Part shown: positions 1-64,000 of the stretch, piece by piece
Position numbering within the stretch: position 1 is the first letter of the stretch
How the letters are laid out: every line of letters starts with the position of its first letter
Assembly (NCBI GenBank): GCA_964418945.1
Contig: CAYQNR010000004.1
Span: forward strand, 2,156 to 66,155
Direction: 5' to 3'
Length of the DNA: 64,000 nucleotides
DNA from: an uncultured Desulfobacteraceae bacterium
Lineage (GTDB): Bacteria; Desulfobacterota; DSM-4660; Desulfatiglandales; HGW-15
Notes under the pieces: model-generated
What the model saw: only the letters and a program-made list of their open reading frames with translations
What the model was told of the DNA's origin: nothing
The model's database searches: none
Position numbers and translations under genes: made by a program

Positions 1-1
1 C

Positions 2-265
2 GAAGCCACGATTGCCGTCACCGACCTAGGCGAACGTGAACGGGCAATGGTTGGTGAAGACAAGATTGTCCTTACCCTTCCTGCGAAGACATGGCAATTA
101 GGCAAAGGCAACTCCAGAAACCTGTTCAAAGACCTGATGGAAGGAATCGATCACTTCAAAGATTCCTTGCCTTATAAGAGTGCCTTTCCCCCTACCATGA
201 TGCCTGATTTCCGTCAGCCTGATTTCTATGTGGATTACTTCAAAGAGTGGGGATTGTGGCCCTAA
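2..265 (+). CDS. DUF169 family protein, C-terminal fragment (5' end outside window)
   Basis: The frame is open from the window edge. The last ~85 aa align with the C-terminus of the full DUF169-like ORF at 28064-28984 (...DFxQPxFYxxYFxxWGL). Confidence 0.7.
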   Translation, partial: EATIAVTDLGERERAMVGEDKIVLTLPAKTWQLGKGNSRNLFKDLMEGIDHFKDSLPYKSAFPPTMMPDFRQPDFYVDYFKEWGLWP

Positions 266-375
266 TGCTCGTCCTCATTTGTAGCTTGAACAGAGGTTTG
301 TAAAGTATTCAACTTGAAATAATCGAGCATCGAATGGAGGGTCAGGATCTGTGCCCTAAGCGGGTGAATCAGGTC

Positions 376-432
376 TTGACATACAAGGCGAAAGTGAATA
401 TACTTCGATCGCAAATATCGAGTTCCTATCAA
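376..432 (+). promoter_or_regulatory. Sigma70-type promoter plus conserved leader box (copy P0), upstream of the MFS gene
   Basis: TTGACA (376-381), 17-nt spacer, TATACT (399-404), 8 nt, then AAATATCGAGTTCCTATCAA (413-432). The layout matches the other copies. Confidence 0.65.
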
Positions 433-774
433 CTTCTGGTAAAAAGAGCAACTCTTGCTTGTGTGGAATCCAACTGAGATGCGTACTATCGTTAACATCT
501 ATTTTTTGCTACGCAGTCACTTACAGTCCTCGGAGAAATCCGTTAACACAAAGAATGGGGTTTTCCGGATAATGCAACACCAGGCCAAATTATGGAAATA
601 TTGAAATTGCCGAAACAGATACATGTCACGGTCTTGTTAATAACAACAGTGTCGATCGTAAAGCAGGTTTGAGAGGGAGACATTATCCACATGCCATACA
701 TAGGTGGAGGCTAAACCAATTCGCGATTGAAGCGCCTTAAGAGGCCCGGAAATCGATTGATGAAGGAGGATCTT

Positions 775-2052
775 ATGGACGAGCAAGCCACAAACATTCC
801 GAATGCCATACCAAGAACACCTGGATATGCATGGGTAATTTTATTCGCTATTTACATGGCCACTCTGGCGTTGACACTGAATTTATTCAAAGTGCCGCCT
901 GTGATGTCTACTTTAATAAAAGAATTCAATTTGAATTACGCCCAAGCAGGGCTGATAATGTCCAGCTTTTCGATAATGGGCATCCTTCTTGCCATACCGG
1001 CAGGATATATTCTGAAGGGTTTCGGCATCAAAAAGACAGGTCTATTTTCAGTGGGCGCTGTTACGATCGGCTCGGTTTTGGGCGCGGTTGCGTCAACAAC
1101 CACATTGCTTTTCATCGGACGTTTTATCGAAGGCGTGGGAATGGGCCTGATTATGGTGGCGGCGCCGTTTACGATCAGTTTGTGGTTCCCGGCGCAAAAG
1201 CGAGCCTTGGCGACGGGATTATGGGCGAGTTGCGTGGGAATCGGAAACATCGTCACCCTTTTTTTCGCCCCGAAGATCACGGTGGCCTATGGATGGCAGG
1301 CTGTGTGGTGGGCAGCCACCGCTTTTTCGGCATTGGCTTTTATTCTATTTGCCATTCTGTTTCGAATGCCCAGAGAAGATGAAATGTATGAAGCTCCTCC
1401 AGCACCAAGCCCCGCAACACAAGAAGAAACAGCACCCAGTCTGGCAAAGGGTATGGCCAATAAGGACCTCTGGATGATAAGCATTTCGTTCGGAATTTAT
1501 AACCTGGTTGTCATGGCAATATTATCTATTCTTCCGACATTCTTGGAAACCCAACGTGGTTTTTTACTGACATTCGAAAAAGGCTTTCTCCTGAACGCTT
1601 CTTTCATTACCGCCTTCATAATGTTAGCTTCTGTCTTTACCGCACCTCTCGGCGGCTATATATCTGATCGTTTGGGCAAACGCAAGATCATGATTCTTAT
1701 TCCATACATCCTGATGACGGTAATGTTTCTTTTCATCTTTAAGGTGACAGGATTGATGATCCCGTTATATTTGTTTGTTTTCGGCATTGTCGGCGGCCCT
1801 CTGGCTACTGTTCTTCTCGCGTCTGTTCCGGAGGTGGCGAGAAAACCTCAATTCATCGGAATCGGCATGGCTGTAGCAGCTTTAGGCCAGAATATCGGGA
1901 TGTATATAGGCCCCTCGCTATTCGGCAAGATTTTGGACCAACTTGCTACTCCCACCGGTGTCGATATAGCGGCATATGTAACCGGAGGGTATTGGATGAT
2001 TCCTATATGCTTAATTGGCATTATTGCAACCTTCTTTATCAAGGTACGATAA
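775..2052 (+). CDS. MFS transporter
   Basis: Multi-TM hydrophobic profile typical of MFS. The ORF opens at TTG 727, but AAGGAGGA (763-770) precedes ATG 775, so the start is uncertain (727/760/775). Confidence 0.85.
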   Translation: MDEQATNIPNAIPRTPGYAWVILFAIYMATLALTLNLFKVPPVMSTLIKEFNLNYAQAGLIMSSFSIMGILLAIPAGYILKGFGIKKTGLFSVGAVTIGSVLGAVASTTTLLFIGRFIEGVGMGLIMVAAPFTISLWFPAQKRALATGLWASCVGIGNIVTLFFAPKITVAYGWQAVWWAATAFSALAFILFAILFRMPREDEMYEAPPAPSPATQEETAPSLAKGMANKDLWMISISFGIYNLVVMAILSILPTFLETQRGFLLTFEKGFLLNASFITAFIMLASVFTAPLGGYISDRLGKRKIMILIPYILMTVMFLFIFKVTGLMIPLYLFVFGIVGGPLATVLLASVPEVARKPQFIGIGMAVAALGQNIGMYIGPSLFGKILDQLATPTGVDIAAYVTGGYWMIPICLIGIIATFFIKVR

Positions 2053-2161
2053 TAAACCGCGATGAACGGAGCCATTTATTATAGTTTCAACCAGATTACG
2101 GGCAGGCCATAGGCAGCGTTCTTGGCCCAGGAAAATTGTATACATAATATAAGGAGGATTT

Positions 2162-3025
2162 ATGATTCGGATAATCGCTATGTTTGTGCTGCTCTTCAGT
2201 GTCTCGTCGGTTCATGCAGAAACTGTTCTGTCGACTCCTGAAGCAACAGGATGCACCCGGAAAAGCCTTCAGGAAACCGTCGATAAATATCTGGATGCCC
2301 TGGAGAAAGGCAATCCATCCCTGATGCCTCTTGCCACCGATGCGAAGTATATTGAAAACAGGAAGGAGATTGCGTTTGAAGAAGGCATATGGCAGGCGCC
2401 CTTGATCGTTGATTTCCAACGCAGCCTCTTCGACGTGGACACTTGCGAGACTTTTTCAGAAATTATCCACACAAGCAGCAGCCACCCCTATGTCATAGGG
2501 ACCCGTTTAAAGGTTGTAAACGGCAAAATCGCGGAGGTTGAGAGCCTGGTCACCGATGAGGATGACTGGCTTTTTGACGCCACAAACTATCTGAAATATT
2601 CGTCGACGGAAAAATGGGACATCATTCCTCCCGATAAGCGCACCGACCGTCAGACTTTGATCCAAGTCGCCAGCGACTACTTCGACATATTTGAGGATTA
2701 CTCCGCCTTCTCCAAGGTGCCCTGGGGTATCCCCTGTGTCCGCATTGAGGGCGGCGCGTATACCAATCCCCAAAATGACCCTAACCCTTCCTGTACTGTC
2801 GGGGTCCCAAAGGGAGGAGGCGTCCCCATGACAAACCGGCACTATATTGTCGATGTCGATATGGGGGCGGTTGTAGGCGTGTTGGACTTTGGCGGAGCCG
2901 ATGGTTTGCCCGACGCCCACACCTTTCGGCTGGAAAACGGAAAGCTTCGTTATGTTCACACCATAACCGTGTGTCCTAACGGCTGCCCGAAAATCCCTTT
3001 GCCAAAAGACATGCCCAAACAGTAA
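2162..3025 (+). CDS. Exported protein of unknown function (signal peptide)
   Basis: N-terminal MIRIIAMFVLLFSVSSVHA-ETV signal. AGGAGG lies upstream of the ATG. No family recognised. Confidence 0.7.
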   Translation: MIRIIAMFVLLFSVSSVHAETVLSTPEATGCTRKSLQETVDKYLDALEKGNPSLMPLATDAKYIENRKEIAFEEGIWQAPLIVDFQRSLFDVDTCETFSEIIHTSSSHPYVIGTRLKVVNGKIAEVESLVTDEDDWLFDATNYLKYSSTEKWDIIPPDKRTDRQTLIQVASDYFDIFEDYSAFSKVPWGIPCVRIEGGAYTNPQNDPNPSCTVGVPKGGGVPMTNRHYIVDVDMGAVVGVLDFGGADGLPDAHTFRLENGKLRYVHTITVCPNGCPKIPLPKDMPKQ

Positions 3026-3095
3026 CTCTTCAAACGGCAAAGGGAATATTTAAAACTGTGTCCGATACCGGATACAATCCAAAAGGAGGTTTACC

Positions 3096-3668
3096 ATGAT
3101 ACGCACTTTACTATCCATTTGTCTCATTTCAGCCCTGTCGTTGCTCATGGCCTGTAACACAGAACCCACGGCGACAGTTGAAGATACCGCGGCGACAATT
3201 GAAGACACGGCGCCGACAATCCAGGGGGTTTGGACGATCGAAGAAATGGAGGTCGGCATCGGTGAGAATAAAAGAACCACCGTGCCCCAGGCGTTTATGC
3301 TTTTTGTAATGGAGAAGCACTACAGCGCAATCCGCGATTTTTCTCAGGAACCGCGCCCGGGCTGGGGAGCCGGGTCTCCGGAAGGAGAATCTGCCCCTTC
3401 CGTCGCCGGTTTCATGGCTGATGCTGGAACCTATGAATATGACGGATCCACATTTGTGGTCCATCATCAAGTTGCCATGATTCCAAACATGATGCAGGGA
3501 GGATCATCAATGACCTTCGGGTGTCAAATGGAAGGGAACGACACTCTTATACTGGCCCCGCAATACGACAAAATGGTCATACCGGGAATGGAGATGGCGC
3601 CTTCACCAGAGGGGAAGATGTCCTATGGAGACATGGCGGTTCGCTACAAATTCATGCGCTTGGAGTAG
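3096..3668 (+). CDS. Lipoprotein of unknown function
   Basis: Lipobox LLMAC near the N-terminus. AAGGAGG lies upstream of the start. Confidence 0.7.
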   Translation: MIRTLLSICLISALSLLMACNTEPTATVEDTAATIEDTAPTIQGVWTIEEMEVGIGENKRTTVPQAFMLFVMEKHYSAIRDFSQEPRPGWGAGSPEGESAPSVAGFMADAGTYEYDGSTFVVHHQVAMIPNMMQGGSSMTFGCQMEGNDTLILAPQYDKMVIPGMEMAPSPEGKMSYGDMAVRYKFMRLE

Positions 3669-3745
3669 CGGGGACAAGGAAGATCTCCAGTGGACATTTC
3701 TCAGAAGTATTTAGGGCATCCGTAAGATGAGTCGCGGCTACCGGT

Positions 3746-5392
3746 TCACTCTCTCGGAACAACAGGAGCCCATTCCACTTTCGCGGCACCGAGGAGTGTT
3801 CCGGTTGCATATGCCAGGTCTATAAGTGCTATCTGATACTCCGCAAGGGCCAGGATTTCCAGTCTCTGTGCGTCTGCAAAGTCTGTCTGAGCATTCAGGA
3901 CATCCGTGGATGTAACAAGGCCCAGTTCAAACTGTCTTTTTTCCGCCCTATACTGCTCGTGCTTAAGGATGGTTGTCTGCCTGCTGGCCAGAACACGCTG
4001 CCAGTTTGCCTCGAGTTTGTCAATCTGGTTTAGCACTTCATACTTTATTTCAGACTTTTTACTCTCCCTGCTGGCAAGTCTCTGGGCACGTTCATACACT
4101 GCCTTTCGAAGCCTGCTTTTTGCCTCCCTGTTGCCAATGGGTATGGATACCTGAAGACCGAACCGGTGATCATTAAAATCATTATCGGACAGGAGGTCAT
4201 ATGAGTCGGTTCTTTCCGGACCCAGACCATTTATATTATATCTGTACTCCAGTGTTACCAGGGGAAGAGTCTGGTTCTTAAGGAAGTCAATGTTACTGCT
4301 GTCCTGGGCTATCTGCAGTTCCAGCTCCAGCATCTCCATCCGGTTTTCAAGGGCCTTTTCCACCATCCTGTTCCTGTTAATTTCATATCTGACAGGGTCC
4401 GGCGGAGATGACGCGATTAAGACCGTTTTTGTTTCCATGCCCAGCCCTTTCTTGTTGAGCATGCGTTTCAAGTCCCTTTCAGTGTCCCGAACATCGTTTT
4501 CAGCCTTTATAATTGCTTCAAGCTTGTCTGCTACACTCGCCTCTGTCCGGATCATCTCAATTTTGGGTTTCTCTCCCACCTCTACAAAACGTGAAGTCTC
4601 CTCATATAAGGCCTTTGAAAGGTCATACTGTTTCCTGCGGACCTCCAGAAGTTTTCGCGTACCGTAAAGCCTCCAGTAGGCACGGTCCACATTGGCGATT
4701 ATGCGGATTGCCTCAAGCTTGGTCCTGGCATCTGTTATACTGCTGTTGTATTGTGCCACCCGAATGCTGTGAGTATTCACCCGATTGCCGCTGTTGCGAA
4801 GCAGGGGCTGACTTATGGACGCAGAAAAGTCTGATTCATAGGAAGGATTAAATACTGAAAAAAGAGAATCCGTTTTCATCCGCCGGTCTGCAATGTCAAA
4901 GGAGAGTGTTCCCCCTGTTCTGAGTGGAATGCTTACACCTAAGTCAACGGAAGTGCTGTCCACGCTGGATCCCGCTATATCGAGCGTTGAAGCGGTGGGT
5001 GTGTCAGTCTTTGCATAGTTCACATTACCCGTAAAGGTAGCATCAAACTTTGCCTCCTCCTGACTGATCCCCTCCTTGGCAATGGAGGGATTGATAAGCT
5101 GCACCCGAAGATCCAGATTGTTTTCAAGGGCAAGTGCACGGCATTCTTCAAGGGAAAGCTCGATCTGGGATGCTTCCGGTTCAATCACATCCACTGTATA
5201 CGGTTTATCCTCTGCTGCTTCTTCTAAGTCAATGACATCAATCTGTCTTACCTCTTCCTGAGGAACAAAGAATTCCGGAGAAGGTTCATACCAATCTTTC
5301 ACGTGTGAACATCCCCCCATAAAACATAATCCATATATCATTGAAATTAGAAACGGTGAAACAAGCTTTTTAAATGAAAACCCTTTTTCCAT
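3746..5392 (-). CDS. TolC/OprM-family outer-membrane efflux lipoprotein
   Basis: Two-repeat OEP-type sequence. It is the last gene of the efflux operon. The start is moved to ATG 5392 (GAGGAGG 8 nt upstream; lipobox FMGGC). Confidence 0.85.
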   Translation of the reverse strand: MEKGFSFKKLVSPFLISMIYGLCFMGGCSHVKDWYEPSPEFFVPQEEVRQIDVIDLEEAAEDKPYTVDVIEPEASQIELSLEECRALALENNLDLRVQLINPSIAKEGISQEEAKFDATFTGNVNYAKTDTPTASTLDIAGSSVDSTSVDLGVSIPLRTGGTLSFDIADRRMKTDSLFSVFNPSYESDFSASISQPLLRNSGNRVNTHSIRVAQYNSSITDARTKLEAIRIIANVDRAYWRLYGTRKLLEVRRKQYDLSKALYEETSRFVEVGEKPKIEMIRTEASVADKLEAIIKAENDVRDTERDLKRMLNKKGLGMETKTVLIASSPPDPVRYEINRNRMVEKALENRMEMLELELQIAQDSSNIDFLKNQTLPLVTLEYRYNINGLGPERTDSYDLLSDNDFNDHRFGLQVSIPIGNREAKSRLRKAVYERAQRLASRESKKSEIKYEVLNQIDKLEANWQRVLASRQTTILKHEQYRAEKRQFELGLVTSTDVLNAQTDFADAQRLEILALAEYQIALIDLAYATGTLLGAAKVEWAPVVPRE

Positions 5393-5405
5393 TTGAAATG
5401 CCTCC

Positions 5406-6134
5406 TCAATCCCCAAGCATCTTCTCCCGTCTTTCCACACGGGAAAAGGTGAGAAGAGTAATTGCTGAAATAACTATAATAAACAGGATACGGTTTTGAA
5501 TCGTATAGGATGAAACGTCTGTCATATTCGAATCCATTGCCAGTGGATTAAAAAAGGGAGACAAACGCATCTTACTGCCAAAACCGATTATCATATTGAT
5601 AGTCAAAAGAAGTGCTGTTGCCATGGCACCGGATATCTCACTCCTGAAAAACGCGGCAAAGGCCATGCCAACGACCATGTAGAAGACTGCTGCCTGAAAG
5701 GCGCCGTAAAATGAAACAAATGGGAATGATGTGAACAGGATAAGAGTAACTATGGCCAGCAGCACTTCACTGAACAGCAGCAGACAAAAGCATGCGGCCA
5801 TCTTCGCAAGCCAGATCCTGTGGCTGCCACCAGGCACGGTATAGGCAACTTCCAGGGTCCTTCGATCCACCTCACTGGCTATTATCCGAATACCAAGACC
5901 AATGGCATAAATCACCAGAGGCAGTCCAATAAGCGACTGGACGTCTATTGCTTCAATTTCAGACTGCCGCCAGCCCACGAGAAGGAGAAACACTTGAAAG
6001 GCCGGCCAAAGCAGAGGGAGCAGCACTGTGATATAAAAACGGCGTCCTGCTATCAACTGGATGGACAGATGAGTAAGTCTTACATAATCCTTAATTCGTC
6101 CTCTAAGTCTGTTTTTCAATGTTTCATCACTCAC
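5406..6134 (-). CDS. ABC-2-type membrane permease
   Basis: Six-TM-like profile directly after the ATPase-containing gene. GTG 6134 overlaps the upstream stop (6127-6129). The 290-aa form from 6278 would overlap the upstream gene by ~150 nt. Confidence 0.65.
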   Translation of the reverse strand: MSDETLKNRLRGRIKDYVRLTHLSIQLIAGRRFYITVLLPLLWPAFQVFLLLVGWRQSEIEAIDVQSLIGLPLVIYAIGLGIRIIASEVDRRTLEVAYTVPGGSHRIWLAKMAACFCLLLFSEVLLAIVTLILFTSFPFVSFYGAFQAAVFYMVVGMAFAAFFRSEISGAMATALLLTINMIIGFGSKMRLSPFFNPLAMDSNMTDVSSYTIQNRILFIIVISAITLLTFSRVERREKMLGD

Positions 6135-9100
6135 TTTCCATATGACTCGGTCCTGACACCTTTCGCTCCATCCCGTATCCCACAAGCTGCAGGTATCCGT
6201 CCTGCAGGCTGGGAGAGATCCTGCGGGCGTGAGGAAAAGGGGGTTCTGAACATAGGGCCCGCGCACGATAGAAGCCATCTTCTTCGGGAATCTGGTCCAC
6301 GATCATGGCGTCTTTTCTAATGTTCTTCTCCTCTCCAGCCCGGATTCTAAACTCCCATACCATGCCTTCCGCTTCTCTGGCCAGCATGGAAGGCTTGCCG
6401 TCAAAGACCATTTTTCCTGCGGCCAGGACAATCACCCTCTCACAGGCTACGGCCACATCTTCAACAACATGAGTTGAAAACAGAACCACCCGGTTTTCAG
6501 CCAGTTTAACCAGAAGATTCCTGAATCGGATACGCTCCCTCGGATCAAGACCCACTGTGGGTTCATCCACTATTATTATGGGAGGAAGACGTAGAAGGGT
6601 CCGCGCAACTGCCACACGCTGCCTCATCCCGCCCGAATACCCCTTGATCTCCTTATCCGCCTGCTCAGACAGGCCTACCTCCTCGATAAGGGTTTCAACC
6701 CTCCCCTTTTTCACAAGGCTGTCGCCGATATCGTATAGCAGGGCATAATATTCCAGGTATTCTCTTCCTGTCAGGTTTCCTGGCAGACCGAAGTCCTGCG
6801 GCAGGTATCCAATCCACCTTGCCAGGTGTCTCCTTATCTTTTTAATGGATATGCCACCAATATCTATAGCGCCTGTTGTAGGCACCAGTATTCCCGCCAG
6901 GGTCCTGAGAAGTGTTGTTTTACCTGCTCCATTTGGACCGAGTATGCCTATCATCCCCTTCTCTGCGCGGAAATGGACATTCTTGAGTGCCTCCACCTCA
7001 TCCCTGGGAAGATCCAAACTGAACAACCTTCTGCTTACCCTTCGCCAGACAGTTTTTACTCTTTGCAAGAATCCCCTGCCCACACGTTCCGTTATTCTTC
7101 CTGCAACCAGGTCTCTGGCTGTCTTTCTCCCCCCTTGAATATATACTATTAAAGCCCCTATGAGCACCAGGGCCAGAGGTGCAAGACGAGGATTTCCCTC
7201 TGCCATTACCGGTATGAGATAATAATGAATGCCCAATAATATGAACACAACCCACGGGACCAGAAATGCCAGCAAATGTTCTATCCCACCGGGATCAGGC
7301 CTGCCGGAAGGATCACACTTGCCCCTCAATCGTCTCAATTGAATCAGGATCTGGCCGAGTATTACGGCGCCGGTAAAGGAGAACACAAGACGCCACCATG
7401 TGGTGCTTAAGGAAAAGGCGAGATATCCTGCCCCTGAAAGGAGTACTATCCTTGTAATAATCGGTTGAATAGTGTCTACGGGTAAAAATGGCTTGCCTCC
7501 CCTGGCAAGGACCCTTTCCGCGAAGTGTTCTCCTGATCGCCAGGCACGACCCACAGGCCCCGGACGACCATATATCTTATGGAGGAATTTTACCTCTATG
7601 TCCATTTCTGCTTCCGGTTCAGGGATATCCGATCTCCTGAACAGAAGTACTATCACTCCAAGAATAACAGCGGCTACAAGCAATGTCGTTATGATCTGCC
7701 ATGTCATGGAAGAAATGTGATCAAATATAATGAGGGGAGACATAACCGCGGCGGTCATTCCAAACCACAGCACTGTTATCCATGGACCAAGTCTTCCAAA
7801 CAGCCTGTCCAGGCGGTTCAGGAACACAAAACCCATAGGGACCACAAGCAGGATAAGCAGGCTTGAAGTGGCCAGACCTCCCATAACCACTACGGCAAAG
7901 GACGGCCATATTTCATTCTCCCTGCCTGTGGGAATGGCCAGAGGCCATAACCCGGCGATTGTGGTGCATGTTGTCATTAAAACCGGCCTGACCCTTTCCC
8001 TGACCGCTGCTATTGCAGCGGCTCCTGCCGACCATGAACCTGTAAGTACCCTCTGCTGCATACGGTCTACAAGGAGAATGGCCGGGTTTACAGTAAGTCC
8101 GAGAAGAACAACAGCCCCTGCCATGGCCATCATATCCGCAGGCATGCCTGTCAGTACCAGTGCCCACGCTGATCCCAGTATTGTTAGAGGGACAGCAAAC
8201 AGCACAAGCACAGGCATCGTAAGAGATTCGAATGTAACAGCCAGCACGGCAAAGAGCAGGAGCAGCATTGGTATAAAAACACGTTTGAACCAGCTTGTAG
8301 ACTCTTCCTTATCCGGCGGATCAACGATATACCCCGCAGGAAGATGAATGCTCCTTATCATTGACAGAATTTCCTCATCCAGTGCATCCCTTGCCGGTCC
8401 TGTTTTAGGCACACTCCCGCTGAACCTGTAAAATACACTTAACTCCCTCCTGCCGTTGTGATGCTGGATCATGGGGGGAGGAGGCATCTTGTATGCATCA
8501 GACACGAGCCCAAGGGGCAGGACACCTGCGGTTGTCGGCAGCTTGAGTTTTTCCATCTTATAACTTACCCGACTGGAGGCGGTTTCATAGCTTCTGACAG
8601 TAAGGGGGATTTCTCTTCCATCGTCCAGGATCATTCCGGCTCGCATCTCCGTCCCTTCCCTGCTCAGCATACTCAGCATCGGCATTATCTGATCCGAAGT
8701 AAGTCCCAGACCGGTCAATATAAAATGATCAGGAACAACCTGTATTTCATCCTGCCCCGGCTTGGCTGAAAGCCAGACACCATGTCTGCCTATCTCCGGT
8801 ATAGATTCCAGTCTTTCCTTTATGGATTCGGCAAGAGCCTTTAACTGACCTGTATCAGGCCCGGAAAGAACAATTTCAGAAGGCCCCTGGCCGAACAATT
8901 GCGCGTTACCACCACCTTCTCTTGATCCCCCCTCCTCTCCCGATGTATCCTCAGACCGGATTTCTATGCCTTTGAGGGTTTTTGCAGCCTCTCTTACCTT
9001 TGATCTTACCCGATAGGCTGTCAGGTCTTCAGGACGTTCATCCCGGTCGACAAACTTTATATTAAGTGAACTGTTGTCCTCCCGCACAATACTTTCAACA

Positions 9101-10911
9101 TATTTTACACCTTCAAGCTCAAGCGCCGCCTGTTCAAGTGCTGATATATCCCGGCCTATTGCCTCCAGGGAATCTCCGGATGGAACATCAATGGATAGTC
9201 TTATTTCATCAGCCTCACTTGCCTCTTCTGATGTTGAACTCACCAATACCCATGGAACAGCTACGATAACAGTAATTAAAACTGCACCTGTTATAACGGC
9301 AAGCCACCCGGCAGGACGACGAAGGGAAATCTTTAACAGGCCTGAAAACAGTTCCCGCCACTTGTCAGGATATACCAGTCCGGCATAAAGTTCTCTCCTC
9401 TTCCGGACTGCATCGAGTCTTGCCAGCGCAGCAGGAGCTGCAAGCTTTCTGCTTAAAAGAGGTACCATCCCGACAGCTACGAGCAGGGATGATACCAGAG
9501 GCAACAGAATAGCGGCGGCAAGTACCTTAAGAAGCCCTCTGATCATTGCGTCCTCAGTTAAAAATGCGATAGGGAGAAACACAATAGCTGTTGTCACTGT
9601 CGCGGCTATGATCGCCCTGATAGTAATCTTTACACCTTCCCCTGCTGCCGCGTCCGGTTCTACTCCCCTTTCAAGCTTGCGCTGAATCGCTTCATACACA
9701 ACTATGCTGTTATCCACCAGCATGCCGATTCCCACAGCAAGACCGATAAGGGTTACTATATTGAGGGTATAACCACCGGTGTATAACATTGCCATGGCAG
9801 CCAAAAGACTGACAGGCACAGACACTGCGACTACACTTACCGCCCTTGGTCGGCGTATGAACAGAAAAAGCACTACAAGGGCAATGATAAATCCGCTGAA
9901 AGCCAGTTTCTTGAGTCGATCAAGCTGTTCTTCCACTGCTTCAGCGCCGTCAAAGCCTATTACAAAATCAATCCCATAGGGATTAAATTCATCCCGCAAA
10001 TCATCAATTCGGGAGCGGAGATCTCTGCCCAGTTTAACAAGATTGGCCCCTTCTTCCTTGAGCACAACAAGACCCACGGAAGGCTTGCTATTTACCCGAA
10101 ACAGCATGTTTGTTCTTCCGGTTCCTCTTGACACATCCGCGACATGGCGTATCAGTACAGGCTTATCCTTGGCTACCCTTATTTCTTCCAGGGCATGGAT
10201 GCCCTTTGGACGACCATCAAGCATTATTGGTGTTCTTTTTGACTCATCTTCCAGCCCTCCCAGGAATCTGAGACGATGAACCGATCGGGTAAGTGATTCT
10301 GTTACATCCCTGGGTGAAATTCCAAGCTCGGCACATTTGTCAGGATTGATACGGACAGTAACTTCCTCTGGCGCGCCTCCCATTACAAAAACAGTACCAA
10401 CACCTGTAACAGCGGCCACCCTGGATTGTATTCTGTCCTCAACAAGGCTTCTAAGGGCATTGTCGTCTGCCCCGCCCAGCACCTGAATGACCATGACAAA
10501 ACGACTTATAATGGAAAAATCCTGCGCTTCAACACTGATTGTTGTTCCCTTTGGCTGGTTTCTTTTAAGTTCAATTGCCAGATGCTGCATTTCCAGTTGA
10601 CGGACTTTGATGTCTGTTCCCGGCTCAAAGCTGACAGTAAAAGAACCCCCGGAACCCCTGACCTCACCCCATGACTCCTTCATTCCGGGGAGTTCGGACG
10701 ACTTTGCCTCTAGAGGAATCAGAATCTCCCGTTCCACGACTTCAGGTTCGCTATTGAGCCTGTTAAAATTTACGTATAATTTGTCACCTTCCAGGTTCGG
10801 AACAAGCTCAACGGGTATTTTCTGCCACCCCACGATTCCCAGCAAAAGAATGGCGGCAAAGAGCATAGATGTGGCAACAGGACGCTGGACAGGGAGGTTG
10901 TACCACTTCAT
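6127..10911 (-). CDS. RND (AcrB-like) transporter fused to an ABC ATP-binding domain
   Basis: Residues 1 to ~1040 are AcrB/HAE-like. Two extra TM helices follow, then DIEVKFLHKIYGR (NBD strand 1), ~4 TM helices, Walker A GPNGAGKT, signature YSGGMRQR and Walker B IIIVDEPT. It is one uninterrupted ORF whose ATGA overlaps the upstream RND stop. Confidence 0.8.
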   Translation of the reverse strand: MKWYNLPVQRPVATSMLFAAILLLGIVGWQKIPVELVPNLEGDKLYVNFNRLNSEPEVVEREILIPLEAKSSELPGMKESWGEVRGSGGSFTVSFEPGTDIKVRQLEMQHLAIELKRNQPKGTTISVEAQDFSIISRFVMVIQVLGGADDNALRSLVEDRIQSRVAAVTGVGTVFVMGGAPEEVTVRINPDKCAELGISPRDVTESLTRSVHRLRFLGGLEDESKRTPIMLDGRPKGIHALEEIRVAKDKPVLIRHVADVSRGTGRTNMLFRVNSKPSVGLVVLKEEGANLVKLGRDLRSRIDDLRDEFNPYGIDFVIGFDGAEAVEEQLDRLKKLAFSGFIIALVVLFLFIRRPRAVSVVAVSVPVSLLAAMAMLYTGGYTLNIVTLIGLAVGIGMLVDNSIVVYEAIQRKLERGVEPDAAAGEGVKITIRAIIAATVTTAIVFLPIAFLTEDAMIRGLLKVLAAAILLPLVSSLLVAVGMVPLLSRKLAAPAALARLDAVRKRRELYAGLVYPDKWRELFSGLLKISLRRPAGWLAVITGAVLITVIVAVPWVLVSSTSEEASEADEIRLSIDVPSGDSLEAIGRDISALEQAALELEGVKYVESIVREDNSSLNIKFVDRDERPEDLTAYRVRSKVREAAKTLKGIEIRSEDTSGEEGGSREGGGNAQLFGQGPSEIVLSGPDTGQLKALAESIKERLESIPEIGRHGVWLSAKPGQDEIQVVPDHFILTGLGLTSDQIMPMLSMLSREGTEMRAGMILDDGREIPLTVRSYETASSRVSYKMEKLKLPTTAGVLPLGLVSDAYKMPPPPMIQHHNGRRELSVFYRFSGSVPKTGPARDALDEEILSMIRSIHLPAGYIVDPPDKEESTSWFKRVFIPMLLLLFAVLAVTFESLTMPVLVLFAVPLTILGSAWALVLTGMPADMMAMAGAVVLLGLTVNPAILLVDRMQQRVLTGSWSAGAAAIAAVRERVRPVLMTTCTTIAGLWPLAIPTGRENEIWPSFAVVVMGGLATSSLLILLVVPMGFVFLNRLDRLFGRLGPWITVLWFGMTAAVMSPLIIFDHISSMTWQIITTLLVAAVILGVIVLLFRRSDIPEPEAEMDIEVKFLHKIYGRPGPVGRAWRSGEHFAERVLARGGKPFLPVDTIQPIITRIVLLSGAGYLAFSLSTTWWRLVFSFTGAVILGQILIQLRRLRGKCDPSGRPDPGGIEHLLAFLVPWVVFILLGIHYYLIPVMAEGNPRLAPLALVLIGALIVYIQGGRKTARDLVAGRITERVGRGFLQRVKTVWRRVSRRLFSLDLPRDEVEALKNVHFRAEKGMIGILGPNGAGKTTLLRTLAGILVPTTGAIDIGGISIKKIRRHLARWIGYLPQDFGLPGNLTGREYLEYYALLYDIGDSLVKKGRVETLIEEVGLSEQADKEIKGYSGGMRQRVAVARTLLRLPPIIIVDEPTVGLDPRERIRFRNLLVKLAENRVVLFSTHVVEDVAVACERVIVLAAGKMVFDGKPSMLAREAEGMVWEFRIRAGEEKNIRKDAMIVDQIPEEDGFYRARALCSEPPFPHARRISPSLQDGYLQLVGYGMERKVSGPSHMESE

Positions 10912-13900
10912 GATTCTGCCCGATTAATACGCAAATGGTCCAAAAGGAGATACAGGCAAGGAATGACAAGAAGAGAAAACAGTGTTGATGTGATGACCCC
11001 TCCGATAATAGTCAGGGCGAGGGGAGCCCTTAACTGCGCTGCCTCACCTACGCCTATCGCGAGGGGCAGAAGGGCCAGCACTGTTGTTGCGGTAGTCATA
11101 AGGATAGGACGAAGCCTTATGGCCGCAGCCCTGGCCAGCGCTTTTTTCCGTTCCAGGCCTTGTGCCATAAGCTGACGTGCGGTCTGGACCATGAGGATGG
11201 CGTCGTTCACGGCAATACCGGACAAAACAATAAGACCCAGAAACTGCATAACTCCAATGGGACGACCGCCCGGAACAAGTACTGCTGCTACACCCACAAG
11301 GGCAAAGGGTATGGAAGCAAGGACAGTGACAGGGTGGACTAGAGACTCAAACGTGCCTGCCAGAACCATGAACACGAGGAGTATAGCTATTATACCTGCC
11401 CATTCCAGTTCACTAAAGGCCTTCTGCCGTTCCTCCTCTTCTCCGGCGAGTTTGATACTCAGCCCCGGACTCAGGTTAATATTTTTTATGACCTTTTCAG
11501 TAACTGCCCTGGCAACCGGGTACTCAACACCTGATGCAACTCTCGCGGTAATCCTGGCTACCCTTCGCTGATCCCTTCGAAATATCTCAAGCGCCCCCTC
11601 TACCGGTACAAAGTCAGCGACATCTCCCACTGTAAGTCGCTCTCCACCGGCAGTAGTAAAGGGGATGGATTTCAGGTCGGGAACATATTTTTTATCCATC
11701 AGAAGAACTACATCCCGTTCCTCATCACCGGTAGACAGTTTTGTGACAGCACGGCCATCAAGGGCAGCTTCAAGTACCCTGGCAAGACTGTCCAGATCAA
11801 TACCAAGACCGTCACAGAGTGTTCGGTTCAGGATGACATGCACTTCAGGCGCGCCACCTTCAAAGGAAGAGCGCACATTCCAGAGCTCAGGCAGTGTCCT
11901 TAATCGTTCAAGAACCTTTTCAGCGCTTTTTCTGAGGTCTATAACTGACTGCCCGGAGATCTCAACCTGGACAGGAGGGCCTGTAGTACCAATGGCCCGT
12001 GAAAGAACGGACGTGCCCAGTTCCCAGGAAACTTCAACATTCGGCAGGGAAGATACTGCTGATGAAGCGGCAGAAACCACCTGGCTCGCTGTTTTACCCT
12101 TTGCTGACAGGTTCACAAGGATTCTTGCCGTATTTTCACCTGTCCTTTCTTCACGTATAAAGTGGTCATCCTCCGGCAGCCTTCCCACCTCAGACAATAT
12201 TGTACGAAGGTCATCTCCTGCCGCTTCCCTGATTATCTCTTCAACAACGGCGGACATATTTTTCGTTGATTCAACACGCTGACCTGGCGGACCCACAATC
12301 CTGAGGGTAAACTGCCTGGGATCAGCAGGGGCAAGGAGTTCGGAGCCCAGGCCTAGCAGGCTGTTGATTGATATTGCAACCAGCAAAAGGCTTATGAATG
12401 TTACGAGAATGGGATGTTTTAACAGACTCAACACAATAGCTTCTATTCTTGCCTTTCCCGGATCAATCTCCCTGGTTTTTCGTCCGGGAAGAAACCATGC
12501 AGCGAGAGCCGGAATCAAGAAAATAGCCACCGCAAGAGAAGCGACAAGAGAGACTACTACAGTAAAGGATATGCCCGATACAAGCCTGGCTGCCAGTCCC
12601 TGAATAAAAAGAACAGGTAAAAACACAACACATGTGGTAAGTGTGCTTGCCACAATCGCCCCTGCGACCAATGCAGCACCTTTTGCAGCCCCCTCTCCCG
12701 GTGAATCGCCCTCTAACCTTCTGCGAAATATACTTTCTATTACAACAATGGCATTATCAACCAGCATCCCGGCACCAAGAGCCATTCCCCCGAGAGTCAT
12801 CAGGTTAAGGCTGTAGCCGGCAAAATGCATGGCAAACAGTGTGGCCATAAGGGATACGGGGACTGCCGAGACAACCACGATTGTTGATCCCAGAGAACGC
12901 AGGAAAAAGGTCAGTACAATGACAGCGAGAATAATACCTATAACAGCGGCGCCTTCAACATCATTAATCGCATCCTCAACCAGAGCCGCCTCATCGCTGA
13001 CTATTCTGAATTCAATATTTTTGAGATCAGTGTTCAGATTTTCAATGGATTCCCTTACGCTTCGGGAAACCTTTACAGTATTGGCTCCTGCCTCCTTATA
13101 AATGGAAAGACTGACTCCTTCCTGACCGTCTACGAGGACCAGATCACTTATCTCCTTCTCAGCGAGAACAACCCGGCCAAGGTCTCCGACCCTCACAGGA
13201 ACCTGCTTGTTTTCCGAATCCCGGTCATACTTGACCAGTACCTGCGTTATATCCTTGACATCCCTGAATCTGGATAAACCTCTTACAAGGTAAACTCTGT
13301 CTCCCTCCTCCAGGGTTCCTGCGTTAATATCCAGGTTTGATGCTTTAATGCGCTGTTCGAGCACTGCCATGGTTACGCCGTGCGCTTCCATCAAATATCT
13401 GTCCAGGAGGATCCTGACTTCCTCTTCACGACCTCCTGTAACACGTACTTCTGCCACCCCTTCAAGCTGTTCAAGGGCAGGAGCAAACTGGCGTTTTGCT
13501 ATGCGGCGCAGTTCAGTAAGGTTGGGAATTCCATCCGGGGCGACAAGTCCCAAAGAAAGGACAGGCAACTGGCGTGGGTCCTGACGCCGGACAAGAACTT
13601 CATCAACATCAGGATCTGCGGCAATGGGATTTACCGCCTTCTGTACATCCACAAGGGCAAGGTCCATATCCGAGTGCCAGTCGAATGTTACCCTGACAAT
13701 AAGGTTTCCGGATCTGGCCACCTGGTTGATTGCCCTGATTCCCCTGACTGTAAACAGGCGTTGCTCAACCTGCTCACCGTAAAGGCGTTCCATTTCAGTC
13801 GGGGGACGGTCACCGGAACGTATCGCGACCAGTACTGTAGGGCTCTGAATGTCAGGAAGGAGATCCAGGGGCAGCTCTTTCCAGGATATCCATCCAAGCA

Positions 13901-13970
13901 TTACTATCGCCGCAGCAACTACGGTTACTGCCACGGGTCGTTTTGTCGCGTAGCGTGCTAGAATATACAT
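10908..13970 (-). CDS. RND efflux transporter permease (AcrB family)
   Basis: 1020 aa with a canonical AcrB-like N-terminus and 12-TM organisation. Confidence 0.9.
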   Translation of the reverse strand: MYILARYATKRPVAVTVVAAAIVMLGWISWKELPLDLLPDIQSPTVLVAIRSGDRPPTEMERLYGEQVEQRLFTVRGIRAINQVARSGNLIVRVTFDWHSDMDLALVDVQKAVNPIAADPDVDEVLVRRQDPRQLPVLSLGLVAPDGIPNLTELRRIAKRQFAPALEQLEGVAEVRVTGGREEEVRILLDRYLMEAHGVTMAVLEQRIKASNLDINAGTLEEGDRVYLVRGLSRFRDVKDITQVLVKYDRDSENKQVPVRVGDLGRVVLAEKEISDLVLVDGQEGVSLSIYKEAGANTVKVSRSVRESIENLNTDLKNIEFRIVSDEAALVEDAINDVEGAAVIGIILAVIVLTFFLRSLGSTIVVVSAVPVSLMATLFAMHFAGYSLNLMTLGGMALGAGMLVDNAIVVIESIFRRRLEGDSPGEGAAKGAALVAGAIVASTLTTCVVFLPVLFIQGLAARLVSGISFTVVVSLVASLAVAIFLIPALAAWFLPGRKTREIDPGKARIEAIVLSLLKHPILVTFISLLLVAISINSLLGLGSELLAPADPRQFTLRIVGPPGQRVESTKNMSAVVEEIIREAAGDDLRTILSEVGRLPEDDHFIREERTGENTARILVNLSAKGKTASQVVSAASSAVSSLPNVEVSWELGTSVLSRAIGTTGPPVQVEISGQSVIDLRKSAEKVLERLRTLPELWNVRSSFEGGAPEVHVILNRTLCDGLGIDLDSLARVLEAALDGRAVTKLSTGDEERDVVLLMDKKYVPDLKSIPFTTAGGERLTVGDVADFVPVEGALEIFRRDQRRVARITARVASGVEYPVARAVTEKVIKNINLSPGLSIKLAGEEEERQKAFSELEWAGIIAILLVFMVLAGTFESLVHPVTVLASIPFALVGVAAVLVPGGRPIGVMQFLGLIVLSGIAVNDAILMVQTARQLMAQGLERKKALARAAAIRLRPILMTTATTVLALLPLAIGVGEAAQLRAPLALTIIGGVITSTLFSLLVIPCLYLLLDHLRINRAES

Positions 13971-13974
13971 GGGA

Positions 13975-15075
13975 TCAGGTAGTCCCTGTTACACGAACCC
14001 GGGTCTGGTCAGTAAGTGTTTCAAGCCCCCGGGTGACAACCCGTTCACCGACTGACAGACCTTCCCGGATTTCCACAATAGAATCATCACCAAGTCCCAG
14101 TACCACTTCTTTCATAGCAACTCTCTGGCCTTTAAGGACAAAAACCACCCACTTGCCACCCCGGTCTGTTACTGACTCCCGGGGCACATATGGGACACCT
14201 TTTCTCTGTTCCTTGATTATAATCACCTCAACAAACATCCCGGGCCTGAGTTTTTCCTGACTATTATCCACCTCTACTTCGGCCCTTAGTGCCCGGGTTA
14301 CAGGATCAATCACAGGATCAAGGCGGACTACCTTGCCCGGAAATATCTCATTTTCCCAGGCATAATGCAGAATTCTTGCCTGAAGTCCTTCCTTTACCTT
14401 TGCCACATCCTGACCCACCAGATCCACATCCGCTATAAGAACGCTGGTAGGGGCGATTCTGGCTACTTCTAAGCCGGGATTGACAAACTGACCCACAGCC
14501 AGGGGCTGGTTCTGGTTGTCCCTGTCCCTTGCCAGCCTGAGGATGACACCGTCTATGGGAGTAGCCAGCAGGTTGCGTTTTTCTGAATTCAGGCTTCGTT
14601 CATACTCCAGCCTTGCATCTTCAAGACCGGACTGCTTGGTGAGTAATTCCGATTTACTTTTAAATCCCTCTTCGTACAGTTTTTTTGCTGCTTCATATTC
14701 ATCTTTTGCTGTCAGAAATTTCTGATAATTTGCCTTTGTTCTTGCGGCCAGGCGTACATCCTCTCCCGTGATCCTGGCAATAACATCACCGGCCTTTACC
14801 CTGTCTCCTTCCTGATAGCGTCGTCCACTCTCATTTGTGAGAAATTCCAGGATACCCCCGGTCTCCACTTCAAGACGTGCCATTTTTTTTGCGCGCAGTG
14901 TTCCGGTTGCAGTAATCCTGTCCTCAACATCGGTAATTCCTACATCCGTGACAGTTACAGGGACCAGAAAATCAATTTCATCAACAGGATTTTCACCTGT
15001 ACAGCCTGAAAGGCAGACCAATACAGATGAAAGAATCAAAATAAGCAACCCGAAAAAGACATGTCTTTTATTCAT
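13975..15075 (-). CDS. Periplasmic adaptor (MFP/HlyD family) lipoprotein
   Basis: Lipobox LSGC, with barrel-sandwich, coiled-coil and beta-barrel sequence pattern. It lies directly upstream of the RND genes. Confidence 0.85.
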   Translation of the reverse strand: MNKRHVFFGLLILILSSVLVCLSGCTGENPVDEIDFLVPVTVTDVGITDVEDRITATGTLRAKKMARLEVETGGILEFLTNESGRRYQEGDRVKAGDVIARITGEDVRLAARTKANYQKFLTAKDEYEAAKKLYEEGFKSKSELLTKQSGLEDARLEYERSLNSEKRNLLATPIDGVILRLARDRDNQNQPLAVGQFVNPGLEVARIAPTSVLIADVDLVGQDVAKVKEGLQARILHYAWENEIFPGKVVRLDPVIDPVTRALRAEVEVDNSQEKLRPGMFVEVIIIKEQRKGVPYVPRESVTDRGGKWVVFVLKGQRVAMKEVVLGLGDDSIVEIREGLSVGERVVTRGLETLTDQTRVRVTGTT

Positions 15076-15089
15076 TCGCTCTCCTTCTG

Positions 15090-18000
15090 TTAATCGCCCT
15101 TTGAGGGTGTCCAGCGTATTGCATCCGCGACAACAAGCTGTCCCTTTGTTCTATCAGAAAGTTCAACAGTCACTTTCCCTTCGGGAAGGTTCAGTTTTTC
15201 TGCCAGGTTCCATCCTTGAATTCCCGCCTCTGAATCAAACTCTATTTTATGCTGATCTCCATTACTGTCACTTACTGTAATATACCATGTACCATACCGT
15301 CTATTCATAAAACCGGTTTTCACAGGCAGATGCAGTTCAAGATCCCATGCGCCATCGTTTGGCAGGGAGGTCGAAAATAAGGCCCTCTTACTGCCTTTAC
15401 CCGGTCTTATTATCGCGAAAGTATGGCGATAGGTTCCCCAGGCTGTTGTTTCTGCTATGCGAGACCATTCACCGGGAACAGGTAACGCCAAAATGTTTGA
15501 AGCTATGTAGGGCAGCCCTTGATCTGTTTCCTCATCACTGTTATTACGTGCTTTTAAGCGCAACCCCTTTTTTTCTTCCTCTTCTGTGATTTCAAAACCT
15601 TTATCCAGATCATCAACAACAATTGAATTATCAACCGGAAGAGTCCACGGGATTTCCTCAATCCCTTTTATGGGATCCTTGTTAACAATCTTATCATGAT
15701 CAAAAAAATTGACGTTTATTAGGAAAATCATCCTGTTAAGCGACAGATACGGTTCCAGAAAATAGCTGTCTGGAAGCCTGGATAGAATCGTGCCGTATTG
15801 AAGCGAGTGCTTTCCTGCAAGCCTGATGGACTCACTTGTTGCAAGTTCAAAATTATTCGATTCTCCCGGATATAGATATACAAAACGAAAAACTCCTGGT
15901 ACGGGCTCATCATTTCTTACGGTAAACAACAGCTGATACTGCGGACTTCCATTCTCATCATCAGGAATTCGATAACCTTTTGCCTCGGAAACAACAAAGC
16001 CCGGCAGTTCGGCGCTACCAATCCAGTCACCAAACAACTCGTTAAAGTCATATCCCAGATCTTTTCCGACCTTTATCATATCATCAACAGAAAAACATTG
16101 GCCTTGGTGATTATTGCGAATAATTGAAAGGAGTGTGGCTGTTTTTTCCCGGCCAAGTACATCCAGTATAGCCTGGGATATGGCATAGCCCTTTAATGTA
16201 AGGACATCCACCGTATCTGCAGGGTCCTTCCAGGGATCCATGTCTTTCAGGGAAACCTCGAGGGCCTTTTCCCATACTGCAGGTCGTGATGTCATTGCCC
16301 TGATAGTAGCATCGGAAAAAGATACACCTAAAGAGCTGGTCTGGATGTAGTTCAATAATACCGAGGTAATGATAGAACTAATTTTGCTTCCGGCTGAGTA
16401 GATATGCGCGGAAAAATAACCCTTTGTGTCCGCGATCAGAAGCCCGGAAAGTGTTTCCATTACAAAATTGAGGGCAAGGCTTTCGGGCCCCACAGCAGAG
16501 GTCTGGTACAGGAAAAAATTTCGTGGTGCCCCTGTTAAGATATTCCCCCCGGAGAAATCATTCTTAAAAAAGGTCTGAAGCCTTTCCCATTTTGCCTGGG
16601 CTATGCCTCCTTCTCTGTCCTTATACCTTTTAGGATTTCTGAAAGCCGAATCAAAACGCGCTGTTGGCAGGGATAACTCCCTCAGCAGTAATAGGCCCGG
16701 AGGAAACTGGACCGTATCAAGCCGCCATCCGCCTCCATATGCCCGTAAACAGGTCGGTACCTCTACCACTGTAAAACCGTCGTAGGGATACCCCAATCCC
16801 ATCTCCTTCGCCTCTTTTAATCTATCACCTGCCCATTCGCGTATTTTATCACCGGTCTCTGCAAGTACCTCAATGTTCTTCATATGTTTTTTAGAGATTA
16901 ACACTTCCATTAAAACATTATCCACTTCAAAGGAGCGGCTTTCAAACCGTGATGCGATCAGTGCAACCTCCGGTACCTGAGATGGAGGTGAAAAACGGAA
17001 CACATTAAATCCATTTCTTTCTTCCACCTTTTGTCGTCTGCCAGGTCCTGCAACAAGCCATGTTTCCGGAAGCTCAACCAAAAGGTCCACATTAAAAAAA
17101 TCCGTAGCCCGTTCTCGCGGGTCATTACGTCCCTTTTCAGGCCCGGACGCGGGCAGCCATCGAGCAGCAGGCATTAATGCAACAAAACCTGAATTGAAGA
17201 TAATATTTTCAGTTCCGAGCAGGGCAATATTGTTACTATTCAGAACACTCATCTCCTGAATATTCATCGCGCTCTTGAGATACGCAAAGTTTTTATCGGG
17301 CAGACCTTCAACATGCAGGAGTACAACTGTTTCTTCACCGGGGGAAAGAATTTCAGGCAGTGAGATCTCGAGCAATCCGTTATTGTGGATGAAATCTATC
17401 GGGTTACCTGTAATATCAAGGACCTTTGTTACCTTTTGGCCCGGGTTGAGGGTAAAGAGGGCCTTTTTTAACGAGTTATCTTCAGGCGCGCAGAACCTGA
17501 TATCGAGATCGAGATCCAGTTTTTCCCCGGGAATGATCTTTACTTTTCCGGAGACAGTTTTAAGATCAGGCACAGGCTCCTGGCTATATTTGCCATGTGC
17601 TTCATACCACAATTCCTGGTTTCTTATAGCTTTTACATCATTAGAATACACAAAACCTAAAAGGCCGGCTGCTATAATAACAATTGCCGTTCCCACGATA
17701 GCAAGTTTTGCGCGAGAACCGTCATCAAGCCGTGGATGAACGGCAGCGCTGACACCCAGTATACCAAGGGAGGCAATGAGTATGGCTATTCGATGCAGCA
17801 GAGCGTCAGCGTCGCTAATGAGGGGAACTAGTTCCGAGGGAAAATTCATCTGGAACATCCCGTAAATATCAAATATTTGGGCTTTATAGAAGGGGAGCTT
17901 TGATATTGCCCAGACATCAAGTCCCATAAGTATAAGAAGAATAACAGCCGAGACCAACCTGTTGCGTACAAGTAAAGTGATCATGAATACAACTGATAGC

Positions 18001-18512
18001 ACAAATGCCAGACATGGAAGGCTCATAAAAAAAACAAAGGCCAGAAGTGAGTACAGTTCAACAGGTTCACCGATCGGGGAACCTACGCCCTTAAGAAGCA
18101 GTCCTAAAAGCTCAAGGAAAACCACCAGTATCAGGATAGGCACCCAGGCAGGGATAAGGATGCCCAGGAAACGGCCTGCCACAAGCTCCAGGTTTGTATA
18201 GGGACGGGAATCAAGAACTTCCATAATCCGTTCTCTCCTGTCCCTTGCCCTGACATCAAATGCCAGGAACACCACCCCCACAGAATAGATCAGCAGGTAG
18301 TACATTCCTATAAAACTAACCAGAAACTTTGGGCAGATAAGCCCGGCGGTCGCGGAATTTGTTGAAAAGATGCCGTGAAGAATTGAGTAATATAAAAACG
18401 CAATAAGTACAATCAGGGAAGAAAAGGAAAGGAATACCCAGTAACGCACAAGGCGTCTTGTGACACGGGTTTCAGCCTGGGCAATAGACCAAACCGGTTT
18501 CATATCAAGCAT
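15090..18512 (-). CDS. ABC-2-type permease fused to a ~800-aa extracytoplasmic domain
   Basis: The N-terminal ~300 aa are multi-TM. The rest is a large soluble region ending ...LVVADAIRWTPSKGD. The start overlaps the ATPase stop. Confidence 0.75.
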   Translation of the reverse strand: MLDMKPVWSIAQAETRVTRRLVRYWVFLSFSSLIVLIAFLYYSILHGIFSTNSATAGLICPKFLVSFIGMYYLLIYSVGVVFLAFDVRARDRRERIMEVLDSRPYTNLELVAGRFLGILIPAWVPILILVVFLELLGLLLKGVGSPIGEPVELYSLLAFVFFMSLPCLAFVLSVVFMITLLVRNRLVSAVILLILMGLDVWAISKLPFYKAQIFDIYGMFQMNFPSELVPLISDADALLHRIAILIASLGILGVSAAVHPRLDDGSRAKLAIVGTAIVIIAAGLLGFVYSNDVKAIRNQELWYEAHGKYSQEPVPDLKTVSGKVKIIPGEKLDLDLDIRFCAPEDNSLKKALFTLNPGQKVTKVLDITGNPIDFIHNNGLLEISLPEILSPGEETVVLLHVEGLPDKNFAYLKSAMNIQEMSVLNSNNIALLGTENIIFNSGFVALMPAARWLPASGPEKGRNDPRERATDFFNVDLLVELPETWLVAGPGRRQKVEERNGFNVFRFSPPSQVPEVALIASRFESRSFEVDNVLMEVLISKKHMKNIEVLAETGDKIREWAGDRLKEAKEMGLGYPYDGFTVVEVPTCLRAYGGGWRLDTVQFPPGLLLLRELSLPTARFDSAFRNPKRYKDREGGIAQAKWERLQTFFKNDFSGGNILTGAPRNFFLYQTSAVGPESLALNFVMETLSGLLIADTKGYFSAHIYSAGSKISSIITSVLLNYIQTSSLGVSFSDATIRAMTSRPAVWEKALEVSLKDMDPWKDPADTVDVLTLKGYAISQAILDVLGREKTATLLSIIRNNHQGQCFSVDDMIKVGKDLGYDFNELFGDWIGSAELPGFVVSEAKGYRIPDDENGSPQYQLLFTVRNDEPVPGVFRFVYLYPGESNNFELATSESIRLAGKHSLQYGTILSRLPDSYFLEPYLSLNRMIFLINVNFFDHDKIVNKDPIKGIEEIPWTLPVDNSIVVDDLDKGFEITEEEEKKGLRLKARNNSDEETDQGLPYIASNILALPVPGEWSRIAETTAWGTYRHTFAIIRPGKGSKRALFSTSLPNDGAWDLELHLPVKTGFMNRRYGTWYITVSDSNGDQHKIEFDSEAGIQGWNLAEKLNLPEGKVTVELSDRTKGQLVVADAIRWTPSKGD

Positions 18513-19444
18513 TATGCCACCTCCTTTTCGGAAGTCTCTAAGCTCTTTCCCCGTGCTGCCATAAAGGCCAGGTATGCCTCCTCCAGGGTAGGGTTTTCCA
18601 GTAATCTTGCCCCTGGAGGAAGATTCCGGTCACTTGATACTGCCCGGATGGTAACTTCATTTTCCCTGTCCTCTCTTGATACTATTTCCAGATTAGCGGT
18701 AACCTGTGCCTCATCCTGATGGGGGATGGTTATTTCAAATACCGAACCTACGGCCCTTTTAATAAGTTCGGATGGACTGCCCCTGAATTCCACCTTTCCG
18801 TGATCGATCAAGGCCATATCAGAACATCCTGAACCCAGGTCCGCAACTATGTGGGTGGAAAGGAGGATAACCCGGTCCTGACCAAGCCTGGTCATTAACT
18901 GTCTGAAATTCAGACGCTCCTCAGGATCCAACCCAACTGTAGGTTCATCCACAACAAGGATCCTGGGTTCATGGACAAGGGCCTGTGCTACACCCATTCT
19001 TCTGACCATACCGCCTGAAAGTTTCTTGACTTTCCGGTCAGCCACATCGCTAAGGCCGACAGACTCAATGATTTCATCGACCCGCTTATGACGAAGAGAT
19101 TTTTCCTCAAGGCCGGAAAGGGCTGCAAGGGTATCCAGCACCTCTGCCACACGGTGCAGACGCCATGCGCTGAATTCCTGGGGCAGGTACCCTATCAGAC
19201 TTCGCACTTCCCTGCGATTATCCACCACATCATAACCACCCACAGAAACCTTCCCTTCTGTGGGGGGCAGCAGGGTACAGATGATACGCATAAGGGTGCT
19301 TTTACCGGCTCCATTAGGACCAAGCATCCCGAAAAACCCTGTACCTATCTTAAGGTCAATGCCATCAAGTGCGACAGTATCCTTTTTATAAATATGCCGG
19401 ACTCCTTCGATGGCGATATGCATCCCATTTTCAGCCTGTTCCAT
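18512..19444 (-). CDS. ABC transporter ATP-binding protein
   Basis: Walker A GPNGAGKST, signature LSGGMVRR, Walker B ILVVDEPT. Confidence 0.92.
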   Translation of the reverse strand: MEQAENGMHIAIEGVRHIYKKDTVALDGIDLKIGTGFFGMLGPNGAGKSTLMRIICTLLPPTEGKVSVGGYDVVDNRREVRSLIGYLPQEFSAWRLHRVAEVLDTLAALSGLEEKSLRHKRVDEIIESVGLSDVADRKVKKLSGGMVRRMGVAQALVHEPRILVVDEPTVGLDPEERLNFRQLMTRLGQDRVILLSTHIVADLGSGCSDMALIDHGKVEFRGSPSELIKRAVGSVFEITIPHQDEAQVTANLEIVSREDRENEVTIRAVSSDRNLPPGARLLENPTLEEAYLAFMAARGKSLETSEKEVA

Positions 19445-19546
19445 ATACCCTCCTGCCTTTTACTGTTAGACGTTTTAAGATCCCATTTGTTGTTACAAAT
19501 CTAAATAACCGGGCAAATTTAGCCATGCAACCGTTATGGAAATAGA

Positions 19547-20461
19547 TTAGAGTTTTCCGGGCGCAAAATCTCCGCTGCCGAAAGGCCGAACATCTGTAAG
19601 TATAAATGGTCTGTCAATCTTTGTAATGATTAGCGGACAGTGTGCAAGGCCTTTGGGTATCACCACTGCAGTCGGTTCGGTTATTACATGTCTTTCCATT
19701 TCCTTTCCTAAGTATAACTCAGCCTCTGCCCCCAGATAGCCTAGATTATTGGTATCTATCCCCATAAAAAAAAGGATCTCGGGTTTGGGATGGGTATGCG
19801 GCTTATCCGGTATAGGACCAAATCTGTACGGAGCTTTTTTTAAGCTCTCGCACATAATAAGAAATTCAAATTCATTCGGGTCTTTATTATAAATGAAGGC
19901 AAGTGAACCGCCTGAGTCGTCCCGGTTCTTAGGCCCATAAATCCAGGCACCTTTGCGAATGAACGCGGTATTCATAATGTGTTTCCTGTATTTGCCCGTC
20001 CATCCCATTATCGGCGCAGACTCAAAAACCTTCTTATCAAATGGCACAGACTTCTCTTTATATTCAGAAGCATATGATATTTCCATGTATATAAAACGGT
20101 TATCCATTCTTTGAATAGTAGCCGGGAAATGCGATAACCCTTTGGGAACCCAGACCGATGAAGAACTAGTAATCATATATCTTTCTCCTTCTTCGCCCAT
20201 ACAAAGCTCGACCTCAGCACCCAACTCTCCCATCTCATTTGTATCTACTCCCATAAAAAGCATTATCTGATTAAAGTCATGGGAGTGCGGGCCATAGGGT
20301 TCCTTCCCCATCTTACCAGCTGCAACAAAGGTTCCAAACTGAATATGAAAATCCAATCCAAAAGATTTCCCGTTTAGTTGAGTCACCTGCCTGTTGAGCC
20401 CGGATGTATCACCTTTAAATTTGAGTTTTTTTACATATCGACCGTATTTTGTTTTAGCCAT
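19547..20461 (-). CDS. Bicupin protein, uncharacterised family (paralogue 1 of 4)
   Basis: Two cupin modules: PHSHDFNQIMLFMGVD...VPKGLSHFP and PHTHPKPEILFFMGID...IPKGLAHCP. Confidence 0.75.
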   Translation of the reverse strand: MAKTKYGRYVKKLKFKGDTSGLNRQVTQLNGKSFGLDFHIQFGTFVAAGKMGKEPYGPHSHDFNQIMLFMGVDTNEMGELGAEVELCMGEEGERYMITSSSSVWVPKGLSHFPATIQRMDNRFIYMEISYASEYKEKSVPFDKKVFESAPIMGWTGKYRKHIMNTAFIRKGAWIYGPKNRDDSGGSLAFIYNKDPNEFEFLIMCESLKKAPYRFGPIPDKPHTHPKPEILFFMGIDTNNLGYLGAEAELYLGKEMERHVITEPTAVVIPKGLAHCPLIITKIDRPFILTDVRPFGSGDFAPGKL

Positions 20462-20560
20462 TTCTAATATCCTTTATAAATAAGAAGTAATATTTAAAAC
20501 CATCAGGTAAAAATATAATTAAATACATTATTCCCTGCATTATTTCAACCTCATTTTTGT

Positions 20561-20949
20561 GGGTCATCCGGTTAATGAGTACGTAAAGAAGTAAATGAGG
20601 GTCCAAGGCCCTTCAACGGTGCTCAGGGCCGTGAGCGTGTCGAACGGGTTATAGGGTTCAAGGGGTCGAGGGGGCAAGTATACTAATAAAGTCTATTAGG
20701 CTGAAGGCTGTTAGGTTTTAGCTGTTAGCTTTTACCCTAACCCTTAATCCTTAATCCCTATTTGATATTAACCAGTTGACTATTTAACGAATCGACTATT
20801 TAACCATTATGCTATGAACTATGCTTGCCCCGTTAAATGCCTTTTAATTCATATTTAACTGGGGAGCTATGAGCTGATTTCCCCCATGGCCCATATAGCA
20901 CAAAATATTTAGATATCATTAACTAGCGTACTCATTAACCGGATGAACC
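20561..20949. mobile_element. MITE-like element, copy A (inverted relative to copies B-D)
   Basis: Terminal inverted repeats GGGTCATCCGGTTAATGAGTACG ... CGTACTCATTAACCGGATGAACC. TTTTTGT flanks both sides. It carries REP-like and low-complexity cargo. Confidence 0.7.
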
Positions 20950-21042
20950 GTTTTTGTTATAGATCAGGGTGAATTATGATGTGGAATATCCTTTCGAAGA
21001 TCCTGATCTTTTGACCCACAATGTTACACGTGTCATTTTGTC

Positions 21043-21100
21043 TTGACACACCAGGGCTATCTTCCTATGCTAATTCTCTGAAAAAGCCAGTTCTTATCAA
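21043..21100 (+). promoter_or_regulatory. Promoter plus leader box (copy P1)
   Basis: TTGACA, 17-nt spacer, TATGCT, 9 nt, then AAAAAGCCAGTTCTTATCAA. Confidence 0.65.
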
Positions 21101-21125
21101 CTATCACATAATAGGAGGGACCAAA

Positions 21126-21719
21126 ATGCGAAAAGGGATGGGAACATTATTGAGTGTTATCGCAGCTTCATCAGTGATGATGATTATGTCCTGCACGCCT
21201 GCCGCCGACCCCAACGTCAGCAGTTACGCTGAAGACCGTGCCCAGATCGAAGACCTTCAGGCCCGTTATATGTTTGCCCTGGATTTCGGCGATGTTGACA
21301 CCTATCTATCGACATTCACTGAGGATGGTATCCTGGATATCGTAGGCATGAAATGGCAGGGTCACGACGAAATCCGAGAAATCATTGGAGGCATGTCTGA
21401 AAACGCTCCCGAAGGCGAAGAGGAACCTGCCGCAGAAGACGAACCTGCCGCAGAAGAGCAAGAGGAGCTGTATCCTGCTACGGGTCGCCACAACATCACC
21501 AACATAGTGCTGAAAATCGATGGAGACAGGGCAGAAGGAAGAGCCTACTGGTTCCACTATGGAAACGATAATCCCGAGCGAAGTGCACAAATCAATTCGT
21601 ACGGACACTATGAGGATGAATTGGTTAAGGTGGACGGCCAATGGCTGTTCAGCAAACGCGTCATTTACAACGAACAGGTGGCCGAATGGATCGGTCCTAC
21701 TGAAAATCCGTGCTGGTAA
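21126..21719 (+). CDS. SnoaL/NTF2-like lipoprotein with an acidic insert
   Basis: Start moved to ATG 21126 (AGGAGGG upstream; lipobox IMSC). SnoaL_4-like DRAQIEDLQARYMFALD...GRHNITNIV... pattern. Confidence 0.75.
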   Translation: MRKGMGTLLSVIAASSVMMIMSCTPAADPNVSSYAEDRAQIEDLQARYMFALDFGDVDTYLSTFTEDGILDIVGMKWQGHDEIREIIGGMSENAPEGEEEPAAEDEPAAEEQEELYPATGRHNITNIVLKIDGDRAEGRAYWFHYGNDNPERSAQINSYGHYEDELVKVDGQWLFSKRVIYNEQVAEWIGPTENPCW

Positions 21720-21768
21720 GTATCATTGATGAAGCTTTTGGACTCCAAGATTTAAAAGGCCCGACGAC

Positions 21769-21796
21769 CTGGACACCCATGAATGGGTGTCCAGGT
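21769..21796 (+). terminator. Perfect 12-bp hairpin after the SnoaL-like gene
   Basis: CCTGGACACCCA-tgaa-TGGGTGTCCAGG. The T-tract is weak. Confidence 0.45.
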
Positions 21797-21991
21797 ATTA
21801 AACACGGAAACTATCCGTTTATTTCACTCCAAGCGGGTTGTGCAATTCGGCGAGTGGCCTTGTGAAGATGCACTCAAGGAAGGCGTCTATCGGCATTTGG
21901 TCTTAAGCACAACCAAATACTGTCTCGACTAGTCATCTTCTCAATCTCCCCATATAGTTTCTTCCCACATTATCATGTGTCTATTATCACT

Positions 21992-22048
21992 TTGACACCC
22001 AAGGGTAAAACTTCTATACTCCGTTCCCAAAAAAGCGAGTTCTTATCA
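21992..22048 (+). promoter_or_regulatory. Promoter plus leader box (copy P2)
   Basis: TTGACA, 17-nt spacer, TATACT, 8 nt, then AAAAAAGCGAGTTCTTATCA. ATG 22065 follows. Confidence 0.7.
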
Positions 22049-22064
22049 CCTAAGGGAGAAATCA

Positions 22065-23996
22065 ATGAAAAGAAAATTTCCTAACCTGTTCAGTCCATTA
22101 AAAGTGGGCAATGTTACTTTAAAGAATCGTATAATATCTGCACCGATGACATTCCCCATACTGACTGCTAACAGTTGTCTGACTCCAGAAGCGAACGCAT
22201 TTTATGAGCTGCGTGCAAAGGGAGGGGCAGCGGTCGTGACAGTAAGCGAATTAATAGTTCACAGCGCAACAGGCAAGTACTATCCTGTCCAGGTTCTTAT
22301 GGATGCCCCGAATGCCAAAGACAGCCTTGCAACCGCGGCGCGCGCGGTTAAGCGTCACGGGGCCATACCCAGTATGGAACTATCTCATGGCGGGAAATAT
22401 TCCCTGACAAACGCAGAGAATCCTGTCAGTTATGGCCCCAGTGATGAGTTCTCAGACGGGATTCAGTTTGCCCGTGAAATGCCCCGAGAAATTGTAGAAC
22501 AGATCATTGAAGCCTATGGGAAAGCTGCGTTATTGTGCAAAGCGGCAGGTTTTGAAATGTTGCTTATACATGCGGGACATGGGTGGCTTCTTCAACAGTT
22601 TCTGTCTCCGGCAAGCAACAAAAGGACGGATGAATACGGCGGAAGCTTGGAGAACAGAGCCCGTCTGGCACTTGAAGTCATTGATAAAGTACGTTCTGTT
22701 GTCGGACCCGGATTTCCTCTTGAACTGAGAATGAGCGCTGAGGAGTACCTGGATGACGGCTATTCCTTTGATGAAGCAATTCAATTCGCGAAACTTGCAG
22801 AAAGCAAAATTGATCTGCTCCAGGTCTCTACAGGATCTCATGAGGGAAGCTTTGAAAAGACACATCCTTCAGCATTTATGGAACGCGGTGTAAATGTGCA
22901 TTATGCTGAAAAAATAAAAAAGAATGTTTCTATCCCAGTATCTACTATCGGCGCATTGAATGAGCCTGAAATGATGGAAGATATAATCACAACAAGCAAG
23001 GCTGATGCGGTTGTAATGGCAAGGGCACTTCTGGCAGATCCCTATCTGCCGAAAAAGGCATTCATGGGTAAAGACGAAGAGATAGTCCGCTGTTACAGAT
23101 GCTTTGTCTGCATGGGCGAACGCATGAACACAGGTTTGCGTATTTGCGCATTGAATCCGGTTATAGGCAGTGAATATGAAGCTAATTTTATTCATTCTAC
23201 AGTCAAACCAAAGAATCTTCTCATAGCGGGTGGAGGTCCCGCAGGGATGCAGGCAGCTATAACAGCCGCCGAACGCGGACACAATGTAATACTCTGTGAG
23301 AAAAGTGATGAGCTAGGAGGTGCGCTCAAAGCAGTGAAAGGAATCCCGTTTAAGAAGGATCTATTCAAATTCATTGCCACAAAAACCCTTCTAATGGAAA
23401 AAGCAGGAGTCGATGTACGATTGAATACAGAGGTTACATCTGATCTTGTAGAAAGCATTGAGCCTGATGTTCTCATTATTGCTGTCGGAGCTGAGCCGAT
23501 CATTCCATCCATGCCGGGTATTAATGGCTCTAATGTAATTATAGCTAATGATCTTCCTGATCAATATGATAAGATTGGTCATAAGGTCGTTGTGCTCGGC
23601 GGCGGACTTGTGGGATGTGAGACAGCAGTACACATGGCACAGGAAGGCAAAGACGTAACTGTCATTGAGATGCTGCACGAAGTCTGCCCAGACGCCAATC
23701 CACGTTACAGGCCTTTGCTTCTTGATCAGCTTGAAAAGCACGTTACCTGCAGGACTGACATGCGTGGCATTTGCATCACAGAAGAGGGACTTGTATGTGC
23801 TGATACAGATAGTAATGAAATTCTTTTTGATGCTGGTACGATCATTTGTGCTGTAGGGCAGAAACCGCTTCGCAGCGTTGTGGATAAACTTCGCAACTGC
23901 GCGCCTGAAGTAATTGAGATCGGCGACTGCGTAAAGCCCGGTCATGTAACCGAGGCAGTGTTCCGCGGATACTGGGCAGGGATTGATATTGAATGA
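22065..23996 (+). CDS. OYE-like FMN / Fe-S / FAD-NAD(P) oxidoreductase (2,4-dienoyl-CoA / enoate reductase family)
   Basis: N-terminal TIM-barrel OYE pattern, Cys cluster CYRCFVCMGERMNTGLRIC, and a GGGPAG dinucleotide fold. Confidence 0.88.
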   Translation: MKRKFPNLFSPLKVGNVTLKNRIISAPMTFPILTANSCLTPEANAFYELRAKGGAAVVTVSELIVHSATGKYYPVQVLMDAPNAKDSLATAARAVKRHGAIPSMELSHGGKYSLTNAENPVSYGPSDEFSDGIQFAREMPREIVEQIIEAYGKAALLCKAAGFEMLLIHAGHGWLLQQFLSPASNKRTDEYGGSLENRARLALEVIDKVRSVVGPGFPLELRMSAEEYLDDGYSFDEAIQFAKLAESKIDLLQVSTGSHEGSFEKTHPSAFMERGVNVHYAEKIKKNVSIPVSTIGALNEPEMMEDIITTSKADAVVMARALLADPYLPKKAFMGKDEEIVRCYRCFVCMGERMNTGLRICALNPVIGSEYEANFIHSTVKPKNLLIAGGGPAGMQAAITAAERGHNVILCEKSDELGGALKAVKGIPFKKDLFKFIATKTLLMEKAGVDVRLNTEVTSDLVESIEPDVLIIAVGAEPIIPSMPGINGSNVIIANDLPDQYDKIGHKVVVLGGGLVGCETAVHMAQEGKDVTVIEMLHEVCPDANPRYRPLLLDQLEKHVTCRTDMRGICITEEGLVCADTDSNEILFDAGTIICAVGQKPLRSVVDKLRNCAPEVIEIGDCVKPGHVTEAVFRGYWAGIDIE

Positions 23997-24054
23997 AGAA
24001 TAGTCAATCACAGGTCCCTTAAATCAAGAAAGAAAAATCATTCGATGCTCTGGA

Positions 24055-24400
24055 ATGGCCCTGCCAAAAAGCGACGGGATGGAGGCACTTGCCTCCATGC
24101 CTGGCGAGGCGAAGCTGTGCGAAGACTGCTGTTCTCATATTCCCAATAGGGGAAAACAGATGGTCAGCTATTATGGCTGTTATAATAATGTGAGTCGCGG
24201 AAAACGGAAAAATCAGGACCAGGACAAACTAATCCCCTCCAGCTTGGAACCGGATGAATCATTAAGAAAACCCTTAAGAACCGGTCAAGGCTGATTGAAA
24301 AGATCTAGGAAGAGTACCCGCTGACTTGCCTAAAACGTTCTTCTGCCAAATCTTCCGGTCTTGCTCATAATGCCCAGCACATTATTTTACTTTGATCTGT
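24055..24400 (+). pseudogene. IS91-family transposase C-terminal remnant
   Basis: ...HIPNRGKQMVSYYGCYNNVSRGKRK resembles the IS91 C-terminal region. Homology continues in another frame with an internal stop (RLIEKI*EEYPLTCLK). Confidence 0.5.
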
Positions 24401-24738
24401 GATGGATCCGATATCTTAATAGACCCGCCGCCGTTTGGATTTTCATGGATTTCCCCGGTGACACAAATCGTCTTACCTACATACAAATCCTCATCCAAAT
24501 CACCTTTAATCGAATCATCCACTTCTATTCCCACAGCGCTCGGCTCCATTACCGCTGCTCCCATACCAAGAATTGTCATTCCTGAATAGGGCAAAGTGTC
24601 AACGATTTTTCCGCAAACGGTTGCCTTTTCACCCATGTGGTTCGCAGCTTCATCCCAATTGTATTCTGCAGCAAATGAAACAAAGGCTGAGAAGAAAACA
24701 AAAACAAACACCAAGCCAAGACACAATACTTTTTTCAT
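24382..24738 (-). CDS. Small exported protein of unknown function
   Basis: Signal peptide MKKVLCLGLVFVFVFFSAFVSFA. AAGGAGG lies upstream of ATG 24738. Confidence 0.6.
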   Translation of the reverse strand: MKKVLCLGLVFVFVFFSAFVSFAAEYNWDEAANHMGEKATVCGKIVDTLPYSGMTILGMGAAVMEPSAVGIEVDDSIKGDLDEDLYVGKTICVTGEIHENPNGGGSIKISDPSQIKVK

Positions 24739-24890
24739 AATAACCATACCTCCTTAATTAGATTAATGGTTCATCGTGCAATCAACACACCACTGCACAT
24801 CTCTGAATACAACCCCAAACAACACCTTCTGTCCAAAACGGTGGGGATTAAGACACATTAAAGATATAAAAATCGAACTACAAACTGATC

Positions 24891-26990
24891 CTATATCTGA
24901 TTACCAATTCTCCAGCCTGCGGCGATTGCATCAGGTATTATCGCGGGATCATCGCAGTCACCGATTGCGTAGAGCTCTGGCACCTTTCCTTGAAGTTCTT
25001 CATATAAGCCGACATTTCGCGCAAATCCAATAGGTATGATATGATCTGCTGCTAATGTTTTTTCCTCACCTTCTTTAGTGATTATTTTTAATCCTTCTTT
25101 ATTGATTTCGACCAGTTTAACTCCTGCATATGTTTTAACACCCTTTTTCCTGAACCATATTAACAGACGATTTGTAAATTCGGGGATAAGCATGTCTCCA
25201 AGCTCATCACTGGGTTCAACTATGGTTACCTTTCGCCTTCTTTTAGCCATGAATTCACCTAACTCACATCCCTGAATGGCGCCACCTATTATAACAACCC
25301 TTTTCCCGATAGGCTTAAAGGGATTCCATCCAGCGGGAGTCCATATTTTAGTAAACCAATTTGCGAAACTCGGACTAAAGAATCTGAGAACAAATTTTAC
25401 TAACCTATACAGAGTAGTTGTTTTAATGACATTAGGGCTGTCAAGTCCCGGTATATCCGGATACTTTGGCACAGCTCCCAATGCAACAACCACGGCATCC
25501 GGTTTCTCTGCGAGTATTTTAGACGAATCAGGCATTTTTCTCAGATGGACCTTAACTCCAAGCTTTTTAAGCTGGGTCTTAAACCACTTTACGATTTCTG
25601 GAAGGTCTTCGAGCTCAGTACCTTTTATAGCTGCTGCACATGGTAAATTTCCACCCAGGTATGGTTCCATTTCATACAATGTCACATCATGGCCTCTGAT
25701 GGCACTGATTCTGGCTGTCTGCATCCCAGCGGGCCCGCCGCCGATCACTACTACTTTTTTCTTTTTGTCTGCTTTGTCCACTTCGTACTTATCAGTGCCG
25801 AAAGACGCATTTATACGGCATTCCCTAGGTTCATTATATATTTTGGCGCAGTTAACGCAATGGGTACACGGCACTATATCTTCAAGACGGCCTTCTCTTG
25901 CCTTGTTTGCATACTGCGGATCCGCAAACACTCGCCTGTTAAAACCGATAATGTCAGCCTGGCCTTTTTGAAGGACCATTTCCGCGGTATCAGCGGTGAA
26001 TCCGCCTGTAGTCATAATGGTTGGCTTGGTGACAGTATTTTTAATTACTGCGGAAGACGGTACGGTGATCAGATCCCCATAATTGCTAAAGTCCATCTCC
26101 TCTGGTAGATCTTCCTTGGGAATGCAAAGTTCAGGGTACCAGAGTACATTATGAAGGTAAGAACCCTGGTGATGCCCAACCAGATGATTCCTGACCTGCA
26201 AAGAATCAACACCGATTGATTCGTATATCTTCGCAATCTCAATACCTTCTTCCCAGGTTATTCCCTGATCGCCTAAACCAAATTCATAGGCGTTCATAAG
26301 TACCTGGACCGGCCAGTCTTCTCCACACCGTTTCTTGATCTCTTTTACGGTGTTAACAACGAATCTCATCCTATTTTCCCACGACTGTGGGCCGTATTCA
26401 TCATCACGCCTGTTCCAGTAACGTGAAATAAAGGTATGGAAAAGATGATCAGCACCGGCGTTTATTTCAACACCATCAAAACCGGCCTTTTGGACTCGTA
26501 CCGCACAGCTGGCGAAATGGTCGACCAACCATTCTATCTCTTCAACGCTTAATGCCCTTGGCGGCTCTTCTTCATGAACGTCATATTCCGATGTGAAATG
26601 AACAGCTGAAGAGGCAACACGATCTGCTATGAATTGATATTCCTTCCCCCACGGGCCGCGGTGATAGAATTGAACAAATGCCTTACAATCGTGTTTATGA
26701 ATAGCTGCAGTTAACTCAGAGATATTGTCTATATACATGTCATTATCAACGCGAAACCTGCGATCGCCTTCTTCGAGCAACGGCCATTCCATGGCAGGTG
26801 TTTCAACTATAATAAGACCGACACCGCCTTTAGCTACAGCTTCATAGAATGCCAAGGCGAGGCTGCCGACACGCTTCTCTCCTGATTCGAAAAAATATGT
26901 CTGTGCTGCCGTTTTAACAAACCTGTTTTTTAATTGAACCTTTCCTATATGATATGGTGAAAAAAGTTTTTCGTATTTATTCCTTGCCAC
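24891..26990 (-). CDS. OYE-like FMN / Fe-S / FAD-NAD(P) oxidoreductase, paralogue 2
   Basis: OYE N-terminal domain, CTHCVNCAKIYNEPREC cluster, and GGGPAG fold. GTG start with GGAGGA upstream. Confidence 0.88.
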   Translation of the reverse strand: MARNKYEKLFSPYHIGKVQLKNRFVKTAAQTYFFESGEKRVGSLALAFYEAVAKGGVGLIIVETPAMEWPLLEEGDRRFRVDNDMYIDNISELTAAIHKHDCKAFVQFYHRGPWGKEYQFIADRVASSAVHFTSEYDVHEEEPPRALSVEEIEWLVDHFASCAVRVQKAGFDGVEINAGADHLFHTFISRYWNRRDDEYGPQSWENRMRFVVNTVKEIKKRCGEDWPVQVLMNAYEFGLGDQGITWEEGIEIAKIYESIGVDSLQVRNHLVGHHQGSYLHNVLWYPELCIPKEDLPEEMDFSNYGDLITVPSSAVIKNTVTKPTIMTTGGFTADTAEMVLQKGQADIIGFNRRVFADPQYANKAREGRLEDIVPCTHCVNCAKIYNEPRECRINASFGTDKYEVDKADKKKKVVVIGGGPAGMQTARISAIRGHDVTLYEMEPYLGGNLPCAAAIKGTELEDLPEIVKWFKTQLKKLGVKVHLRKMPDSSKILAEKPDAVVVALGAVPKYPDIPGLDSPNVIKTTTLYRLVKFVLRFFSPSFANWFTKIWTPAGWNPFKPIGKRVVIIGGAIQGCELGEFMAKRRRKVTIVEPSDELGDMLIPEFTNRLLIWFRKKGVKTYAGVKLVEINKEGLKIITKEGEEKTLAADHIIPIGFARNVGLYEELQGKVPELYAIGDCDDPAIIPDAIAAGWRIGNQI

Positions 26991-27384
26991 TGTTATCCTC
27001 CGATATAATTTCAGTTCATTTATCTAAAAATTAGATTACTTTTAAGTACTTTTTACAATTGAATACCTGCTGACACCGTACCCGAATTGAAATGCTCTGG
27101 CACGTTGAGATATTATATAGAAATTAAGCGGTCCGTGATTATTTTACAACGCCTCGGTTTAGAAAACGCCGGTCAACTAAACTCAATGATATGCTGTATG
27201 GAAAAAACTAATATCATCCAGATTCAATATTTAGCTGTCATAAATAGGAATAACAAAGAGATAAGTCAATAGAAAATCCATGATTTTGTCCATTTTTTTG
27301 TGACATTTCATAAGCAGATACAAGATTCCCATATCCCCGCCTCTGCCCGGTACATTTAGCTGGTTTTAAAGGACTTCTTTTTGA

Positions 27385-27510
27385 GGTTAATCCGTTTAAT
27401 GAGTACGCTAGTTAATGATATCTAAGTATTTTGCCCTATATGGGCCATTAAGCTGTTCATAATAAGGTTTAATATTTTACTTCTTTACGTAGTCCTTAAC
27501 CGAATGGACC
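27385..27510. mobile_element. MITE-like element, copy B (minimal 126-bp form)
   Basis: Carries the same TIR family (GGTTAATCCGTTTAATGAGTACG ... CGTAGTCCTTAACCGAATGGACC). The internal sequence equals the ends of copy C without the nested insert. Confidence 0.7.
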
Positions 27511-27734
27511 TTTTTTATATTCATAAATGATATCCATATGAAGAAGAATTATACCTAATTTCATTCAATAAGGCGTTATAACATGTCACTACCATAAATA
27601 TTGTATAACTGATTCTATTAGATGTGGATGTATAAATAATATAAAGAAAATAGGCAAGAAAAATCAATTTTTGTCACGCAAGAATAACGGTACTGTATCA
27701 TAAGTGTTCACTAAGCACTTCCTTAAAAAACGAC

Positions 27735-27790
27735 TTTACAATTAAACATTCATTCACTATGATGTTGCCGGTTGATGCGGTCCTCATCAA
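27735..27790 (+). promoter_or_regulatory. Promoter plus diverged leader box (copy P7)
   Basis: TTTACA, 17-nt spacer, TATGAT, 8 nt, then TTGATGCGGTCCTCATCAA, which is itself an inverted repeat. Confidence 0.45.
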
Positions 27791-28063
27791 TTGGTTTATA
27801 TATCTAACATAATTAGGTTCTAAAGATGATCTGTATTGAAAGAACACTAAAATTGATGAGCTGATTGATGAGTCCTAAATTAAGACAACACAGCTAACTG
27901 ATCCTTCACAGATTACCGAACGTTGATGAAAATCCATTGTAATCAAACCGAGGATTAGCCCGCAGAGTCTAAAATATGCCTGTTCTTTGATTACGTTCGG
28001 TATAAAAGAGTTTCAGGGAGTTCAAGACGGAAAGGGAGAATAATCATCAACTCCGATGAAGTA

Positions 28064-28984
28064 ATGCAAAAGAGAATTACTCGAAGGGATTTTATTAAGA
28101 AAGCCGCTGTTGCCGGAGCCGTTGTAACAACTTCAAAGGTACTTGCGGATCCAGCCCAGACAAAAAATATACGAGGAGGTGATCAGATGGCGATTTCAAC
28201 AGCAACATTCAACAAGTATGGCACCGATCTCGAGAAAATGTTGCTATTGAGCACATACCCCATTGCGATAAAGATGCTTGAGACCGAATCCCAAATCCCC
28301 AAGGGCGCCATACGGCCCAAAAAAGACCGGGGCGAGCATTATGCCATGTGCCAGGCCTTTGCCCTTGCCCGCCGCCAGGGAATGACATTGGCCATGTTCA
28401 TCGAAGATCATTGGTGCTTTGAACCCATAATCTCCTACGGGCTTGTGGAAACGCCTCAGGATTATCTGGATGGATTCACCAATTCGTTTTTCATGGCCGA
28501 TAAAGAAGCGGCAGCGAAACATGCGCGCGGAATGACCCGCCTGCCCGTCGGGAAGTATGCCGGAATGGTTTTGGGCCCACTGAAAACGGCGAATTTTGTT
28601 CCTGACCTCACGATGATTTATTCCAATACCGCACAGCTGCGACATTTACTCCTTTCTTTGAGATACCTCAATGGGACCCAGGTGACTTCAACCATTGATC
28701 CCATAGGATCCTGTGTCCATTCGGTCGTTCCCTCACTTTTAAATGATGAATGCCACATTACGGTGCCTGATCCCGGTGATTTCGAGCGCGCCGGGGCTGG
28801 GGATGATGAAATGATTCTCACGGTTCCTACCAGAAGATTGAAGGAGCTGATGGATGGGGTATATCATTTTGACAAAGCCATGGCATTTAGAAACTTTAAC
28901 TATTCAATACAACCGGACTTCCAGCAGCCTCCGTTCTATGAGGAATATTTTAGAAGGTGGGGATTGGATGCGCCTAAGAAGTAG
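28064..28984 (+). CDS. DUF169 family protein with in-frame Tat-like N-terminal extension
   Basis: RITRRDFIKKAAVAGAVVTTSKVLA lies at the N-terminus. An alternative ATG 28187 has a strong AGGAGG 7 nt upstream. The body is homologous to the fragment at 2-265. Confidence 0.8.
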   Translation: MQKRITRRDFIKKAAVAGAVVTTSKVLADPAQTKNIRGGDQMAISTATFNKYGTDLEKMLLLSTYPIAIKMLETESQIPKGAIRPKKDRGEHYAMCQAFALARRQGMTLAMFIEDHWCFEPIISYGLVETPQDYLDGFTNSFFMADKEAAAKHARGMTRLPVGKYAGMVLGPLKTANFVPDLTMIYSNTAQLRHLLLSLRYLNGTQVTSTIDPIGSCVHSVVPSLLNDECHITVPDPGDFERAGAGDDEMILTVPTRRLKELMDGVYHFDKAMAFRNFNYSIQPDFQQPPFYEEYFRRWGLDAPKK

Positions 28985-29022
28985 GAGTTAAAGGCTTAGT
29001 AGCATGTAACGAAGTTTTGAAA

Positions 29023-30255
29023 TTAGTAACGTCCGTATTCACGGGTAAAATCTATCATCGCCTTCAGGTTTTCGGGCCTGACTTCATCTACAACCGATGC
29101 GGGTCCTACAATCAGTCCGCCGTCCTTTCCAACGACATCGATCAGCCATTTGCAGTATTTCTTTACTCCCTCCACATCGCTTGCCTGCAGCAGCGAGGAC
29201 GGTACGTTCCCGGATATGCAGACGTGTCCTCCCAGAACTTCCTTCGCTTTAACTATATCCGTGTGGTCCATGCGGGCGATCACTTTACCTTTGGGCAGTT
29301 CTCGAAGGTATTCCAGGCGTTGGGTATAGTCGCCCTCAAAAAAGATTTCAGGCGTGTACCCGGCATCCACCAGCGCGTGGACTAATTTAAGGAGGTCGGG
29401 CCAGTAGAATTTTTTAAACTGATCCAGCGACATAAAGCCGTCTGCGCCTCGATGCAGGGCCATGAAGGTGGTCGTGAAACCGTCGGGTTTCGGAGCGGCT
29501 GCGACGGCTTTGAGGGTTTGATCGGAGATTCTTTCAATCGCGGCCAGCAGTTTGTCTGGTCGTCGGTACATGTCGAGCATGGAACCCCGCATACCTCGCA
29601 ATAAGTCGGAAACCATATCAAATGGCACCGGCCCTCCGACCATGGTCATCCGACACGGGAAACCGTTTTCATTTAAAGCGTCAAACATTTCCTGGTTCTG
29701 TCGCATCCATTCCACCGCCTCATGTGAAATCGAAGATAGCGTTTTGAGCATCTCGGCAAATTCCGGCAAGGCAAAAAGATGCAAGGGAAGCATAAAATGC
29801 ATGGAATGAAGCGGGGGCAAAGCTGATAGCGGCGCCAGTAAGCCGTACATTCTCGGCAAAAGGGTCCGAATGGTGAAATCCGACTGGTCATTTATAAAAT
29901 GCTCGTATTCTTCCGCTTTCATGTACTCGCCTTCAACAAACTGGTGCGAACGGTTCTTTCCCACTCCGTGCCCGGGCCAGACGAAGAATTTTTGATCCAG
30001 TGTCTCAAGGACCCTGCCGGATTCATTGGGGAAGAATTCGCACCGGTCCGGTTGAAAATAGTGTGCCGTTTTCAGATAGGCTTCTTTCCACTTGGGGAAG
30101 TCGTAATATGCATCACTATAAGTAATACCTGTAAACCTAGCCGGTAGGTAGCTTAAATGAACCGAGGTCGGAACCCTGTCCGGTATCCTTAGTTGAACGG
30201 CATCGATATACCTTTTTTCTCTTTCGCGATACAGTTGTTCCGTAACCTTGTCCAT
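29023..30255 (-). CDS. Uroporphyrinogen-decarboxylase (URO-D) family protein (MtaA/methyltransferase-like), paralogue 1
   Basis: 410 aa, URO-D-fold-like, homologous to 45462-46805. Confidence 0.75.
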   Translation of the reverse strand: MDKVTEQLYREREKRYIDAVQLRIPDRVPTSVHLSYLPARFTGITYSDAYYDFPKWKEAYLKTAHYFQPDRCEFFPNESGRVLETLDQKFFVWPGHGVGKNRSHQFVEGEYMKAEEYEHFINDQSDFTIRTLLPRMYGLLAPLSALPPLHSMHFMLPLHLFALPEFAEMLKTLSSISHEAVEWMRQNQEMFDALNENGFPCRMTMVGGPVPFDMVSDLLRGMRGSMLDMYRRPDKLLAAIERISDQTLKAVAAAPKPDGFTTTFMALHRGADGFMSLDQFKKFYWPDLLKLVHALVDAGYTPEIFFEGDYTQRLEYLRELPKGKVIARMDHTDIVKAKEVLGGHVCISGNVPSSLLQASDVEGVKKYCKWLIDVVGKDGGLIVGPASVVDEVRPENLKAMIDFTREYGRY

Positions 30256-30285
30256 TCTTACCTCTCCAGATGTCTTTTTAAGTGG

Positions 30286-32349
30286 TCACCCAAGCCTGCC
30301 TTTATTTTGGAGTGTATCAGCCACTTTCTTCAATCCCATGGCTTCAAGTGTGCTTCTTTTCGGCCAGCCGCTATCACTGTTCCAACCTTCAAAATCATAG
30401 AATCTGGTTTTCCATTCCTCAAACCTATTCCTATCCAGGACCCTGCCTACACAAGGGCTGTAGCTCCAGGCACCGTTCTCATAGACCGGCAGGTAATAGG
30501 GCTCTTCCGTAGGAACATTGTAGACATATCCAGCCAATACTTCCATATCGCGATGTCTCCCCTGCATCACCCATATGGCCCTGTCCAGGTTCCATATCTT
30601 GCGTCCGATCTCGATCCCCTCGACAAAACTCAAATTCTTTCCGGTAACCGCATTAAAAAACCTGGATTCCCCTTCCGGTGTTGGCCCGGACTTATCAGGA
30701 CTATTGGGGGTAAAAAAACGAGGCCAGACCCAATCACAGAAGAGGATAGACTGTATCCAGAATCTGGTGTAGTGCCTATGCCAGGCTATTGTTTTAACCC
30801 TATGGTCCGAATAGATTCCTGTGGGGCCTTCACTGTAGTCGAACATAAAGGGATCGCCTGCATATGGAGCCACACCCGAAGATAATTTCTCTACTGCTTC
30901 TTCAGCAGAAAGCACAGGATCCATATCTGCGCTTTTTGTCCAAGTTGGCATATGGTGTATGGCCATATTGAAGCTGTGCTCATTAATATCTCTTTCTCCC
31001 AGGATGGAACCATAGCTCCACTCCACCTCGAGCCTTGGGTCATAATGCTCAAAATATCCCCAGTTCGGCAGGTTCAGGAGTCCGCTTTCACTATCCTCCT
31101 TATATCGTCCCCATGTGTCTGCCGCTCTGGCCACGCCTCCGCTCAGGGCATCGCCAATCCCCTCCCTGTTGGCGATTTTCTTGACAAGTGCATGAATGAA
31201 TTCAACCCTGCCGAACAACTCCATTGGCAGGTTACTTTCAATCTTCTTTCCGGGCCCCAGTATTCCCTGTTTATAGAGTGCCTGGATATATGAAAGCATC
31301 GGACGCATTTGAAAGGCATTTATGCCGTAATACTGAACCAGGTCGCAAGCAATCTCCTTATCCTTTCGAGTCCCCTGAAGAGCCATAGCCGCCCAGATGG
31401 TGTCTTCACAGCTCAACTCATTACTGACACCGCCGGCCAATCGCATGCGGCAGGCCTTAGGGCATCCGGCACAGGCCTGGGCGCGTGCCGGTTCAATTGG
31501 GAACTGCTTGTTCACGAAGTTATCGTCCCCAGGATTATCGTTGACGGGTGAAAAAACAAATACATCCGGAGGTTTCTCCATCCTGGGATTGTCAACGTCA
31601 TACTCGAATTGCCGATACCACAGTCGGGCTTCCATAAGTGCATTTGGATTGGCTATGGGTAAACTTCCAGTACCGATCACGCTTATAGCCTTAAGCTTCT
31701 TTGATCCGAAAACTGCTCCAAAACCACCCTGCCCCGCGCCATTTCCCGCATCATGAATCAAACAGGCAATCCTTACTTGATTCTCCCCCGCAGGTCCAAT
31801 GCACAGTACTGCGGGTTTCTGGGTCGTATAGTGATCCCCGATATCCAGCCATTCGCCGGACTTCGCGCCAGCTGTCACCCGCCTCCAGATTTCCTCCTGC
31901 GTCTCCATGACATCCAGACCCCACAGCGACCCGGCGGGTTCAATCTTTGCTTTATCATCAATGATATTGATCCACACAGGCTCATCGGATGCCCCTTCAA
32001 CGACAACTCCATCCCATCCGGCATATTTAAGCTGGGCTGAAAAGCGTCCTCCAAAATTGCTGCGGGTAAACCATTCCACAGGGTATCCCTGAGGCCCTAA
32101 TCCTTGCACCTCGCATCGTCCCGCAGCGGAAGGCACAATTACACCGGAAAAAGGACTTGCGATCACAGTAACGACATTTCGGGGATCAAGGGCGTCAAAG
32201 GGCAACTGATCACCGATCAGGTCCCAGAATATGGCGGAACCGATTCCGTGACCACCGCCATACTCTTCGTATTGTTCAGTCTCCAGGGTACTGATTGATT
32301 TTTTGTTTAAGTCTACCCGTAAAATCTTTCCGGTATATCCATATGCCAT
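30286..32349 (-). CDS. Aldehyde:ferredoxin oxidoreductase (AOR) family tungsto/molybdo-pterin enzyme
   Basis: Typical AOR N-terminus MAYGYTGKILRVDLNKK...GGGHGIG and C-terminus ...GWNSDSGWPKRSTLEAMGL. Confidence 0.88.
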   Translation of the reverse strand: MAYGYTGKILRVDLNKKSISTLETEQYEEYGGGHGIGSAIFWDLIGDQLPFDALDPRNVVTVIASPFSGVIVPSAAGRCEVQGLGPQGYPVEWFTRSNFGGRFSAQLKYAGWDGVVVEGASDEPVWINIIDDKAKIEPAGSLWGLDVMETQEEIWRRVTAGAKSGEWLDIGDHYTTQKPAVLCIGPAGENQVRIACLIHDAGNGAGQGGFGAVFGSKKLKAISVIGTGSLPIANPNALMEARLWYRQFEYDVDNPRMEKPPDVFVFSPVNDNPGDDNFVNKQFPIEPARAQACAGCPKACRMRLAGGVSNELSCEDTIWAAMALQGTRKDKEIACDLVQYYGINAFQMRPMLSYIQALYKQGILGPGKKIESNLPMELFGRVEFIHALVKKIANREGIGDALSGGVARAADTWGRYKEDSESGLLNLPNWGYFEHYDPRLEVEWSYGSILGERDINEHSFNMAIHHMPTWTKSADMDPVLSAEEAVEKLSSGVAPYAGDPFMFDYSEGPTGIYSDHRVKTIAWHRHYTRFWIQSILFCDWVWPRFFTPNSPDKSGPTPEGESRFFNAVTGKNLSFVEGIEIGRKIWNLDRAIWVMQGRHRDMEVLAGYVYNVPTEEPYYLPVYENGAWSYSPCVGRVLDRNRFEEWKTRFYDFEGWNSDSGWPKRSTLEAMGLKKVADTLQNKGRLG

Positions 32350-32416
32350 TGATTAATACTCTCCTTTGGGGAACGTTGGCATCTTGAATCACGGCGCAAC
32401 TCAAGCTAATGAAGCT

Positions 32417-32599
32417 CCCCGCCGCAAGCGGCGGGGTTTCAAGCGGAATTCCGCCGAAACCACCCGCCTTTCCATCCTCCATAGCCCGTCCTCCGCAGTG
32501 GCCTGCTACGGAGGATGGACAGGCTACTGCGGAGGACGGGCGCCCAGTGAGCTACGGCGCGGTTCGCTACGCCATTCATCCCTGTGGCAAGCCACAGGG
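32417..32599. repeat. REP-like array of perfect GC-rich hairpins
   Basis: CCCCGCCGC-aa-GCGGCGGGG; CCCGTCCTCCGCAG ... CTGCGGAGGACGGG; CCCTGTGGC-aa-GCCACAGGG. Confidence 0.7.
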
Positions 32600-32702
32600 T
32601 ATTCTGGCGAAGGCGAATAAACGCCTATTCTTTTACACCTTCCACTTCGGATTTCAGATCCTTGTTTTCTTGAATCAGCTTGTGGACATATTTGGGTTTT
32701 GC

Positions 32703-34217
32703 CTAGTTAAGGTTGTCCAAGGCTTGGTGGTAGACATTGGTCATAACATGCCCCCCTAAGTACAGACCTACTTCACCCACAACAGTATCCAGGGATCCGC
32801 ACTGCGCATCTCCAAGATTCCGGCTTTTCTCTCCGTATGTATCCTCGATATGCCAGGACCGGATAACCTTGCCGTCAAATTCATCCACTACAATCTTAAA
32901 AAGGCCTCTGGGTCCGTCATAAGAATTGGTTTTCGAATCAAGGGTGATGGCTTCCGCGTTTTCGATGGCCAGACCGGTCATCATATAACAAAGCGGTCAG
33001 ATATAGGCGGTCTGAAGTATGAATCTTGTATCTTCACTCCAGGGATTTCGCAATTCCATCTTTCTTACATCCTCATATATCAGCAGGTCCACTTTACCAC
33101 CGTAGAAGGAGCTGACCTCATTCATCTGCGACACCGGCACAAAATCTCCCGCTTCGTTCATAAGCTTCATGGGACCCGGTCCGAAGGGCATATCAAATTT
33201 TGTATTGATCTGTACACGTATGTTTTCGTAATCCAGAGACAGGGTCGGCCGTATGATGGTGCTATGCTCCAGGATATGCTTTTGGTTCCTGTAAATATCC
33301 AAGGTCAGAGGCCCCAATGTCTTCTCAGCAAGCACATTGCCTTTCGAATCCAGCAGATTGATCCCGACCGTTCCGAGTTCGGGATCGACCGACAAGACCT
33401 TGACTCGGTATTTACCGGCCTGTAAGGTCTGGCCGGCGGCCACATCGTTGGCAACTATCGGTTTATCATAACTGGTTTTGAACCAGATCATGTCCAGGGC
33501 TCCAGCCTCTTTGATCTTTATTCCCTGTGGAGTTACACTGTCCACAACAACAAAGAATGTTGCGGATGCGTCAAAAGGATCACCGAAGAACTGCAGAGGC
33601 GGGGGAGTGATCATTCCTTCACCCTGCAGATAGCCGTAGGCGATAGCATTTCTTGACCTGGCATATCCTGAGGGAATAACAACGGACAAATCCCATGTCC
33701 TATAACCGTTGGCAAAAACAAATTGAAAAGCGGCCGACCTTACATTCAAAAAGCCTTCCATGGAAAAAGTATTGGCAAGAGCAATCGTGCCCTCTTCACA
33801 TAAAGGTACGGGTCGCTTCCCTTGTGCTACGATAAAGTCTTTCTTAATGGCCATGGCTTCCTTCTTCCCCAGCCAAATGGCTTCCTTACCGGCGATAATA
33901 AGTGGTTCTCCGTTCAGATTAGAAAATCCCTCTCCTCCAAAGGTGAAATAGATTAAACCGCCCGGAGGAATTCTAATCTTCCCATCTTCGATGCTACTCT
34001 GACGGATCATAAATCCTTCCGTAATCCCTCTTTCAATGCCATGGCGGTTGGGCAATAACTTTGGAGCCAACAGCTCGGGCATCTCCTCCGGCGCAACGAA
34101 AGATGCATCTGGAGAAGGTAGTTTATAGTGAGCGTTTTCTTCCGCATTTCCTGGGAGCGTGAATGCCAGGAGAAAAACTACGGACAAGACAATATGCAAT
34201 AGTCCTCTCTTTTCCAT
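32703..34217 (-). CDS. Exported protein, candidate selenoprotein (in-frame TGA at 32997-32999; motif U-P-L-C)
   Basis: ORFs 32997-34253 and 32703-32984 share a frame and are separated by TGA plus 4 codons. ATG 32984 has no SD. AAGGAGG precedes ATG 34217, and a signal peptide is present. Confidence 0.55.
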
Positions 34218-34345
34218 ATCTTGCCTCCTTGTTTTGGGGGTTTGTATTGTCATAAGCGGCTTATATTCAATTCAGATCAGGAGTATTGGCATATACTCCC
34301 GGTCTGTAATATTAACGGCTACAGGCATTGCCTTTGCCGGGGGGT

Positions 34346-34642
34346 CTAAAGCTGATGGACTTTTCCTGTTTCTTTATTCTTCCAGTACCCCCTCAGCGCC
34401 AGCGGCCAGTTAAACTGGATAGCCCCGGGTACGGGGCAGTCATTGACGCAGCAACCGCCGTACCAGCATTCTTCAGGGTGCAGGATAATAGGCGGTTTGC
34501 CCTTCTGCGGATGGGGTATAAATACATCTATCTGGCATGCTTCCACGCAGACGTTGCACCCGGTACAAACATCCTCGTTGAATAATACCGGCTGGCTGGG
34601 TGTGGCAACATTGGGAATAGCGAATGTTTCTTCCTTGGACAC
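34346..34642 (-). CDS. 2x[4Fe-4S] ferredoxin-like protein (AprB-like partner)
   Basis: CTGCNVCVEAC and CWYGGCCVNDCP motifs. Start moved to GTG 34642 (TAGGAGG 6 nt upstream). ATG 34732 lies inside the upstream gene and has no SD. Confidence 0.8.
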   Translation of the reverse strand: MSKEETFAIPNVATPSQPVLFNEDVCTGCNVCVEACQIDVFIPHPQKGKPPIILHPEECWYGGCCVNDCPVPGAIQFNWPLALRGYWKNKETGKVHQL

Positions 34643-34685
34643 TTTATGCCTCCTAAAATGAAGGTTGCTTCTTTCAATCCAAAAT

Positions 34686-36632
34686 CTATTTTCTTCGGTA
34701 AACACCGGTATAGTCTTTATTGTGAGCTTCATACTGCTGTTGCATATCGCCCCAGAATGTAATAGGAAGCTCGCCGATTTTTACCTTATCGTTTTCCAGT
34801 TTGACGGTCAGGTACTTGTTCCACTCCGGCGGATCGACCGCAGGGTAATCGATCCTGTGCAGATTCAAAGGGATGCTGCTGGCCTTACGCGCCCTGGAAG
34901 CATGAATGATGATCTTCGCATAATTCAGAAGACTGATGTCCTCAAGACTGCGCATCAGCTTATGGGGATCAAGGGCATACAGGGTAGGCACGGTCTCTTC
35001 CTCAATCTTCTGCAAAGCCTCGAGCCCTATCTGGAAAAGCGATTCGGTCTTGAATTCACTGACATAATACTGCATCACCCTGGAAATACCGGCGTGCAGC
35101 TCTTTCCATTCAATACCGCTGCTACGCCTCACCGGTGCATAAACTCGCGATTTTTCAACTTCAATCTGGTCACGGGACATTTTGGATTCGCTAATTTCCT
35201 TGGCATAAGCGGCGGCTTTTCGGCCCGCGTACCGGCCGGTTGCGGCAGCATAACTATGATCCTCGGGAGAAAACATCTGGGTCCCGGCGGCGTACAGCCC
35301 GTCCAGAGATGTTTTCAGGTTCCAGTCCACCAGCAGGCCTCCGCCATAACCGGCTTCCCGCCACTGGGGCAGGCTTTGTCCTTCGATAAACTTGTAGCCC
35401 TGAAGCAGGTCGCGGCCGGGATCGAAGCCAGCCTGGTTGTAAGTGTCAATAATGACCCTGGTGGTGGATTCTTCACCAAGCATCAATCTCCAAGTGACGT
35501 TTCTCTCCACTTCCGGCATGGAAGGAAAATCGGCGTAAAAAGGCAGGGAGTATTCGCCTTTCATAATCCCTTCATGGATTTTGGCGGTTACTTCGGGAGT
35601 CGGCACCATTGCGCCGGCATCTTCCCAACCCTGTATGGGATAGGGAAGCCTCTTTCCGTTGGCGTCCACGATAGGAACATTCTCGTAGCTGGCGTCCCCG
35701 CCCCCGGTATACCACTTATGTTTCAACCCGGTGGCGATCATAATAACTCCGGTGGCTTCCATGTTGGTCAGCTCCGCTCCGGCCCTCCAGGCCATTACCG
35801 TTCCGTCGCCGGAAACCGTGCGGGGAATCATGTTGGAATATCCTCCATGCTCCATACTCATCAACCATATGGATCCGGCCCCGGCAGTGGCTAAAATGGT
35901 GGCCTTGGATCTAAAAATCATGAATTCGCCGGTACGGTTGTTCAGGCCGGTAGCCCCGATCACCCGGGCGCCCTGGATCCCGTTCTCGGTGAGCAGGCCG
36001 GTCCCCATCACCCGGTCGAAGATCTTAACCCCCAGGCGCTCGCATTCCTTTTTAAGAGCGGGTTTAAAGGTACTCCCCCAAATCCGTATCACCACATTGT
36101 TCCGTTTGTCCGGGGGATTAAAATTGGGTTCTCCCATTCTGGGATCTGGCAAATAGCTGTGAATGGTGCCGTAACGCGGGGAAATCATGAACTTGGTCTT
36201 ATCGTCTCGTTCTTCGGCACCGACGTATTCGTCGTCCGTATCCCTTATTTTGCCTCCCATCTGCTCCATCTCCAGCAAAGTGTCAAAATTCTCCCGGCAC
36301 TGGATCTGGATGCCAATACCGTTGCTATAGGGCCGGTCGGCCATATGCCGCGCCCAGTCGTCCGGAGTAACCCTGGACAGAGGATTGGCCGGAGCATCGC
36401 ACCAGTGGTCGCATCCCGGCCCACCGGCACCGCTTCTGACGGTATCGCCCTTTTCCACTAAAGCCACATTCAGCCCTTGCCTGGCCGCGCTGATCGCCGC
36501 CCAGCATCCGGCGATACCTCCTCCTATCACCAAGACATCGGTCTCGATTTCCTGTTCCTCTTCAAAACGGATAGGATAGGGCCAACTGGGAGGCCGACCT
36601 TCCTCCTTTAAGTAATCATGCCAAGTAGTCAT
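34686..36632 (-). CDS. FAD-dependent oxidoreductase, AprA / fumarate-reductase flavoprotein superfamily
   Basis: DVLVIGGGIAGCWAA dinucleotide fold and AprA/SdhA-like length and pattern. It is paired with the ferredoxin. Confidence 0.82.
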   Translation of the reverse strand: MTTWHDYLKEEGRPPSWPYPIRFEEEQEIETDVLVIGGGIAGCWAAISAARQGLNVALVEKGDTVRSGAGGPGCDHWCDAPANPLSRVTPDDWARHMADRPYSNGIGIQIQCRENFDTLLEMEQMGGKIRDTDDEYVGAEERDDKTKFMISPRYGTIHSYLPDPRMGEPNFNPPDKRNNVVIRIWGSTFKPALKKECERLGVKIFDRVMGTGLLTENGIQGARVIGATGLNNRTGEFMIFRSKATILATAGAGSIWLMSMEHGGYSNMIPRTVSGDGTVMAWRAGAELTNMEATGVIMIATGLKHKWYTGGGDASYENVPIVDANGKRLPYPIQGWEDAGAMVPTPEVTAKIHEGIMKGEYSLPFYADFPSMPEVERNVTWRLMLGEESTTRVIIDTYNQAGFDPGRDLLQGYKFIEGQSLPQWREAGYGGGLLVDWNLKTSLDGLYAAGTQMFSPEDHSYAAATGRYAGRKAAAYAKEISESKMSRDQIEVEKSRVYAPVRRSSGIEWKELHAGISRVMQYYVSEFKTESLFQIGLEALQKIEEETVPTLYALDPHKLMRSLEDISLLNYAKIIIHASRARKASSIPLNLHRIDYPAVDPPEWNKYLTVKLENDKVKIGELPITFWGDMQQQYEAHNKDYTGVYRRK

Positions 36633-36671
36633 TTTTTCGATCTCCTTAATAAAACAATAGGGATTGATTTA

Positions 36672-38375
36672 TTAACGCCAGTCATCGATCAGGACGCTTT
36701 GACGGGGCGCCATTCCTCCATAACTCCAGTAATTATTATTAGATCCTCCGGTGACCACAATGTTTATTTGCGGACGAAACCATGACGGCATCTTCGCCTG
36801 GGGAGGACCGCCTTGTCCTTCCGGGCGCGCCGCAAGGAATTTTTCAAGCTCCTCGACCGTTTCGAAGCCTTCTTCTTTCATGAAATTGGCGACCGGCGGA
36901 CTCAGCACCGCCATAGCGCCGAAAAGCATATCCTGGTCGTTGACGATCTTTTTGAGTGTCCCGGAAAAATCCATCTCTTTTTCCCAAACGCTGTATTTCG
37001 AGTTTTTCGCCGACAGGATCCCCCACCCCTCGCAGAGCGTCACAACGCTGTCAGACGGCTTGAAACCTCTCCGCACATGGAAAGGCTGCCACGGAGACTC
37101 CTCCTCGTTTTCGGCCATGATTACATTGTTCCAGTTCATGGGATTGCCGATAACACCCATATAGGTAGTCCCCACTCTGCCGCAGTTGCCGGCGTTGATA
37201 GACAGCAGGTTCCATGCCCTTCCTATGGTGGAATTGGCCTGGCTGAATGGCCCTAAGGCGCCTATGCCGTAATTGAGGCCTATTTCGTCGCGTATGGGCC
37301 CGTTAATAATCAGACCTTCGGTAAAGGAGTTGTCGGAAACCGAAATAGCCTCTTTCCCGGTCGAGGCCACCGCCAGGATTACCGGAAGGTATTCCGGTTT
37401 GGCACCGGCCATGACAGCGTTGATGGCAACCGTTCTTACCGTATAAGACCAATGTTCGAAAACTTCCACATTGTTTTCTCCCGGCATGGCTGTATGCGCC
37501 GCCATTTTCCCGACCACCTCATCAGGATGGTGACTGGTCCCTTTCAGCATCTCGGCGACCTTCTCTTCGGTCGGCAGGATGATCGGCATATAATCGGTCA
37601 TCCTCTTTTCCAGAAACATCTGCTGCAGATTCTCCGGAGTATCGGTGAAACGCTCCGGCCCTGTCTCTGGTTCTATGGTTCCGGTCATCTTTTCCTCGGC
37701 GGTCAACGGTTTGGCGAGATTCTCCACTATTTCCTGCATGATCATTTTTCCACTTATAGGACTCTCGCTCACGATATCTTTCCGGATCTGTTCTGCCTTT
37801 TTCCCCCATACCGGCGAAATGAGATAGGTAACGCGAAGGTTGGGCATTCCTTTCTGTATGGTATGGTGGGTCTTTACCTGTTCGTAAAATGCGGAGATGA
37901 TCAGGGGAACGGTGGGAACACCGAGCTTCGATTCGATATTTATGCAATGGCCAACGACCGCGGCCACACAGAGGCTTCAATGCCCCATTCCCATAATAAC
38001 CGCGTCGGCCTTTTCCTTAATTTCCGCCCATAAGGCCGGATCTTCCGCAGTGAATCCTCCGCCACTCATCCTCTTATAAATAGTGCTAACTTCAGGCATG
38101 TTTTCCTTGAACCACGCCTGCATTTCCCCGAGAAGGATATCGGTTCCCAGGTAGCCATCATTAACCAGATAGACCGTCTTGCCGTCCAAAGAATCCAGCC
38201 GGGGAGCCATCTGTTTTAGCTGGATGGCAGGCGGTTGCCCCCTTGGATTGAGCACGGTAATTTGCCGCTCGCTGGCTTGCCCTTGCGCCAGAATCGGCGT
38301 ATTAAGAACCGGATACATACAAAACAAGCTCAGAAACAACAAGGCGATTAGCGTTATCGAAATGTGCCGCCTCAT
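36672..38375 (-). CDS. Candidate selenoprotein: UGSC-like domain (H-U-S-L-C, TGA at 37977-37979) fused to a ~430-aa domain of unknown function
   Basis: ORFs 37977-38495 and 36672-37967 are in frame and separated only by TGA. AGGGAGGA precedes ATG 38375. A hairpin with a GGUC loop follows the TGA. Confidence 0.6.
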
Positions 38376-38403
38376 TTCTCTATCCTCCCTGTACTTATAG
38401 TTG

Positions 38404-38461
38404 TTGATAAAAATTCGCTTTTTAATGAACGGAGTATAGAAGATTTGCAGTTGTATGTCAA
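38404..38461 (-). promoter_or_regulatory. Promoter plus leader box (copy P3)
   Basis: Read on the minus strand: TTGACA, 17-nt spacer, TATACT, 9 nt, then AAAAAGCGAATTTTTATCAA. Confidence 0.65.
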
Positions 38462-38775
38462 ATAAACTCTGCCGCACATTTCGGCTGGAAATCACAAGCT
38501 GGATTTAAGGGCTCTAATCAGCAAGGGAACAGATTCAAATACTGTAATGTCTATGACGGCATCATCAATGATATCAAATATCTATGCATCTGTGACCCCA
38601 CCGCCAGTGTCATGGTACGAATGCTATGTTCCCTGGTCAAAGGTAAGAGTATAAACGAGGCGGAACCTCTCACCGGAAAATCTTTTTCACAGGGGATGGG
38701 AGGCGGTATTATTCTTAATTGACAAATAGATGCATAAGTGATATTTGAATAAAAATATGTATTGTTTTCTATAAT

Positions 38776-38793
38776 ACAAAGCAGTTTTATCAA
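38776..38793 (+). promoter_or_regulatory. Leader-box-like motif upstream of the Mop gene (copy P6, not position-locked)
   Basis: ACAAAGCAGTTTTATCAA lies directly after a TATAAT (38770-38775). Its spacing differs from the other copies. Confidence 0.3.
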
Positions 38794-38863
38794 TATTTTC
38801 TCTTCATTTACATTTACTTTTTCAATTTCAAATTTAGGATAAACATGAAAGGGGGCCAAGCAA

Positions 38864-41518
38864 GTGAAAACCGTAACCTTAACTGTGAATGGAGTAAAAA
38901 GGAAGGTTGATGCCAGCCCGGACCTGGTGTTGCTCGACCTGCTGCGCGAAGAACTCGACCTTACCGGGACCAAGCAGTCCTGTGACCGCAAAGGCCAGTG
39001 CGGTGCCTGTACGGTAATCGTCGATGGCAAAGCAACGCGTTCCTGTTTGAAGAAAGTAGTCGACCTGGAGGGAGCGGATGTCATCACTGTAGAGGGCCTG
39101 GGCACGCCTGATAATCCCCACCCCGTCCAGGAAGCCTTTGTCCTGACAGGCGCTATCCAGTGCGGCTACTGCACGCCGGGCATGATTATGGCCACCAAAG
39201 CCCTGCTCGATCAGAATCCCGATCCTGACACAGCTGCGATCAAGAAAGCGCTGGCACACAATCTTTGCCGCTGTACCGGCTACGTAAAAATAATCGATGC
39301 CATAAAGTTAGCCGGTAAATTCCTGCGGGGGGAGACCACACCGGCGAAGGTCCGTGCCAATATCGATAAAGATAAGATGATTGGTGAATCCCATCCCCGT
39401 CCTTCTTCCATGCTTAAAGCCTGCGGCCTGGCTAAGTTCGGCGGAGACTATAAAATGGATAACATGCTGGAAATAGCCGCGGTGCACAGCACTGAATTCC
39501 ATGCCATTATCAAGTCCATCGACACTTCTGCAGCAAAGGAGATGCCGGGTATGGTCGGCGTGATGACGGCGGAAGATATTAAGGGCACCAACCGCCTCCC
39601 CTTTATCGCCCTAGACCAGCCCGTGCTCTGTGAGGACAAGGTAAGGGCCTATGGCGACCCGCTGGCTATTGTCGCTGCGGAGACCAGGGAACAGGCACGA
39701 GCCGCTGCCGCCGCCGTAAAGGTTACTTACGAAAAACTACCGGTGATGAAAACACCGGAAGAAGCCCTGGCACCGGCCGCGGTGCAGATTCACCCCCATT
39801 CGCCCAACCTCTGTTTCCAGCAGCCCCAAATAAAGGGCGACGCTGACAAAGCGCTCAAAGACGCGCACGGGGTAATCGAAGCAGACTTTTCCACGCAAAT
39901 GAACCACCAGTCACCCCTGGAACCGGAAGCCTGCTTCTGTTATTTAGACGGTAATGAACTGGTGGTTATCGGGCGGAGCATCATGATTCACGCCCATGCC
40001 GGCATGATTCAGGGAGCCGTCGGCGCGGAAAAGGTTCGCTATATCGAGCCCTACTCCGGGGGCCAGTTCGGTATTAAAGCCAACATCTCATCGGAAGGCA
40101 TTGCCGCCGCGGCCGCCATGCATTTTAAGCGTCCCATCCGCTATATACCCAGCCTGGCGGAATCGTTCCTTATTACATCCAAACGCCATCCCTTCTCCAT
40201 GAAGACAAAACTGGCCGCTGATGCAAAAGGGAACCTTACCGCTTACTTTAATGATTTTATCATGAACAAAGGCGCCTATTTCCTGCTTGGCCCCATTATG
40301 GCGGGGCGCGCCCTGCACATGCTGAACGGAGCGTACAATATACCTAACATTTCCGCTTTAGTTAAACTGGTTTATACCAATAACGGAAGCGGCGGTGCTG
40401 CCCGGGGAGCCGGACCGCCCCAGGTCATGTTCGCACTGGAATCACTGATGGATATGATGGCGGAGAAGCTGGGCATGGACCCGCTGGAATTCCGCAAGAT
40501 GAATGCCCTCAAACCGGGTCAGACACGCTCCACGGGTGCTCCTATAGACCAGACCTCCTTCCCGGAGCTGTGCGATGATATCAGACCGCACTACGAACGC
40601 GCTAAGAAGGATGCCGCTGCCTTCAATAAAAAGGGCGGCAAGATAAAACGTGGCGTGGGTATCGCCTGCATGTCCTTCGGCATTGCCGAAGCCGGCGACC
40701 GTGCCGATAATGCCGTGGAGATAAATCCTGATGACACTGTTACCATTTATGCCGCCATCGCCGACCCCGGTGAAGGCAACGACTCTATGCTTTCGCAACT
40801 GGCAGCCCAGGTTCTCGGTCTGCCTCTGGAAAAGATAAAACTCTATACTCGCGACACGGATAAGACTGTAGCGGCGGGGCCCTCTGCCGGCAGTCGGCAG
40901 ACCTATATGGGCGGCGGGGCCCTGGTCAACGGACTTGAAAAAATGGCTAAGGCCATGGAAGAAGCCGGCTCCAAGACCTACTCCGGACTCAAGAAGGCCG
41001 GCAAACCCACCCGCTATGAGGGCACGAAGCAAATTGCGGGTAAAGACGAGTTCGATCCCAAGACCGGGCAAACCGACTCTTTTGACTCCCAGGTACACAA
41101 CATCCAAATGGCAGAGGTTGAAGTTGATACAGAGACAGGCAAGACCAAAGTTCTAAAAATGACCACTGCCGTTGACGCTGGCCCCATTATCCACCCGCAG
41201 AACCTGGAAGGTCAGTTGGAAGGCGGTATGGACCAGGGTATTGGCTATGCTTTAAGGGAAGAATTCGTTCTTGGCGAGACCAAGGACTGGATAACATTCA
41301 AATTCCCCACCATTGCAGATTCCTTCGAGGTGGAGTTCGTCAAACGTGAGACTCCCCGCATCAGAGGCACACTAGGCTCTACCGGCATCGGCGAGATGAC
41401 GATGGTTTCTACCGCGCCAGCAGTTACAAACGCTATCTATAACGCCTGCGGCGCCAGGATTCACCACCTACCCGCCACTCCGGATAAAGTAAAGGCTGCA
41501 ATAGCCGCTAAAACATAA
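38864..41518 (+). CDS. Molybdopterin aldehyde oxidoreductase, [2Fe-2S]x2 + Moco fusion (Desulfovibrio gigas Mop-type architecture)
   Basis: N-terminal CoxS-like 2Fe-2S motifs (CDRKGQCGACTV; CGYCTPG; CRCTGY) run continuously into a CoxL/XDH-like Moco domain. No FAD domain is present. GTG start. Confidence 0.9.
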   Translation: MKTVTLTVNGVKRKVDASPDLVLLDLLREELDLTGTKQSCDRKGQCGACTVIVDGKATRSCLKKVVDLEGADVITVEGLGTPDNPHPVQEAFVLTGAIQCGYCTPGMIMATKALLDQNPDPDTAAIKKALAHNLCRCTGYVKIIDAIKLAGKFLRGETTPAKVRANIDKDKMIGESHPRPSSMLKACGLAKFGGDYKMDNMLEIAAVHSTEFHAIIKSIDTSAAKEMPGMVGVMTAEDIKGTNRLPFIALDQPVLCEDKVRAYGDPLAIVAAETREQARAAAAAVKVTYEKLPVMKTPEEALAPAAVQIHPHSPNLCFQQPQIKGDADKALKDAHGVIEADFSTQMNHQSPLEPEACFCYLDGNELVVIGRSIMIHAHAGMIQGAVGAEKVRYIEPYSGGQFGIKANISSEGIAAAAAMHFKRPIRYIPSLAESFLITSKRHPFSMKTKLAADAKGNLTAYFNDFIMNKGAYFLLGPIMAGRALHMLNGAYNIPNISALVKLVYTNNGSGGAARGAGPPQVMFALESLMDMMAEKLGMDPLEFRKMNALKPGQTRSTGAPIDQTSFPELCDDIRPHYERAKKDAAAFNKKGGKIKRGVGIACMSFGIAEAGDRADNAVEINPDDTVTIYAAIADPGEGNDSMLSQLAAQVLGLPLEKIKLYTRDTDKTVAAGPSAGSRQTYMGGGALVNGLEKMAKAMEEAGSKTYSGLKKAGKPTRYEGTKQIAGKDEFDPKTGQTDSFDSQVHNIQMAEVEVDTETGKTKVLKMTTAVDAGPIIHPQNLEGQLEGGMDQGIGYALREEFVLGETKDWITFKFPTIADSFEVEFVKRETPRIRGTLGSTGIGEMTMVSTAPAVTNAIYNACGARIHHLPATPDKVKAAIAAKT

Positions 41519-41529
41519 ACAAAAACAAA

Positions 41530-41564
41530 GAATCGGCAGGCTCGGAAAAAGGGCTTGCCGATTC
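41530..41564. terminator. Hairpin between convergent genes
   Basis: GAATCGGCA ... TGCCGATTC stem between the Mop stop and the AKR stop. Confidence 0.5.
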
Positions 41565-41569
41565 AGCCT

Positions 41570-42697
41570 CTATCTTTTATTCAATATCTCCCATAATTTC
41601 TTAAGCCAGTCGAGAATAGCAATCCCCCTACCGCAGGCATTCACACAAATACCGCATTCATTGCAGTTATCAATACGGTGTTTTTCCTTATGGTAAATAG
41701 ACCGTGCTGTCTCGATGTCATCATACATAATGGCATCATTGTAGAGTTCAAAGAGGCGCGGCACATCAATGCCCTGGGGGCAGGGCATGCAGCCGTAGCA
41801 GGTGGTACAGGGGATGGGCTTCATCTTCCGGTAAGCATCCCTGACCTGGCTGATGAGCACCTCCTCTAGTATGGTGAGGCTATCTGGTCCAGCGGTATCA
41901 GCCAGGGCCATGTTTTCCACTACCTGTTCCATGGTGTTCATATTACAGACAACGGTAGCTATTTGGGGGTGACTCCAGACCCAGCGTAATCCCCACTCCG
42001 CCAGCGAACGCTTTGGGGAAGCGGTTGCCCATACCTTGGCTACTGATTCCGACGGCGCTTTGGTCAGCCTTCCTCCAAGAAGAGGCTCGGCAGCCACCAC
42101 CGCCAGCCCTTTCTCAGCAGCACGTCTGAGTCCGCTGACACCCGGCATGCGGTCTGCGTCCATATAGCTGTACTGAAACTGGCCAACGGCCCAGTTATCG
42201 TAAGAATCCAGTATCTCCCTGAGAATATGAAAGTGGTCGTGGAAGGAGAACCCCACATGGCCAATTCGCCCACTACTCACGGCTGCCTCTGCCCAGTCTA
42301 GTGCATCCAGTTCCTTTAATTTTGGCCAGGTCTCCCGGTTTAGGCCCCCAAAAAGATAAAAATCAATCGTGTCCGTCCCAAGCCATCCTAGTTGTTCGTT
42401 TAGATAACGGTCAAAGTCCCGTGAGGAATGGATAAAGAGAGACGGCAGACTGGCAGTAATTTTTATTTTCTGCCGGTAGCCGTCTTGAATTGCCCGGCTG
42501 ATTAGACGGGTCAGACGCTCATGAGGATAACCCAAGTTCAGATAATTGACACCATGGTCAATGGCAAAACGGATAATCTTGATGGATCCGGCTTCATTGA
42601 TGTCTTTCGGGTCCTCGTCGGCTAACGGCAACCGCATAACACCAAGGCCTAATACCGATACTTCCCAATCCAGCTTGCCGAACCTGCGGTATTTTAT
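41570..42697 (-). CDS. Aldo/keto reductase with C-terminal 2x[4Fe-4S]-type Cys motifs
   Basis: AKR fold plus CTTCYGCMPCP and CNECGICVNAC. The conserved N-terminus (I)KYRRFGKLDWEVSVLGLGV lies upstream of the first ATG. The frame opens at ATA 42697, directly after a stop, with GGGAGGA upstream. Confidence 0.8.
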   Translation of the reverse strand: MKYRRFGKLDWEVSVLGLGVMRLPLADEDPKDINEAGSIKIIRFAIDHGVNYLNLGYPHERLTRLISRAIQDGYRQKIKITASLPSLFIHSSRDFDRYLNEQLGWLGTDTIDFYLFGGLNRETWPKLKELDALDWAEAAVSSGRIGHVGFSFHDHFHILREILDSYDNWAVGQFQYSYMDADRMPGVSGLRRAAEKGLAVVAAEPLLGGRLTKAPSESVAKVWATASPKRSLAEWGLRWVWSHPQIATVVCNMNTMEQVVENMALADTAGPDSLTILEEVLISQVRDAYRKMKPIPCTTCYGCMPCPQGIDVPRLFELYNDAIMYDDIETARSIYHKEKHRIDNCNECGICVNACGRGIAILDWLKKLWEILNKR

Positions 42698-42735
42698 TTA
42701 TGTCCTCCCTTTAGTTACATCTTGAATCAAAGTGG

Positions 42736-43704
42736 TTATTCTTCTTCTTGCACCCAGGGAGAATCGTGCTCACCGCTGAGGCAGCAGACAATAAAGGCGT
42801 AGGGCTTATCCATCCACCTGGTGATGAGGGGGAGATGGGGAAAGCCGGAAGGGCAGACGGCGACAGTAGGCGTGTTGAAGACATGCCTTTCGTATTCCTT
42901 GCCCATAGCCAGCTCCTGCTCACACCCCAGAAAATTCAGGTCATCCGGGTCAAGGCCGAGAAAGACCAGTATTTCCTCGGAAGGATGGTAGTGGGCTTCG
43001 CCGCCGCGGTGCCATATACCTGAGCCGGTGTAAAATCCCCAGGTGAAATTGATTTCAAACCCCTCCAGGTCTTTACCGTAGAGCCAGACAAGTTGGTCAG
43101 CGTTCCCCGGCCCCAGAAGGCCCACCTGGCTCATATCCATTTCAGAATCAGGATGCTCCTTCTTGAACTCCGCCAGCAGACGCTCATCCTTGGCAATAAT
43201 TGACATCCTGACCGGTTCGAAGCCGGGACCAAGCGGTTTAACCAGGTGCCCATACTTGGAACCCGTTGTTTTAGCCTCTTCCGGGAGCGGTTCAGCCTTG
43301 TAGTCCGCGGCCAGACCGATATGGTAATGGGCAATAGGTTTATCTACTTTTCTCACCGTAACCGGGCCGTGCGGTGTCCCTTTGGGGACGATGATTACCG
43401 AAGGTACGTTAAAGATATGCTCCTCGCGTTCCTCGCCCAGTTCTACCGATATTTCGGCACCCAGATAGGTGATATCGGTGTTATCGGTGCCGGCAAAAAC
43501 CAGGCACTCGTCGTAGGGGTGAACCAGCGCCCCTTTAGCGGGGTGAAGCTTGCTGGCTTTTTTAACAAACCCGTACGAGAAATTGGCGTTGAACCCTTCC
43601 ATATCCTTGCCTTCCATCCATATCCACGGCTCGGGATATAAACCTTCCGGCGGTTTTTGGACCAGTAGAGATTTTATCAGATGGGCATACTTTTTCTCGG
43701 CCAT
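42736..43704 (-). CDS. Bicupin protein, uncharacterised family (paralogue 2)
   Basis: Carries the same signature as 19547-20461. It is a tandem duplicate of 43744-44718. Confidence 0.75.
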   Translation of the reverse strand: MAEKKYAHLIKSLLVQKPPEGLYPEPWIWMEGKDMEGFNANFSYGFVKKASKLHPAKGALVHPYDECLVFAGTDNTDITYLGAEISVELGEEREEHIFNVPSVIIVPKGTPHGPVTVRKVDKPIAHYHIGLAADYKAEPLPEEAKTTGSKYGHLVKPLGPGFEPVRMSIIAKDERLLAEFKKEHPDSEMDMSQVGLLGPGNADQLVWLYGKDLEGFEINFTWGFYTGSGIWHRGGEAHYHPSEEILVFLGLDPDDLNFLGCEQELAMGKEYERHVFNTPTVAVCPSGFPHLPLITRWMDKPYAFIVCCLSGEHDSPWVQEEE

Positions 43705-43743
43705 TTTAATAACTCCTCCTGAATAATGATTTCTCCTTGCCGT

Positions 43744-44718
43744 TTAGGCCTCTACCCAGGGCGAGGCGTGTTCGCCGCTTAGGCAGACAACGATAAAGCC
43801 ATAAGGCTTATCCACCCACCTGGTGATGAGGGGGAGGTGGGGGAAACCCTCGGGGCAGACGGCAACGGTAGGCGTATTAATGATATGTCTCTCTTGGTCC
43901 TTGCCCATACCCAGTTCTAATTCAGCCCCCAAGTAATCCATGTTATCCGGGTCAAGGCCGACATAGACCAATATTTCCGCTTCCGGGTGGTAGTGGGCTT
44001 CGCCGCCGCGGTGCCATTTGCCGCAGTGGGAGTGAAAGCCCCAGGTGAAATTGACCTCAAACCCCTCCAGGTCCTCACCAAAGAGCCAGACAGTCTGGTC
44101 TCCGTTTCCCGGACCAACTCCCCTCTCCGCCGGGTGCATTACGCCGGCACGGTCAGCAATAAAGGCATAACTAAGTGGGTCGCCGGGGGGTGGCGGGCCG
44201 GCGGACTTTCGCTCATCGAACGCCTTCCAGTCAATGTACGTAATCATTCTTTTAATCAAATGGTCGTATTTTGAACCCTTTGTTTTGGCGTTTCTAGGAA
44301 CCGGGGTTGCCTTGTAGTCAGCACCCAAGCCGATGTGGTAATGGACTATAGGTCTGTCCACCCGCCGGTAAGTAACCGGCCCGTGTGGCATCCCCTTGGG
44401 GATAAGCACTACCGATGGCTCGGTAAAGACGTGCTCTTCAGCCTCTTCGCCCAGCTCTATAGATACCTCGGCACCCAGATAGAGTATATTACTGGTATCG
44501 GTTCCCTCAAAAACCAGGCACTCATCGTAAGGGTGCACCAGTGCCCCTTCAAGGGGATGGCAAACGCCGGTATTCTTAACAAAACCAAAGGAAAAATTGG
44601 CGTTGAACCCCTCCATGTCCTTGCCTTCCATCCAGAAAAGCGGATCGGGATATAAGCCGGCGGGTCCCTTCTTGGCAATGAGCGGTTTTATCAGATGGGA
44701 ATACTCTTTCTTGACCAT
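43744..44718 (-). CDS. Bicupin protein, uncharacterised family (paralogue 3)
   Basis: EAHYHPEAEILVYVGLD...CPEGFPHLP. AAAGGAGG lies upstream of the start. Confidence 0.75.
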   Translation of the reverse strand: MVKKEYSHLIKPLIAKKGPAGLYPDPLFWMEGKDMEGFNANFSFGFVKNTGVCHPLEGALVHPYDECLVFEGTDTSNILYLGAEVSIELGEEAEEHVFTEPSVVLIPKGMPHGPVTYRRVDRPIVHYHIGLGADYKATPVPRNAKTKGSKYDHLIKRMITYIDWKAFDERKSAGPPPPGDPLSYAFIADRAGVMHPAERGVGPGNGDQTVWLFGEDLEGFEVNFTWGFHSHCGKWHRGGEAHYHPEAEILVYVGLDPDNMDYLGAELELGMGKDQERHIINTPTVAVCPEGFPHLPLITRWVDKPYGFIVVCLSGEHASPWVEA

Positions 44719-44755
44719 TTTGAATGCCTCCTTTCATAAATAGCGACGATATTAG

Positions 44756-44785
44756 ATTTTAGCCCACCTTAACACACCACGTCAA
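44756..44785 (-). promoter_or_regulatory. Sigma70-type promoter for the bicupin/AKR operon
   Basis: Read on the minus strand: TTGACG, 18-nt spacer, TAAAAT. No leader box follows. Confidence 0.45.
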
Positions 44786-44793
44786 GCCTGAAT

Positions 44794-44822
44794 TTGACAA
44801 AACACCTACAGAGTGCTACGCT
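44794..44822 (+). promoter_or_regulatory. Sigma70-type promoter for the monocupin gene
   Basis: TTGACA, 17-nt spacer, TACGCT. Confidence 0.45.
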
Positions 44823-44906
44823 CTCAGCGTCATCCACACAACAGGCATATTCACGCCTGAGAGTCTCTTTAACAGTCAGGTCTTAGCGAAAGGAGGTAAA
44901 AACCCT

Positions 44907-45356
44907 ATGTCCGAATCAAAACTAGAGAAGTATATCAGGAGAGATATGAAAGTGTCCGAAGAAATCCAGCAGCGTCATCTTGAGGTTAAAAGCCCGGTGC
45001 TGGGTCTGGTCAGTGACCAAAGCCTGGGCAGTAAGGACTTCGCCCTGAGCTGGTGGCCCATCTCTGAACCCTTTGAGATGATTTCGGAACCCCACGCCCA
45101 TGACTTTGACCAGTTCCTCATCTTCGTCGGGGGTGATATGAGGAATATGACGGACCTCGGCGGCGAGGTGGAACTGACCCTGGGCGAAAATGACAACGAG
45201 CTGGAAAAATTCGTCTTCACTACAGCCACCACAGTCTATGTCCCCGCCGGGTTGCTGCACAACCCTCTAAATTTCAAGAAAGTGAATGACCCCAATAAGC
45301 CCATCCTGTTCCAAGACTTTTTCTTTTCTCGTGAGTATAAGAGGAAGGAGAAATAG
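44907..45356 (+). CDS. Single-domain cupin, same family (paralogue 4)
   Basis: EPHAHDFDQFLIFVGGD...VPAGLLHNP. AAGGAGG lies upstream of the start. Confidence 0.75.
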   Translation: MSESKLEKYIRRDMKVSEEIQQRHLEVKSPVLGLVSDQSLGSKDFALSWWPISEPFEMISEPHAHDFDQFLIFVGGDMRNMTDLGGEVELTLGENDNELEKFVFTTATTVYVPAGLLHNPLNFKKVNDPNKPILFQDFFFSREYKRKEK

Positions 45357-45416
45357 AGACGACCGGGAAGATGTACTTCTACAGAGATACATCTTAATTC
45401 TTCTGCCTAAAAACAC

Positions 45417-45444
45417 AGCCGGAGGATGAGAGTCCCCCGGCTGG
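45417..45444 (-). terminator. Rho-independent-type terminator for the URO-D-like gene
   Basis: CAGCCGG ... CCGGCTG hairpin, followed on the minus strand by TGTGTTTTT. Confidence 0.55.
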
Positions 45445-45461
45445 ACTATCTGCTGTTTTAC

Positions 45462-46805
45462 CTATTTATAAACGCCGTATTCCTTGGCTGCTTCCATCAC
45501 CGCCCGCAGGTTATCCGCGTTCCCCTTATTCATAGCGACTCCCCCGGTTAATATATAGCCACCGCCCGGGGCGCAGACCTCGATGAGTTGACGGCAGCAT
45601 TCTTTGACTTCCTGGGGGGTGCCGGTATACAGCACTGAGGAGGGTATATTGCCCGCAATGCAGGCAGTATCACCCAGGATCTTTTTGGCTCTAGCCATAT
45701 CCGTCTGGTCAAACCACCATACCGCCGAACCGCGCGGCAGGTCTTTGATAACCTCCAGTCGCCGGTTGTACTTCCCTTCGGCAAAGGGCATGGGAACCAG
45801 GCCCTCGTTAATCATGCCCATCATCACCTCTCTAAAGGTGGGCCAGTAAAAGGTCTCGTACTGCTTGTCGGACATGAAGGTGTCGTCACCCTTATGCAAG
45901 GGCATAGGTACCACCGGGCAATTCGTTGCATTGGCCGAGGCTACGGCTTCATTAATAAGCATAGGCAACATTCGTTCCATAGCTTCAATGATCTTCTCCG
46001 GCTGGCGGTACATATCCACCATTATCCCGTGCGTCCCCCTCAAAAGATCACCTAGCATGTCAAAGGGCGCGCCGCTAAAGCCTCCCCAGATGGAGGGGAG
46101 TCCCGCCTCCAGAGACGCTCGGCTGCATTCCATAACCACCTGCATCCACTTGTTCGCTTCCGTGCCGGCATCCATAAGAACCTTAAGAGCCTTCTGAATC
46201 TCCGGCCGACCGTACTGGAGAATATAAAAAACCGGTATCGCCAGCATGGGACTTAGTTGAGGAAGAGTCCCCAGCGGCTCCAGGGCCTTCGCGACCCGGG
46301 GGAGGTAGAACCGCCACCAGAAATCGGACGGATCTGTCATGAGGGCGTCATATTCATCTGCCTTCATATATTCGCCCTCAATGAACTGATATGTTTCATT
46401 ATCATCCGGCAGGCCATGGCCTGGCCAGACCTGCAGCCTGAAATCAATGGCTTCAAGCACCTTCCCCGGCATCACGAGCTCGGGGCCAAGATACGTATCC
46501 ATCTCAAAATCATGGAGGAACTTCATATACACCCGTTTCAGCTCGTCGTAATCATACATCGCCTCTTTCAGGTTACTTCCGGCATAGAAAGGCGCGAAAA
46601 ACCCTGCCGGCATCAGGACGGGAACACGGTCAGCCTCTTCCAGGTTAATGGCTTTAATGAATCTTGTGGCTCTTAGCTTATAGGCTTCTTCGGCTTCGGG
46701 GCTGGTGAATTTAACATCAGGCGAAAGCCACCGCTTAAACCTCTCTTCCCGTCTTTCCTGCGGGGTCAACTCCGACCAGTTTTTAACCGTATCCATATCT
46801 AACAC
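45462..46805 (-). CDS. URO-D family protein (methyltransferase-like), paralogue 2
   Basis: 447 aa, homologous to 29023-30255. GGAGG lies upstream of the ATG. Confidence 0.78.
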   Translation of the reverse strand: MLDMDTVKNWSELTPQERREERFKRWLSPDVKFTSPEAEEAYKLRATRFIKAINLEEADRVPVLMPAGFFAPFYAGSNLKEAMYDYDELKRVYMKFLHDFEMDTYLGPELVMPGKVLEAIDFRLQVWPGHGLPDDNETYQFIEGEYMKADEYDALMTDPSDFWWRFYLPRVAKALEPLGTLPQLSPMLAIPVFYILQYGRPEIQKALKVLMDAGTEANKWMQVVMECSRASLEAGLPSIWGGFSGAPFDMLGDLLRGTHGIMVDMYRQPEKIIEAMERMLPMLINEAVASANATNCPVVPMPLHKGDDTFMSDKQYETFYWPTFREVMMGMINEGLVPMPFAEGKYNRRLEVIKDLPRGSAVWWFDQTDMARAKKILGDTACIAGNIPSSVLYTGTPQEVKECCRQLIEVCAPGGGYILTGGVAMNKGNADNLRAVMEAAKEYGVYK

Positions 46806-46820
46806 CTCCGCTAGTTCTGG

Positions 46821-46895
46821 TTATTTGTACACGCCGTATCCCTCGGCACCTCCTATTTCAGCTTGCAGGTTGTCCGGATTACACCTGTCAACCCT
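46821..46895 (-). pseudogene. 3'-terminal remnant of a third URO-D-like gene
   Basis: The minus-strand translation ...VDRCNPDNLQAEIGGAEGYGVYK* matches the C-termini of both URO-D paralogues (...ENLKAMIDFTREYGRY / ...DNLRAVMEAAKEYGVYK). Confidence 0.55.
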
Positions 46896-46902
46896 AGAGC
46901 CT

Positions 46903-47051
46903 TTGATAAGAACTCACCTTTTTTGGGACTGAAGTGTATCGGATTTCCCCTTGTATGTCAAACCAAATCCGGCAGCAGGGTATTATGGCGGGAAACTTGC
47001 TTGCTAGACTGGTTAATTCCGGCCAAGTGGGCGAGCACATTTTAAGCAATT
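46903..47051 (-). promoter_or_regulatory. Promoter plus leader box (copy P4) with ~90-bp conserved upstream module
   Basis: Read on the minus strand: TTGACA (46961-46956), 17-nt spacer, TACACT, 8 nt, then AAAAAAGGTGAGTTCTTATCAA. The upstream part aligns with 58097-58185. Confidence 0.7.
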
Positions 47052-47145
47052 AAATGCTCCGGCCTGCAGTTGTTTTTTCGTGTCAAAATCCACCATCAAA
47101 CGTGCAAATAATTCATACTAGCACAGGATTTTGGTATAACCCTGG

Positions 47146-47299
47146 CCACCATATAGATGTCAGATGCAAGGCGCCAAGGAGCGACGACTGAGGCGTATAT
47201 CAAATACGCCGCAAGGAGGAGCGAACGCAGGCAACACAGCCCTTCGACTTTGCTCAGGGCCATGAGCGTGCCGAATGGCAGATGACATCTAGATGGTGG
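47146..47299. repeat. 154-bp inverted-repeat-bounded element with REP-like cargo
   Basis: CCACCATATAGATGTCA ... TGACATCTAGATGGTGG. The internal CTTCGACTTTGCTCAGGGCCATGAGCGTGCCGAATGG resembles 20610-20650 in MITE copy A. Confidence 0.55.
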
Positions 47300-47366
47300 A
47301 TCAGGCTGGTGTTTATATGATTGACAAAACCCTTAATATAATCTTTCATGCTGTGTGAAGAATTTC

Positions 47367-47690
47367 GGTTCATCCGGTTAATGAGTACGGAAATCACTTT
47401 ATATAAATACTTGGTTTGGCCCATGGGGTCTCTTTGCGACAGGCGAACTTGTTTATGTGCAAGGCCCGGGCAATAAGCCGGACGAGGCGGGCGGCGAGCT
47501 ATTGGAATAGTATATCATGACCGGAAGTCCGGCTATCATCTCACAAGTTACCCGCCCGCCTGGCAGGCACCTTATGCTATTATCTTGCTTCTAACCTTTT
47601 CGCCGCTGCAAAAAGAGCCCCATGGGCCGAACATCACCAATCTTGCTATAGTTTTATCATCATCAAGCGTGCTCATTTGCCGGATGATCC
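47367..47690. mobile_element. MITE-like element, copy D (carries nested element 47425-47621)
   Basis: Left TIR GGTTCATCCGGTTAATGAGTACG and degenerate right TIR CGTGCTCATTTGCCGGATGATCC. Confidence 0.65.
47425..47621. repeat. Nested ~197-bp hairpin element, copy 1
   Basis: GGGGTCTCTTTGCGACAGGCGAA ... TTCGCCGCTGCAAAAAGAGCCCC. Inner stem GAGGCGGGCGG / CCGCCCGCCTGG. Confidence 0.6.
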
Positions 47691-47787
47691 AGAATTTAGG
47701 CCCTCTGGACCTATGGAGGGGATGCTGGATTATATGTGTAACCAGCACTGGCGGTGGTGTTGCCGAGGGATTTGAGAGGCGATCCGC

Positions 47788-48954
47788 ATGAATAGAAAGG
47801 CTTTTGCAGTCCTGGTAGCAAGCATGTTTATATCCATGCTGGGTATGGGTATTGTTACGCCGTTTCTTCCCATCTATGCCAATACCCTGGGCGCTTCCTC
47901 CATGGAAGTAGGTTTGATACAGTCAGCCTTCAGCATGACCGGTATCGGCACCCTTCTTTTTGTGGGACGGCTTTCAGATCGTTTCGGACGGAAATCGTTC
48001 CTCAGCGGCGGACTCATCATTCTTGCTATCTCATCGATTGGACTTATGTTTGCCGAAAAATCCCTTCATCTCATCCTCTGGCGCTTCGTGCAGGGACTCG
48101 GTGCCTCGGCTCATTTGCCCATCGCCCAAGCGTACCTTGGGGACATCACTCCGGAGGGCGACGAAGGAAGGTGGATGGGCTATTTCAATGCCGTTCTCTT
48201 CGCGGGTGTGGGCACCGGCCCTTTGGTTGGAGGAGTCCTTACCGATGCCTTCAATATCCGCACCACCTTTTTGGTCATGGCGGTCTTGAATGTCCTGGCT
48301 TTGATTGCCACGCTCCTCTTCCTGAAAGAGATGCCGCGCAAGACCGCTGCCCGTGAGCACGCCTCTATCCTTGCTCCATTGAAAAGCCGCATCATGCGGG
48401 GTGCCCTCAGCTATCGCTTGACGATCGGCATCGGCACCTCAACTCTTATGGCCTTCGTACCGCTTTTTGCGGACCTGAGGATTGGCATGAGTGCCAGCCT
48501 GATCGGAATCCTGTTGGCGATGCGGACGCCCGTTTCCATAGTCCAGTCTTATACCGGCCGTTTGGCGGACAGGTGGAGCCGCCGGTCCATGGTGATTTGG
48601 GGTGGCCTGGCCTCGGTCGCTGCCACAGCGCTTTTGCCTTTGACCGGGGGATTCTGGTTACTCCTCATCGTCTATATCTCTGCAACGCTGGGGCATGCCT
48701 TCGCGATGCCCGCTACCAATGCTTATATAGTGCATGAAGGACGTACCTACGGAATGGGCGCCTGCATAACGATGTTTATGCTGGCCATGCATATAGGCAA
48801 CAGTATCGGGCCGGTGGTGCTGGGAGGAGTGGCTGACTGGCTTGACCTGGAGTTCACCTTCTACGGGGCTGCTATCTCCATGGCAATAGGGGTCTGGCTA
48901 TTTGCCTGGCTGATCCGCGATCCTTCCGGCAAACCGGAGCCTATAGCAGATTAA
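47788..48954 (+). CDS. MFS transporter
   Basis: 388 aa, 12-TM-like, with the MFS loop motif GRLSDRFGRK. Confidence 0.88.
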   Translation: MNRKAFAVLVASMFISMLGMGIVTPFLPIYANTLGASSMEVGLIQSAFSMTGIGTLLFVGRLSDRFGRKSFLSGGLIILAISSIGLMFAEKSLHLILWRFVQGLGASAHLPIAQAYLGDITPEGDEGRWMGYFNAVLFAGVGTGPLVGGVLTDAFNIRTTFLVMAVLNVLALIATLLFLKEMPRKTAAREHASILAPLKSRIMRGALSYRLTIGIGTSTLMAFVPLFADLRIGMSASLIGILLAMRTPVSIVQSYTGRLADRWSRRSMVIWGGLASVAATALLPLTGGFWLLLIVYISATLGHAFAMPATNAYIVHEGRTYGMGACITMFMLAMHIGNSIGPVVLGGVADWLDLEFTFYGAAISMAIGVWLFAWLIRDPSGKPEPIAD

Positions 48955-48956
48955 CT

Positions 48957-49222
48957 AATTCCTGAATTTTGCATAAACAATCTTGAATGGTTGTTAAAAA
49001 GGTTAGTAATGAGCAACTTGCAGCTTTTTTACCATACAACTATAAAATACCATTCGGGTGATTATGAACTATAAGAAAAATATTCAAGATTGTTTACCCT
49101 TCGGGAGTGCCGATTTTACCGGATCTACTGCGTTATCAAGCGCTTGCGGTAAAGTGCTACAGCTGCGCGCTTGATGCCTTGTATCTCCGGCAAACTCGAC
49201 TCTTGCAAAATTCAGGTAATTA
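48957..49222. repeat. Nested inverted-repeat element directly after the MFS stop
   Basis: Outer arms TAATTCCTGAATTTTGCA / TTGCAAAATTCAGGTAATTA. Inner arms AAACAATCTTGAAT / ATTCAAGATTGTTT. Confidence 0.55.
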
Positions 49223-49223
49223 C

Positions 49224-49280
49224 TTGCTCGGTACGTAATTTTGGCATATACTCATTTTCAGAAAACAGGTTCCCATCATG
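49224..49280 (+). promoter_or_regulatory. Promoter plus diverged leader box (copy P8)
   Basis: TTGCTC, 17-nt spacer, TATACT, 8 nt, then GAAAACAGGTTCCCATCATG. Confidence 0.45.
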
Positions 49281-49386
49281 CATATAGAAGCAGAAGCGTA
49301 GTATGCACAAATTACCACAGTTATTGTGTTGGCATATCCTGCTCCATCATATAGCATGACAGTTATCTCCCGCTTAAAACAATTAA

Positions 49387-49717
49387 GGTTCATCCGGTTA
49401 ATGAGTACGTTAGTTAATGATATCTAAATATTTTGTGCTATATGGGCCATGGGGTTCTCTTTTAACCGGCGAACTTGTTTATGTGCACTGATCCTGCACA
49501 AAACAAGACGAGGCGGGCGAGCATCCTTTTCCAGACTTAGCCGGACCGGGGGATTTTCTATTATCTCATAAGTATTCCGCCCGCCTGGGTGGCACCTTAC
49601 GTAGTTAGCATGCTGTTAATATTTTCGCCGCTTAAAAGAGAGCCCCATGGGCCATTAAGGTACTTATAATAAGGTTTAATCTTTTACTTCTTTACGTACT
49701 CATTACCCGAATGAACC
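49387..49717. mobile_element. MITE-like element, copy C (carries nested element 49451-49646)
   Basis: TIRs GGTTCATCCGGTTAATGAGTACG ... CGTACTCATTACCCGAATGAACC. Confidence 0.7.
49451..49646. repeat. Nested 196-bp hairpin element, copy 2
   Basis: GGGGTTCTCTTTTAACCGGCGAA ... TTCGCCGCTTAAAAGAGAGCCCC. It is flanked by the 9-bp direct repeat ATGGGCCAT (49442-49450 and 49647-49655). Confidence 0.65.
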
Positions 49718-49806
49718 ATAATCAATACTGCTGTTGCATGCAGAATTCAAATTTGATTTTATGCACAAAAGCAAAAAAGAAAGAAGTACTTCAGGAGAAA
49801 TAATAT

Positions 49807-52224
49807 ATGTATGAACTAACCCCGGTTACTGATCGTGTTAAAAGAATTCGTGAAAAATATCGGTCAACCAGGCCAAAGATGTGTATAGCCCGTTATAAGA
49901 TTGTAACGGATTTTTATAAAGAAAACCCGCAATTGCAGGGGATTTTAAAAAGAGCTAAGAATTTCAAGAATCTCTGTGAAAAACTACCTGTCTTGATCAA
50001 CGATGATGAAGTGATCGTGGGCTGGCAGGCCACTTCATACAGGGCCTGCGCACTTTACCCCGAAATATCTATCGGCTGGCTTCTGGATGAACTGAGGGAA
50101 GGATCAATCCCGCACAGGGAATGCGATCCATATATAGTTGATCCTGAAGATGCTGAGTATGTTTTAAGCACCGGGGACTTCTGGTTAAAGGAGTGTCTTA
50201 GCGCAAAGGTGGATGAATATATTCCTCTGGGATATCATAAACACGTAGGAAACGGGGTTGTGACTTTTGGAATAAAGGATACCAGCCAATCTCCTGTCGG
50301 TCATTTTGTCGCTAATTTTGACAAAGCTATCAATAAAGGTTTCGGTGCGATCAGGGCGGAAGCTCAGGCGAAAATGGACGAACTGGAAGGTGTCATGTTC
50401 GGAGATAGTGCTGCCAAATATAATTTTTATCGTGCCGTTACTATTGTATGCGATGGTTTGATTGGTTTCTCAAAGAGATACGCTGAAAGATGCAAACAAT
50501 TAGCTTCAGTTGAAACCAATTCGAATCGAAAAAAAGAACTGGAAGAAATGGCGGATGTTCTTAACTGGATAATGCAGAATCCCTGTCGTAACTTTCATGA
50601 AGCAATACAGTGTATGTATATGTATCAGCTCTGCATGTGCCTTGACGGCCAACAACATGGTATCAGCTACGGCCGCGTAGACCAGTATGTTGGTCAGTTT
50701 TATAAAGCTGATATTGCCGCCGGTACTATCAGCCATGACAGGGCACAGGAACTTCTGGACTTATTCTATTTGAAAGTAGCTGAAATGAACAAAATATGGC
50801 CTTACTTTGCCACACTTTCCGGACCCGGATATACAAGCGGTCAGCTTATGACCATAGGCGGTGTAGATAAAGACGGTAATGATGCAACAAATCCTGTATC
50901 ACCTATGATGCTTCAATCTGCCGGACGTCTGGCCCTGCATGATCCGCCCCAAGCGATGCGCGTCCATAAAGGCACTCCCCCTGGACTATGGGAAGCTGCT
51001 ATTGAAACAACACAGCTTGCTGGCGGAGTTCCGACATTTGAGAATGACGATGTTATTATTCCTGCGCTTATGGAAAGAGGCCTTCCGCTGGAAAGCGCGA
51101 GGAACTACTGTCTTATAGGATGTGTCGAACCTCAGGGATGCGGAGATGAATGGGCCTCCCCGGGCGGCAATGGTACGGAATCGTTCTGGAATATGCTCAA
51201 TGCATTCCTGCTGGCAATCAATAACGGCTACAACCCGATGCCCGGCAGGGACGGCAAGCTTGGAGGCCAGGTAGGACTGCCCACAGGCTATCTTTATGAA
51301 ATGGAAACCTTTGATGAAGTACTTGAAGCAGTAAAGAAACAAATGGAATATTTCGCCAAATGGCAGGTTACCCTTGTGAATTCATGGGAATACGTTGCCT
51401 CCGAACACATGCAGCTTCCTCTCGTATCTGCAACTATCGATGGATGCATGCAGTCAGGCAAAGATGTTATGAAGGGAGGAGCTAAATACAATGCAACCGG
51501 CAACGCGGCAATTGCCATTGGCAATATTACTGACAGCCTTGCTGTGGTGAAATATATGGTATATGATAAAAAACTGGTAAGCGCGAGAGAACTTTATGAT
51601 GCGATAATAAATAACTGGGAAGGCAAAGAAGACTTGCGGCAGCAGATAATCAATGAGGCCCCTCATTACGGTAACGACAATGAGCACACAGATCAATTTG
51701 CAAAATGGGCATCAGCTATATACGCAGATATCATTAACTCATCCACCGGGCCACGCGGGAGATGGTCTGCCGGATTATTTCCGGTCACAACTCATGTTCT
51801 TTTCGGGTGGCTTACAGCTGCATCGCCTGATGGAAGGAAGGCCGGCGAGCCGCTTGCCGACGGAATTTCGCCTGTGCAGCAGATGGACAAAAACGGCCCT
51901 ACTGCTGTTGCAAAATCCGTCTCAGCTATTGATCAGAAAAAATTCTCTAACGGCACGTTGCTTAATATGAGATTCCACCCAACCGCGTTAAGAAATGAAA
52001 CAGGGAAAGAAAAGCTCAAGGCTCTGATAAAGACTTATTTCAAACTTGGCGGTATGGAAATGCAGTTTAATATTGTAAGCGCAGATACTCTCAGAAAAGC
52101 GCAGCAGGAACCGGAAGAATACAGGGATCTGGTTGTCAGGATTGCAGGTTTCAGTGCTTACTTTGTGGAAATTTACAAAGCCAGCCAGGAAGATATCATA
52201 AAACGAACCGAACTGAACCTTTAA
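49807..52224 (+). CDS. Glycyl-radical enzyme, PFL2/diol-dehydratase-type (1,2-eliminase class), substrate unknown
   Basis: C-terminal glycyl motif VRIAGFSAYFVEI. Cys loop LIGCVEPQG with the Glu two residues after Cys. Confidence 0.9.
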   Translation: MYELTPVTDRVKRIREKYRSTRPKMCIARYKIVTDFYKENPQLQGILKRAKNFKNLCEKLPVLINDDEVIVGWQATSYRACALYPEISIGWLLDELREGSIPHRECDPYIVDPEDAEYVLSTGDFWLKECLSAKVDEYIPLGYHKHVGNGVVTFGIKDTSQSPVGHFVANFDKAINKGFGAIRAEAQAKMDELEGVMFGDSAAKYNFYRAVTIVCDGLIGFSKRYAERCKQLASVETNSNRKKELEEMADVLNWIMQNPCRNFHEAIQCMYMYQLCMCLDGQQHGISYGRVDQYVGQFYKADIAAGTISHDRAQELLDLFYLKVAEMNKIWPYFATLSGPGYTSGQLMTIGGVDKDGNDATNPVSPMMLQSAGRLALHDPPQAMRVHKGTPPGLWEAAIETTQLAGGVPTFENDDVIIPALMERGLPLESARNYCLIGCVEPQGCGDEWASPGGNGTESFWNMLNAFLLAINNGYNPMPGRDGKLGGQVGLPTGYLYEMETFDEVLEAVKKQMEYFAKWQVTLVNSWEYVASEHMQLPLVSATIDGCMQSGKDVMKGGAKYNATGNAAIAIGNITDSLAVVKYMVYDKKLVSARELYDAIINNWEGKEDLRQQIINEAPHYGNDNEHTDQFAKWASAIYADIINSSTGPRGRWSAGLFPVTTHVLFGWLTAASPDGRKAGEPLADGISPVQQMDKNGPTAVAKSVSAIDQKKFSNGTLLNMRFHPTALRNETGKEKLKALIKTYFKLGGMEMQFNIVSADTLRKAQQEPEEYRDLVVRIAGFSAYFVEIYKASQEDIIKRTELNL

Positions 52225-52260
52225 ACGAAGAATCTTACCCGCCTCCGCAGTATGCTACGG

Positions 52261-52368
52261 CCTCCAAACCGTGGAGGAATGCGGGTATCCTCCAAATCCT
52301 TGGCTAAGGAAGACTGAAGCTTCGGCGGGTTACGCTGCACCAAAGGTGCCACGGGTTCCTGTCCGTGG
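52261..52368. repeat. REP-like hairpin cluster between the GRE and its activase
   Basis: CCTCCA-aaccg-TGGAGG; GCACC-aaa-GGTGC; CCACGG-gttcctgt-CCGTGG. The segment CCTCCGCAGTATGCTACGG is related to 32491-32515. Confidence 0.6.
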
Positions 52369-52422
52369 GGCTCCACTTTTGCCCGGTATCTTAACTGATG
52401 TGGAAATTTAAGATGCAGATGT

Positions 52423-52448
52423 AAGGGCGGCGTTATCGTCGCCCTTTT
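52423..52448 (+). terminator. Terminator/attenuator-like hairpin between the GRE and its activase
   Basis: AAGGGCG-(10 nt)-CGCCCTT followed by TT. The T-tract is short. Confidence 0.4.
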
Positions 52449-52468
52449 GGTAAAAGGACTATAGTAAT

Positions 52469-53422
52469 TTGGAAAGACAATTAACCGGGAAAGTCTATGA
52501 CATTCAGGGATTTTCAGTACAGGACGGGCCCGGAATCCGCACAACGGTTTTTCTAAAGGGATGTCCTCTTCGCTGCCCGTGGTGCCATAGCCCTGAATCT
52601 CAGCAATTTCACGCACAGCTCAGCTGGATGGAAATGAAATGCGTGGGAATAGACGAATGTGGAAAATGTCTGGAGGCATGCTCCAAAGGCGCGATCTCTC
52701 CCGGAAAAGTCAAAAAACATCCGGTTACACAGGAGGATATCAGACATATCCATATAGACAGAACAATCTGTGATAACTGCGGCGATTGCGCTGATGTATG
52801 CTATCACAAAGCGTTATATATTTGTGGCACGGATTACACTGTAGAAGAACTGGTAGAGCGACTGAGCAAGGACATTCCCTTTTACGAAGAATCCGGCGGC
52901 GGAGTAACAGTTTCAGGCGGTGAACCTTTATCTCAACCGGAATTTACCCTGCAGTTGTTAAAAAGTCTTAAAGAACAAGGAATCCACACTGCACTTGATA
53001 CAACCGGTCATGCTCAATATAGATTTATTGAACAGATTCTGCTGTATACGGATTTATTTCTGTACGATCTAAAACATATGGACAGTGAACAACACAAAAT
53101 AGTCGGTGTAAACAATAAGCTGATACTGGAGAATGCCCAAAAAATTGCAACAGCCGGCGGTAATATACAGATCCGTATACCCGTAATCCCGAATTTCAAC
53201 GACTCGGAAGAAAACATAAGGGAAACGGGCGAATTCTGTAAATTACTTGGCGAAGCAGTAAGTTTAGTACAACTGCTGCCATACCATAATCTTGGCGTCA
53301 TGAAATACCAGAGAATTGATGACAGCAAAAAGGTTCTGGAGGCGCCGTTACCCTCTGATAAAAAGATCCAGGCACTTAAAAGGATTCTTGAAGATATGGG
53401 ACTCCCTGTCACCGTGCACTAG
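52469..53422 (+). CDS. Glycyl-radical enzyme activating enzyme (radical SAM)
   Basis: CPLRCPWC (CxxxCxxC) plus two ferredoxin-like Cys clusters. TTG start. Confidence 0.88.
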   Translation: MERQLTGKVYDIQGFSVQDGPGIRTTVFLKGCPLRCPWCHSPESQQFHAQLSWMEMKCVGIDECGKCLEACSKGAISPGKVKKHPVTQEDIRHIHIDRTICDNCGDCADVCYHKALYICGTDYTVEELVERLSKDIPFYEESGGGVTVSGGEPLSQPEFTLQLLKSLKEQGIHTALDTTGHAQYRFIEQILLYTDLFLYDLKHMDSEQHKIVGVNNKLILENAQKIATAGGNIQIRIPVIPNFNDSEENIRETGEFCKLLGEAVSLVQLLPYHNLGVMKYQRIDDSKKVLEAPLPSDKKIQALKRILEDMGLPVTVH

Positions 53423-53484
53423 GTTTTCTCTGCATTGATATTTTTACGCCTGTTAGGTTGGATTATTTCTCGGAGGTGTTGGCC

Positions 53485-54315
53485 ATGAAAATACCGGATC
53501 TATTCAAAGTGGATAATTATGGTGTGGTAGTCACCGGAGGCGCGAGCGGGATCGGCCTGGGTTATGCAGAAGCGCTTGCTTCAAACGGGGCAAGGGTGAC
53601 TATTCTCGATATCGATGCACAACGTGTCGAAGGTGAAACGACGCGATTGCGCGGTGATGGGCTTGACATCCGGGGCAAGGTTGTAGATGTGACGGATCGT
53701 GTGGCGCTTGATGCTGCCATAGATCAAGCGGCCCATACTTACGGGCAGCTTGATGTGGTATTTGCAAATGCCGGTATCGATCCGGGCGTTGGTTTCGTCG
53801 GCAACCGGGCAGGTTCGAAAAGGCGCCGAGTTTCCGAAGGTGCGCTTGAGAATTACCCGGACGAACGCTGGAACCGGGTGATTGATACCAATCTAAACGG
53901 GATATTCGCAACAGTCAGGGCGGCCGTACGCAACATGAAGCCAAAAAGATCGGGACACATCATTGTCACGTCTTCCCTGGCCTCGACCCGTGTTGAACCT
54001 GTGATCGGAGCGGCATACATGGCTTCCAAGGCGGGTGTTTATATGTTCATGAGAACGGTTGCATTGGAAGCTGCTGCATTCAACATTACCGTCAACGCGA
54101 TCGCCCCCGGATTTATTATAACAAACATTGGTGGCGGCCACGCACACGATCCTGCGGAACAGAAGGCGGTCGCCAAGGAGATTCCAATGCACCGTGTCGG
54201 GTTCCGCAACGACCTGAAAGGGGTGGCGCTTTTTCTAGCATCTCCGGCATCGGATTATATAACAGGACAGGAAATCATCGTCGACGGCGGTTTGGGACTT
54301 GGTTTTGCTGATTAA
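53485..54315 (+). CDS. Short-chain dehydrogenase/reductase (SDR)
   Basis: TGGASGIGLG cofactor motif and YxxxK (YMASK). GGAGG lies 8 nt upstream of ATG 53485. Confidence 0.88.
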   Translation: MKIPDLFKVDNYGVVVTGGASGIGLGYAEALASNGARVTILDIDAQRVEGETTRLRGDGLDIRGKVVDVTDRVALDAAIDQAAHTYGQLDVVFANAGIDPGVGFVGNRAGSKRRRVSEGALENYPDERWNRVIDTNLNGIFATVRAAVRNMKPKRSGHIIVTSSLASTRVEPVIGAAYMASKAGVYMFMRTVALEAAAFNITVNAIAPGFIITNIGGGHAHDPAEQKAVAKEIPMHRVGFRNDLKGVALFLASPASDYITGQEIIVDGGLGLGFAD

Positions 54316-54346
54316 TGCGGTTTTCATTGTTATATATCCAGATTTC

Positions 54347-55333
54347 TTATTGATAAATCTTACTGCTGGAACCTGCAACAGCAGGGATATTGTATTCCTT
54401 TAATATTTCGGTCAGTTCAAGCAGGTTCTTCTCCCACACCACTCTTTCCGGTGGAATGAAACCTTCCATAGGATAAGGCATATTCAGAGAGAGATATTTC
54501 TCAGTACCAATCCTTCTGTAAGGCAAAAGCTGAACCTGCACAATATTATTGCTAAGCTCATCCCTGATAAATTCTCCTGTTGCCCTGATATTTTCCTCGC
54601 TGTTGTTATGATCAGGCACAACAGGTATTCTTATGACAAGCGGTTTCTTCAACTCAACTGTTCTTTTGATATTGTTGAGGATGAGTTCATTGCCGACACC
54701 GGTATATTCCTTGTGCCTTTTTGTATCCATGTGTTTAATGTCCGTTATGACAAAATCCGTATCCTTGTATACTTCCTCCATATGTTCCCGCGGGCAATGC
54801 AGTGATGTTTCAACGCAGGTATTGACTGCCTCGTCTTTGCACGCCTTAAGCAGGAGCACTGCAAATTCATATTGCAGCATAACCTCGCCGCCTGAAAGAG
54901 TTACGCCGCCGCCTGTCTCCAGGTAAAAGCTTTTGTCCTTAAGAATTACTTCCATGAGTTCCGGGACAGTCATCTTTTTACCCCAGATCATAATAGCCCC
55001 GGATGGGCATTCTTCTGCGCATATTTTGCAGTCACTGCATTCAGAGATTTCATCTAAGCGGAATAAATAATCATCCCGCGTTTTGATGGGTGTTCCGGGT
55101 CCGAGAGGGCATGATTTGATGCATAGGGAGCATTTGCTGATTCCAATGCACTTGGAAGGAAAGATGCCTATTTGCTGTTTGGGAGACAGTCCCTCAGGAT
55201 TACTGCACCAGATACATCGCAGAGGGCACCCTTTGAAAAAGACCTCTGTCCTTATACCCGGGCCGTCATGAATTGTATATTTTTGAATATTGGTGACAAT
55301 TCCGAAAGGTTTATCAGCCTGTGTCGCTTCCAT
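54347..55333 (-). CDS. Glycyl-radical enzyme activating enzyme (radical SAM), second copy
   Basis: CPLRCIWC plus auxiliary Cys clusters (CIGISKCSLCIKSCP; CSDCKICAEECP). Confidence 0.88.
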   Translation of the reverse strand: MEATQADKPFGIVTNIQKYTIHDGPGIRTEVFFKGCPLRCIWCSNPEGLSPKQQIGIFPSKCIGISKCSLCIKSCPLGPGTPIKTRDDYLFRLDEISECSDCKICAEECPSGAIMIWGKKMTVPELMEVILKDKSFYLETGGGVTLSGGEVMLQYEFAVLLLKACKDEAVNTCVETSLHCPREHMEEVYKDTDFVITDIKHMDTKRHKEYTGVGNELILNNIKRTVELKKPLVIRIPVVPDHNNSEENIRATGEFIRDELSNNIVQVQLLPYRRIGTEKYLSLNMPYPMEGFIPPERVVWEKNLLELTEILKEYNIPAVAGSSSKIYQ

Positions 55334-55354
55334 TATTTATCTAATTTATTCAGA

Positions 55355-57925
55355 TCAGTCGAAAGACAGCTCAGTTCTGTTTATAAGGTCGCTCTGAAGC
55401 TCCTCGCTGAGTTCCACAAAATACGCGCTGTAACCTGCTATACGCACAAGCAGATCTTTATACTGATCCGGTTTTTTCTGAGCGTCTATAAGGATATCTT
55501 TGCCAATAATATTAAACTGGCTCTGCATGCCTCTGTCTTTAAAATAGACATCCATAAGTGAGATAAGACTATCCCTGCCAGCTTCTCCTGATACAGCTCC
55601 AGGAGAGAATTTCCAGTTGAGAATTATTCCATTGCCAATGCGGCTGTGATCCAGCTTTGCCACTGACTTTGCTATTGCTGTTGGCCCGCTTCTGTCATGA
55701 GACCCCATCTCAGTATGCACAGGGCCTATGCAGTCGGACAGAGGCTCATACGCTTTTCTGCCATCCGGCGTGGTTGCTGTAAACAAACCAGCCATAACAT
55801 TCTGTGTAACGGAAAAAATTCCCGGCATATATTCGCCGCCATGCGGTGTGGGTCTGTGCTCAACGTGTTTGCAGTACGTATCTGTTACGAATCTCGCCAC
55901 ATCATCGGCATAATCGTCATCATTGCCGTAACAATGCATCCTGTCACTGTTTACTAACGCGTACAATGGCTCATACCCTCCCCAGTTCGCTTTTAACGCA
56001 TCGAGCATTGTTTTCCCGTCCACTTTCCTTTCGTCAAACACAAGCTGTTTTATTGCAGTGAGGCTGTCCGCTACAGTTCCTATTCCTACACCCTGCGGAC
56101 CGCTGTGATTATAAAGGGCGCCTCCTGTTGATACGTCCTTGCCCCTGCCTATACAATCTTGGATAAGAAGGGACAGATAAGGCAAGGGTTTAAGCCTCTG
56201 ATGCGCTGTATCCACCTTGTTGACCTGGGAGATCATAATATCGCACCAGTATTCCATTTGCTTGTCAAAGGATTCCATAACTTCATCAAAGGAACTAAAG
56301 GTTTCAAGACTGCCTGTATCAATTCCCAGCCTGCCTCCTATGCCTGCGCATTTTTTATGTCTGGGACAATGAGGACCGCAGTCAATACAGCGTCCGCTGT
56401 TTATGGCAAGCTGCATTACCTTTGCCATATTAAAGGAGCTGGAATCATGCCAGCCATAGGTCTTGCCAGGCACACAAGGTTCAACGCATCCTATTCCAAC
56501 ATAATTTCTTGCATCCTCAATAGGCTTATCATAGTTCTGCAGAGCTTTGATCATTTCAGTATCATTGAAGATCTTTGGCTCGCCGGTTCCGATCCTAATC
56601 ACATTAAAGGTCTTTATCTTGAATTCCCGCGGGGAGTTTTCATGAAGACGCACTCCCATCCATGGATTCGGTATCCTGGTATGCGCATGCGCGTCCAGCA
56701 CCATGTAGCTGAGATCATTCGTAGCGTCATTGCCGTCTTTGTCAACTCCGCCGACATCAAGGGCTGTTCCTCCCATGAAAGTGCCGCTTGAAAAGACTAT
56801 TGCTGTCTTATCGCGGATCTTGCAGAGTTCATGGATTTTGAGGAAGGACATCTCTATGAGTTCCTGAATAAATTCCCTGCTGAATCTGCCTTCTTCAATA
56901 TCTTTTTTATAATAAGGATAAAAGAGCTGATCGAAACGTCCATAAGTTACGGAATGACCGTTTGATTCTATAATGATCATATCAGTTGCAATTTGCCACA
57001 GCTGTATTGCTTCCCAGAAATCCCTGGCAGGGCCTTCCGCCACCTGAAAACAGTTTGCAGAAATACGGAGGAGTTCGGCTTTTCTCTTATCGCTTGTCTC
57101 TTTTTCTGCCATATCAGCAGCTAGCTGCGCATAACGCTTTATGTATGAAACAGCACCCTCCAACGAGATCAACGCAGCGTCGTAGAATTCTTTTTTAAAG
57201 ATATCTTCTGGGTCTGATGTATTCAGCTTTGCAATTTGTTCCTGTATCTGTTTTCTAATTCCGCCGAATCCGAGAGTAAACAGCCTTTCATAGTCAGCGC
57301 AGACATGTCCTACACCTGCTGAAACGAATAAATCGAAAAAATTTATGCCCTTTAGGAGATGAGAGCCTTTGAGCTCTTCTTCAGTCAATGTGCTGAGAAC
57401 ATTCTCTTCCAGAGTGTTTCCTTTCCAATATTGCCGAATCTGGAACAGCGCTTCTTTAGTCTTGTCATCAATAACATAACGGTCATTGCGGCGCTGATCA
57501 AGCGGGAAATTGACCATTTCGTCGCATAGCCAGTCAATAGCGAACTCAGGATAAACAGGCGCGCTTTTTGCCGGTGCGGCTATTTCCCCGACTATCAGTT
57601 CATCTGGCCAGATGTTTATATTCACATTCTGGAGTACATCACGGTAAGTCATTGCGCATTTAAGTATCTGAGGATATGCAGTATATTTTTTGAAGTATCC
57701 TTCTGTGTATATTACCGCCCTCTGATGGTCAGCAGTATGAGCCCTGGCCTTTAGCCATTTCAATATTTTATTTATTCTGGGAAATGGCGACGGGTTTTCT
57801 GTTACACCGGAAACGCCGATTCCCCATTCTTTATCATAGGGTTCTATCCCTAAGGGTTTTTGAACCGAGGGTTCTTGAGTAAATGAGTCAGGGGAATTTA
57901 TATTATTTTCTACTACTGTATCCAT
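55355..57925 (-). CDS. Glycyl-radical enzyme, PFL2/eliminase class, second paralogue, substrate unknown
   Basis: VRIAGYSAYFVEL glycyl motif and GIGCVEPCVPG Cys loop. Confidence 0.9.
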   Translation of the reverse strand: MDTVVENNINSPDSFTQEPSVQKPLGIEPYDKEWGIGVSGVTENPSPFPRINKILKWLKARAHTADHQRAVIYTEGYFKKYTAYPQILKCAMTYRDVLQNVNINIWPDELIVGEIAAPAKSAPVYPEFAIDWLCDEMVNFPLDQRRNDRYVIDDKTKEALFQIRQYWKGNTLEENVLSTLTEEELKGSHLLKGINFFDLFVSAGVGHVCADYERLFTLGFGGIRKQIQEQIAKLNTSDPEDIFKKEFYDAALISLEGAVSYIKRYAQLAADMAEKETSDKRKAELLRISANCFQVAEGPARDFWEAIQLWQIATDMIIIESNGHSVTYGRFDQLFYPYYKKDIEEGRFSREFIQELIEMSFLKIHELCKIRDKTAIVFSSGTFMGGTALDVGGVDKDGNDATNDLSYMVLDAHAHTRIPNPWMGVRLHENSPREFKIKTFNVIRIGTGEPKIFNDTEMIKALQNYDKPIEDARNYVGIGCVEPCVPGKTYGWHDSSSFNMAKVMQLAINSGRCIDCGPHCPRHKKCAGIGGRLGIDTGSLETFSSFDEVMESFDKQMEYWCDIMISQVNKVDTAHQRLKPLPYLSLLIQDCIGRGKDVSTGGALYNHSGPQGVGIGTVADSLTAIKQLVFDERKVDGKTMLDALKANWGGYEPLYALVNSDRMHCYGNDDDYADDVARFVTDTYCKHVEHRPTPHGGEYMPGIFSVTQNVMAGLFTATTPDGRKAYEPLSDCIGPVHTEMGSHDRSGPTAIAKSVAKLDHSRIGNGIILNWKFSPGAVSGEAGRDSLISLMDVYFKDRGMQSQFNIIGKDILIDAQKKPDQYKDLLVRIAGYSAYFVELSEELQSDLINRTELSFD

Positions 57926-58039
57926 TGTATTTTCCTCTAATAATAAACAATAGGGAATTTATTTAAAACTCAATTGAAATTTTTAAAGGAAATTCAATAA
58001 AAGCATAACAATGATATTAATAATCAAAAGGAATAATAT

Positions 58040-58185
58040 TTGATAAGAATTCGCTTTTTGCGGCTGAAGTGTATTGAATTTCCCCTTGTATGTCAAATGA
58101 ATTCAGCCGCAAAATATTGTGGCAGGAAACTGGCTTGTTATATTGTTTAATTCCAGCCAGGAGGGCGAGGAAATTTTAAGCAATT
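58040..58185 (-). promoter_or_regulatory. Promoter plus leader box (copy P5) with ~90-bp conserved upstream module
   Basis: Read on the minus strand: TTGACA (58096-58091), 17-nt spacer, TACACT, 8 nt, then AAAAAGCGAATTCTTATCAA. The upstream part aligns with 46962-47051. Confidence 0.7.
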
Positions 58186-58196
58186 TTCATGTTTTG

Positions 58197-58226
58197 TTGA
58201 CAAGAAGCATATTTCCATGCTAATAT
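58197..58226 (+). promoter_or_regulatory. Sigma70-type promoter for the binding-protein gene
   Basis: TTGACA, 18-nt spacer, TAATAT. Confidence 0.5.
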
Positions 58227-58301
58227 TTAAAATATATAATTCTCATCCTTATAACACAATTATCTATTTGATTTTACATAACAACTGTAACGGAGATCGA
58301 T

Positions 58302-59306
58302 ATGCACAAAAAAGCAAAATTCTTCATAAGCAGTTTGCTTTTAATGACGGTTGCAGTATGCATAAGTCTTAGCAATTGCTCTGAAAAAAAACAAAAAGTA
58401 TATCATGTTGGTATTTTAACAGATTATTCCCCTTTCCTGGCTATTGCTGACGGTTTTAAGTCCGGCATGGTTGAGTTGGGCTATATCGAAGGTGAAAATA
58501 TAGTGTATGATGTTCAGATAAAGGACTTTGATCCCGAGGGACAAAAAACGGCCGTCAAGCAATTTATAAAGGACAAGGTCGACCTGATTTTTACCTTCCC
58601 CACCGAAGCAAGCGTCATCGCCTATAAACTCACTCAGGGAACAGACATGACGGTAGTGTTTGCAATGTGCGGCGTAGAGGGAAATCTTCCCATTGAGAGT
58701 GTGCGGCATCCTGGCGGAAATATTACCGGCGTGCGCTTTCCCGGTCCGGATAACACAGTTAAACACCTGGAATTGATGCTTGAAATAAAACCCGAAACCA
58801 AACGAATTTGGGCCACGTATAATCCCAACTATCCCAATACGGTCGCTATACTGGAAGCATTGCGTGAAGCCGTTTCATCCTATGACGTGCAACTCCTGGA
58901 AGCTCCCAATGAAACAATCGAGGAAGTCGAGGCGGACCTGCAGAACCTGGTAGCATCCGGCAAAGTCAATGTTGATGCCATTCTACTGCTGCCGGAAGGC
59001 CTTTCCCAGTCACCGGACGTATCCAAGGCCATCATTGAATTCGCGAAAAAACACAATCTCCCTGTTGGTGGAGGGGTTCCCTTTACCCTTGATCTGGGTG
59101 CGGTATTCTCCTTTCTGCCTGACGATTCGGAAATGGGAAAGCTGGCCGCTCTCTCGGCCCACAAAATATTCAACGGCATTCCAGCCGGTACAATTCCGTT
59201 GATCACACCGGAGAACTATCTCTATCTGAATTATAAGGCCATCCAGGATCTCGGACTAACTGCAAGTGAAGGTCTATTAGGCCAGGCAAAGGAAATAATC
59301 CGATAA
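58302..59306 (+). CDS. COG2984-type ABC substrate-binding lipoprotein (orphan)
   Basis: Lipobox LSNC. Homologous to 62134-63156 and 63178-64000. Confidence 0.8.
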   Translation: MHKKAKFFISSLLLMTVAVCISLSNCSEKKQKVYHVGILTDYSPFLAIADGFKSGMVELGYIEGENIVYDVQIKDFDPEGQKTAVKQFIKDKVDLIFTFPTEASVIAYKLTQGTDMTVVFAMCGVEGNLPIESVRHPGGNITGVRFPGPDNTVKHLELMLEIKPETKRIWATYNPNYPNTVAILEALREAVSSYDVQLLEAPNETIEEVEADLQNLVASGKVNVDAILLLPEGLSQSPDVSKAIIEFAKKHNLPVGGGVPFTLDLGAVFSFLPDDSEMGKLAALSAHKIFNGIPAGTIPLITPENYLYLNYKAIQDLGLTASEGLLGQAKEIIR

Positions 59307-59375
59307 TAAATGGCGCTAAAAAAGAGTAGAATCTTAGCCTTAACTGGCGGGATTTTCAGAGTACGCTCGCAAATA

Positions 59376-62132
59376 CTACACACAATGTTGCTGTAGAACC
59401 TCTTTTAACCGGTCCACCTTAATCGGTTTTTCGAGAAAATCATTCATTCCGGCGGCAAGCGCTTGTTCCCGATCTTCCTGCATCACCGCGGCCGTGAGCG
59501 CGATAATGGGGATTTCTTTACTTATATCATTACGAATTATCTCTGTTGCTTCTATTCCATTCATCTCCGGCATCTGTATGTCCATAAAAACGACATCGTA
59601 CGAATTATTAGCCCTCAGCTTCTCAACCGCTTCCTTCCCATTTTTTGCCTTATCAACGATAAGCCCATATTTCTTAAGTAATGTCTCCATCAGTTTCATG
59701 TTTACCGGGTTGTCTTCCGCCACCAATACCTTCAGCCCCTTAAAAAAGACTTCCTCGGCCAAATGACGCGTGATAATATAGGTTTCTCCTTTACGTTTAT
59801 CACCGAATACCGTCCTGATTACATTTATCAGTTCTCTGCGAATAATGGGTTTTGGTAAATACCCATCAAACCCCTTCATCTTTGCATGCATCGATTGACC
59901 GGGAACCGCATCTGATGTAGCCGCTATGACCTTTAGATGCCTTAATCTCTCATCTTCCCGAATCTTCTCAATGAATTCATACCCATCCATTTCAGGCATC
60001 ATCGTATCACTAATGACAAGATCAGGGAGTGTTTCTTCTGATGCAAGAAACGATACAGCTTCCTGTGCTGAATGGGCGACAAATAGAACGTGCATTTTTG
60101 CAGTCATGCAGTATTCCTTAAATATTTCGCCGGCATGACGGTTATCATCAACTATAACCACCCGCTTTCCCTTCAAAGATTCGAAACTTATTGGTTCTAT
60201 TTCGGCCTCAATAATCGGTTTTGCCTGCGCAAGTTTTAGAGTGAAAATGAACTCACTTCCTTTCCCCTCTTCCGATTCTACCCAAATCTCTCCCCCCATC
60301 TTCTCAGCAAAGGCCTTTGTAATCGATAATCCCAATCCCGTACCGCCATATTTACGAGTCGTTGAAGCATCAGCCTGTGTGAATATCTCGAATATCGACT
60401 CCTTTTTATCTTCCGGGATGCCAATACCTGTATCCCGAATAGTCAGTCTGAGCGTGCGGATCAGGCCTGGCTCGCCATCTCCCTGCTTGTCACTTGGATC
60501 CAAGCCTATCGTTGTAAATATTTCTCCCTTTTCAGTGAACTTGATTGCGTTACCAATCAAATTAATCAATATCTGACGGATACGTGTCGGATCCCCCTTG
60601 AAATATCTCGGCCCCTCTTCCATACGGTAGAGTACATCAACAGAACTCCCGACCATTTTGGATCTTATCATCGATAATACACTCTCAATAAGATACATAA
60701 AATCAAAGTCAATGCACTCAAGCTCATAATCTTTCTCCTCAACTCTTGAAAAATCCAGGATATCATTAATGAGCGCAAGTAAGAGATTCCCGCTACTATG
60801 CATGGTCTTTACATAGTCGCTCTGCACTTCATCAAGGTTGGTATCCTGCAACAACCCTGTAAACCCTATAATCGCGTTCATTGGAGTTCTAATTTCATGA
60901 GACATATTGGCTAAAAACCGGCTTTTTGCTTCCGAGGCTATTTCTGCCTGCTTTTTGGCTTCTCTCAGTGCCTCCTCAGCCTTCTTGCGTTCAACCACTT
61001 CTTCAGCAAGTTCATCACGCGAAACTGTCGTCCTGTTTAAATTTTCAACCATCTTGTTGAAACTTGTGGCCAGTTCTCCTATTTCATCATGTGACGCACT
61101 CTTTATCTGGGTATCCAAATCACCTTTGCTGATTTTTCTGGTAGCATTTCTCAGATCTATGATCGGTTTTGTTATCTTTTTGGAGAGATAGATACCTAAC
61201 ATAGTGGCCGGGATAAAGCATACTAACATAAATGATATCGATCGTGTAAGCGCCTTAATTACAGGCTCGTATGCCTCCAGGGCGGGCAATTCAACTACAA
61301 CCGCCCAATCAGGACTACCAATATGCGCGTGGTTTGCTACGACTTTATTTCCTCTGATACCCTTTGATATGTCAGCGTGGTCTTCATGAGTTAATTCATG
61401 CCCTTCTACAAATCTAGCCACCTCCTGCAAGTGGTCTAATTTTTCTCTCCTTAAAACACGACTTATGTCGCCAAAGGCTATTAGATTGCCTTGTTTGTCG
61501 ACCACATAGGCCACGCCCGCTTTACCAAACTTTATGCTACCTACAAGATCCCACATGAATTTCAAGTTTACCTCGGCCGTCAGGATCCCCTTAAAAATAC
61601 CGAAGACATCTGTGATCGGAACAGCCATTATCATCAGCGGCTCGCTGGTTACTTTATCAATATATACCGGACTGACATATGTTTTTCCCTTACTCGCCTG
61701 AGAAAACAACTCACTCTCGAACTGTCCGGTTGATTGATCTAATGCCAGTCTTGATACACGCGCTGTTCTTTGTAATTCCCGATTTTGTGCGTTTAACAGG
61801 ATCAACTGACGAAAGGCGGGTTCAAGGCCCAGCAACTTATCCAGGACCAGTTTCTTCTCTTCCTGGCTTGCCATTGCCAGATTGCCAACACTGTTTGCCG
61901 TTTCCAATACTCCAAATTTCTTTTGAATGAACCCCTTGACCGAATTCGCCGCCTCCTGGGCAATTAGTTTTTGCTGAGTGACAACTAAATCTTCCTGGCT
62001 CTTGAAGTTGAAATACATGTCCAAGCCACTGACAATCAGCAGAACCACCGCGCTCAAGGCCAAAAAAGAAATAGCTAAAGTAACCGTCAAGCTCCGGAAC
62101 TTGCTTGCTTTTTTTGTTTCAGGCTTTAACAA
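59376..62132 (-). CDS. Hybrid sensor histidine kinase (periplasmic sensor, HAMP, HisKA, HATPase, two receiver domains)
   Basis: Two TM segments flank a ~270-aa sensor domain. HAMP domain, H-box SHEIRTPMN, and two REC domains (DTMMPEMDG; [10 protein letters not shown]). Confidence 0.9.
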
Positions 62133-62133
62133 T

Positions 62134-63156
62134 TTAACGAATTATCTCCTTTGCCATGCTTAACAAACCTTCACTCACGTCCAGTCCCAGTTCTTCAATC
62201 ACTCTGTAATTCAGCCGCAAATACATCGTGGGTGTGACAACCATGATCGTGCCGGCCGGGCTACCTTTGAATATTTTGTCGGCCTGGATAGCGGCAAGTA
62301 TGCCCATTTCAAAGGTGTCAGGACCATAACTAAATACAGCCCCCTGGTCCGCGGTATGGGCCACGGTACCGGCAATAGGCGCTTTATGTTCATTCGCAAA
62401 TTTGAGGATCTCCCCGAAACATTCGGAAGAGTGGGTAAGAATATCAGGCATCATCAGGATAGCATCAATGCCAATATCATCTAATGCGGCTCTCTTCTGC
62501 AGGGCAGCCTGACATTCCTCCAGATCGTTGATAGGCTCTTCCACCAGGGTTAAACCCGTGTCCCGGATTGCCGGCCGCAACTGCCCAATCGCGATGGGTG
62601 CATTGGGGTAGTTATGATCATAGATTATATAGATCCGGTTGGCCTGCGGCACCAACTCGCGCAAGATATCGAGACGCTTAACTGTCATCTCCGGGCCTGG
62701 AAAACGAACACCGGTGATATTCCCGCCTGGTTTGGATATCCTCTCCACCAGGTTATTGCCTTCTATGCCTGCCATGGCAAAAACCACCGGGATGTTTGTC
62801 CCCTGGGCGGCAGCCTTAGCCGCAAATGACGGCCCGGTTGGAAAGGCGAAAATTAAATCAACCTTATCTTCCACAAATCTCCTGGCGACTCGCTTTTCCC
62901 CTGCAGGGTCAGCGTCCAATTCATGGAGGTCATAGACGATGTTCTTGCCCTCTATGTAGCCCAACTCGGTCATTTTGGCCTTGAAGCCATCGGCCATTTC
63001 GATAAAAGACGCTAATCCGGATACAATACCCACCCGATACACCTTTTCCGTTTTCTCACCGCAACCGCTTATAAATAAACAAGCCATAATTAAAAAAGTT
63101 GCAAGAATTATTTTCCGCCTGGATTTAAGTTGTTTACTTTGATTCATTTTATGCAA
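62134..63156 (-). CDS. COG2984-type ABC substrate-binding lipoprotein
   Basis: Lipobox ISGC. Its stop lies 1 nt before the kinase start. Confidence 0.8.
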
Positions 63157-63177
63157 CCTCTTTTTCAGTAATATTAA

Positions 63178-64000
63178 TTAACGAATTATCTCCTTTGCCC
63201 TGCTTAACAAACCTTCACTCACGTTCAGTCCAAGTTCTTTAATCACTCTGTAATTGAGCCGCAAATGATTCTCAGGTGTGACAACCGGGATTGTACCGGC
63301 CGGGGTACCTTTAAATATTTTGTCGGCCAGGGTAGCGGCAAGCATGCCCGTTTCAAAAAAGTCAGGGACAAAACTGAACATGGCGCCAAGGTCCGCTGTA
63401 AAATTAGCGCCACCGCCAATAGGCACTTTGTGTTCATTCGCAAAATTGACGATCGCCGCAAAACCATCAGGTGAATGGTTAATAAAGTCAGGCATAAGCA
63501 GAATAGCATCAATGCCAATATCATCCAAGGCTGCTCTCTTCTGCAGAGAAGCCTGAAGTCCTTCCACACCGATGACATGATCTTCCACCAACGTTATGCC
63601 TAAGGACGAGGCCGCTGGGCGCAACGCCTCAATCACTCTTTGTGTGGTAGGATAATTGGGATTATAGATTATCAAAACTCGTTTGGCCTGCGGCGCCAAC
63701 TCGTGCAAGAACCCAAGACGCATGACATCGTTGTCCGGGCCGGGGAAGCGAACACCGGTTATATGCCCGCCTGGTTGGCGCACGCTCTCTACCAGATTAG
63801 TACCTTCTATGTTGGCGTTGGCAAAAACCACAGGGATGTCTGTCCCCTGGGTGGCTTCCTTAGCTGCAACGCTCGCCCCAGTGGGAAATGCAAAAATCAA
63901 GTCAACCTTGTCCTGCACGAATTTTCTTACAACCCCTCTTCTTTGTGATGGATCCATGTTCTCTATCTGGATATCGTAAGTTATGTTCTTGCCATCTGCA
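63178..64000 (-). CDS. COG2984-type substrate-binding protein, 5' end outside window
   Basis: The frame stays open to the window edge. Homology to the neighbour continues upstream of the first ATG (...GKNITYDIQIENMDPSQ...). Confidence 0.75.
   Translation of the reverse strand, partial: ADGKNITYDIQIENMDPSQRRGVVRKFVQDKVDLIFAFPTGASVAAKEATQGTDIPVVFANANIEGTNLVESVRQPGGHITGVRFPGPDNDVMRLGFLHELAPQAKRVLIIYNPNYPTTQRVIEALRPAASSLGITLVEDHVIGVEGLQASLQKRAALDDIGIDAILLMPDFINHSPDGFAAIVNFANEHKVPIGGGANFTADLGAMFSFVPDFFETGMLAATLADKIFKGTPAGTIPVVTPENHLRLNYRVIKELGLNVSEGLLSRAKEIIR

Follow-up and report, generated by a model that had tools for sequence, protein, structure and literature searches.

Gene content and layout of the cluster

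The window analysed here, a stretch of 64 kb of DNA, contains a cluster of six minus-strand genes running from 38375 to 29023 (9.4 kb). Gene and domain annotation of this region bore out the order and strand proposed in an initial annotation of the same DNA: a fusion selenoprotein with a UGSC domain, a flavoprotein, a ferredoxin, a second selenoprotein (UPLC), an AOR-family oxidoreductase and a UroD-superfamily protein (Table 1). The gaps had been described as short, which holds for most of them (30-128 nt) but not for the one between UPLC and AOR; their lengths are, in order, 39, ~43, ~128, 353 and 30 nt. A promoter (P3) had been placed ahead of the genes, and the best sigma-70-like match found between 28900 and 38900, with 11 of 12 positions, does lie upstream of the fusion gene as a putative promoter. 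The total of such matches was not above expectation (10 vs. 11.2 in shuffled sequences), so what speaks for this candidate is its position and quality. Co-transcription of some or all six genes is possible, judging from the common strand, the gaps of 30-128 nt with the exception of the 353-nt one, and the single good promoter match.

Table 1. Features of the six-gene cluster, in window coordinates.
Feature	Position	Strand	Details
UroD-superfamily protein, CdmB/MtvB (methyltransferase I) branch	29023..30255	-	410 aa; 9rui CdmB, E 5e-35
AOR-family pterin oxidoreductase	30286..32349	-	687 aa; AFOR_N + AFOR_C
GC-rich hairpin cluster	32417..32612	-	within the 353-nt UPLC-AOR gap
Exported (predicted) UPLC selenoprotein	32703..34217	-	406 aa + Sec + 97 aa
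SECIS-like hairpin, UPLC gene	32964..32982	-	GAUGaCCGGUCUGGcCAUC; GGUCU apical loop; kept in 6/6 loci
Sec codon (TGA), UPLC gene	32997..32999	-	in-frame; context AYI-U-PLC
Conserved 5' leader, UPLC gene	34218..34265	-	includes AAGGAGG ribosome-binding site
2x[4Fe-4S] ferredoxin-like beta subunit	34346..34642	-	98 aa, 8 Cys
FAD flavoprotein, alpha subunit	34686..36632	-	648 aa; FAD_binding_2 + Succ_DH_flav_C
Exported (predicted) fusion selenoprotein, UGSC domain plus putative 'Unknown_1' domain	36672..38375	-	567 codons; Sec at codon 133; U-S-L-C
SECIS-like hairpin, fusion gene	37944..37969	-	starts 10 nt after UGA; GGUC apical loop invariant
Sec codon (TGA), fusion gene	37977..37979	-	in-frame; context GMGH-U-SLC
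Sigma-70-like promoter candidate	38433..38461	-	TTGACA, 17 nt, TATACT; upstream of fusion gene

The gap between UPLC and AOR holds a genuine cluster of strong GC-rich hairpins, and the stretch 32350-32705 (356 nt, comprising the 353-nt intergenic region and the UPLC stop codon) gave a folding energy of -155.7 kcal/mol (z = -6.3). The cluster had been called a REP array; the three hairpin sequences had no further copies within the 64-kb window, so the name, which denotes a dispersed repeat, lacks support. No T-tract terminator was found on the minus strand at this place. Judging from its sequence, the cluster may end or stabilise the transcript, and may mark a boundary between modules.

Two selenoproteins with predicted signal peptides

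Automatic gene callers split the fusion and UPLC genes at the TGA, and each could in principle be two genes or a pseudogene with an ordinary stop. We regard this as highly improbable, since 31 of 31 loci related to the fusion and 6 of 6 UPLC loci have the TGA at that codon and in frame, with conserved flanks, over 47-100% protein identity, and the part downstream is equally conserved, with neither a start codon nor a ribosome-binding site being required. Moreover, contiguous Cys homologs exist for both proteins. For the fusion, the Pfam UGSC domain (78.5 bits, cut-off 25) extends across the TGA, three full-length homologs have CxxC (P0285, P0293, P0307), and distant homologs show U-PGC, U-SSC, U-DGC or U-WGC at the Sec motif. 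For UPLC, alignment placed a Cys opposite the Sec in the distant full-length homologs P0156-P0158, the first of which was 38% identical to the UPLC protein over 109 aa (E 1e-16).

Both genes also have a SECIS-like hairpin after the TGA, with a GGUC loop in common. In the case of the fusion, 85% of cells were paired over 19 distinct sequences, compared with 18-61% when the partners were slid; compensatory change was limited to two pairs, so covariation is modest. The UPLC hairpin has an A.C mismatch that is replaced by G-C in one locus (L085) and by U.G in another (L089), and its apical loop resembles that of fdhF. The proposal that the two UxxC proteins are true selenoprotein candidates was thus upheld by TGA conservation, Cys homologs and hairpins.

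Signal peptides were called from sequence features alone. Both selenoproteins have a predicted one, with N-terminal positive charge, a hydrophobic core (KD 2.6-2.7) and an AxA-type cleavage site, and that of the fusion is kept in ~25 homologs. Export of UPLC, as originally claimed, is therefore consistent with its predicted signal peptide; the initial annotation had not extended this to the fusion, which would also be exported. By the same features no signal peptide was found in the flavoprotein, the ferredoxin, the AOR or the UroD-like protein, and with the selenoproteins predicted to be exported and the enzymes not, a direct thiol/selenol redox complex between them is topologically unlikely.

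A UGSC/Unknown_1 fusion had been reported earlier, and a thioredoxin-like fold was proposed there for the UGSC domain (Zhang and Gladyshev, 2008; PMC2398784); such a fold would hold for the fusion described here as well. The fusion resembles the UGSC-containing family (PF24696, NF041046; PMC2398784) in the UGSC domain lying across the Sec codon, the UxxC motif and the predominance of Sec over Cys forms, and the reported fusion in the long C-terminal domain of unknown function. It differs from the family in its motif, U-S-L-C instead of U-G-S-C, and its score of 51, below the NCBIfam equivalog cut-off of 125, indicates that it is not the stand-alone ~147-aa UGSC protein. In addition, the fusion clade has a predicted cleavable signal peptide, unlike family members P0285, P0293 and those of loci L028 and L076.

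UPLC gave no match in Pfam and NCBIfam profile searches, and represents an undescribed, rare selenoprotein family. Its 5' leader is conserved in five genomes of differing context, while the sequence farther upstream is unrelated. The AlphaFold2 model of the Cys homolog P0157 (pLDDT 82.6) is all-beta and resembles an S-layer domain, that of Methanosarcina acetivorans MA0829 (DUF1608, 3u2g; Foldseek E 6e-6, probability 1.0), a protein that likewise combines a signal peptide with an all-beta structure; nevertheless, sequence identity was ~10% and the TM-score low (0.17-0.27), and the match concerns the model of a 26%-identical homolog rather than the window protein. Proteobacterial UPLC homologs have a C-terminal membrane anchor, which is missing in the Sec clade. 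To our knowledge, no Sec/Cys site is known in S-layer proteins.

The flavoprotein-ferredoxin pair and its neighbours

The domains of the flavoprotein agree with its assignment to the AprA/FrdA superfamily. It lies outside bona fide AprA and FrdA, clustering with which had been named as grounds for refuting the original proposal: all NCBIfam equivalog scores were far under the cut-off (194 vs. 587 bits for PRK08275, 93 vs. 642 for aprA). The longest ORF of the ferredoxin opens at 34732; the true start is likely the GTG at 34642, preceded by AGGAGG, which would give 98 aa, the usual length among related loci. The ferredoxin had been proposed as partner of the flavoprotein, and its top PDB match, the beta subunit of the AprAB-type PAPS reductase from Methanothermococcus thermolithotrophicus (MtPAPSR; 8a8o_C), agrees with an AprB/PAPS-reductase-beta-like subunit with two [4Fe-4S] clusters. 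Flavoprotein relatives of 70-93% identity number 234 in species-representative genomes, and are found in Desulfobacterota, Acidobacteriota, Dehalococcoidia, Clostridia, Spirochaetes and Planctomycetota. The two genes adjoin in 77 of 80 flavoprotein loci, and flavoprotein plus 98-aa ferredoxin is the sole universal unit of the cluster.

The best solved relatives of this widespread, uncharacterised pair are the alpha and beta subunits of MtPAPSR, and AprA. Like AprAB (1jnr, 2fja) and MtPAPSR (8a8o; PMC10322725), it has adjacent genes for a fumarate-reductase-superfamily FAD subunit and a small one whose eight Cys would hold two [4Fe-4S], and the FAD-binding and C-terminal helical regions of the flavoprotein can be aligned. 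Its sequence thus places it as a distant AprAB/PAPS-reductase-like pair, predicted to be cytoplasmic. An assimilatory 'AprAB-like' APS/PAPS reductase, in a cluster devoted to sulfur assimilation, would fit the top PDB matches to MtPAPSR alpha (E 2e-25) and beta (E 4e-6) and the short beta subunit, a trait shared with the uncharacterised 'AprAB-like' paralogues of DiSCo, reported from Clostridia, Deltaproteobacteria and others (PMC8477390). We consider this improbable, because the alignment consists of three partial stretches with ~25-30% local identity and excludes the capping (substrate) domain (~residues 295-428), and the pair misses every curated cut-off, PRK08275 and aprA included, by a factor of 3-7. 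The flavoprotein is ~75 aa longer than MtPAPSR alpha. Furthermore, while the DiSCo paralogues are in sulfur-assimilation neighbourhoods (PMC8477390), the recurrent neighbours here are UroD-like, cupin-like, AOR and peptide-type ABC genes, none of them sat/cysC/asr-like, and no sat, APS-kinase, qmo or dsr genes were found near the pair.

UroD-like homologs (38-47% identity) stand directly beside the pair in seven loci (L025, L027, L038, L045, L054, L076 and L078), in at least four arrangements, many Dehalococcoidia loci sharing ancestry; in L038 and L045 the order is flavoprotein-ferredoxin-UroD-AOR. AOR relatives of 41-57% identity were found close to the flavoprotein in two loci (L014, L018) and close to a fusion homolog in a third (L084). 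A cupin-like family is present in 16 loci, at 1-2 ORFs from the pair in eight of them, with two copies in the window, and a second UroD-like protein of the window is 54-62% identical to Dehalococcoidia copies linked to the pair. Homologs of glycyl-radical enzymes, ene-reductases and MFS proteins also recur near the pair, and the recurrent neighbours present in the window are UroD-family (CdmB-like), cupin-like, AOR, ene-reductase and transporter genes. The UroD-like protein, whose best match of solved structure is CdmB (9rui), resembles the methyltransferases I CdmB/MtvB/OdmB (PMC13222342), TIM-barrel UroD-superfamily proteins of ~410-450 aa with an N-terminal extension, and falls in one of the 'uncharacterised clades' named in PMC13222342; unlike them, it has no corrinoid protein or methyltransferase II gene adjoining, here or in linked loci.

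Conservation of the arrangement and a modular interpretation

Across a sample of ~125 related loci, the synteny expected from the original proposal mostly failed to appear. Only L081-L083, identical contigs from one population, had the full six-gene arrangement. UPLC was beside the flavoprotein in none of the 80 flavoprotein loci, and it was found alone in six other genomes (L084-L089); in the nearest other MAG, which holds L001, it is on a separate contig. The order fusion-flavoprotein-ferredoxin, with its 39-nt gap, was kept wherever fusion identity reached 89% and enough flank was available (L001, L002/L090/L096, L092, L104, L110); among the 80 flavoprotein loci such a fusion adjoins only in L001 and L002, the latter with an IS91-like transposase right after the ferredoxin gene. 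Weaker fusion copies (37-41% identity) were located ~2-7.4 kb from the flavoprotein, on either strand (L028, L051, L076), and homologs of 87% identity or less had unrelated neighbours, such as a M23 peptidase or a PNPOx-like protein.

The initial annotation had envisaged a single operon for a selenium-dependent reductase: electrons would enter through flavoprotein and ferredoxin, the UxxC proteins would be thiol/selenol partners, and a product would be passed on to the AOR. The common strand, the mostly short gaps, the one strong promoter candidate, the confirmed UxxC motifs and the first three genes remaining together in close relatives would fit such a system, but we find it very unlikely: besides the patchy synteny of UPLC and of the fusion below 89% identity, the selenoproteins have conserved predicted signal peptides and the enzymes none, a structured 353-nt gap separates UPLC from AOR, and ~70 loci have flavoprotein and ferredoxin without any selenoprotein. 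A narrower unit, in which fusion, flavoprotein and ferredoxin are co-transcribed and linked across the membrane within the clade, UPLC and AOR/UroD being unrelated, is somewhat less implausible, yet still doubtful. The exported fusion might, for example, handle or detoxify reactive sulfur, selenium or metalloid species of the cytoplasmic enzyme, whose closest relatives of solved structure use esters of sulfur oxyanions as substrates. The gap and conserved order agree with this unit; however, all loci keeping the order are at least 89% identical, so that shared ancestry accounts for it, the distant fusion homologs do not keep it, and no gene for a membrane-spanning electron or substrate carrier was found between or beside the three.

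We favour the explanation that the cluster brings together four or more modules, each inherited separately, and is not a dedicated selenium-dependent reductase (probability around 0.6). The first module would be the exported fusion, a UGSC thioredoxin-like domain followed by a ~370-aa domain of unknown fold, most likely an extracytoplasmic selenol/thiol oxidoreductase working alone. The second would be a cytoplasmic two-subunit enzyme on the APS/PAPS reductase plan, in which, by analogy, electrons from an external donor would pass through the two [4Fe-4S] of the small subunit to the FAD of the large one, where a small substrate would be reduced or oxidised; this substrate should differ from those of AprA and FrdA, since the capping region is unrelated to theirs. 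UPLC, presumably all-beta and S-layer-like if the model of its Cys homolog is a guide, would form the third, its gene moving by itself as a cassette that includes its own leader, and AOR plus the CdmB-like protein the fourth.

The second and fourth modules probably belong to one cytoplasmic catabolic route, and their likely partners lie elsewhere in the same window: both cupin-like genes, the other UroD-like gene, ene-reductases and transporters. The route would act on an organic compound taken up from outside; our best guess, plant-derived aromatic or phenolic acids, draws solely on what kinds of genes lie nearby and on the habitats from which the source genomes come. We propose that the two selenoprotein genes are neighbours through an accident of genome history. 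Against this reading, L084 has UPLC, a DUF169 gene, an AOR of 57% identity and a fusion homolog within a span of 11 kb, a weak likeness to the gene set of the window.

Gene layout and intergenic elements

The cluster at 29023-38461 is best read as a mosaic: two selenoproteins predicted to be exported, one of a known family and one new, lie beside a cytoplasmic AprAB-like enzyme, whose probable partners are the AOR, the UroD-like protein and further genes of a catabolic island. The order of six minus-strand genes described in the initial annotation was confirmed, spanning 38375 to 29023: the fusion (a UGSC-domain selenoprotein gene fused to a long C-terminal domain), the flavoprotein and ferredoxin genes (hereafter the pair), the UPLC gene (named after its U-P-L-C motif), the AOR gene and, after a spacing of 30 nt, the UroD-like gene. 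For the ferredoxin, the true start is most likely the GTG codon located six bases 3' of AGGAGG, which gives the protein the length usual among its orthologs. Upstream of the fusion gene lies the best sigma-70-like match of the region, in which such matches are no more numerous than chance would give.

The gap between the UPLC and AOR genes (353 nt) holds several perfect GC-rich hairpins, and the 356-nt stretch at 32350-32705 folds at -155.7 kcal/mol (z = -6.3). It had been taken for a REP array; three of the hairpin sequences, searched against the 64 kb with up to three mismatches allowed, matched only themselves. A REP array would have its palindromic unit repeated at many intergenic sites; since these sequences are single-copy in the window, the REP label is not established. 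Rfam gave no matches over the entire window, hence no known SECIS or riboswitch model, and there are no tRNA genes in the 64 kb.

Features of the cluster and of the surrounding island (window coordinates)
Feature	Position	Strand	Characteristics
OYE + Pyr_redox_2 genes (two)	22065-23996, 24891-26990		'enoate reductase' type
UroD-like protein gene	30255..29023	minus	UroD superfamily
AOR-family protein gene	32349..30286	minus	AFOR_N + AFOR_C
UPLC gene	34217..32703	minus	reads through TGA 32997-32999, context AYI-U-PLC
UPLC 5' leader	34218-34265	minus	about 45 nt, AGCCGCTTATGACAATACAAAyCC...AAGGAGG, conserved in five genomes
Ferredoxin gene	start GTG 34642	minus	98 aa (typical ortholog length), eight Cys
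Flavoprotein gene	36632..34686	minus	648-aa FAD protein, FAD_binding_2 + Succ_DH_flav_C
Fusion gene	38375..36672	minus	reads through TGA 37977-37979, context GMGH-U-SLC
Sigma-70-like match	38461-38433	minus	11/12 positions
Tandem-cupin genes (two, adjacent)	42736-44718	minus	322 and 324 aa, internal duplications of a ~160-aa domain
Second UroD-like gene	45462-46805		54-62% identical to Dehalococcoidia copies linked to the pair
MFS transporter gene	47788-48954		67% identical to one upstream of the flavoprotein in locus L066
Glycyl-radical enzymes (two) + activases (two)	49807-57925		best matches sulfopropanediol and hydroxyproline dehydratase models, far below cut-off

Two predicted exported selenoproteins

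Both the fusion and UPLC show the features by which bacterial selenoproteins are recognized, a conserved in-frame UGA with coding flanks and the existence of Cys homologs, and on this sequence evidence we consider both to be real. The fusion matches the UGSC Pfam family PF24696 with 78.5 bits (gathering score 25) over residues 41-199, with the Sec codon inside, and the TGA is found at the same codon in all 31 loci with a close fusion homolog, with conserved residues on both sides, so that its earlier designation as a UGSC-like selenoprotein candidate stands. The NCBIfam equivalog for the stand-alone UGSC protein (NF041046) was not reached (51.2 vs 125 bits), and the fusion is a divergent, fused member of the family. 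The UGSC family and a 'UGSC/Unknown_1' fusion have been on record since 2008 (PMC2398784). Four distant homologs carry U-PGC, U-SSC, U-DGC or U-WGC, and among the 4013 cluster representatives retrieved in an exhaustive profile search there were contiguous CxxC homologs (P0285 and P0307, with CSTC, and P0293, with CPGC) as well as non-redox forms. No family match was obtained for the ~370 residues after the UGSC domain; the AF2 model of this C-terminal domain was mediocre (pLDDT 62) and Foldseek gave nothing below E 0.3 against PDB, the matches of the model to fumarate hydratase and to the 'Toblerone' cyclic amide hydrolases being dismissed as weak. Four homologous proteins (P0339, of 717 aa, P0336, P0349 and P0398) consist of two copies of this domain without the UGSC domain, which makes it an autonomous module.

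UPLC has no match in Pfam or NCBIfam. Its TGA is kept in six of six loci, followed by a conserved continuation of 97-119 aa, and a Cys is aligned to the Sec in the 526-aa homolog P0156 (38% identity over 109 residues, E 1e-16), all of which upholds UPLC as a UxxC selenoprotein candidate. Cys is also present at this position in P0157, P0158 and about 187 proteins from Alpha- and Betaproteobacteria that form the Cys clade and are all annotated as hypothetical, the Proteobacteria with Cys forms being aerobic; the Sec clade is rare, as only 35 close relatives came from 5.8 billion protein clusters. The AF2 model of P0157, which is 26% identical to UPLC, is all-beta (pLDDT 82.6), and in the PDB it significantly matches only the DUF1608 domain from a Methanosarcina S-layer protein (E 6e-6, probability 1.0).

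A hairpin with a GGUC loop follows the UGA in the two genes. In the fusion it lies 10-37 nt 3' of the UGA and the loop is invariant, with 85% of cells paired, as counted on a hand-drawn structure, and little covariation; in UPLC the hairpin (GAUGaCCGGUCUGGcCAUC) is conserved and its single mismatch is repaired in two genomes. RNAalifold did not recover the local hairpin from the fusion alignment, and single-sequence folding of both UGA-downstream regions gave energies no better than those of shuffled sequences. The UPLC leader is conserved upstream of the start in loci L084, L086, L087 and L088, which belong to genomes of different phyla, while the sequence further upstream is unrelated between genomes. 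This element, which has no Rfam match, may serve as a promoter or act as regulatory RNA.

In the window the UPLC reading frame stops at a TAG (32703-32705). Five relatives carry TGG (Trp) at this position and their frames continue for about 25 codons more; the corresponding 25 codons of the window (32625-32705, minus strand; AKPKYVHKLIQENKDLKSEVEGVKE) remain in frame and conserved. One explanation is a very recent nonsense mutation, which would be fixed in the population because the 93-aa ORF call is the same in the identical contigs L081-L083; the other is a TAG that is read through or recoded.

Both selenoproteins begin with what looks like a signal peptide, in which a basic stretch is followed by 15 hydrophobic core residues (KD 2.6-2.7) and then by an AxA-type cleavage site, and these features are conserved in about 25 sequences of the fusion clade (...AQAQG). 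The export previously proposed for UPLC is thus predicted here as well. Nothing comparable was present in the sequences of the flavoprotein, ferredoxin, AOR and UroD-like protein, and two exported proteins could not easily join an FAD/FeS enzyme of the cytoplasm in the proposed complex. UPLC would add an apparently undescribed selenoprotein family to selenium biology and, together with a predicted exported clade of the long-known, uncharacterized UGSC fusion family, points to selenol chemistry outside the cytoplasm.

Synteny of the selenoproteins with the pair

The initial annotation proposed from sequence alone that the cluster was one operon encoding a selenium-dependent reductase complex. 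Besides the predicted export of the selenoproteins, the comparison with other genomes does not support this proposal. Evidence bearing on a single transcript is indirect and comes from the gap sizes, the hairpins and the conserved UPLC leader. In species-representative genomes the flavoprotein search gave 234 relatives, 70-93% identical, and the pair occurs in no fewer than six anaerobe phyla (Desulfobacterota, Acidobacteriota, Dehalococcoidia, Clostridia, Spirochaetes and Planctomycetota). UPLC is absent from all 80 loci fetched. The ferredoxin adjoins the flavoprotein in 77 of them and the fusion (at least 89% identical) in only two, L001 and L002; weaker fusion copies (37-41% identity) occur within about 7.4 kb of the flavoprotein in L028, L051 and L076. 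A metagenome scan with the fusion yielded 36 loci: those with at least 90% identity and enough flanking sequence have the flavoprotein and ferredoxin after the fusion, whereas those with 87% identity or less are without the pair and have differing neighbors. Adjacency of flavoprotein and fusion is therefore restricted to close relatives (at least 89% identity in the fusion), and the recurrent neighbors of the fusion are unrelated genes such as those for an M23 peptidase or a PNPOx-like protein. UPLC stands alone in six other genomes and is on a separate contig in the MAG holding L001, and the full six-gene arrangement was found only in identical contigs of the same population. These results are a caution for genome scanning, as genes that follow each other on one strand with short gaps may, in catabolic islands, form a mosaic, and both predicted localization and cross-genome synteny should be checked before a complex is proposed.

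Two loci showed further particularities. In L002 an IS91-like transposase ORF (12357-13463) lies directly 3' of the ferredoxin gene and is followed by a TRAP transporter. Although this record bears the name 'Bacteroides sp. SM23_62', its genes are 91-92% identical to those of the Desulfobacteraceae-like window, which suggests mis-binning or recent transfer. L084 (1085-13452), from an Acidobacteria MAG, has within 11 kb a fusion homolog (41% identity), an AOR (57%), UPLC (77%) and a DUF169 gene, in an order and orientation that differ from those of the window. We cannot explain this faint echo of the window's gene set by shared ancestry alone.

The flavoprotein/ferredoxin pair and its recurrent neighbors

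Among solved structures, those most similar to the pair are AprA and the two subunits, alpha and beta, of the AprAB-type PAPS reductase from M. thermolithotrophicus. In the flavoprotein, only the FAD-binding and helical regions can be aligned with AprA and PAPS reductase (1jnr, 8a8o), whereas the capping domain (residues about 295-428) cannot. Every curated cut-off was missed widely, both for AprA (TIGR02061, 93 vs 642 bits; NF005331, 131 vs 557 bits) and for fumarate reductase/succinate dehydrogenase (at best 97 vs 567 bits, TIGR01812). In the flavoproteins of the latter enzymes, the histidine that binds FAD covalently sits in an R-S-H-[ST] motif, in place of which the flavoprotein has VRSGAGG, without His. 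The earlier assignment to the AprA/FrdA superfamily is thus retained, and the flavoprotein does not belong to the AprA or FrdA families proper. The genes sat, qmoABC and dsr were absent from the recurrent annotated neighbor clusters of the 80 loci. 'AprAB-like' paralogues proposed to function in sulfur assimilation are known (PMC8477390), but their sulfur-gene neighborhoods were not seen around the pair.

The AOR-family assignment was borne out by the AFOR_N (183.5 bits) and AFOR_C (111.1 bits) domains and by similarity to 1aor (E 1.7e-39); the sole equivalog-type match was to the YdhV-like PRK09849 (238 vs 868 bits). For the UroD-like protein the nearest match was CdmB, which is a methyltransferase I of the corrinoid-dependent kind (9rui, E 5e-35); the HemE model gave only 20.5 vs 303 bits. 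Corrinoid protein and methyltransferase II genes are absent from the cluster, unlike L088, which has the classical Pterin_bind/B12-binding/URO-D trio.

UroD-like genes occur near the pair in 12-14 loci, being directly adjacent in seven, in at least four arrangements, and L038 and L045 have the order flavoprotein-ferredoxin-UroD-AOR. The commonest neighbor elsewhere is a family of cupin-like domains of ~160 aa for which Pfam has no model, present in 16 of the 80 loci and no more than 1-2 ORFs from the pair in eight. Also recurrent are AORs, SDRs, IclR regulators together with peptide-type ABC transporters, MATE/TRAP/MFS transporters, OYE-type ene-reductases and glycyl-radical enzymes. Acidobacterial neighbors of the pair are housekeeping or unrelated genes (e.g. 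glucose-6-phosphate isomerase, amidohydrolase). Several of these families have counterparts in the window: the tandem-cupin proteins (with no match in Pfam, NCBIfam or PDB), one of the OYE genes (22065-23996), 51% identical to a gene adjoining flavoprotein, ferredoxin and cupin in L034, and a glycyl-radical enzyme (55355-57925) that shares 87% identity with an enzyme encoded about 5 kb away from the flavoprotein gene of the Spirochaetes locus L039. The functional island seems to extend well beyond 29023-38461, because the second UroD-like gene and the MFS transporter have pair-linked counterparts. Given this recurrence and the counterparts in the window, a grouping of the pair with the AOR, UroD-like and cupin-like proteins is better supported than one with the selenoproteins. 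A literature search found nothing on the combination of flavoprotein, UroD-like protein and AOR.

From the types of neighbors and the habitats only, our best guess for the substrate is plant-derived aromatics. As a joint reading, the pair would represent a novel class of enzymes in the AprAB/fumarate-reductase superfamily and, with UroD-family proteins that have no corrinoid partners, the Pfam-less cupin-like family and AORs, would make up a catabolic route that is undescribed and has spread horizontally, perhaps one for plant-derived aromatics, while UPLC would separately be the first selenoprotein with an S-layer-type cell-surface fold; we hold this tentatively, with a probability of about 0.3. 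The pair is a two-gene AprAB-like enzyme that is strongly conserved, has been widely transferred and has defined recurrent partner families, and hence lends itself to heterologous expression and to screening of substrates.

A route in which a glycyl-radical sulfolyase would provide sulfite to the AprAB-like enzyme was also considered. The glycyl-radical enzymes of the window and of related loci scored best against sulfopropanediol dehydratases, but well short of the cut-off (567 vs 1000 bits), and this idea was left as speculation. The flavoprotein is duplicated in tandem (flavoprotein-ferredoxin-flavoprotein) in L036, L037, L045, L057, L073 and L075 (and L033 and L063), loci from genomes of the Desulfatiglans type and some others; in many cases a MATE transporter and an AOR come next.

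Follow-up and report, generated by a model that had tools for sequence, protein, structure and literature searches.

The selenoproteins known so far are mostly enzymes with a thioredoxin fold or a metal cofactor. The prokaryotic selenoproteome was put at 119 families in a 2026 review and includes several thioredoxin-fold proteins with a U-x-x-C motif (Trx, Grx, DsbA-like, DsbG-like and thiol:disulfide interchange protein) that have Cys-x-x-Cys homologues (PMC13188914, Table 1). In the published model of the bacterial SECIS (bSECIS) element, a stem of 4–16 bp carries an apical loop of 3–9 nt that lies 16–37 nt from the UGA and has G in its first two positions (PMC13188914, Fig. 2A). SaoB, SaoX and SaoC, which belong to the SAO system, are extracytoplasmic selenoproteins of anaerobes with signal peptides, and their database entries are truncated at the UGA, with the frame resuming after it (Haft and Gwadz, 2022, bioRxiv 10.1101/2022.07.06.499078).

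The gene described here lies on the minus strand (34217→32703) of a 64,000-nucleotide stretch of DNA, referred to as the window, from an uncultured Desulfobacteraceae bacterium. Comparisons with related loci strongly indicate, with a probability of about 0.9, that it encodes a single polypeptide of 504 residues in which the UGA at 32999–32997 is decoded as selenocysteine (Sec). Like the E. coli fdhF-type bSECIS genes, it has an in-frame UGA followed by a hairpin in the coding region, with a small GG(U) loop 21 nt after the UGA, but its product is unrelated to formate dehydrogenase and the stem in the window is weak (-5.7 kcal/mol) and contains an A.C mismatch. The loop sequence GGUC(U) is presumably that of fdhF itself. 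The predicted protein resembles the thioredoxin-fold selenoproteins in its U-x-x-C motif with Cys-x-x-Cys homologues, and some of those proteins are also exported; it differs from them in its length (about 480 residues), its multi-domain organization, its all-beta model and the absence of a thioredoxin-type match in Pfam or NCBIfam. A signal peptide, anaerobic hosts and database truncation at the UGA are features shared with the SAO selenoproteins, which have CU and UxP motifs, ABC substrate-binding folds and a conserved nine-gene neighbourhood, whereas the family studied here has no conserved neighbourhood.

The upstream open reading frame, running from 34217 to 33000, is closed by the TGA at 32999–32997, and the frame then stays open for 97 further codons, up to the TAG at 32705–32703. 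The complete selenoprotein coding sequence (32703–34217, minus strand) would have 504 codons, including one in-frame UGA (predicted Sec407), and homologues align across this UGA. Here, the frame reads ...QTAYI-U-PLC-YMMTGLAIEN, the codons after the TGA being CCG CTT TGT TAT ATG ATG (P-L-C-Y-M-M), and the predicted read-through peptide spanning residue 407 is ...QTAYI-U-PLCYMMTGLAIENAEAITLDSK. An earlier note, based on the letters of this DNA, had drawn attention to an in-frame TGA with a continuing frame, and direct reading and translation of the minus strand bear this out. The same holds for the Shine-Dalgarno sequence AAGGAGG (34224–34230) 6 nt ahead of ATG 34217 and for the signal-peptide-like N-terminus that were also described there. 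The 418-aa length given for the upstream part does correspond to the gene-caller ORF, which begins at ATG 34253, but the true start is placed at 34217, 406 aa ahead of the U, because both the Shine-Dalgarno site and the homologues, whose 406-aa products begin at the same Met, point there. The predicted Sec-type signal peptide MEKRGLLHIVLSVVFLLAFTLPGNA (34143–34217, minus strand) was recognized by inspection of the sequence, with probable cleavage after GNA, and most family members have similar basic, hydrophobic, small-x-small N-termini. Because it starts with this signal peptide, the product is probably destined for the periplasm or cell envelope; export is not universal in the family, given that one sub-clade (L008–L011 and L063) has no signal peptide.

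The mature protein is predicted to begin with N-terminal and middle beta-rich domains (residues 26–406; 33000–34142, minus strand), which are supported by 41 homologues and by an AlphaFold2 model of the natural Cys homologue P0040. The 97 codons after the Sec codon (32706–32996, minus strand) would complete a C-terminal beta domain. Column conservation over 50 sequences shows N420, D427, G435, P436, F440, D445, W455, H456, E458, N467, L468 and D477 to be invariant within this part. In L045, the codon for Trp455 has changed from TGG to TGA. At the terminal TAG of the window copy, a conserved Trp codon has changed from TGG to TAG, and what follows is the remnant of an ancestral C-terminal helix (32625–32705, minus strand), in which AKPKYVHKLIQENKDLKSEVEGVKE is still readable ahead of a second TAG at 32627–32625. 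At this site the remaining clade members read ...NLN-W-T[KN]PKYVNKLIQENKRLKS..., L055 has the same terminal TAG as the window copy, and L054 has a frameshift at that point.

Among the 50 informative related genome loci, 27 have TGA and 23 a Cys codon at the position aligned with the UGA (32997–32999, minus strand), and none has TAA or TAG; TGA is also present at nine further metagenome loci. The motif that begins at this codon, U-P-L-C in the window (32988–32999, minus strand) and [U/C]-x-x-C in the family, has its second Cys in 49 of the 50 sequences. The same split gene was found, identical, on 23 independently assembled contigs. Nearly all database homologues end at the aligned position (383–411 aa); P0040 is an uninterrupted Cys form. 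An exhaustive search with the C-terminal segment yielded 49 representative homologues, which are either fragments starting right after the UxxC or long proteins with the segment near the C-terminus. Two points on which the earlier note had made its proposal depend can thus be answered: the downstream part (93 aa from ATG 32984, 97 aa from the UGA) is represented by homologues and does not form a separate gene, as it is fused in one polypeptide in P0040 and at the 23 Cys genome loci, and there are full-length Cys-containing homologues with the Cys exactly at the U position, the Sec-form loci always having TGA. Sec and Cys paralogues occur together in some single metagenome-assembled genomes (e.g. 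L048/L037, L043/L045 and L053/L040). The dN/dS ratio is 0.122 downstream of the TGA (0.103 without the hairpin codons) versus 0.156 upstream, and the other two frames of the downstream stretch contain 2–11 stops. With a ratio of 0.12, the region downstream of the TGA is under intact purifying selection. Two features expected of bacterial selenoprotein genes, a conserved frame continuing after the UGA and a Sec/Cys pair at the aligned column, are both found in these alignments.

The bSECIS-like hairpin UGAUGACC-GGUCU-GGCCAUCG (32963–32983, minus strand) occupies nt 17–37 counted from the U of the UGA, with an A.C mismatch at 22/32. Its apical loop, GGUCU (32971–32975, minus strand), starts 21 nt after the UGA and is invariant in all clade sequences, the pattern TGA-N21-GGTCT matching 32971–32999. 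The fold GAUG(A)CC-GGUCU-GG(C)CAUC, with GGUC at nt 25–28 from the U, had been put forward in the earlier note and is confirmed; its nucleotide sequence is conserved as well, the synonymous sites being frozen. The hairpin is kept in 20 unique clade sequences, with 93% of alignment cells paired in this register and 5–49% in slipped registers. Synonymous pair difference over codons +7 to +12 is 0.02 versus a gene mean of 0.478, the lowest value of 282 windows, and the freeze is confined to these codons, the next lowest non-overlapping window having a value of 0.319. The stem has eight positions (seven pairs plus the A.C mismatch in the window; all paired in L007–L011), and one variable pair switches between A.C, U.G, G-C and G.U through amino-acid-changing substitutions. 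Strong covariation was not found among the eight pairs: five never vary, and the observed score was reached by 20 of 500 shuffles. The RNA evidence is mainly one of conservation, because covariation is thin.

With a 5-nt GGUCU loop, an eight-position stem and a spacing of 21 nt, the hairpin fits the published bSECIS geometry (PMC13188914, Fig. 2A). The bSECIS criterion for minimum free energy is -7.5 kcal/mol or lower, and the window's own hairpin is thermodynamically weak: it folds at -5.7 kcal/mol in isolation (z -1.3), the extended 51-nt fold (-11.7 kcal/mol) is no better than shuffles, and neither is the 66-nt context (z -0.76). The clade variants fold at -6.9 to -12.9 kcal/mol; those in which the 22/32 pair is closed fall between -10.2 and -12.9 kcal/mol. 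An Rfam search of the window gave no match to SECIS or to any other family, and the Desulfovibrionaceae Sec forms showed no comparable GGU-loop hairpin and no recognizable common SECIS. Decoding would depend on this hairpin inside the coding sequence (nt 17–37 after the U, with the GGUCU loop from 21 nt after the UGA), which, if it acts like the hairpins of other bacterial selenoprotein genes, would bring in SelB together with Sec-tRNA(Sec).

About 3 kb away, on the same strand, a neighbouring gene (38375→36672) matches NF041046, the UGSC (seleno)protein model, at E 1.3e-13. It has its own in-frame TGA, a U-x-x-C motif, a signal-peptide-like N-terminus and GGUC in the loop of a post-UGA hairpin. 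The target gene has all of these features as well, but there is no sequence relationship between the two, and the target protein gave no match to NF041046. The GGUC loop is indeed common to both candidates, as had been stated before, but the offset between them is 4 nt rather than two codons, GGUC being at nt 21–24 in the neighbour. The argument that two such coincidences within one operon are unlikely to be due to chance does not hold in that form: the genes for the UGSC fusion, the flavoprotein and the ferredoxin are missing from the flanks of all 53 related genome loci, and near-identical contigs are the only others in which they lie next to the target. A conserved operon with these three genes was rejected, since a tblastn search of the 53 loci with the window neighbours produced zero or one hit for each neighbour, and the target and UGSC genes were found together at none of these loci. 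The proximity of the two selenoprotein genes is local, and they are not conserved partners. Clustering of all flanking ORFs revealed no general partner genes, only clade-specific neighbours: a Tat Mo-oxidoreductase with a DmsB-like subunit, an arylsulfotransferase and YeiH flank the long Cys clade, TRAP DctP/DctM genes are found at some Sec loci, and FAD_binding_2 flavoproteins at four loci. In the 64-kb window, no Sec machinery (selA, selB, selC, selD) was found: there was no tRNA gene, no Rfam match and no sel gene among the annotated ORFs, and the one indirect pointer to such machinery is the match of the neighbouring gene to the UGSC (seleno)protein model.

The gene callers' annotation in every assembly treats the UGA at 32999–32997 as a real stop that ends a 406-aa protein, followed by a separately initiated 93-aa protein (from ATG 32984), the two products perhaps associating. 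Two ATG codons do lie 4–5 codons past the UGA, and the exhaustive search retrieved many short fragments starting at the post-UGA Met, but such fragments are the output expected of gene callers at a Sec codon. As the earlier note had said, ATG 32984 has no purine-rich Shine-Dalgarno sequence ahead of it, as direct reading shows. The P-x-C between the UGA and this ATG is conserved (C410 in 49 of 50 sequences), unlike a non-coding spacer, the Cys forms are single uninterrupted polypeptides, and the stop codon at this position is TGA throughout, with no TAA or TAG. Two separate genes are very improbable on these grounds. Decay of the gene after mutation of a Cys codon (TGT/TGC) to TGA is the least probable of the readings considered. 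Such a mutation needs only one base change, a further change resembling a lesion affects the C-terminal Trp of the window copy (TGG→TAG) and L045 has the TGG→TGA change at Trp455, but a decaying gene is at odds with the same TGA in 27 genome and nine metagenome loci from several phyla and with the downstream dN/dS of 0.12, and it leaves the frozen synonymous sites over the hairpin unexplained.

Read-through of the UGA with an amino acid other than Sec, by near-cognate insertion of Trp or Cys or by lineage-specific reassignment of the codon, is also very unlikely, if slightly less so than two separate genes. One database pipeline has placed Trp at this codon in P0046 (RPDT-W-ATC), and the failure to find Sec machinery in the window is in keeping with this reading. 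TGA as a sense codon in the source organism was rejected, because TGA is an ordinary stop elsewhere in the window, terminating 12 of the 38 long ORFs. Further points against non-Sec read-through are that homologues invariably have Cys at the aligned position, which gives the signature Sec/Cys pair, that the GGUCU-loop hairpin is conserved at bSECIS spacing, and that the in-frame TGA of the neighbouring gene falls within a match to a known (seleno)protein family.

The AlphaFold2 model of P0040 (pLDDT 84, pTM 0.83) consists of beta strands almost throughout, with Cys 380 and Cys 383 in the turn between strands 372–379 and 386–393. On this Cys-homologue model, the window protein would be all-beta and multi-domain, and its U-x-x-C pair would lie in the C-terminal domain, at a beta-hairpin turn; the invariant polar residues of this domain are D396, R398, N420, D427, D445, H456, E458, N467 and D477. 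No thioredoxin fold was found around the UxxC, the model being almost wholly beta with the motif in a beta-hairpin turn, and no thioredoxin-type family or PDB fold match was obtained. The sole significant match in a Foldseek search of the PDB, a weak one, was the DUF1608 domain of a Methanosarcina acetivorans S-layer protein (MA0829, PDB 3u2g/3u2h; E 5.9e-05 and probability 1.00 for 3u2g). The family resembles MA0829 in its modelled beta-sandwich, its predicted export and, in some members, tandem duplication of the module, but superposition is poor (TM-scores 0.20 and 0.29, rmsd 16.6 Å), there is no sequence-level similarity, and MA0829 is archaeal whereas the family is bacterial. MA0829 is not known to have a Sec or CxxC motif.

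A rival reading of the function is that the protein is a structural, S-layer-type surface protein in which the U-x-x-C serves only as a stabilizing selenylsulfide or a metal clamp. Besides the fold match, this reading can draw on the signal peptides of most members, on a faint, sub-threshold match of one of 12 members to the Pfam model S_layer_N (E 0.0058), and on the long Cys forms, which are tandem duplications of the module as in MA0829, a tandem of DUF1608. It is nonetheless unlikely, given the low TM-scores and high rmsd, the lack of support from sequence profiles (no match for the family profile against all PDB sequences at E <= 10, and none for Pfam DUF1608 in any of 12 members), the sub-clade with no signal peptide, and the dense cluster of invariant polar residues near the motif, which looks catalytic or ligand-binding. 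Insertion of Sec is, moreover, inefficient, and ill-suited to a bulk lattice protein. The long Cys forms carry CGHC, the motif of protein disulfide isomerase. Our inference is that the protein is an extracytoplasmic enzyme, with the selenol/thiol pair as a redox-active or chalcogen/metal-binding site, rather than a purely structural protein. A more specific and quite tentative suggestion, a little less doubtful than the structural role but still improbable, is that the protein founds a new class of extracytoplasmic selenoenzymes, with an S-layer-like (DUF1608-type) beta-sandwich as the scaffold in place of a thioredoxin fold. The U-x-x-C turn and the invariant Asp/His/Glu/Asn cluster would then make up the catalytic site, and its targets would be sulfur, selenium or metal species at the cell envelope of anaerobes.

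The family is widespread, with Sec and Cys versions, and it was not found in current selenoprotein catalogues. It spans anaerobes of the Acidobacteriota, Desulfobacterota (including the gut genera Mailhella and Bilophila), Anaerolineae and Bacillota, and public records of the gene carry it as two or one 'hypothetical proteins', those examined being split or truncated. A profile search for further members returned the same hit set, and the multi-stretch hits of P0056 (an Ig-repeat protein), P0085 and P0089 were rejected as spurious. In Pfam and NCBIfam, no match to the window protein was obtained at E <= 0.01, and 11 diverse relatives have no NCBIfam match at E <= 0.1 and no meaningful Pfam match at E <= 10. 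Nor did the Pfam and NCBIfam models give a match to any of the 119 catalogued prokaryotic selenoprotein families (PMC13188914, Table 1). Recognition of the Sec codon would lead to corrected annotation in dozens of genomes and metagenomes, and would add one family to a prokaryotic selenoproteome that stands at 119 families in the 2026 review (PMC13188914). An exported, all-beta U-x-x-C protein of about 480 residues would broaden the structural range of Sec use, and the Sec and Cys paralogues present in the same gut Desulfovibrionaceae genomes would constitute a natural system for determining what Sec contributes.

The target gene lies on the minus strand and starts at ATG 34217, 6 nt downstream of the Shine-Dalgarno sequence AAGGAGG (34230-34224) pointed out in the earlier note; this is the real start, rather than ATG 34253, from which the longest ORF (418 aa) had been counted. 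The product begins MEKRGLLHIVLSVVFLLAFTLPGNA-EENA and, after 406 codons, an in-frame TGA is reached (32999-32997), beyond which the frame continues as CCG CTT TGT TAT ATG ATG ACC GGT CTG GCC ATC ... for 97 codons, ending at TAG 32705-32703. A single reading frame spans the UGA, and read-through gives a product of 504 residues (...QTAYI-U-PLC-YMMTGLAIENAEAITLD...), as had been proposed; direct reading also bears out the claim that ATG 32984, past the TGA, has no Shine-Dalgarno sequence. TGA is an ordinary stop in the window, closing 12 of its 38 long ORFs, and the combination of an in-frame TGA, a U-x-x-C motif and a long continuation is found at only two sites, the target gene and the neighbouring UGSC gene (38375-36672, minus strand).

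Searched against 5.8 billion proteins, the fused sequence across the UGA returned 41 homologues, nearly all of them 383-411 aa long and covering about 75-81% of the query; those with a name are all 'hypothetical protein', and none of the 41 has a Pfam domain. The exception is P0040 (479 aa), which is uninterrupted and has a cysteine at the U position (...NVSYV-C-PWC-HMMIGLVIENSREIVLD...); all nine of the other homologues inspected end at the aligned ...QT[AH]Y[ILT] position. A tblastn scan of one genome per species yielded 53 loci, in many of which the alignment crosses the stop; where the internal stop is single, it is always TGA. Among the 50 informative loci of the alignment, the column holds TGA in 27 and Cys in 23, the second Cys of [U/C]-x-x-C is kept in 49 of 50 sequences, and the downstream ENxExIxLD...GP.G.F[KR]IV[IV]D.FDG....WH.E[DT] is conserved throughout. 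On this alignment, the family has a Sec/Cys pair at the U column, and the full-length Cys homologues that the earlier note had asked for do exist (P0040 and the 23 Cys loci). Sec forms come from MAGs labelled Acidobacteriota, Deltaproteobacteria/Desulfobacteraceae, Anaerolineae, Bacillota and Desulfovibrionaceae (Mailhella, Bilophila, Desulfovibrio), and Cys forms from Syntrophaceae/Smithella, Desulfarculaceae, Tectomicrobia, Nitrospinales and, again, Mailhella; a Sec and a Cys paralogue occur together in some MAGs (L048/L037, L043/L045, L053/L040). The same TGA is present in nine further metagenome loci of the window's clade. Sequencing error is excluded, because 23 contigs, assembled independently (JGI and Logan), encode the identical 406-aa product, in every case alongside a 93-aa ORF that was called as a separate gene. 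The Cys-form paralogue L045 (Mailhella MAG CAJJMX01) has a TGG-to-TGA change at the invariant Trp455, about 150 nt past its CAEC motif; this change is not a Sec site and probably arose by nonsense mutation or through misassembly.

When the 97-aa part was searched on its own, exhaustively with HMMER against 1.84 billion representatives, 49 homologues were obtained. Some are short fragments that start just past UxxC, at the MM codons that gene callers take as a new start, and the others are long proteins carrying the segment close to their C-terminus; the downstream segment is neither without homologues nor always a separate gene. One of the proteins retrieved, P0046 (140 aa), entered the databases with Trp in place of Sec (RPDT-W-ATC); evidently some pipeline read TGA as Trp, another route to mis-annotation of this family. 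Pairwise comparison within the clade gives a median dN/dS of 0.156 for the part upstream of the UGA and 0.122 for the part downstream (0.103 once the hairpin codons are removed). The two remaining frames of the downstream part are interrupted by 2-11 stops. These substitution ratios demonstrate purifying selection on the part downstream of the UGA.

The candidate bacterial SECIS hairpin (bSECIS) of the earlier note, UGAUGACC-GGUCU-GGCCAUCG, is indeed present on the minus strand at nt 17-37 from the U of the UGA, with GGUC at nt 25-28; in the UGSC neighbour, GGUC lies at nt 21-24 after the UGA, in the loop of a GUGGCC/GGCCAU stem, so the offset between the two loops is 4 nt and not two codons. 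Among 20 unique clade sequences, hardly any nucleotide changes in AUGAUG-NCC-GGU-CUG-GNC-AUC-GAA, while the flanking codons for Pro, Leu/Gln, Cys, Tyr and Ala are free to vary. Synonymous change was measured in six-codon windows as the fraction with different codons among sequence pairs sharing the amino acid; codons +7 to +12 score 0.02 against a gene mean of 0.478, the minimum of 282 windows, the next lowest non-overlapping value being 0.319. Across the 8-position stem 93% of cells are paired, against 5-49% when the partner is slid by 1-3 nt. Covariation is thin (five pairs are invariant, and the observed score was reached by 20 of 500 shuffles), and pair 22/32 alternates between A.C, U.G, G-C and G.U through residue-changing substitutions (T/S/A and A/G/V). 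The loop (5 nt, starting with GG) and the 21-nt spacing match the published bSECIS model (PMC13188914, Fig. 2A), for which the energy criterion is -7.5 kcal/mol or lower (PMC13188914). The isolated hairpin of the window lies above it, at only -5.7 kcal/mol, because of its A.C mismatch; an extended fold adding CCGC/GCGG lies within it, at -11.7 kcal/mol, yet is no better than shuffles, and clade variants with a closed 22/32 pair reach -10.2 to -12.9 kcal/mol (z -3.1 to -3.7). The folding energy of the window's own hairpin is no better than that of shuffles, and the RNA evidence therefore consists of conservation rather than thermodynamics; judged by codon comparison, a hairpin of bSECIS geometry is under constraint at the RNA level. 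Rfam gave no matches. L028 and L029, loci of a more distant Sec clade, have GCAYG-AGGU-CRUGC at nt 21-34 with a compensatory C-G/U-A change, and no comparable hairpin was recognised in the Desulfovibrionaceae Sec clade.

The string TGA-N21-GGTCT occurs seven times on both strands of the window, against 1.54 expected, a number reached in none of 100 shuffles. None of the six matches outside the target (130-158, 42127-42155, 43044-43072, 46427-46455, 55240-55268 and 61355-61383) coincides with a read-through candidate, and that at 46427-46455 is not an in-frame stop because it falls within ORF 45462-46805, which is uninterrupted on the minus strand. The excess may be due to codon usage.

The target is almost certainly a genuine selenoprotein gene, an interpretation supported by the Sec/Cys column, the constrained hairpin and the downstream purifying selection. 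Insertion of an amino acid other than Sec at the UGA is very unlikely, a true stop followed by a second gene is barely credible, and the probability that the gene is a pseudogene is close to negligible. All three conflict with a column that is always TGA or Cys, with low dN/dS and with frozen synonymous sites. The P-x-C between the UGA and the next ATG is conserved, contrary to what a second gene starting at that ATG, a decaying gene or a non-Sec read-through would lead one to expect.

Neither the window protein nor 11 diverse relatives matched any Pfam or NCBIfam model. None of the 119 prokaryotic selenoprotein families of a 2026 inventory, nearly all tied to a Pfam/NCBIfam-type model (PMC13188914), fits the target, and nothing similar was found in the newer deep-Sep families or in BSepDB; the family is apparently uncatalogued. 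Its fold was modelled from a 44-sequence alignment on the natural Cys homologue P0040, standing in for the window protein. The model (mean pLDDT 84, pTM 0.83) is almost wholly beta strand, with Cys 380 and Cys 383 located in the turn between strands 372-379 and 386-393. Foldseek gave one significant match in the PDB, 3u2g (E 5.9e-05, probability 1.00), the DUF1608 domain of the Methanosarcina acetivorans S-layer protein MA0829, although the TM-scores are only 0.20 and 0.29. Neither a comparison of the family profile with PDB sequences nor Pfam searches of members gave sequence-profile support for this likeness, and a literature search linking selenoproteins with S-layers or DUF1608 found nothing relevant; the match may be taken as a lead on the fold, not as family membership. 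A purely structural, S-layer role is unlikely, given that the residues invariant in the C-terminal domain of 50 sequences (D396, R398, U/C407, C410, N420, D427, D445, H456, E458, N467 and D477) form a polar pattern of a kind more usual at active or ligand-binding sites than in lattice proteins. Most members start with a signal peptide of the basic-hydrophobic-AxA type. A sub-clade of Sec forms (L008-L011, L063; proteins P0026-P0038) has none and, unlike the rest, is presumably cytoplasmic, since it begins METNAHYKLP with an in-frame stop five codons upstream. In long Cys forms (ORFs of 950-1130 codons in L012-L015, L017-L020, L023-L025, L030-L032, L034 and L038, from Syntrophaceae, Desulfarculaceae, Tectomicrobia and related MAGs), the whole module is tandemly duplicated, with the motif, always CGHC, in the second copy only.

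The terminal TAG (32705-32703) aligns with a Trp codon, TGG, that is invariant in the clade (...NLN-W-T[KN]PKYVNKLIQENKRLKS...) except in L055, which has the same TAG, and L054, which is frameshifted at that point. Past it (32625-32705, minus strand) are 25 codons resembling the C-terminal helix of the clade, AKPKYVHKLIQENKDLKSEVEGVKE, and then a second TAG; the first is either a recent nonsense change removing this helix or is itself read through. The 353-nt spacer that follows (32350-32700, minus strand) has an MFE of -157.1 kcal/mol (z -6.57; none of 100 shuffles as stable) and contains a long, nearly perfect GC-rich hairpin, CCCGUCCUCCGCAGUAGCCUG...CAGGCCACUGCGGAGGACGGG; the spacer may act as a terminator or regulatory RNA, or may be a REP-like repeat.

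The target runs in the same direction as the UGSC-domain fusion (38375-36672, with an in-frame UGA of its own), the genes for an Sdh/Frd/AprA-like flavoprotein (36632-34686) and a small 4Fe-4S protein (34732-34346) and, beyond the spacer, genes of the aldehyde:ferredoxin-oxidoreductase family (32349-30286) and URO-D/MtaA-like type (30255-29023), all on the minus strand. If it starts at ATG 34732, the 4Fe-4S gene, called as a 128-aa or 98-aa version in other assemblies, shares 47 nt (34686-34732) with the end of the flavoprotein gene. The N-terminal part of NCBIfam NF041046, 'UGSC family (seleno)protein', is matched by the UGSC neighbour (GMGH-U-SLC) at E 1.3e-13, a score short of the curated cutoff, and its fused C-terminal region of about 370 aa matched no family. 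Anaerobic types of redox and radical enzymes crowd 21000-30300 and 38800-52300, including two FMN/FAD reductases of the OYE type (22065-23996, 24891-26990), a DUF169 protein with a Tat signal (28064-28984), a Mo enzyme of the xanthine dehydrogenase family (38864-41518), an aldo-keto reductase that has an Fe-S domain (41570-42637), a second URO-D/MtaA-like gene (45462-46805) and a glycyl-radical enzyme (49807-52224). The argument that two such UGA genes in one operon could hardly be coincidence does not hold as stated: by tblastn, the window's neighbours have 0-1 matches each across the 53 related loci, with no partner conserved, and the flavoprotein, ferredoxin and target arrangement is kept only in near-identical contigs (L054, L067-L072). 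De novo clustering of all flank ORFs gave clade-specific neighbours only. The long Cys clade adjoins a Tat-exported Mo-bisPGD oxidoreductase with a DmsB-type Fe-S subunit, as well as an arylsulfotransferase and a YeiH-family membrane protein ('putative sulfate exporter'); TRAP transporter subunits flank several Sec loci, and FAD_binding_2 flavoproteins flank four loci. Most of these neighbours have roles in the periplasm or membrane; they give a faint hint of sulfur chemistry but do not amount to a system.

No Sec machinery was seen within the 64-kb window; SelB and tRNA-Sec would decode the target UGA, by analogy with known selenoproteins. The protein is predicted to be exported via the Sec pathway, and its U-x-x-C turn, together with the invariant polar cluster, may constitute a redox or chalcogen/metal-handling site.

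Follow-up and report, generated by a model that had tools for sequence, protein, structure and literature searches.

The UGSC selenoprotein family (PF24696; NF041046) was first reported from the Sargasso Sea and GOS metagenomes (PMC2398784) and appears in a 2026 review (PMC13188914). In the marine and freshwater metagenomes of GOS it was one of the most abundant families of selenoproteins, with 255 Sec forms against 21 Cys forms, and a thioredoxin fold has been suggested for it (PMC2398784). No function is assigned to the family in the literature that we found (PMC2398784, PMC13188914). A 'UGSC/Unknown_1 fusion' is depicted in Fig. S1A of the GOS selenoproteome, whose authors suggested a redox role (PMC2398784). 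Canonical UGSC proteins consist of a single domain and are about 150-190 aa long (model length about 147). Fused or adjacent thiol-disulfide modules are known from other systems, among them the thioredoxin-fused methionine sulfoxide reductases and the Stickland reductases with their U-x-x-C selenoproteins PrdB and GrdB.

Here we describe a long-form member of the family, encoded on the minus strand of a 64-kb stretch of DNA (the window). Like canonical UGSC proteins, it has the homologous domain with a predicted Sec at the same place and a U-x-x-C pair, and Sec forms far outnumber Cys forms among its relatives. In contrast to them, its motif is H-U-S-L-C instead of U-G-S-C, and the protein, 567 aa long, starts with a signal peptide and has its UGSC domain fused to a C-terminal domain, here called X. 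As far as Fig. S1A allows a comparison, the gene resembles UGSC/Unknown_1 in joining a UGSC selenoprotein to a conserved domain without an assigned function; motif searches in the part of the GOS sequence supplement that was covered gave no match (PMC2398784). The use of Sec is unsurprising in kind, since the family is already known to use it and the locus presents a textbook Sec/Cys pair with a SECIS.

One reading frame across a conserved UGA

Public gene callers uniformly annotate the locus as two genes, and the sequence shows two ORFs (37977-38495 and 36672-37967, minus strand). The first-pass annotation had proposed that these share a frame and are separated by a TGA only, and a check of sequence and frame bears this out, the sole interruption being the TGA at 37979-37977. 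Read-through from ATG 38375 gives a product of 567 codons that contains ...KADAVIMGMGH-U-SLCVAAVVGHC.... The U-x-x-C pair of this product falls, as had been claimed, within one continuous domain, and the Pfam UGSC model spans the codon. The features of the gene and of the UGA are as follows.

36672..38375, minus strand: predicted single CDS of 567 codons plus a TAA stop, encoding a long-form UGSC-family selenoprotein precursor
38383..38390, minus strand: Shine-Dalgarno sequence AGGGAGGA, 7 nt 5' of ATG 38375, seen in the sequence
38433..38461, minus strand: promoter-like site of the sigma-70 type, TTGACA-17 nt-TATACT, with the start codon 58 nt downstream; a consensus match only (11/12 positions)
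37977..37979, minus strand: UGA codon 133, predicted to be read as Sec; TGA in 79/79 loci, Cys here in full-length homologues
37968..37970, minus strand: TGT, Cys136, proposed resolving partner in U-x-x-C; invariant Cys in the family alignment

ATG 38375 is also the start chosen by public gene callers (P0121, 132 aa, 100% identical). The contrast drawn in the first-pass annotation between this start, with AGGGAGGA 7 nt upstream, and GTG 37967 at the head of the downstream ORF, which has no Shine-Dalgarno sequence at a usable distance, is seen in the sequence on both counts. A promoter had also been placed here, as one of several copies. The promoter-like site is present, but its repetition could not be confirmed: no second match with up to 3 mismatches to the site at 38461-38433 occurs across the 64-kb window.

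The split into 132 aa and 431 aa recurs in contigs from separate samples, six examples being from four JGI metagenomes and two Logan runs. An identical 132-aa N-terminal ORF that ends at the TGA is carried by 23 contigs, which come from several separate samples in JGI and Logan. An 88-kb NCBI contig has the identical N-terminal ORF. The identical split across separate samples therefore rules out an assembly error.

TGA stands at the identical column, within a G-H-U-[S/G]-x-C motif, in 79 of 79 homologous loci from other genomes (40-85% identity), and protein conservation flanks it on both sides in every one of them. These loci belong to Acidobacteriota and Desulfobacterota, together with single Verrucomicrobiia, Dehalococcoidales, Gammaproteobacteria and Dormiibacterota MAGs. 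With flanking paralogs included, 91 TGA copies compare with two Cys (TGC) copies, which are paralogs in tandem with a Sec copy at one locus (L043). At the site of U-S-L-C, relatives carry U-S-T-C, U-S-Q-C or U-G-G-C. One relative (P0089/L080), considered as a natural 'Leu form', was rejected: its TTA is one base from TGA, its hairpin is intact and it is known from a single contig, so that it probably reflects an error or a recent mutation.

Full-length Cys homologues (~580 aa) have GH-C-S-T/G-C where the window has U. Full-length matches of 521-615 aa number 26 among the best 120; nine of the ten full-length homologues that were retrieved carry GH-C-S-T/G-C, and the tenth (P0259) has GH-C-S-T-C but diverges near the C-terminus. 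When the N-terminal part was searched, the best 120 of 1404 matches were all 125-171 aa long, and those examined terminate at TGA; in the search with the read-through protein, 119 of the best 120 matches begin at or shortly after the TGA. Two expectations of the Sec reading could be followed in these data. Homologues align Sec or Cys in the UGA column and continue past it, as the 79 loci and the continuous Cys forms demonstrate, and they do not end at the UGA as separate genes, the domain model spanning the codon.

The SECIS-like hairpin and competing readings of the UGA

A hairpin lies downstream of the UGA and belongs to the minimum-free-energy fold around it.

37947..37967, minus strand: SECIS-like hairpin GUGGCCGC-GGUC-GU(U)GGCCAU, nt 13-33 from the U of UGA, with loop GGUC at 37959-37956

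Its sequence and fold agree with the first-pass annotation, but it starts 9 nt after the UGA and not 8, and the GGUC occupies nt 21-24 from the U of UGA where nt 19-22 had been given. We compared it with the bacterial SECIS model by applying its published criteria in a re-implementation of our own instead of bSECISearch; the criteria call for a loop of 3-9 nt whose first two positions include a G, a stem of 4-16 bp, a spacing of 16-37 nt and an MFE <= -7.5 kcal/mol (quoted in PMC13188914). With a GGUC loop, 8 bp and one bulge, a 17-nt spacing and -9.0 kcal/mol, the hairpin lies within all four limits. Of 80 family sites, 43 pass this filter; among control positions within these genes the share is 11%. 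The energy of the hairpin is unexceptional when compared with shuffles (z-score 0.43), and hairpins of the most distant clade are borderline on the energy criterion, at -7.1 to -7.8 kcal/mol.

Like fdhF-type and other bSECIS elements, the hairpin is situated inside the CDS directly 3' of the UGA and has a small apical GGUC loop, with G-G/U at its start, and one bulged U. The loop of the E. coli fdhF SECIS, which we take to be at nt 22-25, compares with nt 21-24 here, and the bulged U of fdhF is presumably on the 5' side of the stem, whereas that of the window hairpin is on the 3' side. The hairpin also differs from these elements in that no Rfam model matches it: neither SECIS nor any other RNA family was found across the whole window at gathering thresholds or around the UGA at E<=10.

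A single consensus hairpin for all 80 sequences was tried and discarded. RNAalifold gave only 3 pairs because the clades use two registers, other clades of the long-form family having a G-U-C/U triloop 4 nt further downstream, and the clades were hence analysed separately. Pair 24/33 is G-C in 22 sequences and A-U in 7, at synonymous sites; at pair 28/36, 27 sequences have A-U and 13 have G-C, and at pair 30/34, 26 have C-G and 11 have G-C. The covariation score was reached by 0 of 500 shuffles in each of two sub-alignments, counts that are not probabilities, because the sequences are related and part of the between-clade covariation accompanies amino-acid changes. Synonymous variation is reduced at codons +5 to +10. 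Four Cys paralogs or homologues encode the peptide TPATVGHC (or a form with one substitution) with free synonymous variation, and the A-U pair is lost. As judged from these alignments, the predicted hairpin is maintained in Sec forms by compensatory and synonymous-site changes and decays in Cys forms whose encoded peptide is the same; its conservation in orthologous loci, anticipated in the first-pass annotation, is thereby substantiated.

We consider it highly probable that 38375-36672 (minus strand) is a single gene, in which the UGA at 37979-37977 would be recoded as Sec through the downstream hairpin. It is the comparative evidence (TGA in 79/79 loci; 91 TGA copies against 2 with Cys), not the hairpin energy, that is decisive for the predicted Sec codon. 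Acidobacteria and Deltaproteobacteria have been reported as Sec users (PMC1794560). A search for selA, selB, selD and tRNA-Sec within the 64-kb window and the fetched locus flanks found none of them, and ARAGORN detected no tRNA-Sec either in the window or among 60 loci.

In bacteria, tRNA-Trp or tRNA-Cys can read through UGA, and a Sec machinery is presumed for this organism, none being encoded in the window. Decoding as one of the standard residues Trp, Cys or Gly, by a near-cognate tRNA or under an altered genetic code, is, even so, very unlikely. TGA is the stop codon of two neighbouring genes on the same strand, encoding AFOR (aldehyde:ferredoxin oxidoreductase; stop 30286) and a 418-aa protein (stop 32997), and the organism therefore uses the standard code; the other carriers are likewise from standard-code phyla. 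Homologues without the UGA have Cys in a C-x-x-C motif, which makes a classical Sec/Cys pair, and the conserved hairpin, with G-U in its loop and at a SECIS distance, decays where the codon is UGC. UGSC is, moreover, an established selenoprotein family (PMC2398784, PMC13188914).

Slightly less probable still is a TGA that acts as a true stop, leaving two genes, one for an exported protein of 132 aa and one for a protein of 431 aa from GTG 37967, or a single gene killed by a nonsense mutation. The two ORFs called in all public annotations and the lack of sel genes in the window would agree with termination, but one domain model crosses the TGA, GTG 37967 has no ribosome-binding site and continuous Cys versions exist. 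Against a nonsense mutation stands a codon that is always TGA and never TAA or TAG, in one column, in 91 copies and several phyla, with both halves of the protein conserved. That the true codon is TGT or TGC, misread in sequencing or assembly, which would make the protein a Cys form, has a negligible chance: Cys forms of the family exist and P0089/L080 shows a one-base departure from TGA on its single contig, but the 132-aa ORF ends at TGA identically on 23 contigs from separate JGI and Logan samples, and TGA is present in 79/79 loci of other genomes. Our reading of the sequence is that the two 'hypothetical' ORFs are almost certainly one 567-residue exported selenoprotein that has been mis-split in public records.

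The UGSC domain and its companion domain X

The predicted protein can be divided into three parts.

38286..38375, minus strand: N-terminal signal peptide, aa 1-30 (MRRHISITLIALLFLSLFCMYPVLNTPILA / QG), read from the sequence without a predictor; putative cleavage site
37779..38255, minus strand: UGSC-family alpha/beta domain, aa 41-199, with U-S-L-C (PF24696, E 8.7e-22, 78.5 bits)
36675..37658, minus strand: C-terminal domain X, aa ~240-567, ~330-370 aa, no curated family

The 'signal-like segment' of the first-pass annotation reads as a real signal peptide, and relatives have similar Sec-type signals or, often, clear twin-arginine signals in its place (NRRKLLSLLG, SRREFVQGV, TSRRAFFKGIAAGAAG). 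The UGSC resemblance had been located in the N-terminal ~130 aa, followed by ~430 unassigned residues. This division does not hold: the match to PF24696 (model positions 2-157 of 172; gathering cut-off 25 bits) spans the TGA and the domain reaches aa 199, so that the unassigned part is about 330-370 aa. The resemblance itself stands at the domain level but not at the equivalog level, as the NCBIfam equivalog NF041046 scores 51.2 bits, under its cut-off of 125 bits; the window protein is thus homologous to the short family at the domain level and is not an equivalog of it. Long Cys forms reach 72-84 bits with the same model, and NCBI already gives the UGSC family name to some of them, even to truncated C-terminal pieces.

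Compared by eye, GMGH-U-SLC-VAAVVGH..GVPTVPLI of the window matches GLGN-U-GSC-TSWSVHD..GVPAVALV of the canonical member in locus L087, with Sec at the same place, and the canonical U-G-S-C neighbours in L087 and L091 align with the window motif. The U-x-x-C of the window is at the conserved UGSC site, after the third beta-strand. An AF2 model of a Cys homologue that is 42-46% identical to the window protein (P0336; pLDDT 85.6) has its C-x-x-C at this strand-loop-helix junction, flanked by a beta-strand and by a helix at its N-terminus. The AF2 model of P0089, built from 37 sequences, reached a pLDDT of 60, and its fold matches are meaningless. Short N-terminal fragments were left out of the alignment because MAFFT misplaced them.

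Domain X has the conserved motifs TD-x-MP-I-x-LPTEEKV, NAVMAG-x-x-PEY-x-P, NGPIR-x-E-x-x-LNYGIGA-x-GP, AN-x-TIGRA and AENE-x-x-SPW, and is found in 3070 representative clusters at E<=0.001. The family alignment contains no conserved Cys in X. Ten diverse members gave nothing in Pfam at E<=10, a profile search against PDB sequences gave no match, and no NCBIfam model matched the X region of stand-alone or differently fused X proteins. A search of the modelled fold (pLDDT 85.6) against the PDB returned nothing at E<=0.001, the best E being 2e-3 with TM <= 0.28 among the top matches. By these searches, X belongs to no described family.

X is also found apart from the window architecture. At three of four loci examined, the gene just upstream of a stand-alone X gene is a UGSC gene that likewise stands alone and contains Sec. 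One locus (L090) encodes an X-UGSC(Sec) fusion in the reverse order, and in another (L091) a stand-alone UGSC(Sec) gene lies just upstream of a fusion of X to an FtrB-type [4Fe-4S] disulfide-reductase-like domain; this X-FtrB architecture is represented by one protein. From its gene associations, X looks like a working partner of the UGSC domain, and its recurrent fusion or adjacency offers a concrete partner for the family.

A possible two-part reductase

The hairpin would presumably serve as a bacterial SECIS bound by SelB·GTP·Sec-tRNA(Sec). By comparison with other UxxC/CxxC proteins, the selenolate of U133 could act after export as the attacking nucleophile, and C136, located where the next helix has its N-terminus, may resolve the intermediate as a selenenyl-sulfide that an outside donor would re-reduce. 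Because UGSC and X are paired repeatedly, whether fused in one order or the other or encoded by neighbouring genes, X may be a built-in partner of UGSC that contributes substrate binding or catalysis to a reductase-type reaction.

Like the thioredoxin-fused methionine sulfoxide reductases, PrdB and GrdB, the window protein has a larger domain to which a U/C-x-x-C pair is attached, or beside which the pair is encoded in relatives. By analogy with such systems, this architecture suggests that Sec could act on a substrate held by the partner domain. Going by gene context alone, candidate substrates would be aldehydes and alcohols or small organic acids. The likeness does not extend to the domains themselves: no sequence or fold similarity to these systems was detected, and X lacks a conserved Cys. 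We tentatively raise the possibility that UGSC provides the selenol/thiol redox half, and X the other half, of a two-part enzyme, in a new and widespread selenium-dependent reductase system of the periplasm or cytoplasm. If the two-part enzyme is real, UGSC and X together would define that system. The export signals, as read from sequence, point to the cellular location of the long-form protein.

The read-through protein has >6400 matches. In public records, this gene and relatives in the thousands appear as two 'hypothetical proteins' each or carry only a partial name, and such genes are consequently missing from selenoproteome counts, especially those from Acidobacteriota of soil and peat.

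The window neighbours were considered as conserved partners and rejected: none of the FrdA/AprA-like flavoprotein, the AprB-like ferredoxin, the 418-aa protein and the MOP-type aldehyde oxidoreductase (Desulfovibrio gigas type) lies beside the gene in loci L001-L079. As possible further context for the proposed system, pairs of an FrdA/AprA-like flavoprotein and an Fe-S protein adjoin it in the window and in L091. In Acidobacteriota, the fused form has Tat or Sec signals and occurs in tandem arrays, beside PQQ dehydrogenases.

Probable recoding of the in-frame UGA

The first-pass annotation had joined two minus-strand ORFs into one gene, and the sequence bears this out, since they share a frame and only the TGA at 37979-37977 (minus strand) separates them.

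37977-38495, minus strand: upstream ORF, same frame as 36672-37967
36672-37967, minus strand: downstream ORF, opening at GTG, frame common to 37977-38495
7 nt upstream of ATG 38375, minus strand: the sequence AGGGAGGA
38461-38433, minus strand: promoter-like TTGACA-17-TATACT site, consensus match

Translation from ATG 38375 yields 567 codons and reads ...KADAVIMGMGH-U-SLCVAAVVGHCINIESKLGVPTVPLI.... The start signals noted earlier were also confirmed: AGGGAGGA lies at its 7-nt distance from the ATG, and inspection of the sequence found no ribosome-binding site at the GTG of the downstream ORF.

UGSC-containing proteins are an established, abundant selenoprotein family, to which neither PMC2398784 nor PMC13188914 assigns a function. 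The Pfam UGSC model matches residues 41-199, across codon 133 (E 8.7e-22; 78.5 bits, cut-off 25), while the NCBIfam 'UGSC family (seleno)protein' model matches at 51 bits, under its equivalog cut-off of 125. The proposed resemblance to UGSC proteins therefore holds at the domain level and fails at the NCBIfam equivalog level, and the window gene is a member of the family in the former sense. Judged by sequence, it belongs to a long, putatively exported subfamily, for whose Cys members some NCBI records use the family name and whose Sec members are split in every record examined.

With the read-through protein as query, more than 6400 relatives were found; 119 of the best 120 matches begin at the TGA position or shortly after, most covering 76% of the query. 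The 132-aa N-terminal piece gave 1404 matches. Lengths in the best 120 all lie between 125 and 171 aa, and the proteins examined from this group stop at the TGA. This split pattern is what gene callers yield on cutting a conserved selenoprotein gene in two. An assembly error at the TGA is excluded because 23 contigs, drawn from several separate samples, share the identical arrangement of 132 aa and 431 aa. TGA serves as the stop of the aldehyde:ferredoxin oxidoreductase (AFOR) gene and of a 418-aa gene on the same strand, so the standard genetic code applies.

We compared 79 homologous loci from a one-genome-per-species collection, 85% down to 40% identical to the window protein, mostly from Acidobacteriota and Desulfobacterota MAGs, with single Verrucomicrobiia, Dehalococcoidales, Gammaproteobacteria and Dormiibacterota records. 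All 79 carry an in-frame stop at one column, G-H-stop-[S/G]-x-C, with the protein conserved on both sides; the stop is TGA in every case (TAA 0, TAG 0), and TGA copies number 91 once extra paralogs in the flanks are counted. Homologues thus continue through the UGA column, as had been anticipated, and the UGSC model spans it. Our data support the earlier interpretation of the window gene as a UGSC-family selenoprotein, in which the UGA very probably encodes Sec.

The codons flanking the UGA are biased. In the window (37974-37982) and the same columns of the 79 loci, 76 of 80 sequences have CAT as the preceding His codon. A following Ser is invariably encoded by AGC or AGT, with TCN absent; most copies consequently have A right after UGA, and the U-G-G-C forms have G. 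A context requirement for recoding may explain this bias. One copy (L040, CAWEJX010000004.1) carries a frameshift in its N-terminal half, upstream of a GH-U-SLC region that is intact; it represents a pseudogene or else an indel error of long-read assembly.

A candidate SECIS hairpin and the cysteine forms

The predicted hairpin 3' of the UGA, GUGGCCGC-GGUC-GU(U)GGCCAU, is present and forms part of the minimum-free-energy fold. Its position needed correction: GGUC occupies nt 21-24 from the U of UGA, two away from the earlier count, and the stem starts 9 nt after the UGA codon. According to a 2026 review (PMC13188914), bacterial SECIS elements have an apical loop 3-9 nt long with G in its two opening positions, a stem of 4-16 bp, a UGA-to-loop distance of 16-37 nt and a minimum free energy no higher than -7.5 kcal/mol. 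The window hairpin falls within all four limits (loop GGUC, 8 bp plus one bulged U, 17-nt spacing, -9.0 kcal/mol). Taken alone, the filter has little power: of 29,403 control positions within these genes, 11% pass it too. The fold energy does not stand out from shuffles (z 0.43), and the hairpin matches no Rfam family. The case for a SECIS element therefore rests on comparison.

Two hairpin registers occur within the family, both with G-U in the apical loop. Type 1, in which a 6-bp stem carries a [G/A]GU[C/U] tetraloop, is found in the window clade and the relatives closest to it; its pair 24/33, at third-codon positions of Pro and Val, is G-C in 22 sequences and A-U in 7. In type 2 a G-U-C/U triloop sits another 4 nt downstream, with pair 28/36 as A-U in 27 and G-C in 13 (no breaks) and pair 30/34 as C-G in 26 and G-C in 11. 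These compensatory pairs bear out the expectation of a conserved hairpin at orthologous loci, although part of the between-clade compensation is accompanied by amino-acid changes. The observed covariation was reached by 0 of 500 shuffles in each set, counts that are not probabilities because the sequences are related. When the partner columns were slid, the fraction paired dropped from 86-89% to no more than 76% for type 1 and 45% for type 2. Four-fold degenerate codons +5 to +10 use two or three codons, against all four at most such sites elsewhere in the stretch. In the most distant clade, hairpin energies of -7.1 to -7.8 kcal/mol are only borderline.

The strongest of the hairpin tests is the internal control provided by Cys forms in loci L043, L092, L095 and L096. 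They encode the same or nearly the same peptide as the Sec forms (TPATVGHC, TPATVAHC, TPATIGHC), their synonymous positions show free variation, and the A-U pair invariant in the clade's Sec forms is broken in all four.

A motif scan recovered two Cys copies, GH-C-STC and GH-C-AGC, which form a tandem array with a Sec copy on L043, a contig of Candidatus Acidiferrales. With one of them as query, 26 full-length proteins of 521-615 aa were among the best 120 matches, and GH-C-S-T/G-C stood at the aligned position in 10 of 10 full-length Cys proteins retrieved. The name 'UGSC family (seleno)protein' is borne at NCBI by some full-length Cys proteins and also by some 428-aa truncated pieces of Sec forms. 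Among the matches listed, the only full-length close homologue from the read-through search was P0089 (L080:359-2095), which has TTA (Leu), one base from TGA, at the TGA column and an unchanged SECIS-like hairpin; it sits on a single contig, and the TTA probably reflects either an error in the sequencing or a mutation of very recent origin.

Two or three members of the family are arrayed in tandem in L043 (164-5726), L006, L009, L014 and L096. Cys and Sec copies lie side by side in L043 and L096, mixed arrays that offer a natural system for studying Sec/Cys exchange.

Predicted export, fold and domain X

Residues 1-30 are a predicted signal peptide. The signals of relatives are either of a similar Sec type or unmistakably twin-arginine (NRRKLLSLLG..., SRREFVQGV, TSRRAFFKGIAAGAAG), and the long-form family is predicted to be exported. 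We modelled the Cys homologue P0336, not the window protein, with AF2 (pLDDT 85.6, pTM 0.84, 88-sequence alignment). The UGSC domain is modelled as alternating beta-alpha, with the C-x-x-C in a loop between a strand and a helix N-terminus, the usual setting of a redox-active pair.

The C-terminal ~330-370 residues, domain X, gave no Pfam match at E<=10 in ten diverse members, have no sequence relative in the PDB and contain no conserved Cys; no NCBIfam model matches the X region of other X-containing proteins, and Foldseek found no PDB match at E<=0.001 (best 2e-3). A 'UGSC/Unknown_1 fusion' was mentioned in 2008 (PMC2398784); its Unknown_1 may or may not correspond to X. An exhaustive search of 1.84 billion representative proteins placed X in 3070 clusters.

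Architectures of domain X
After the UGSC domain: window gene
Alone: ~350 aa
Duplicated: ~715 aa
Before the UGSC domain, also TGA-interrupted: P0488 in L090, ...GSGD-U-GGC...
Before an FtrB-like [4Fe-4S] disulfide-reductase domain: P0508 in L091

A stand-alone, Sec-containing UGSC gene lies just upstream of a stand-alone X gene in three of four loci looked up: L087 (GN-U-GSC), L088 (GN-U-GGC, where the UGSC stop overlaps the X start) and the contig carrying P0491. Directly 5' of X-FtrB in L091 is a canonical UGSC gene (AS-U-GSC). Because this is the classic pattern of fusion plus adjacency, we tentatively suggest a joint action of UGSC and X, in which UGSC would supply the selenol/thiol chemistry of the pair. 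X lacks any conserved Cys; the likelier target of the Sec would be a substrate bound by X, rather than a disulfide within it. This putative partnership is the more novel by-product of analysing the window gene.

Genomic neighbourhood

34686-36632, minus strand: FrdA/AprA-like flavoprotein, 648 aa, directly downstream of the window gene with no terminator between
34346-34642, minus strand: AprB-like ferredoxin, 98 aa, after the flavoprotein
38864-41518, plus strand: MOP-type (Desulfovibrio gigas-type) molybdopterin aldehyde oxidoreductase with fused 2Fe-2S domains, divergent, upstream of the window gene
42736-43704 and 43744-44718, minus strand: tandem paralogs, 322 and 324 aa, 71-79% identical at the DNA level

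All NCBIfam hits of the flavoprotein are under their cut-offs; on NF045668 the aldehyde oxidoreductase reaches 814 bits (cut-off 1100), and the model that it matches next best is selenium-dependent xanthine dehydrogenase. These flavoprotein, ferredoxin and aldehyde oxidoreductase neighbours are not conserved beside the gene in the 79 loci, and the 64-kb window contains no sel gene or tRNA. In L091, an FrdA-like FAD flavoprotein and a small 2Fe-2S protein are encoded 3' of UGSC and X-FtrB.

In 26 of the 79 loci the family is represented by additional copies, as many as three in tandem, and in 18 there are PQQ-dependent dehydrogenases, often on the same strand; cytochrome c, Amt and GcvT-like genes occur in a few loci each. 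PQQ-dependent dehydrogenases also adjoin the long-form genes, predicted to be exported, in L095 (3016-6671) and L096 (4006-5889). In L095 the two genes are separated by a rhodanese and a TlpA-like redoxin, which hints at a periplasmic thiol/selenol redox context.

The 322- and 324-aa paralogs belong to no Pfam family, and distant relatives of them adjoin the selenoprotein gene in L059 and L039. The regions 22065-26990 and 49807-57925 hold two OYE + Pyr_redox_2 enoate-reductase-like genes and two glycyl-radical enzymes with radical-SAM activases. Enoate-reductase-like, glycyl-radical, AFOR and URO-D-like genes point to a strict anaerobe degrading organic acids or aromatics.
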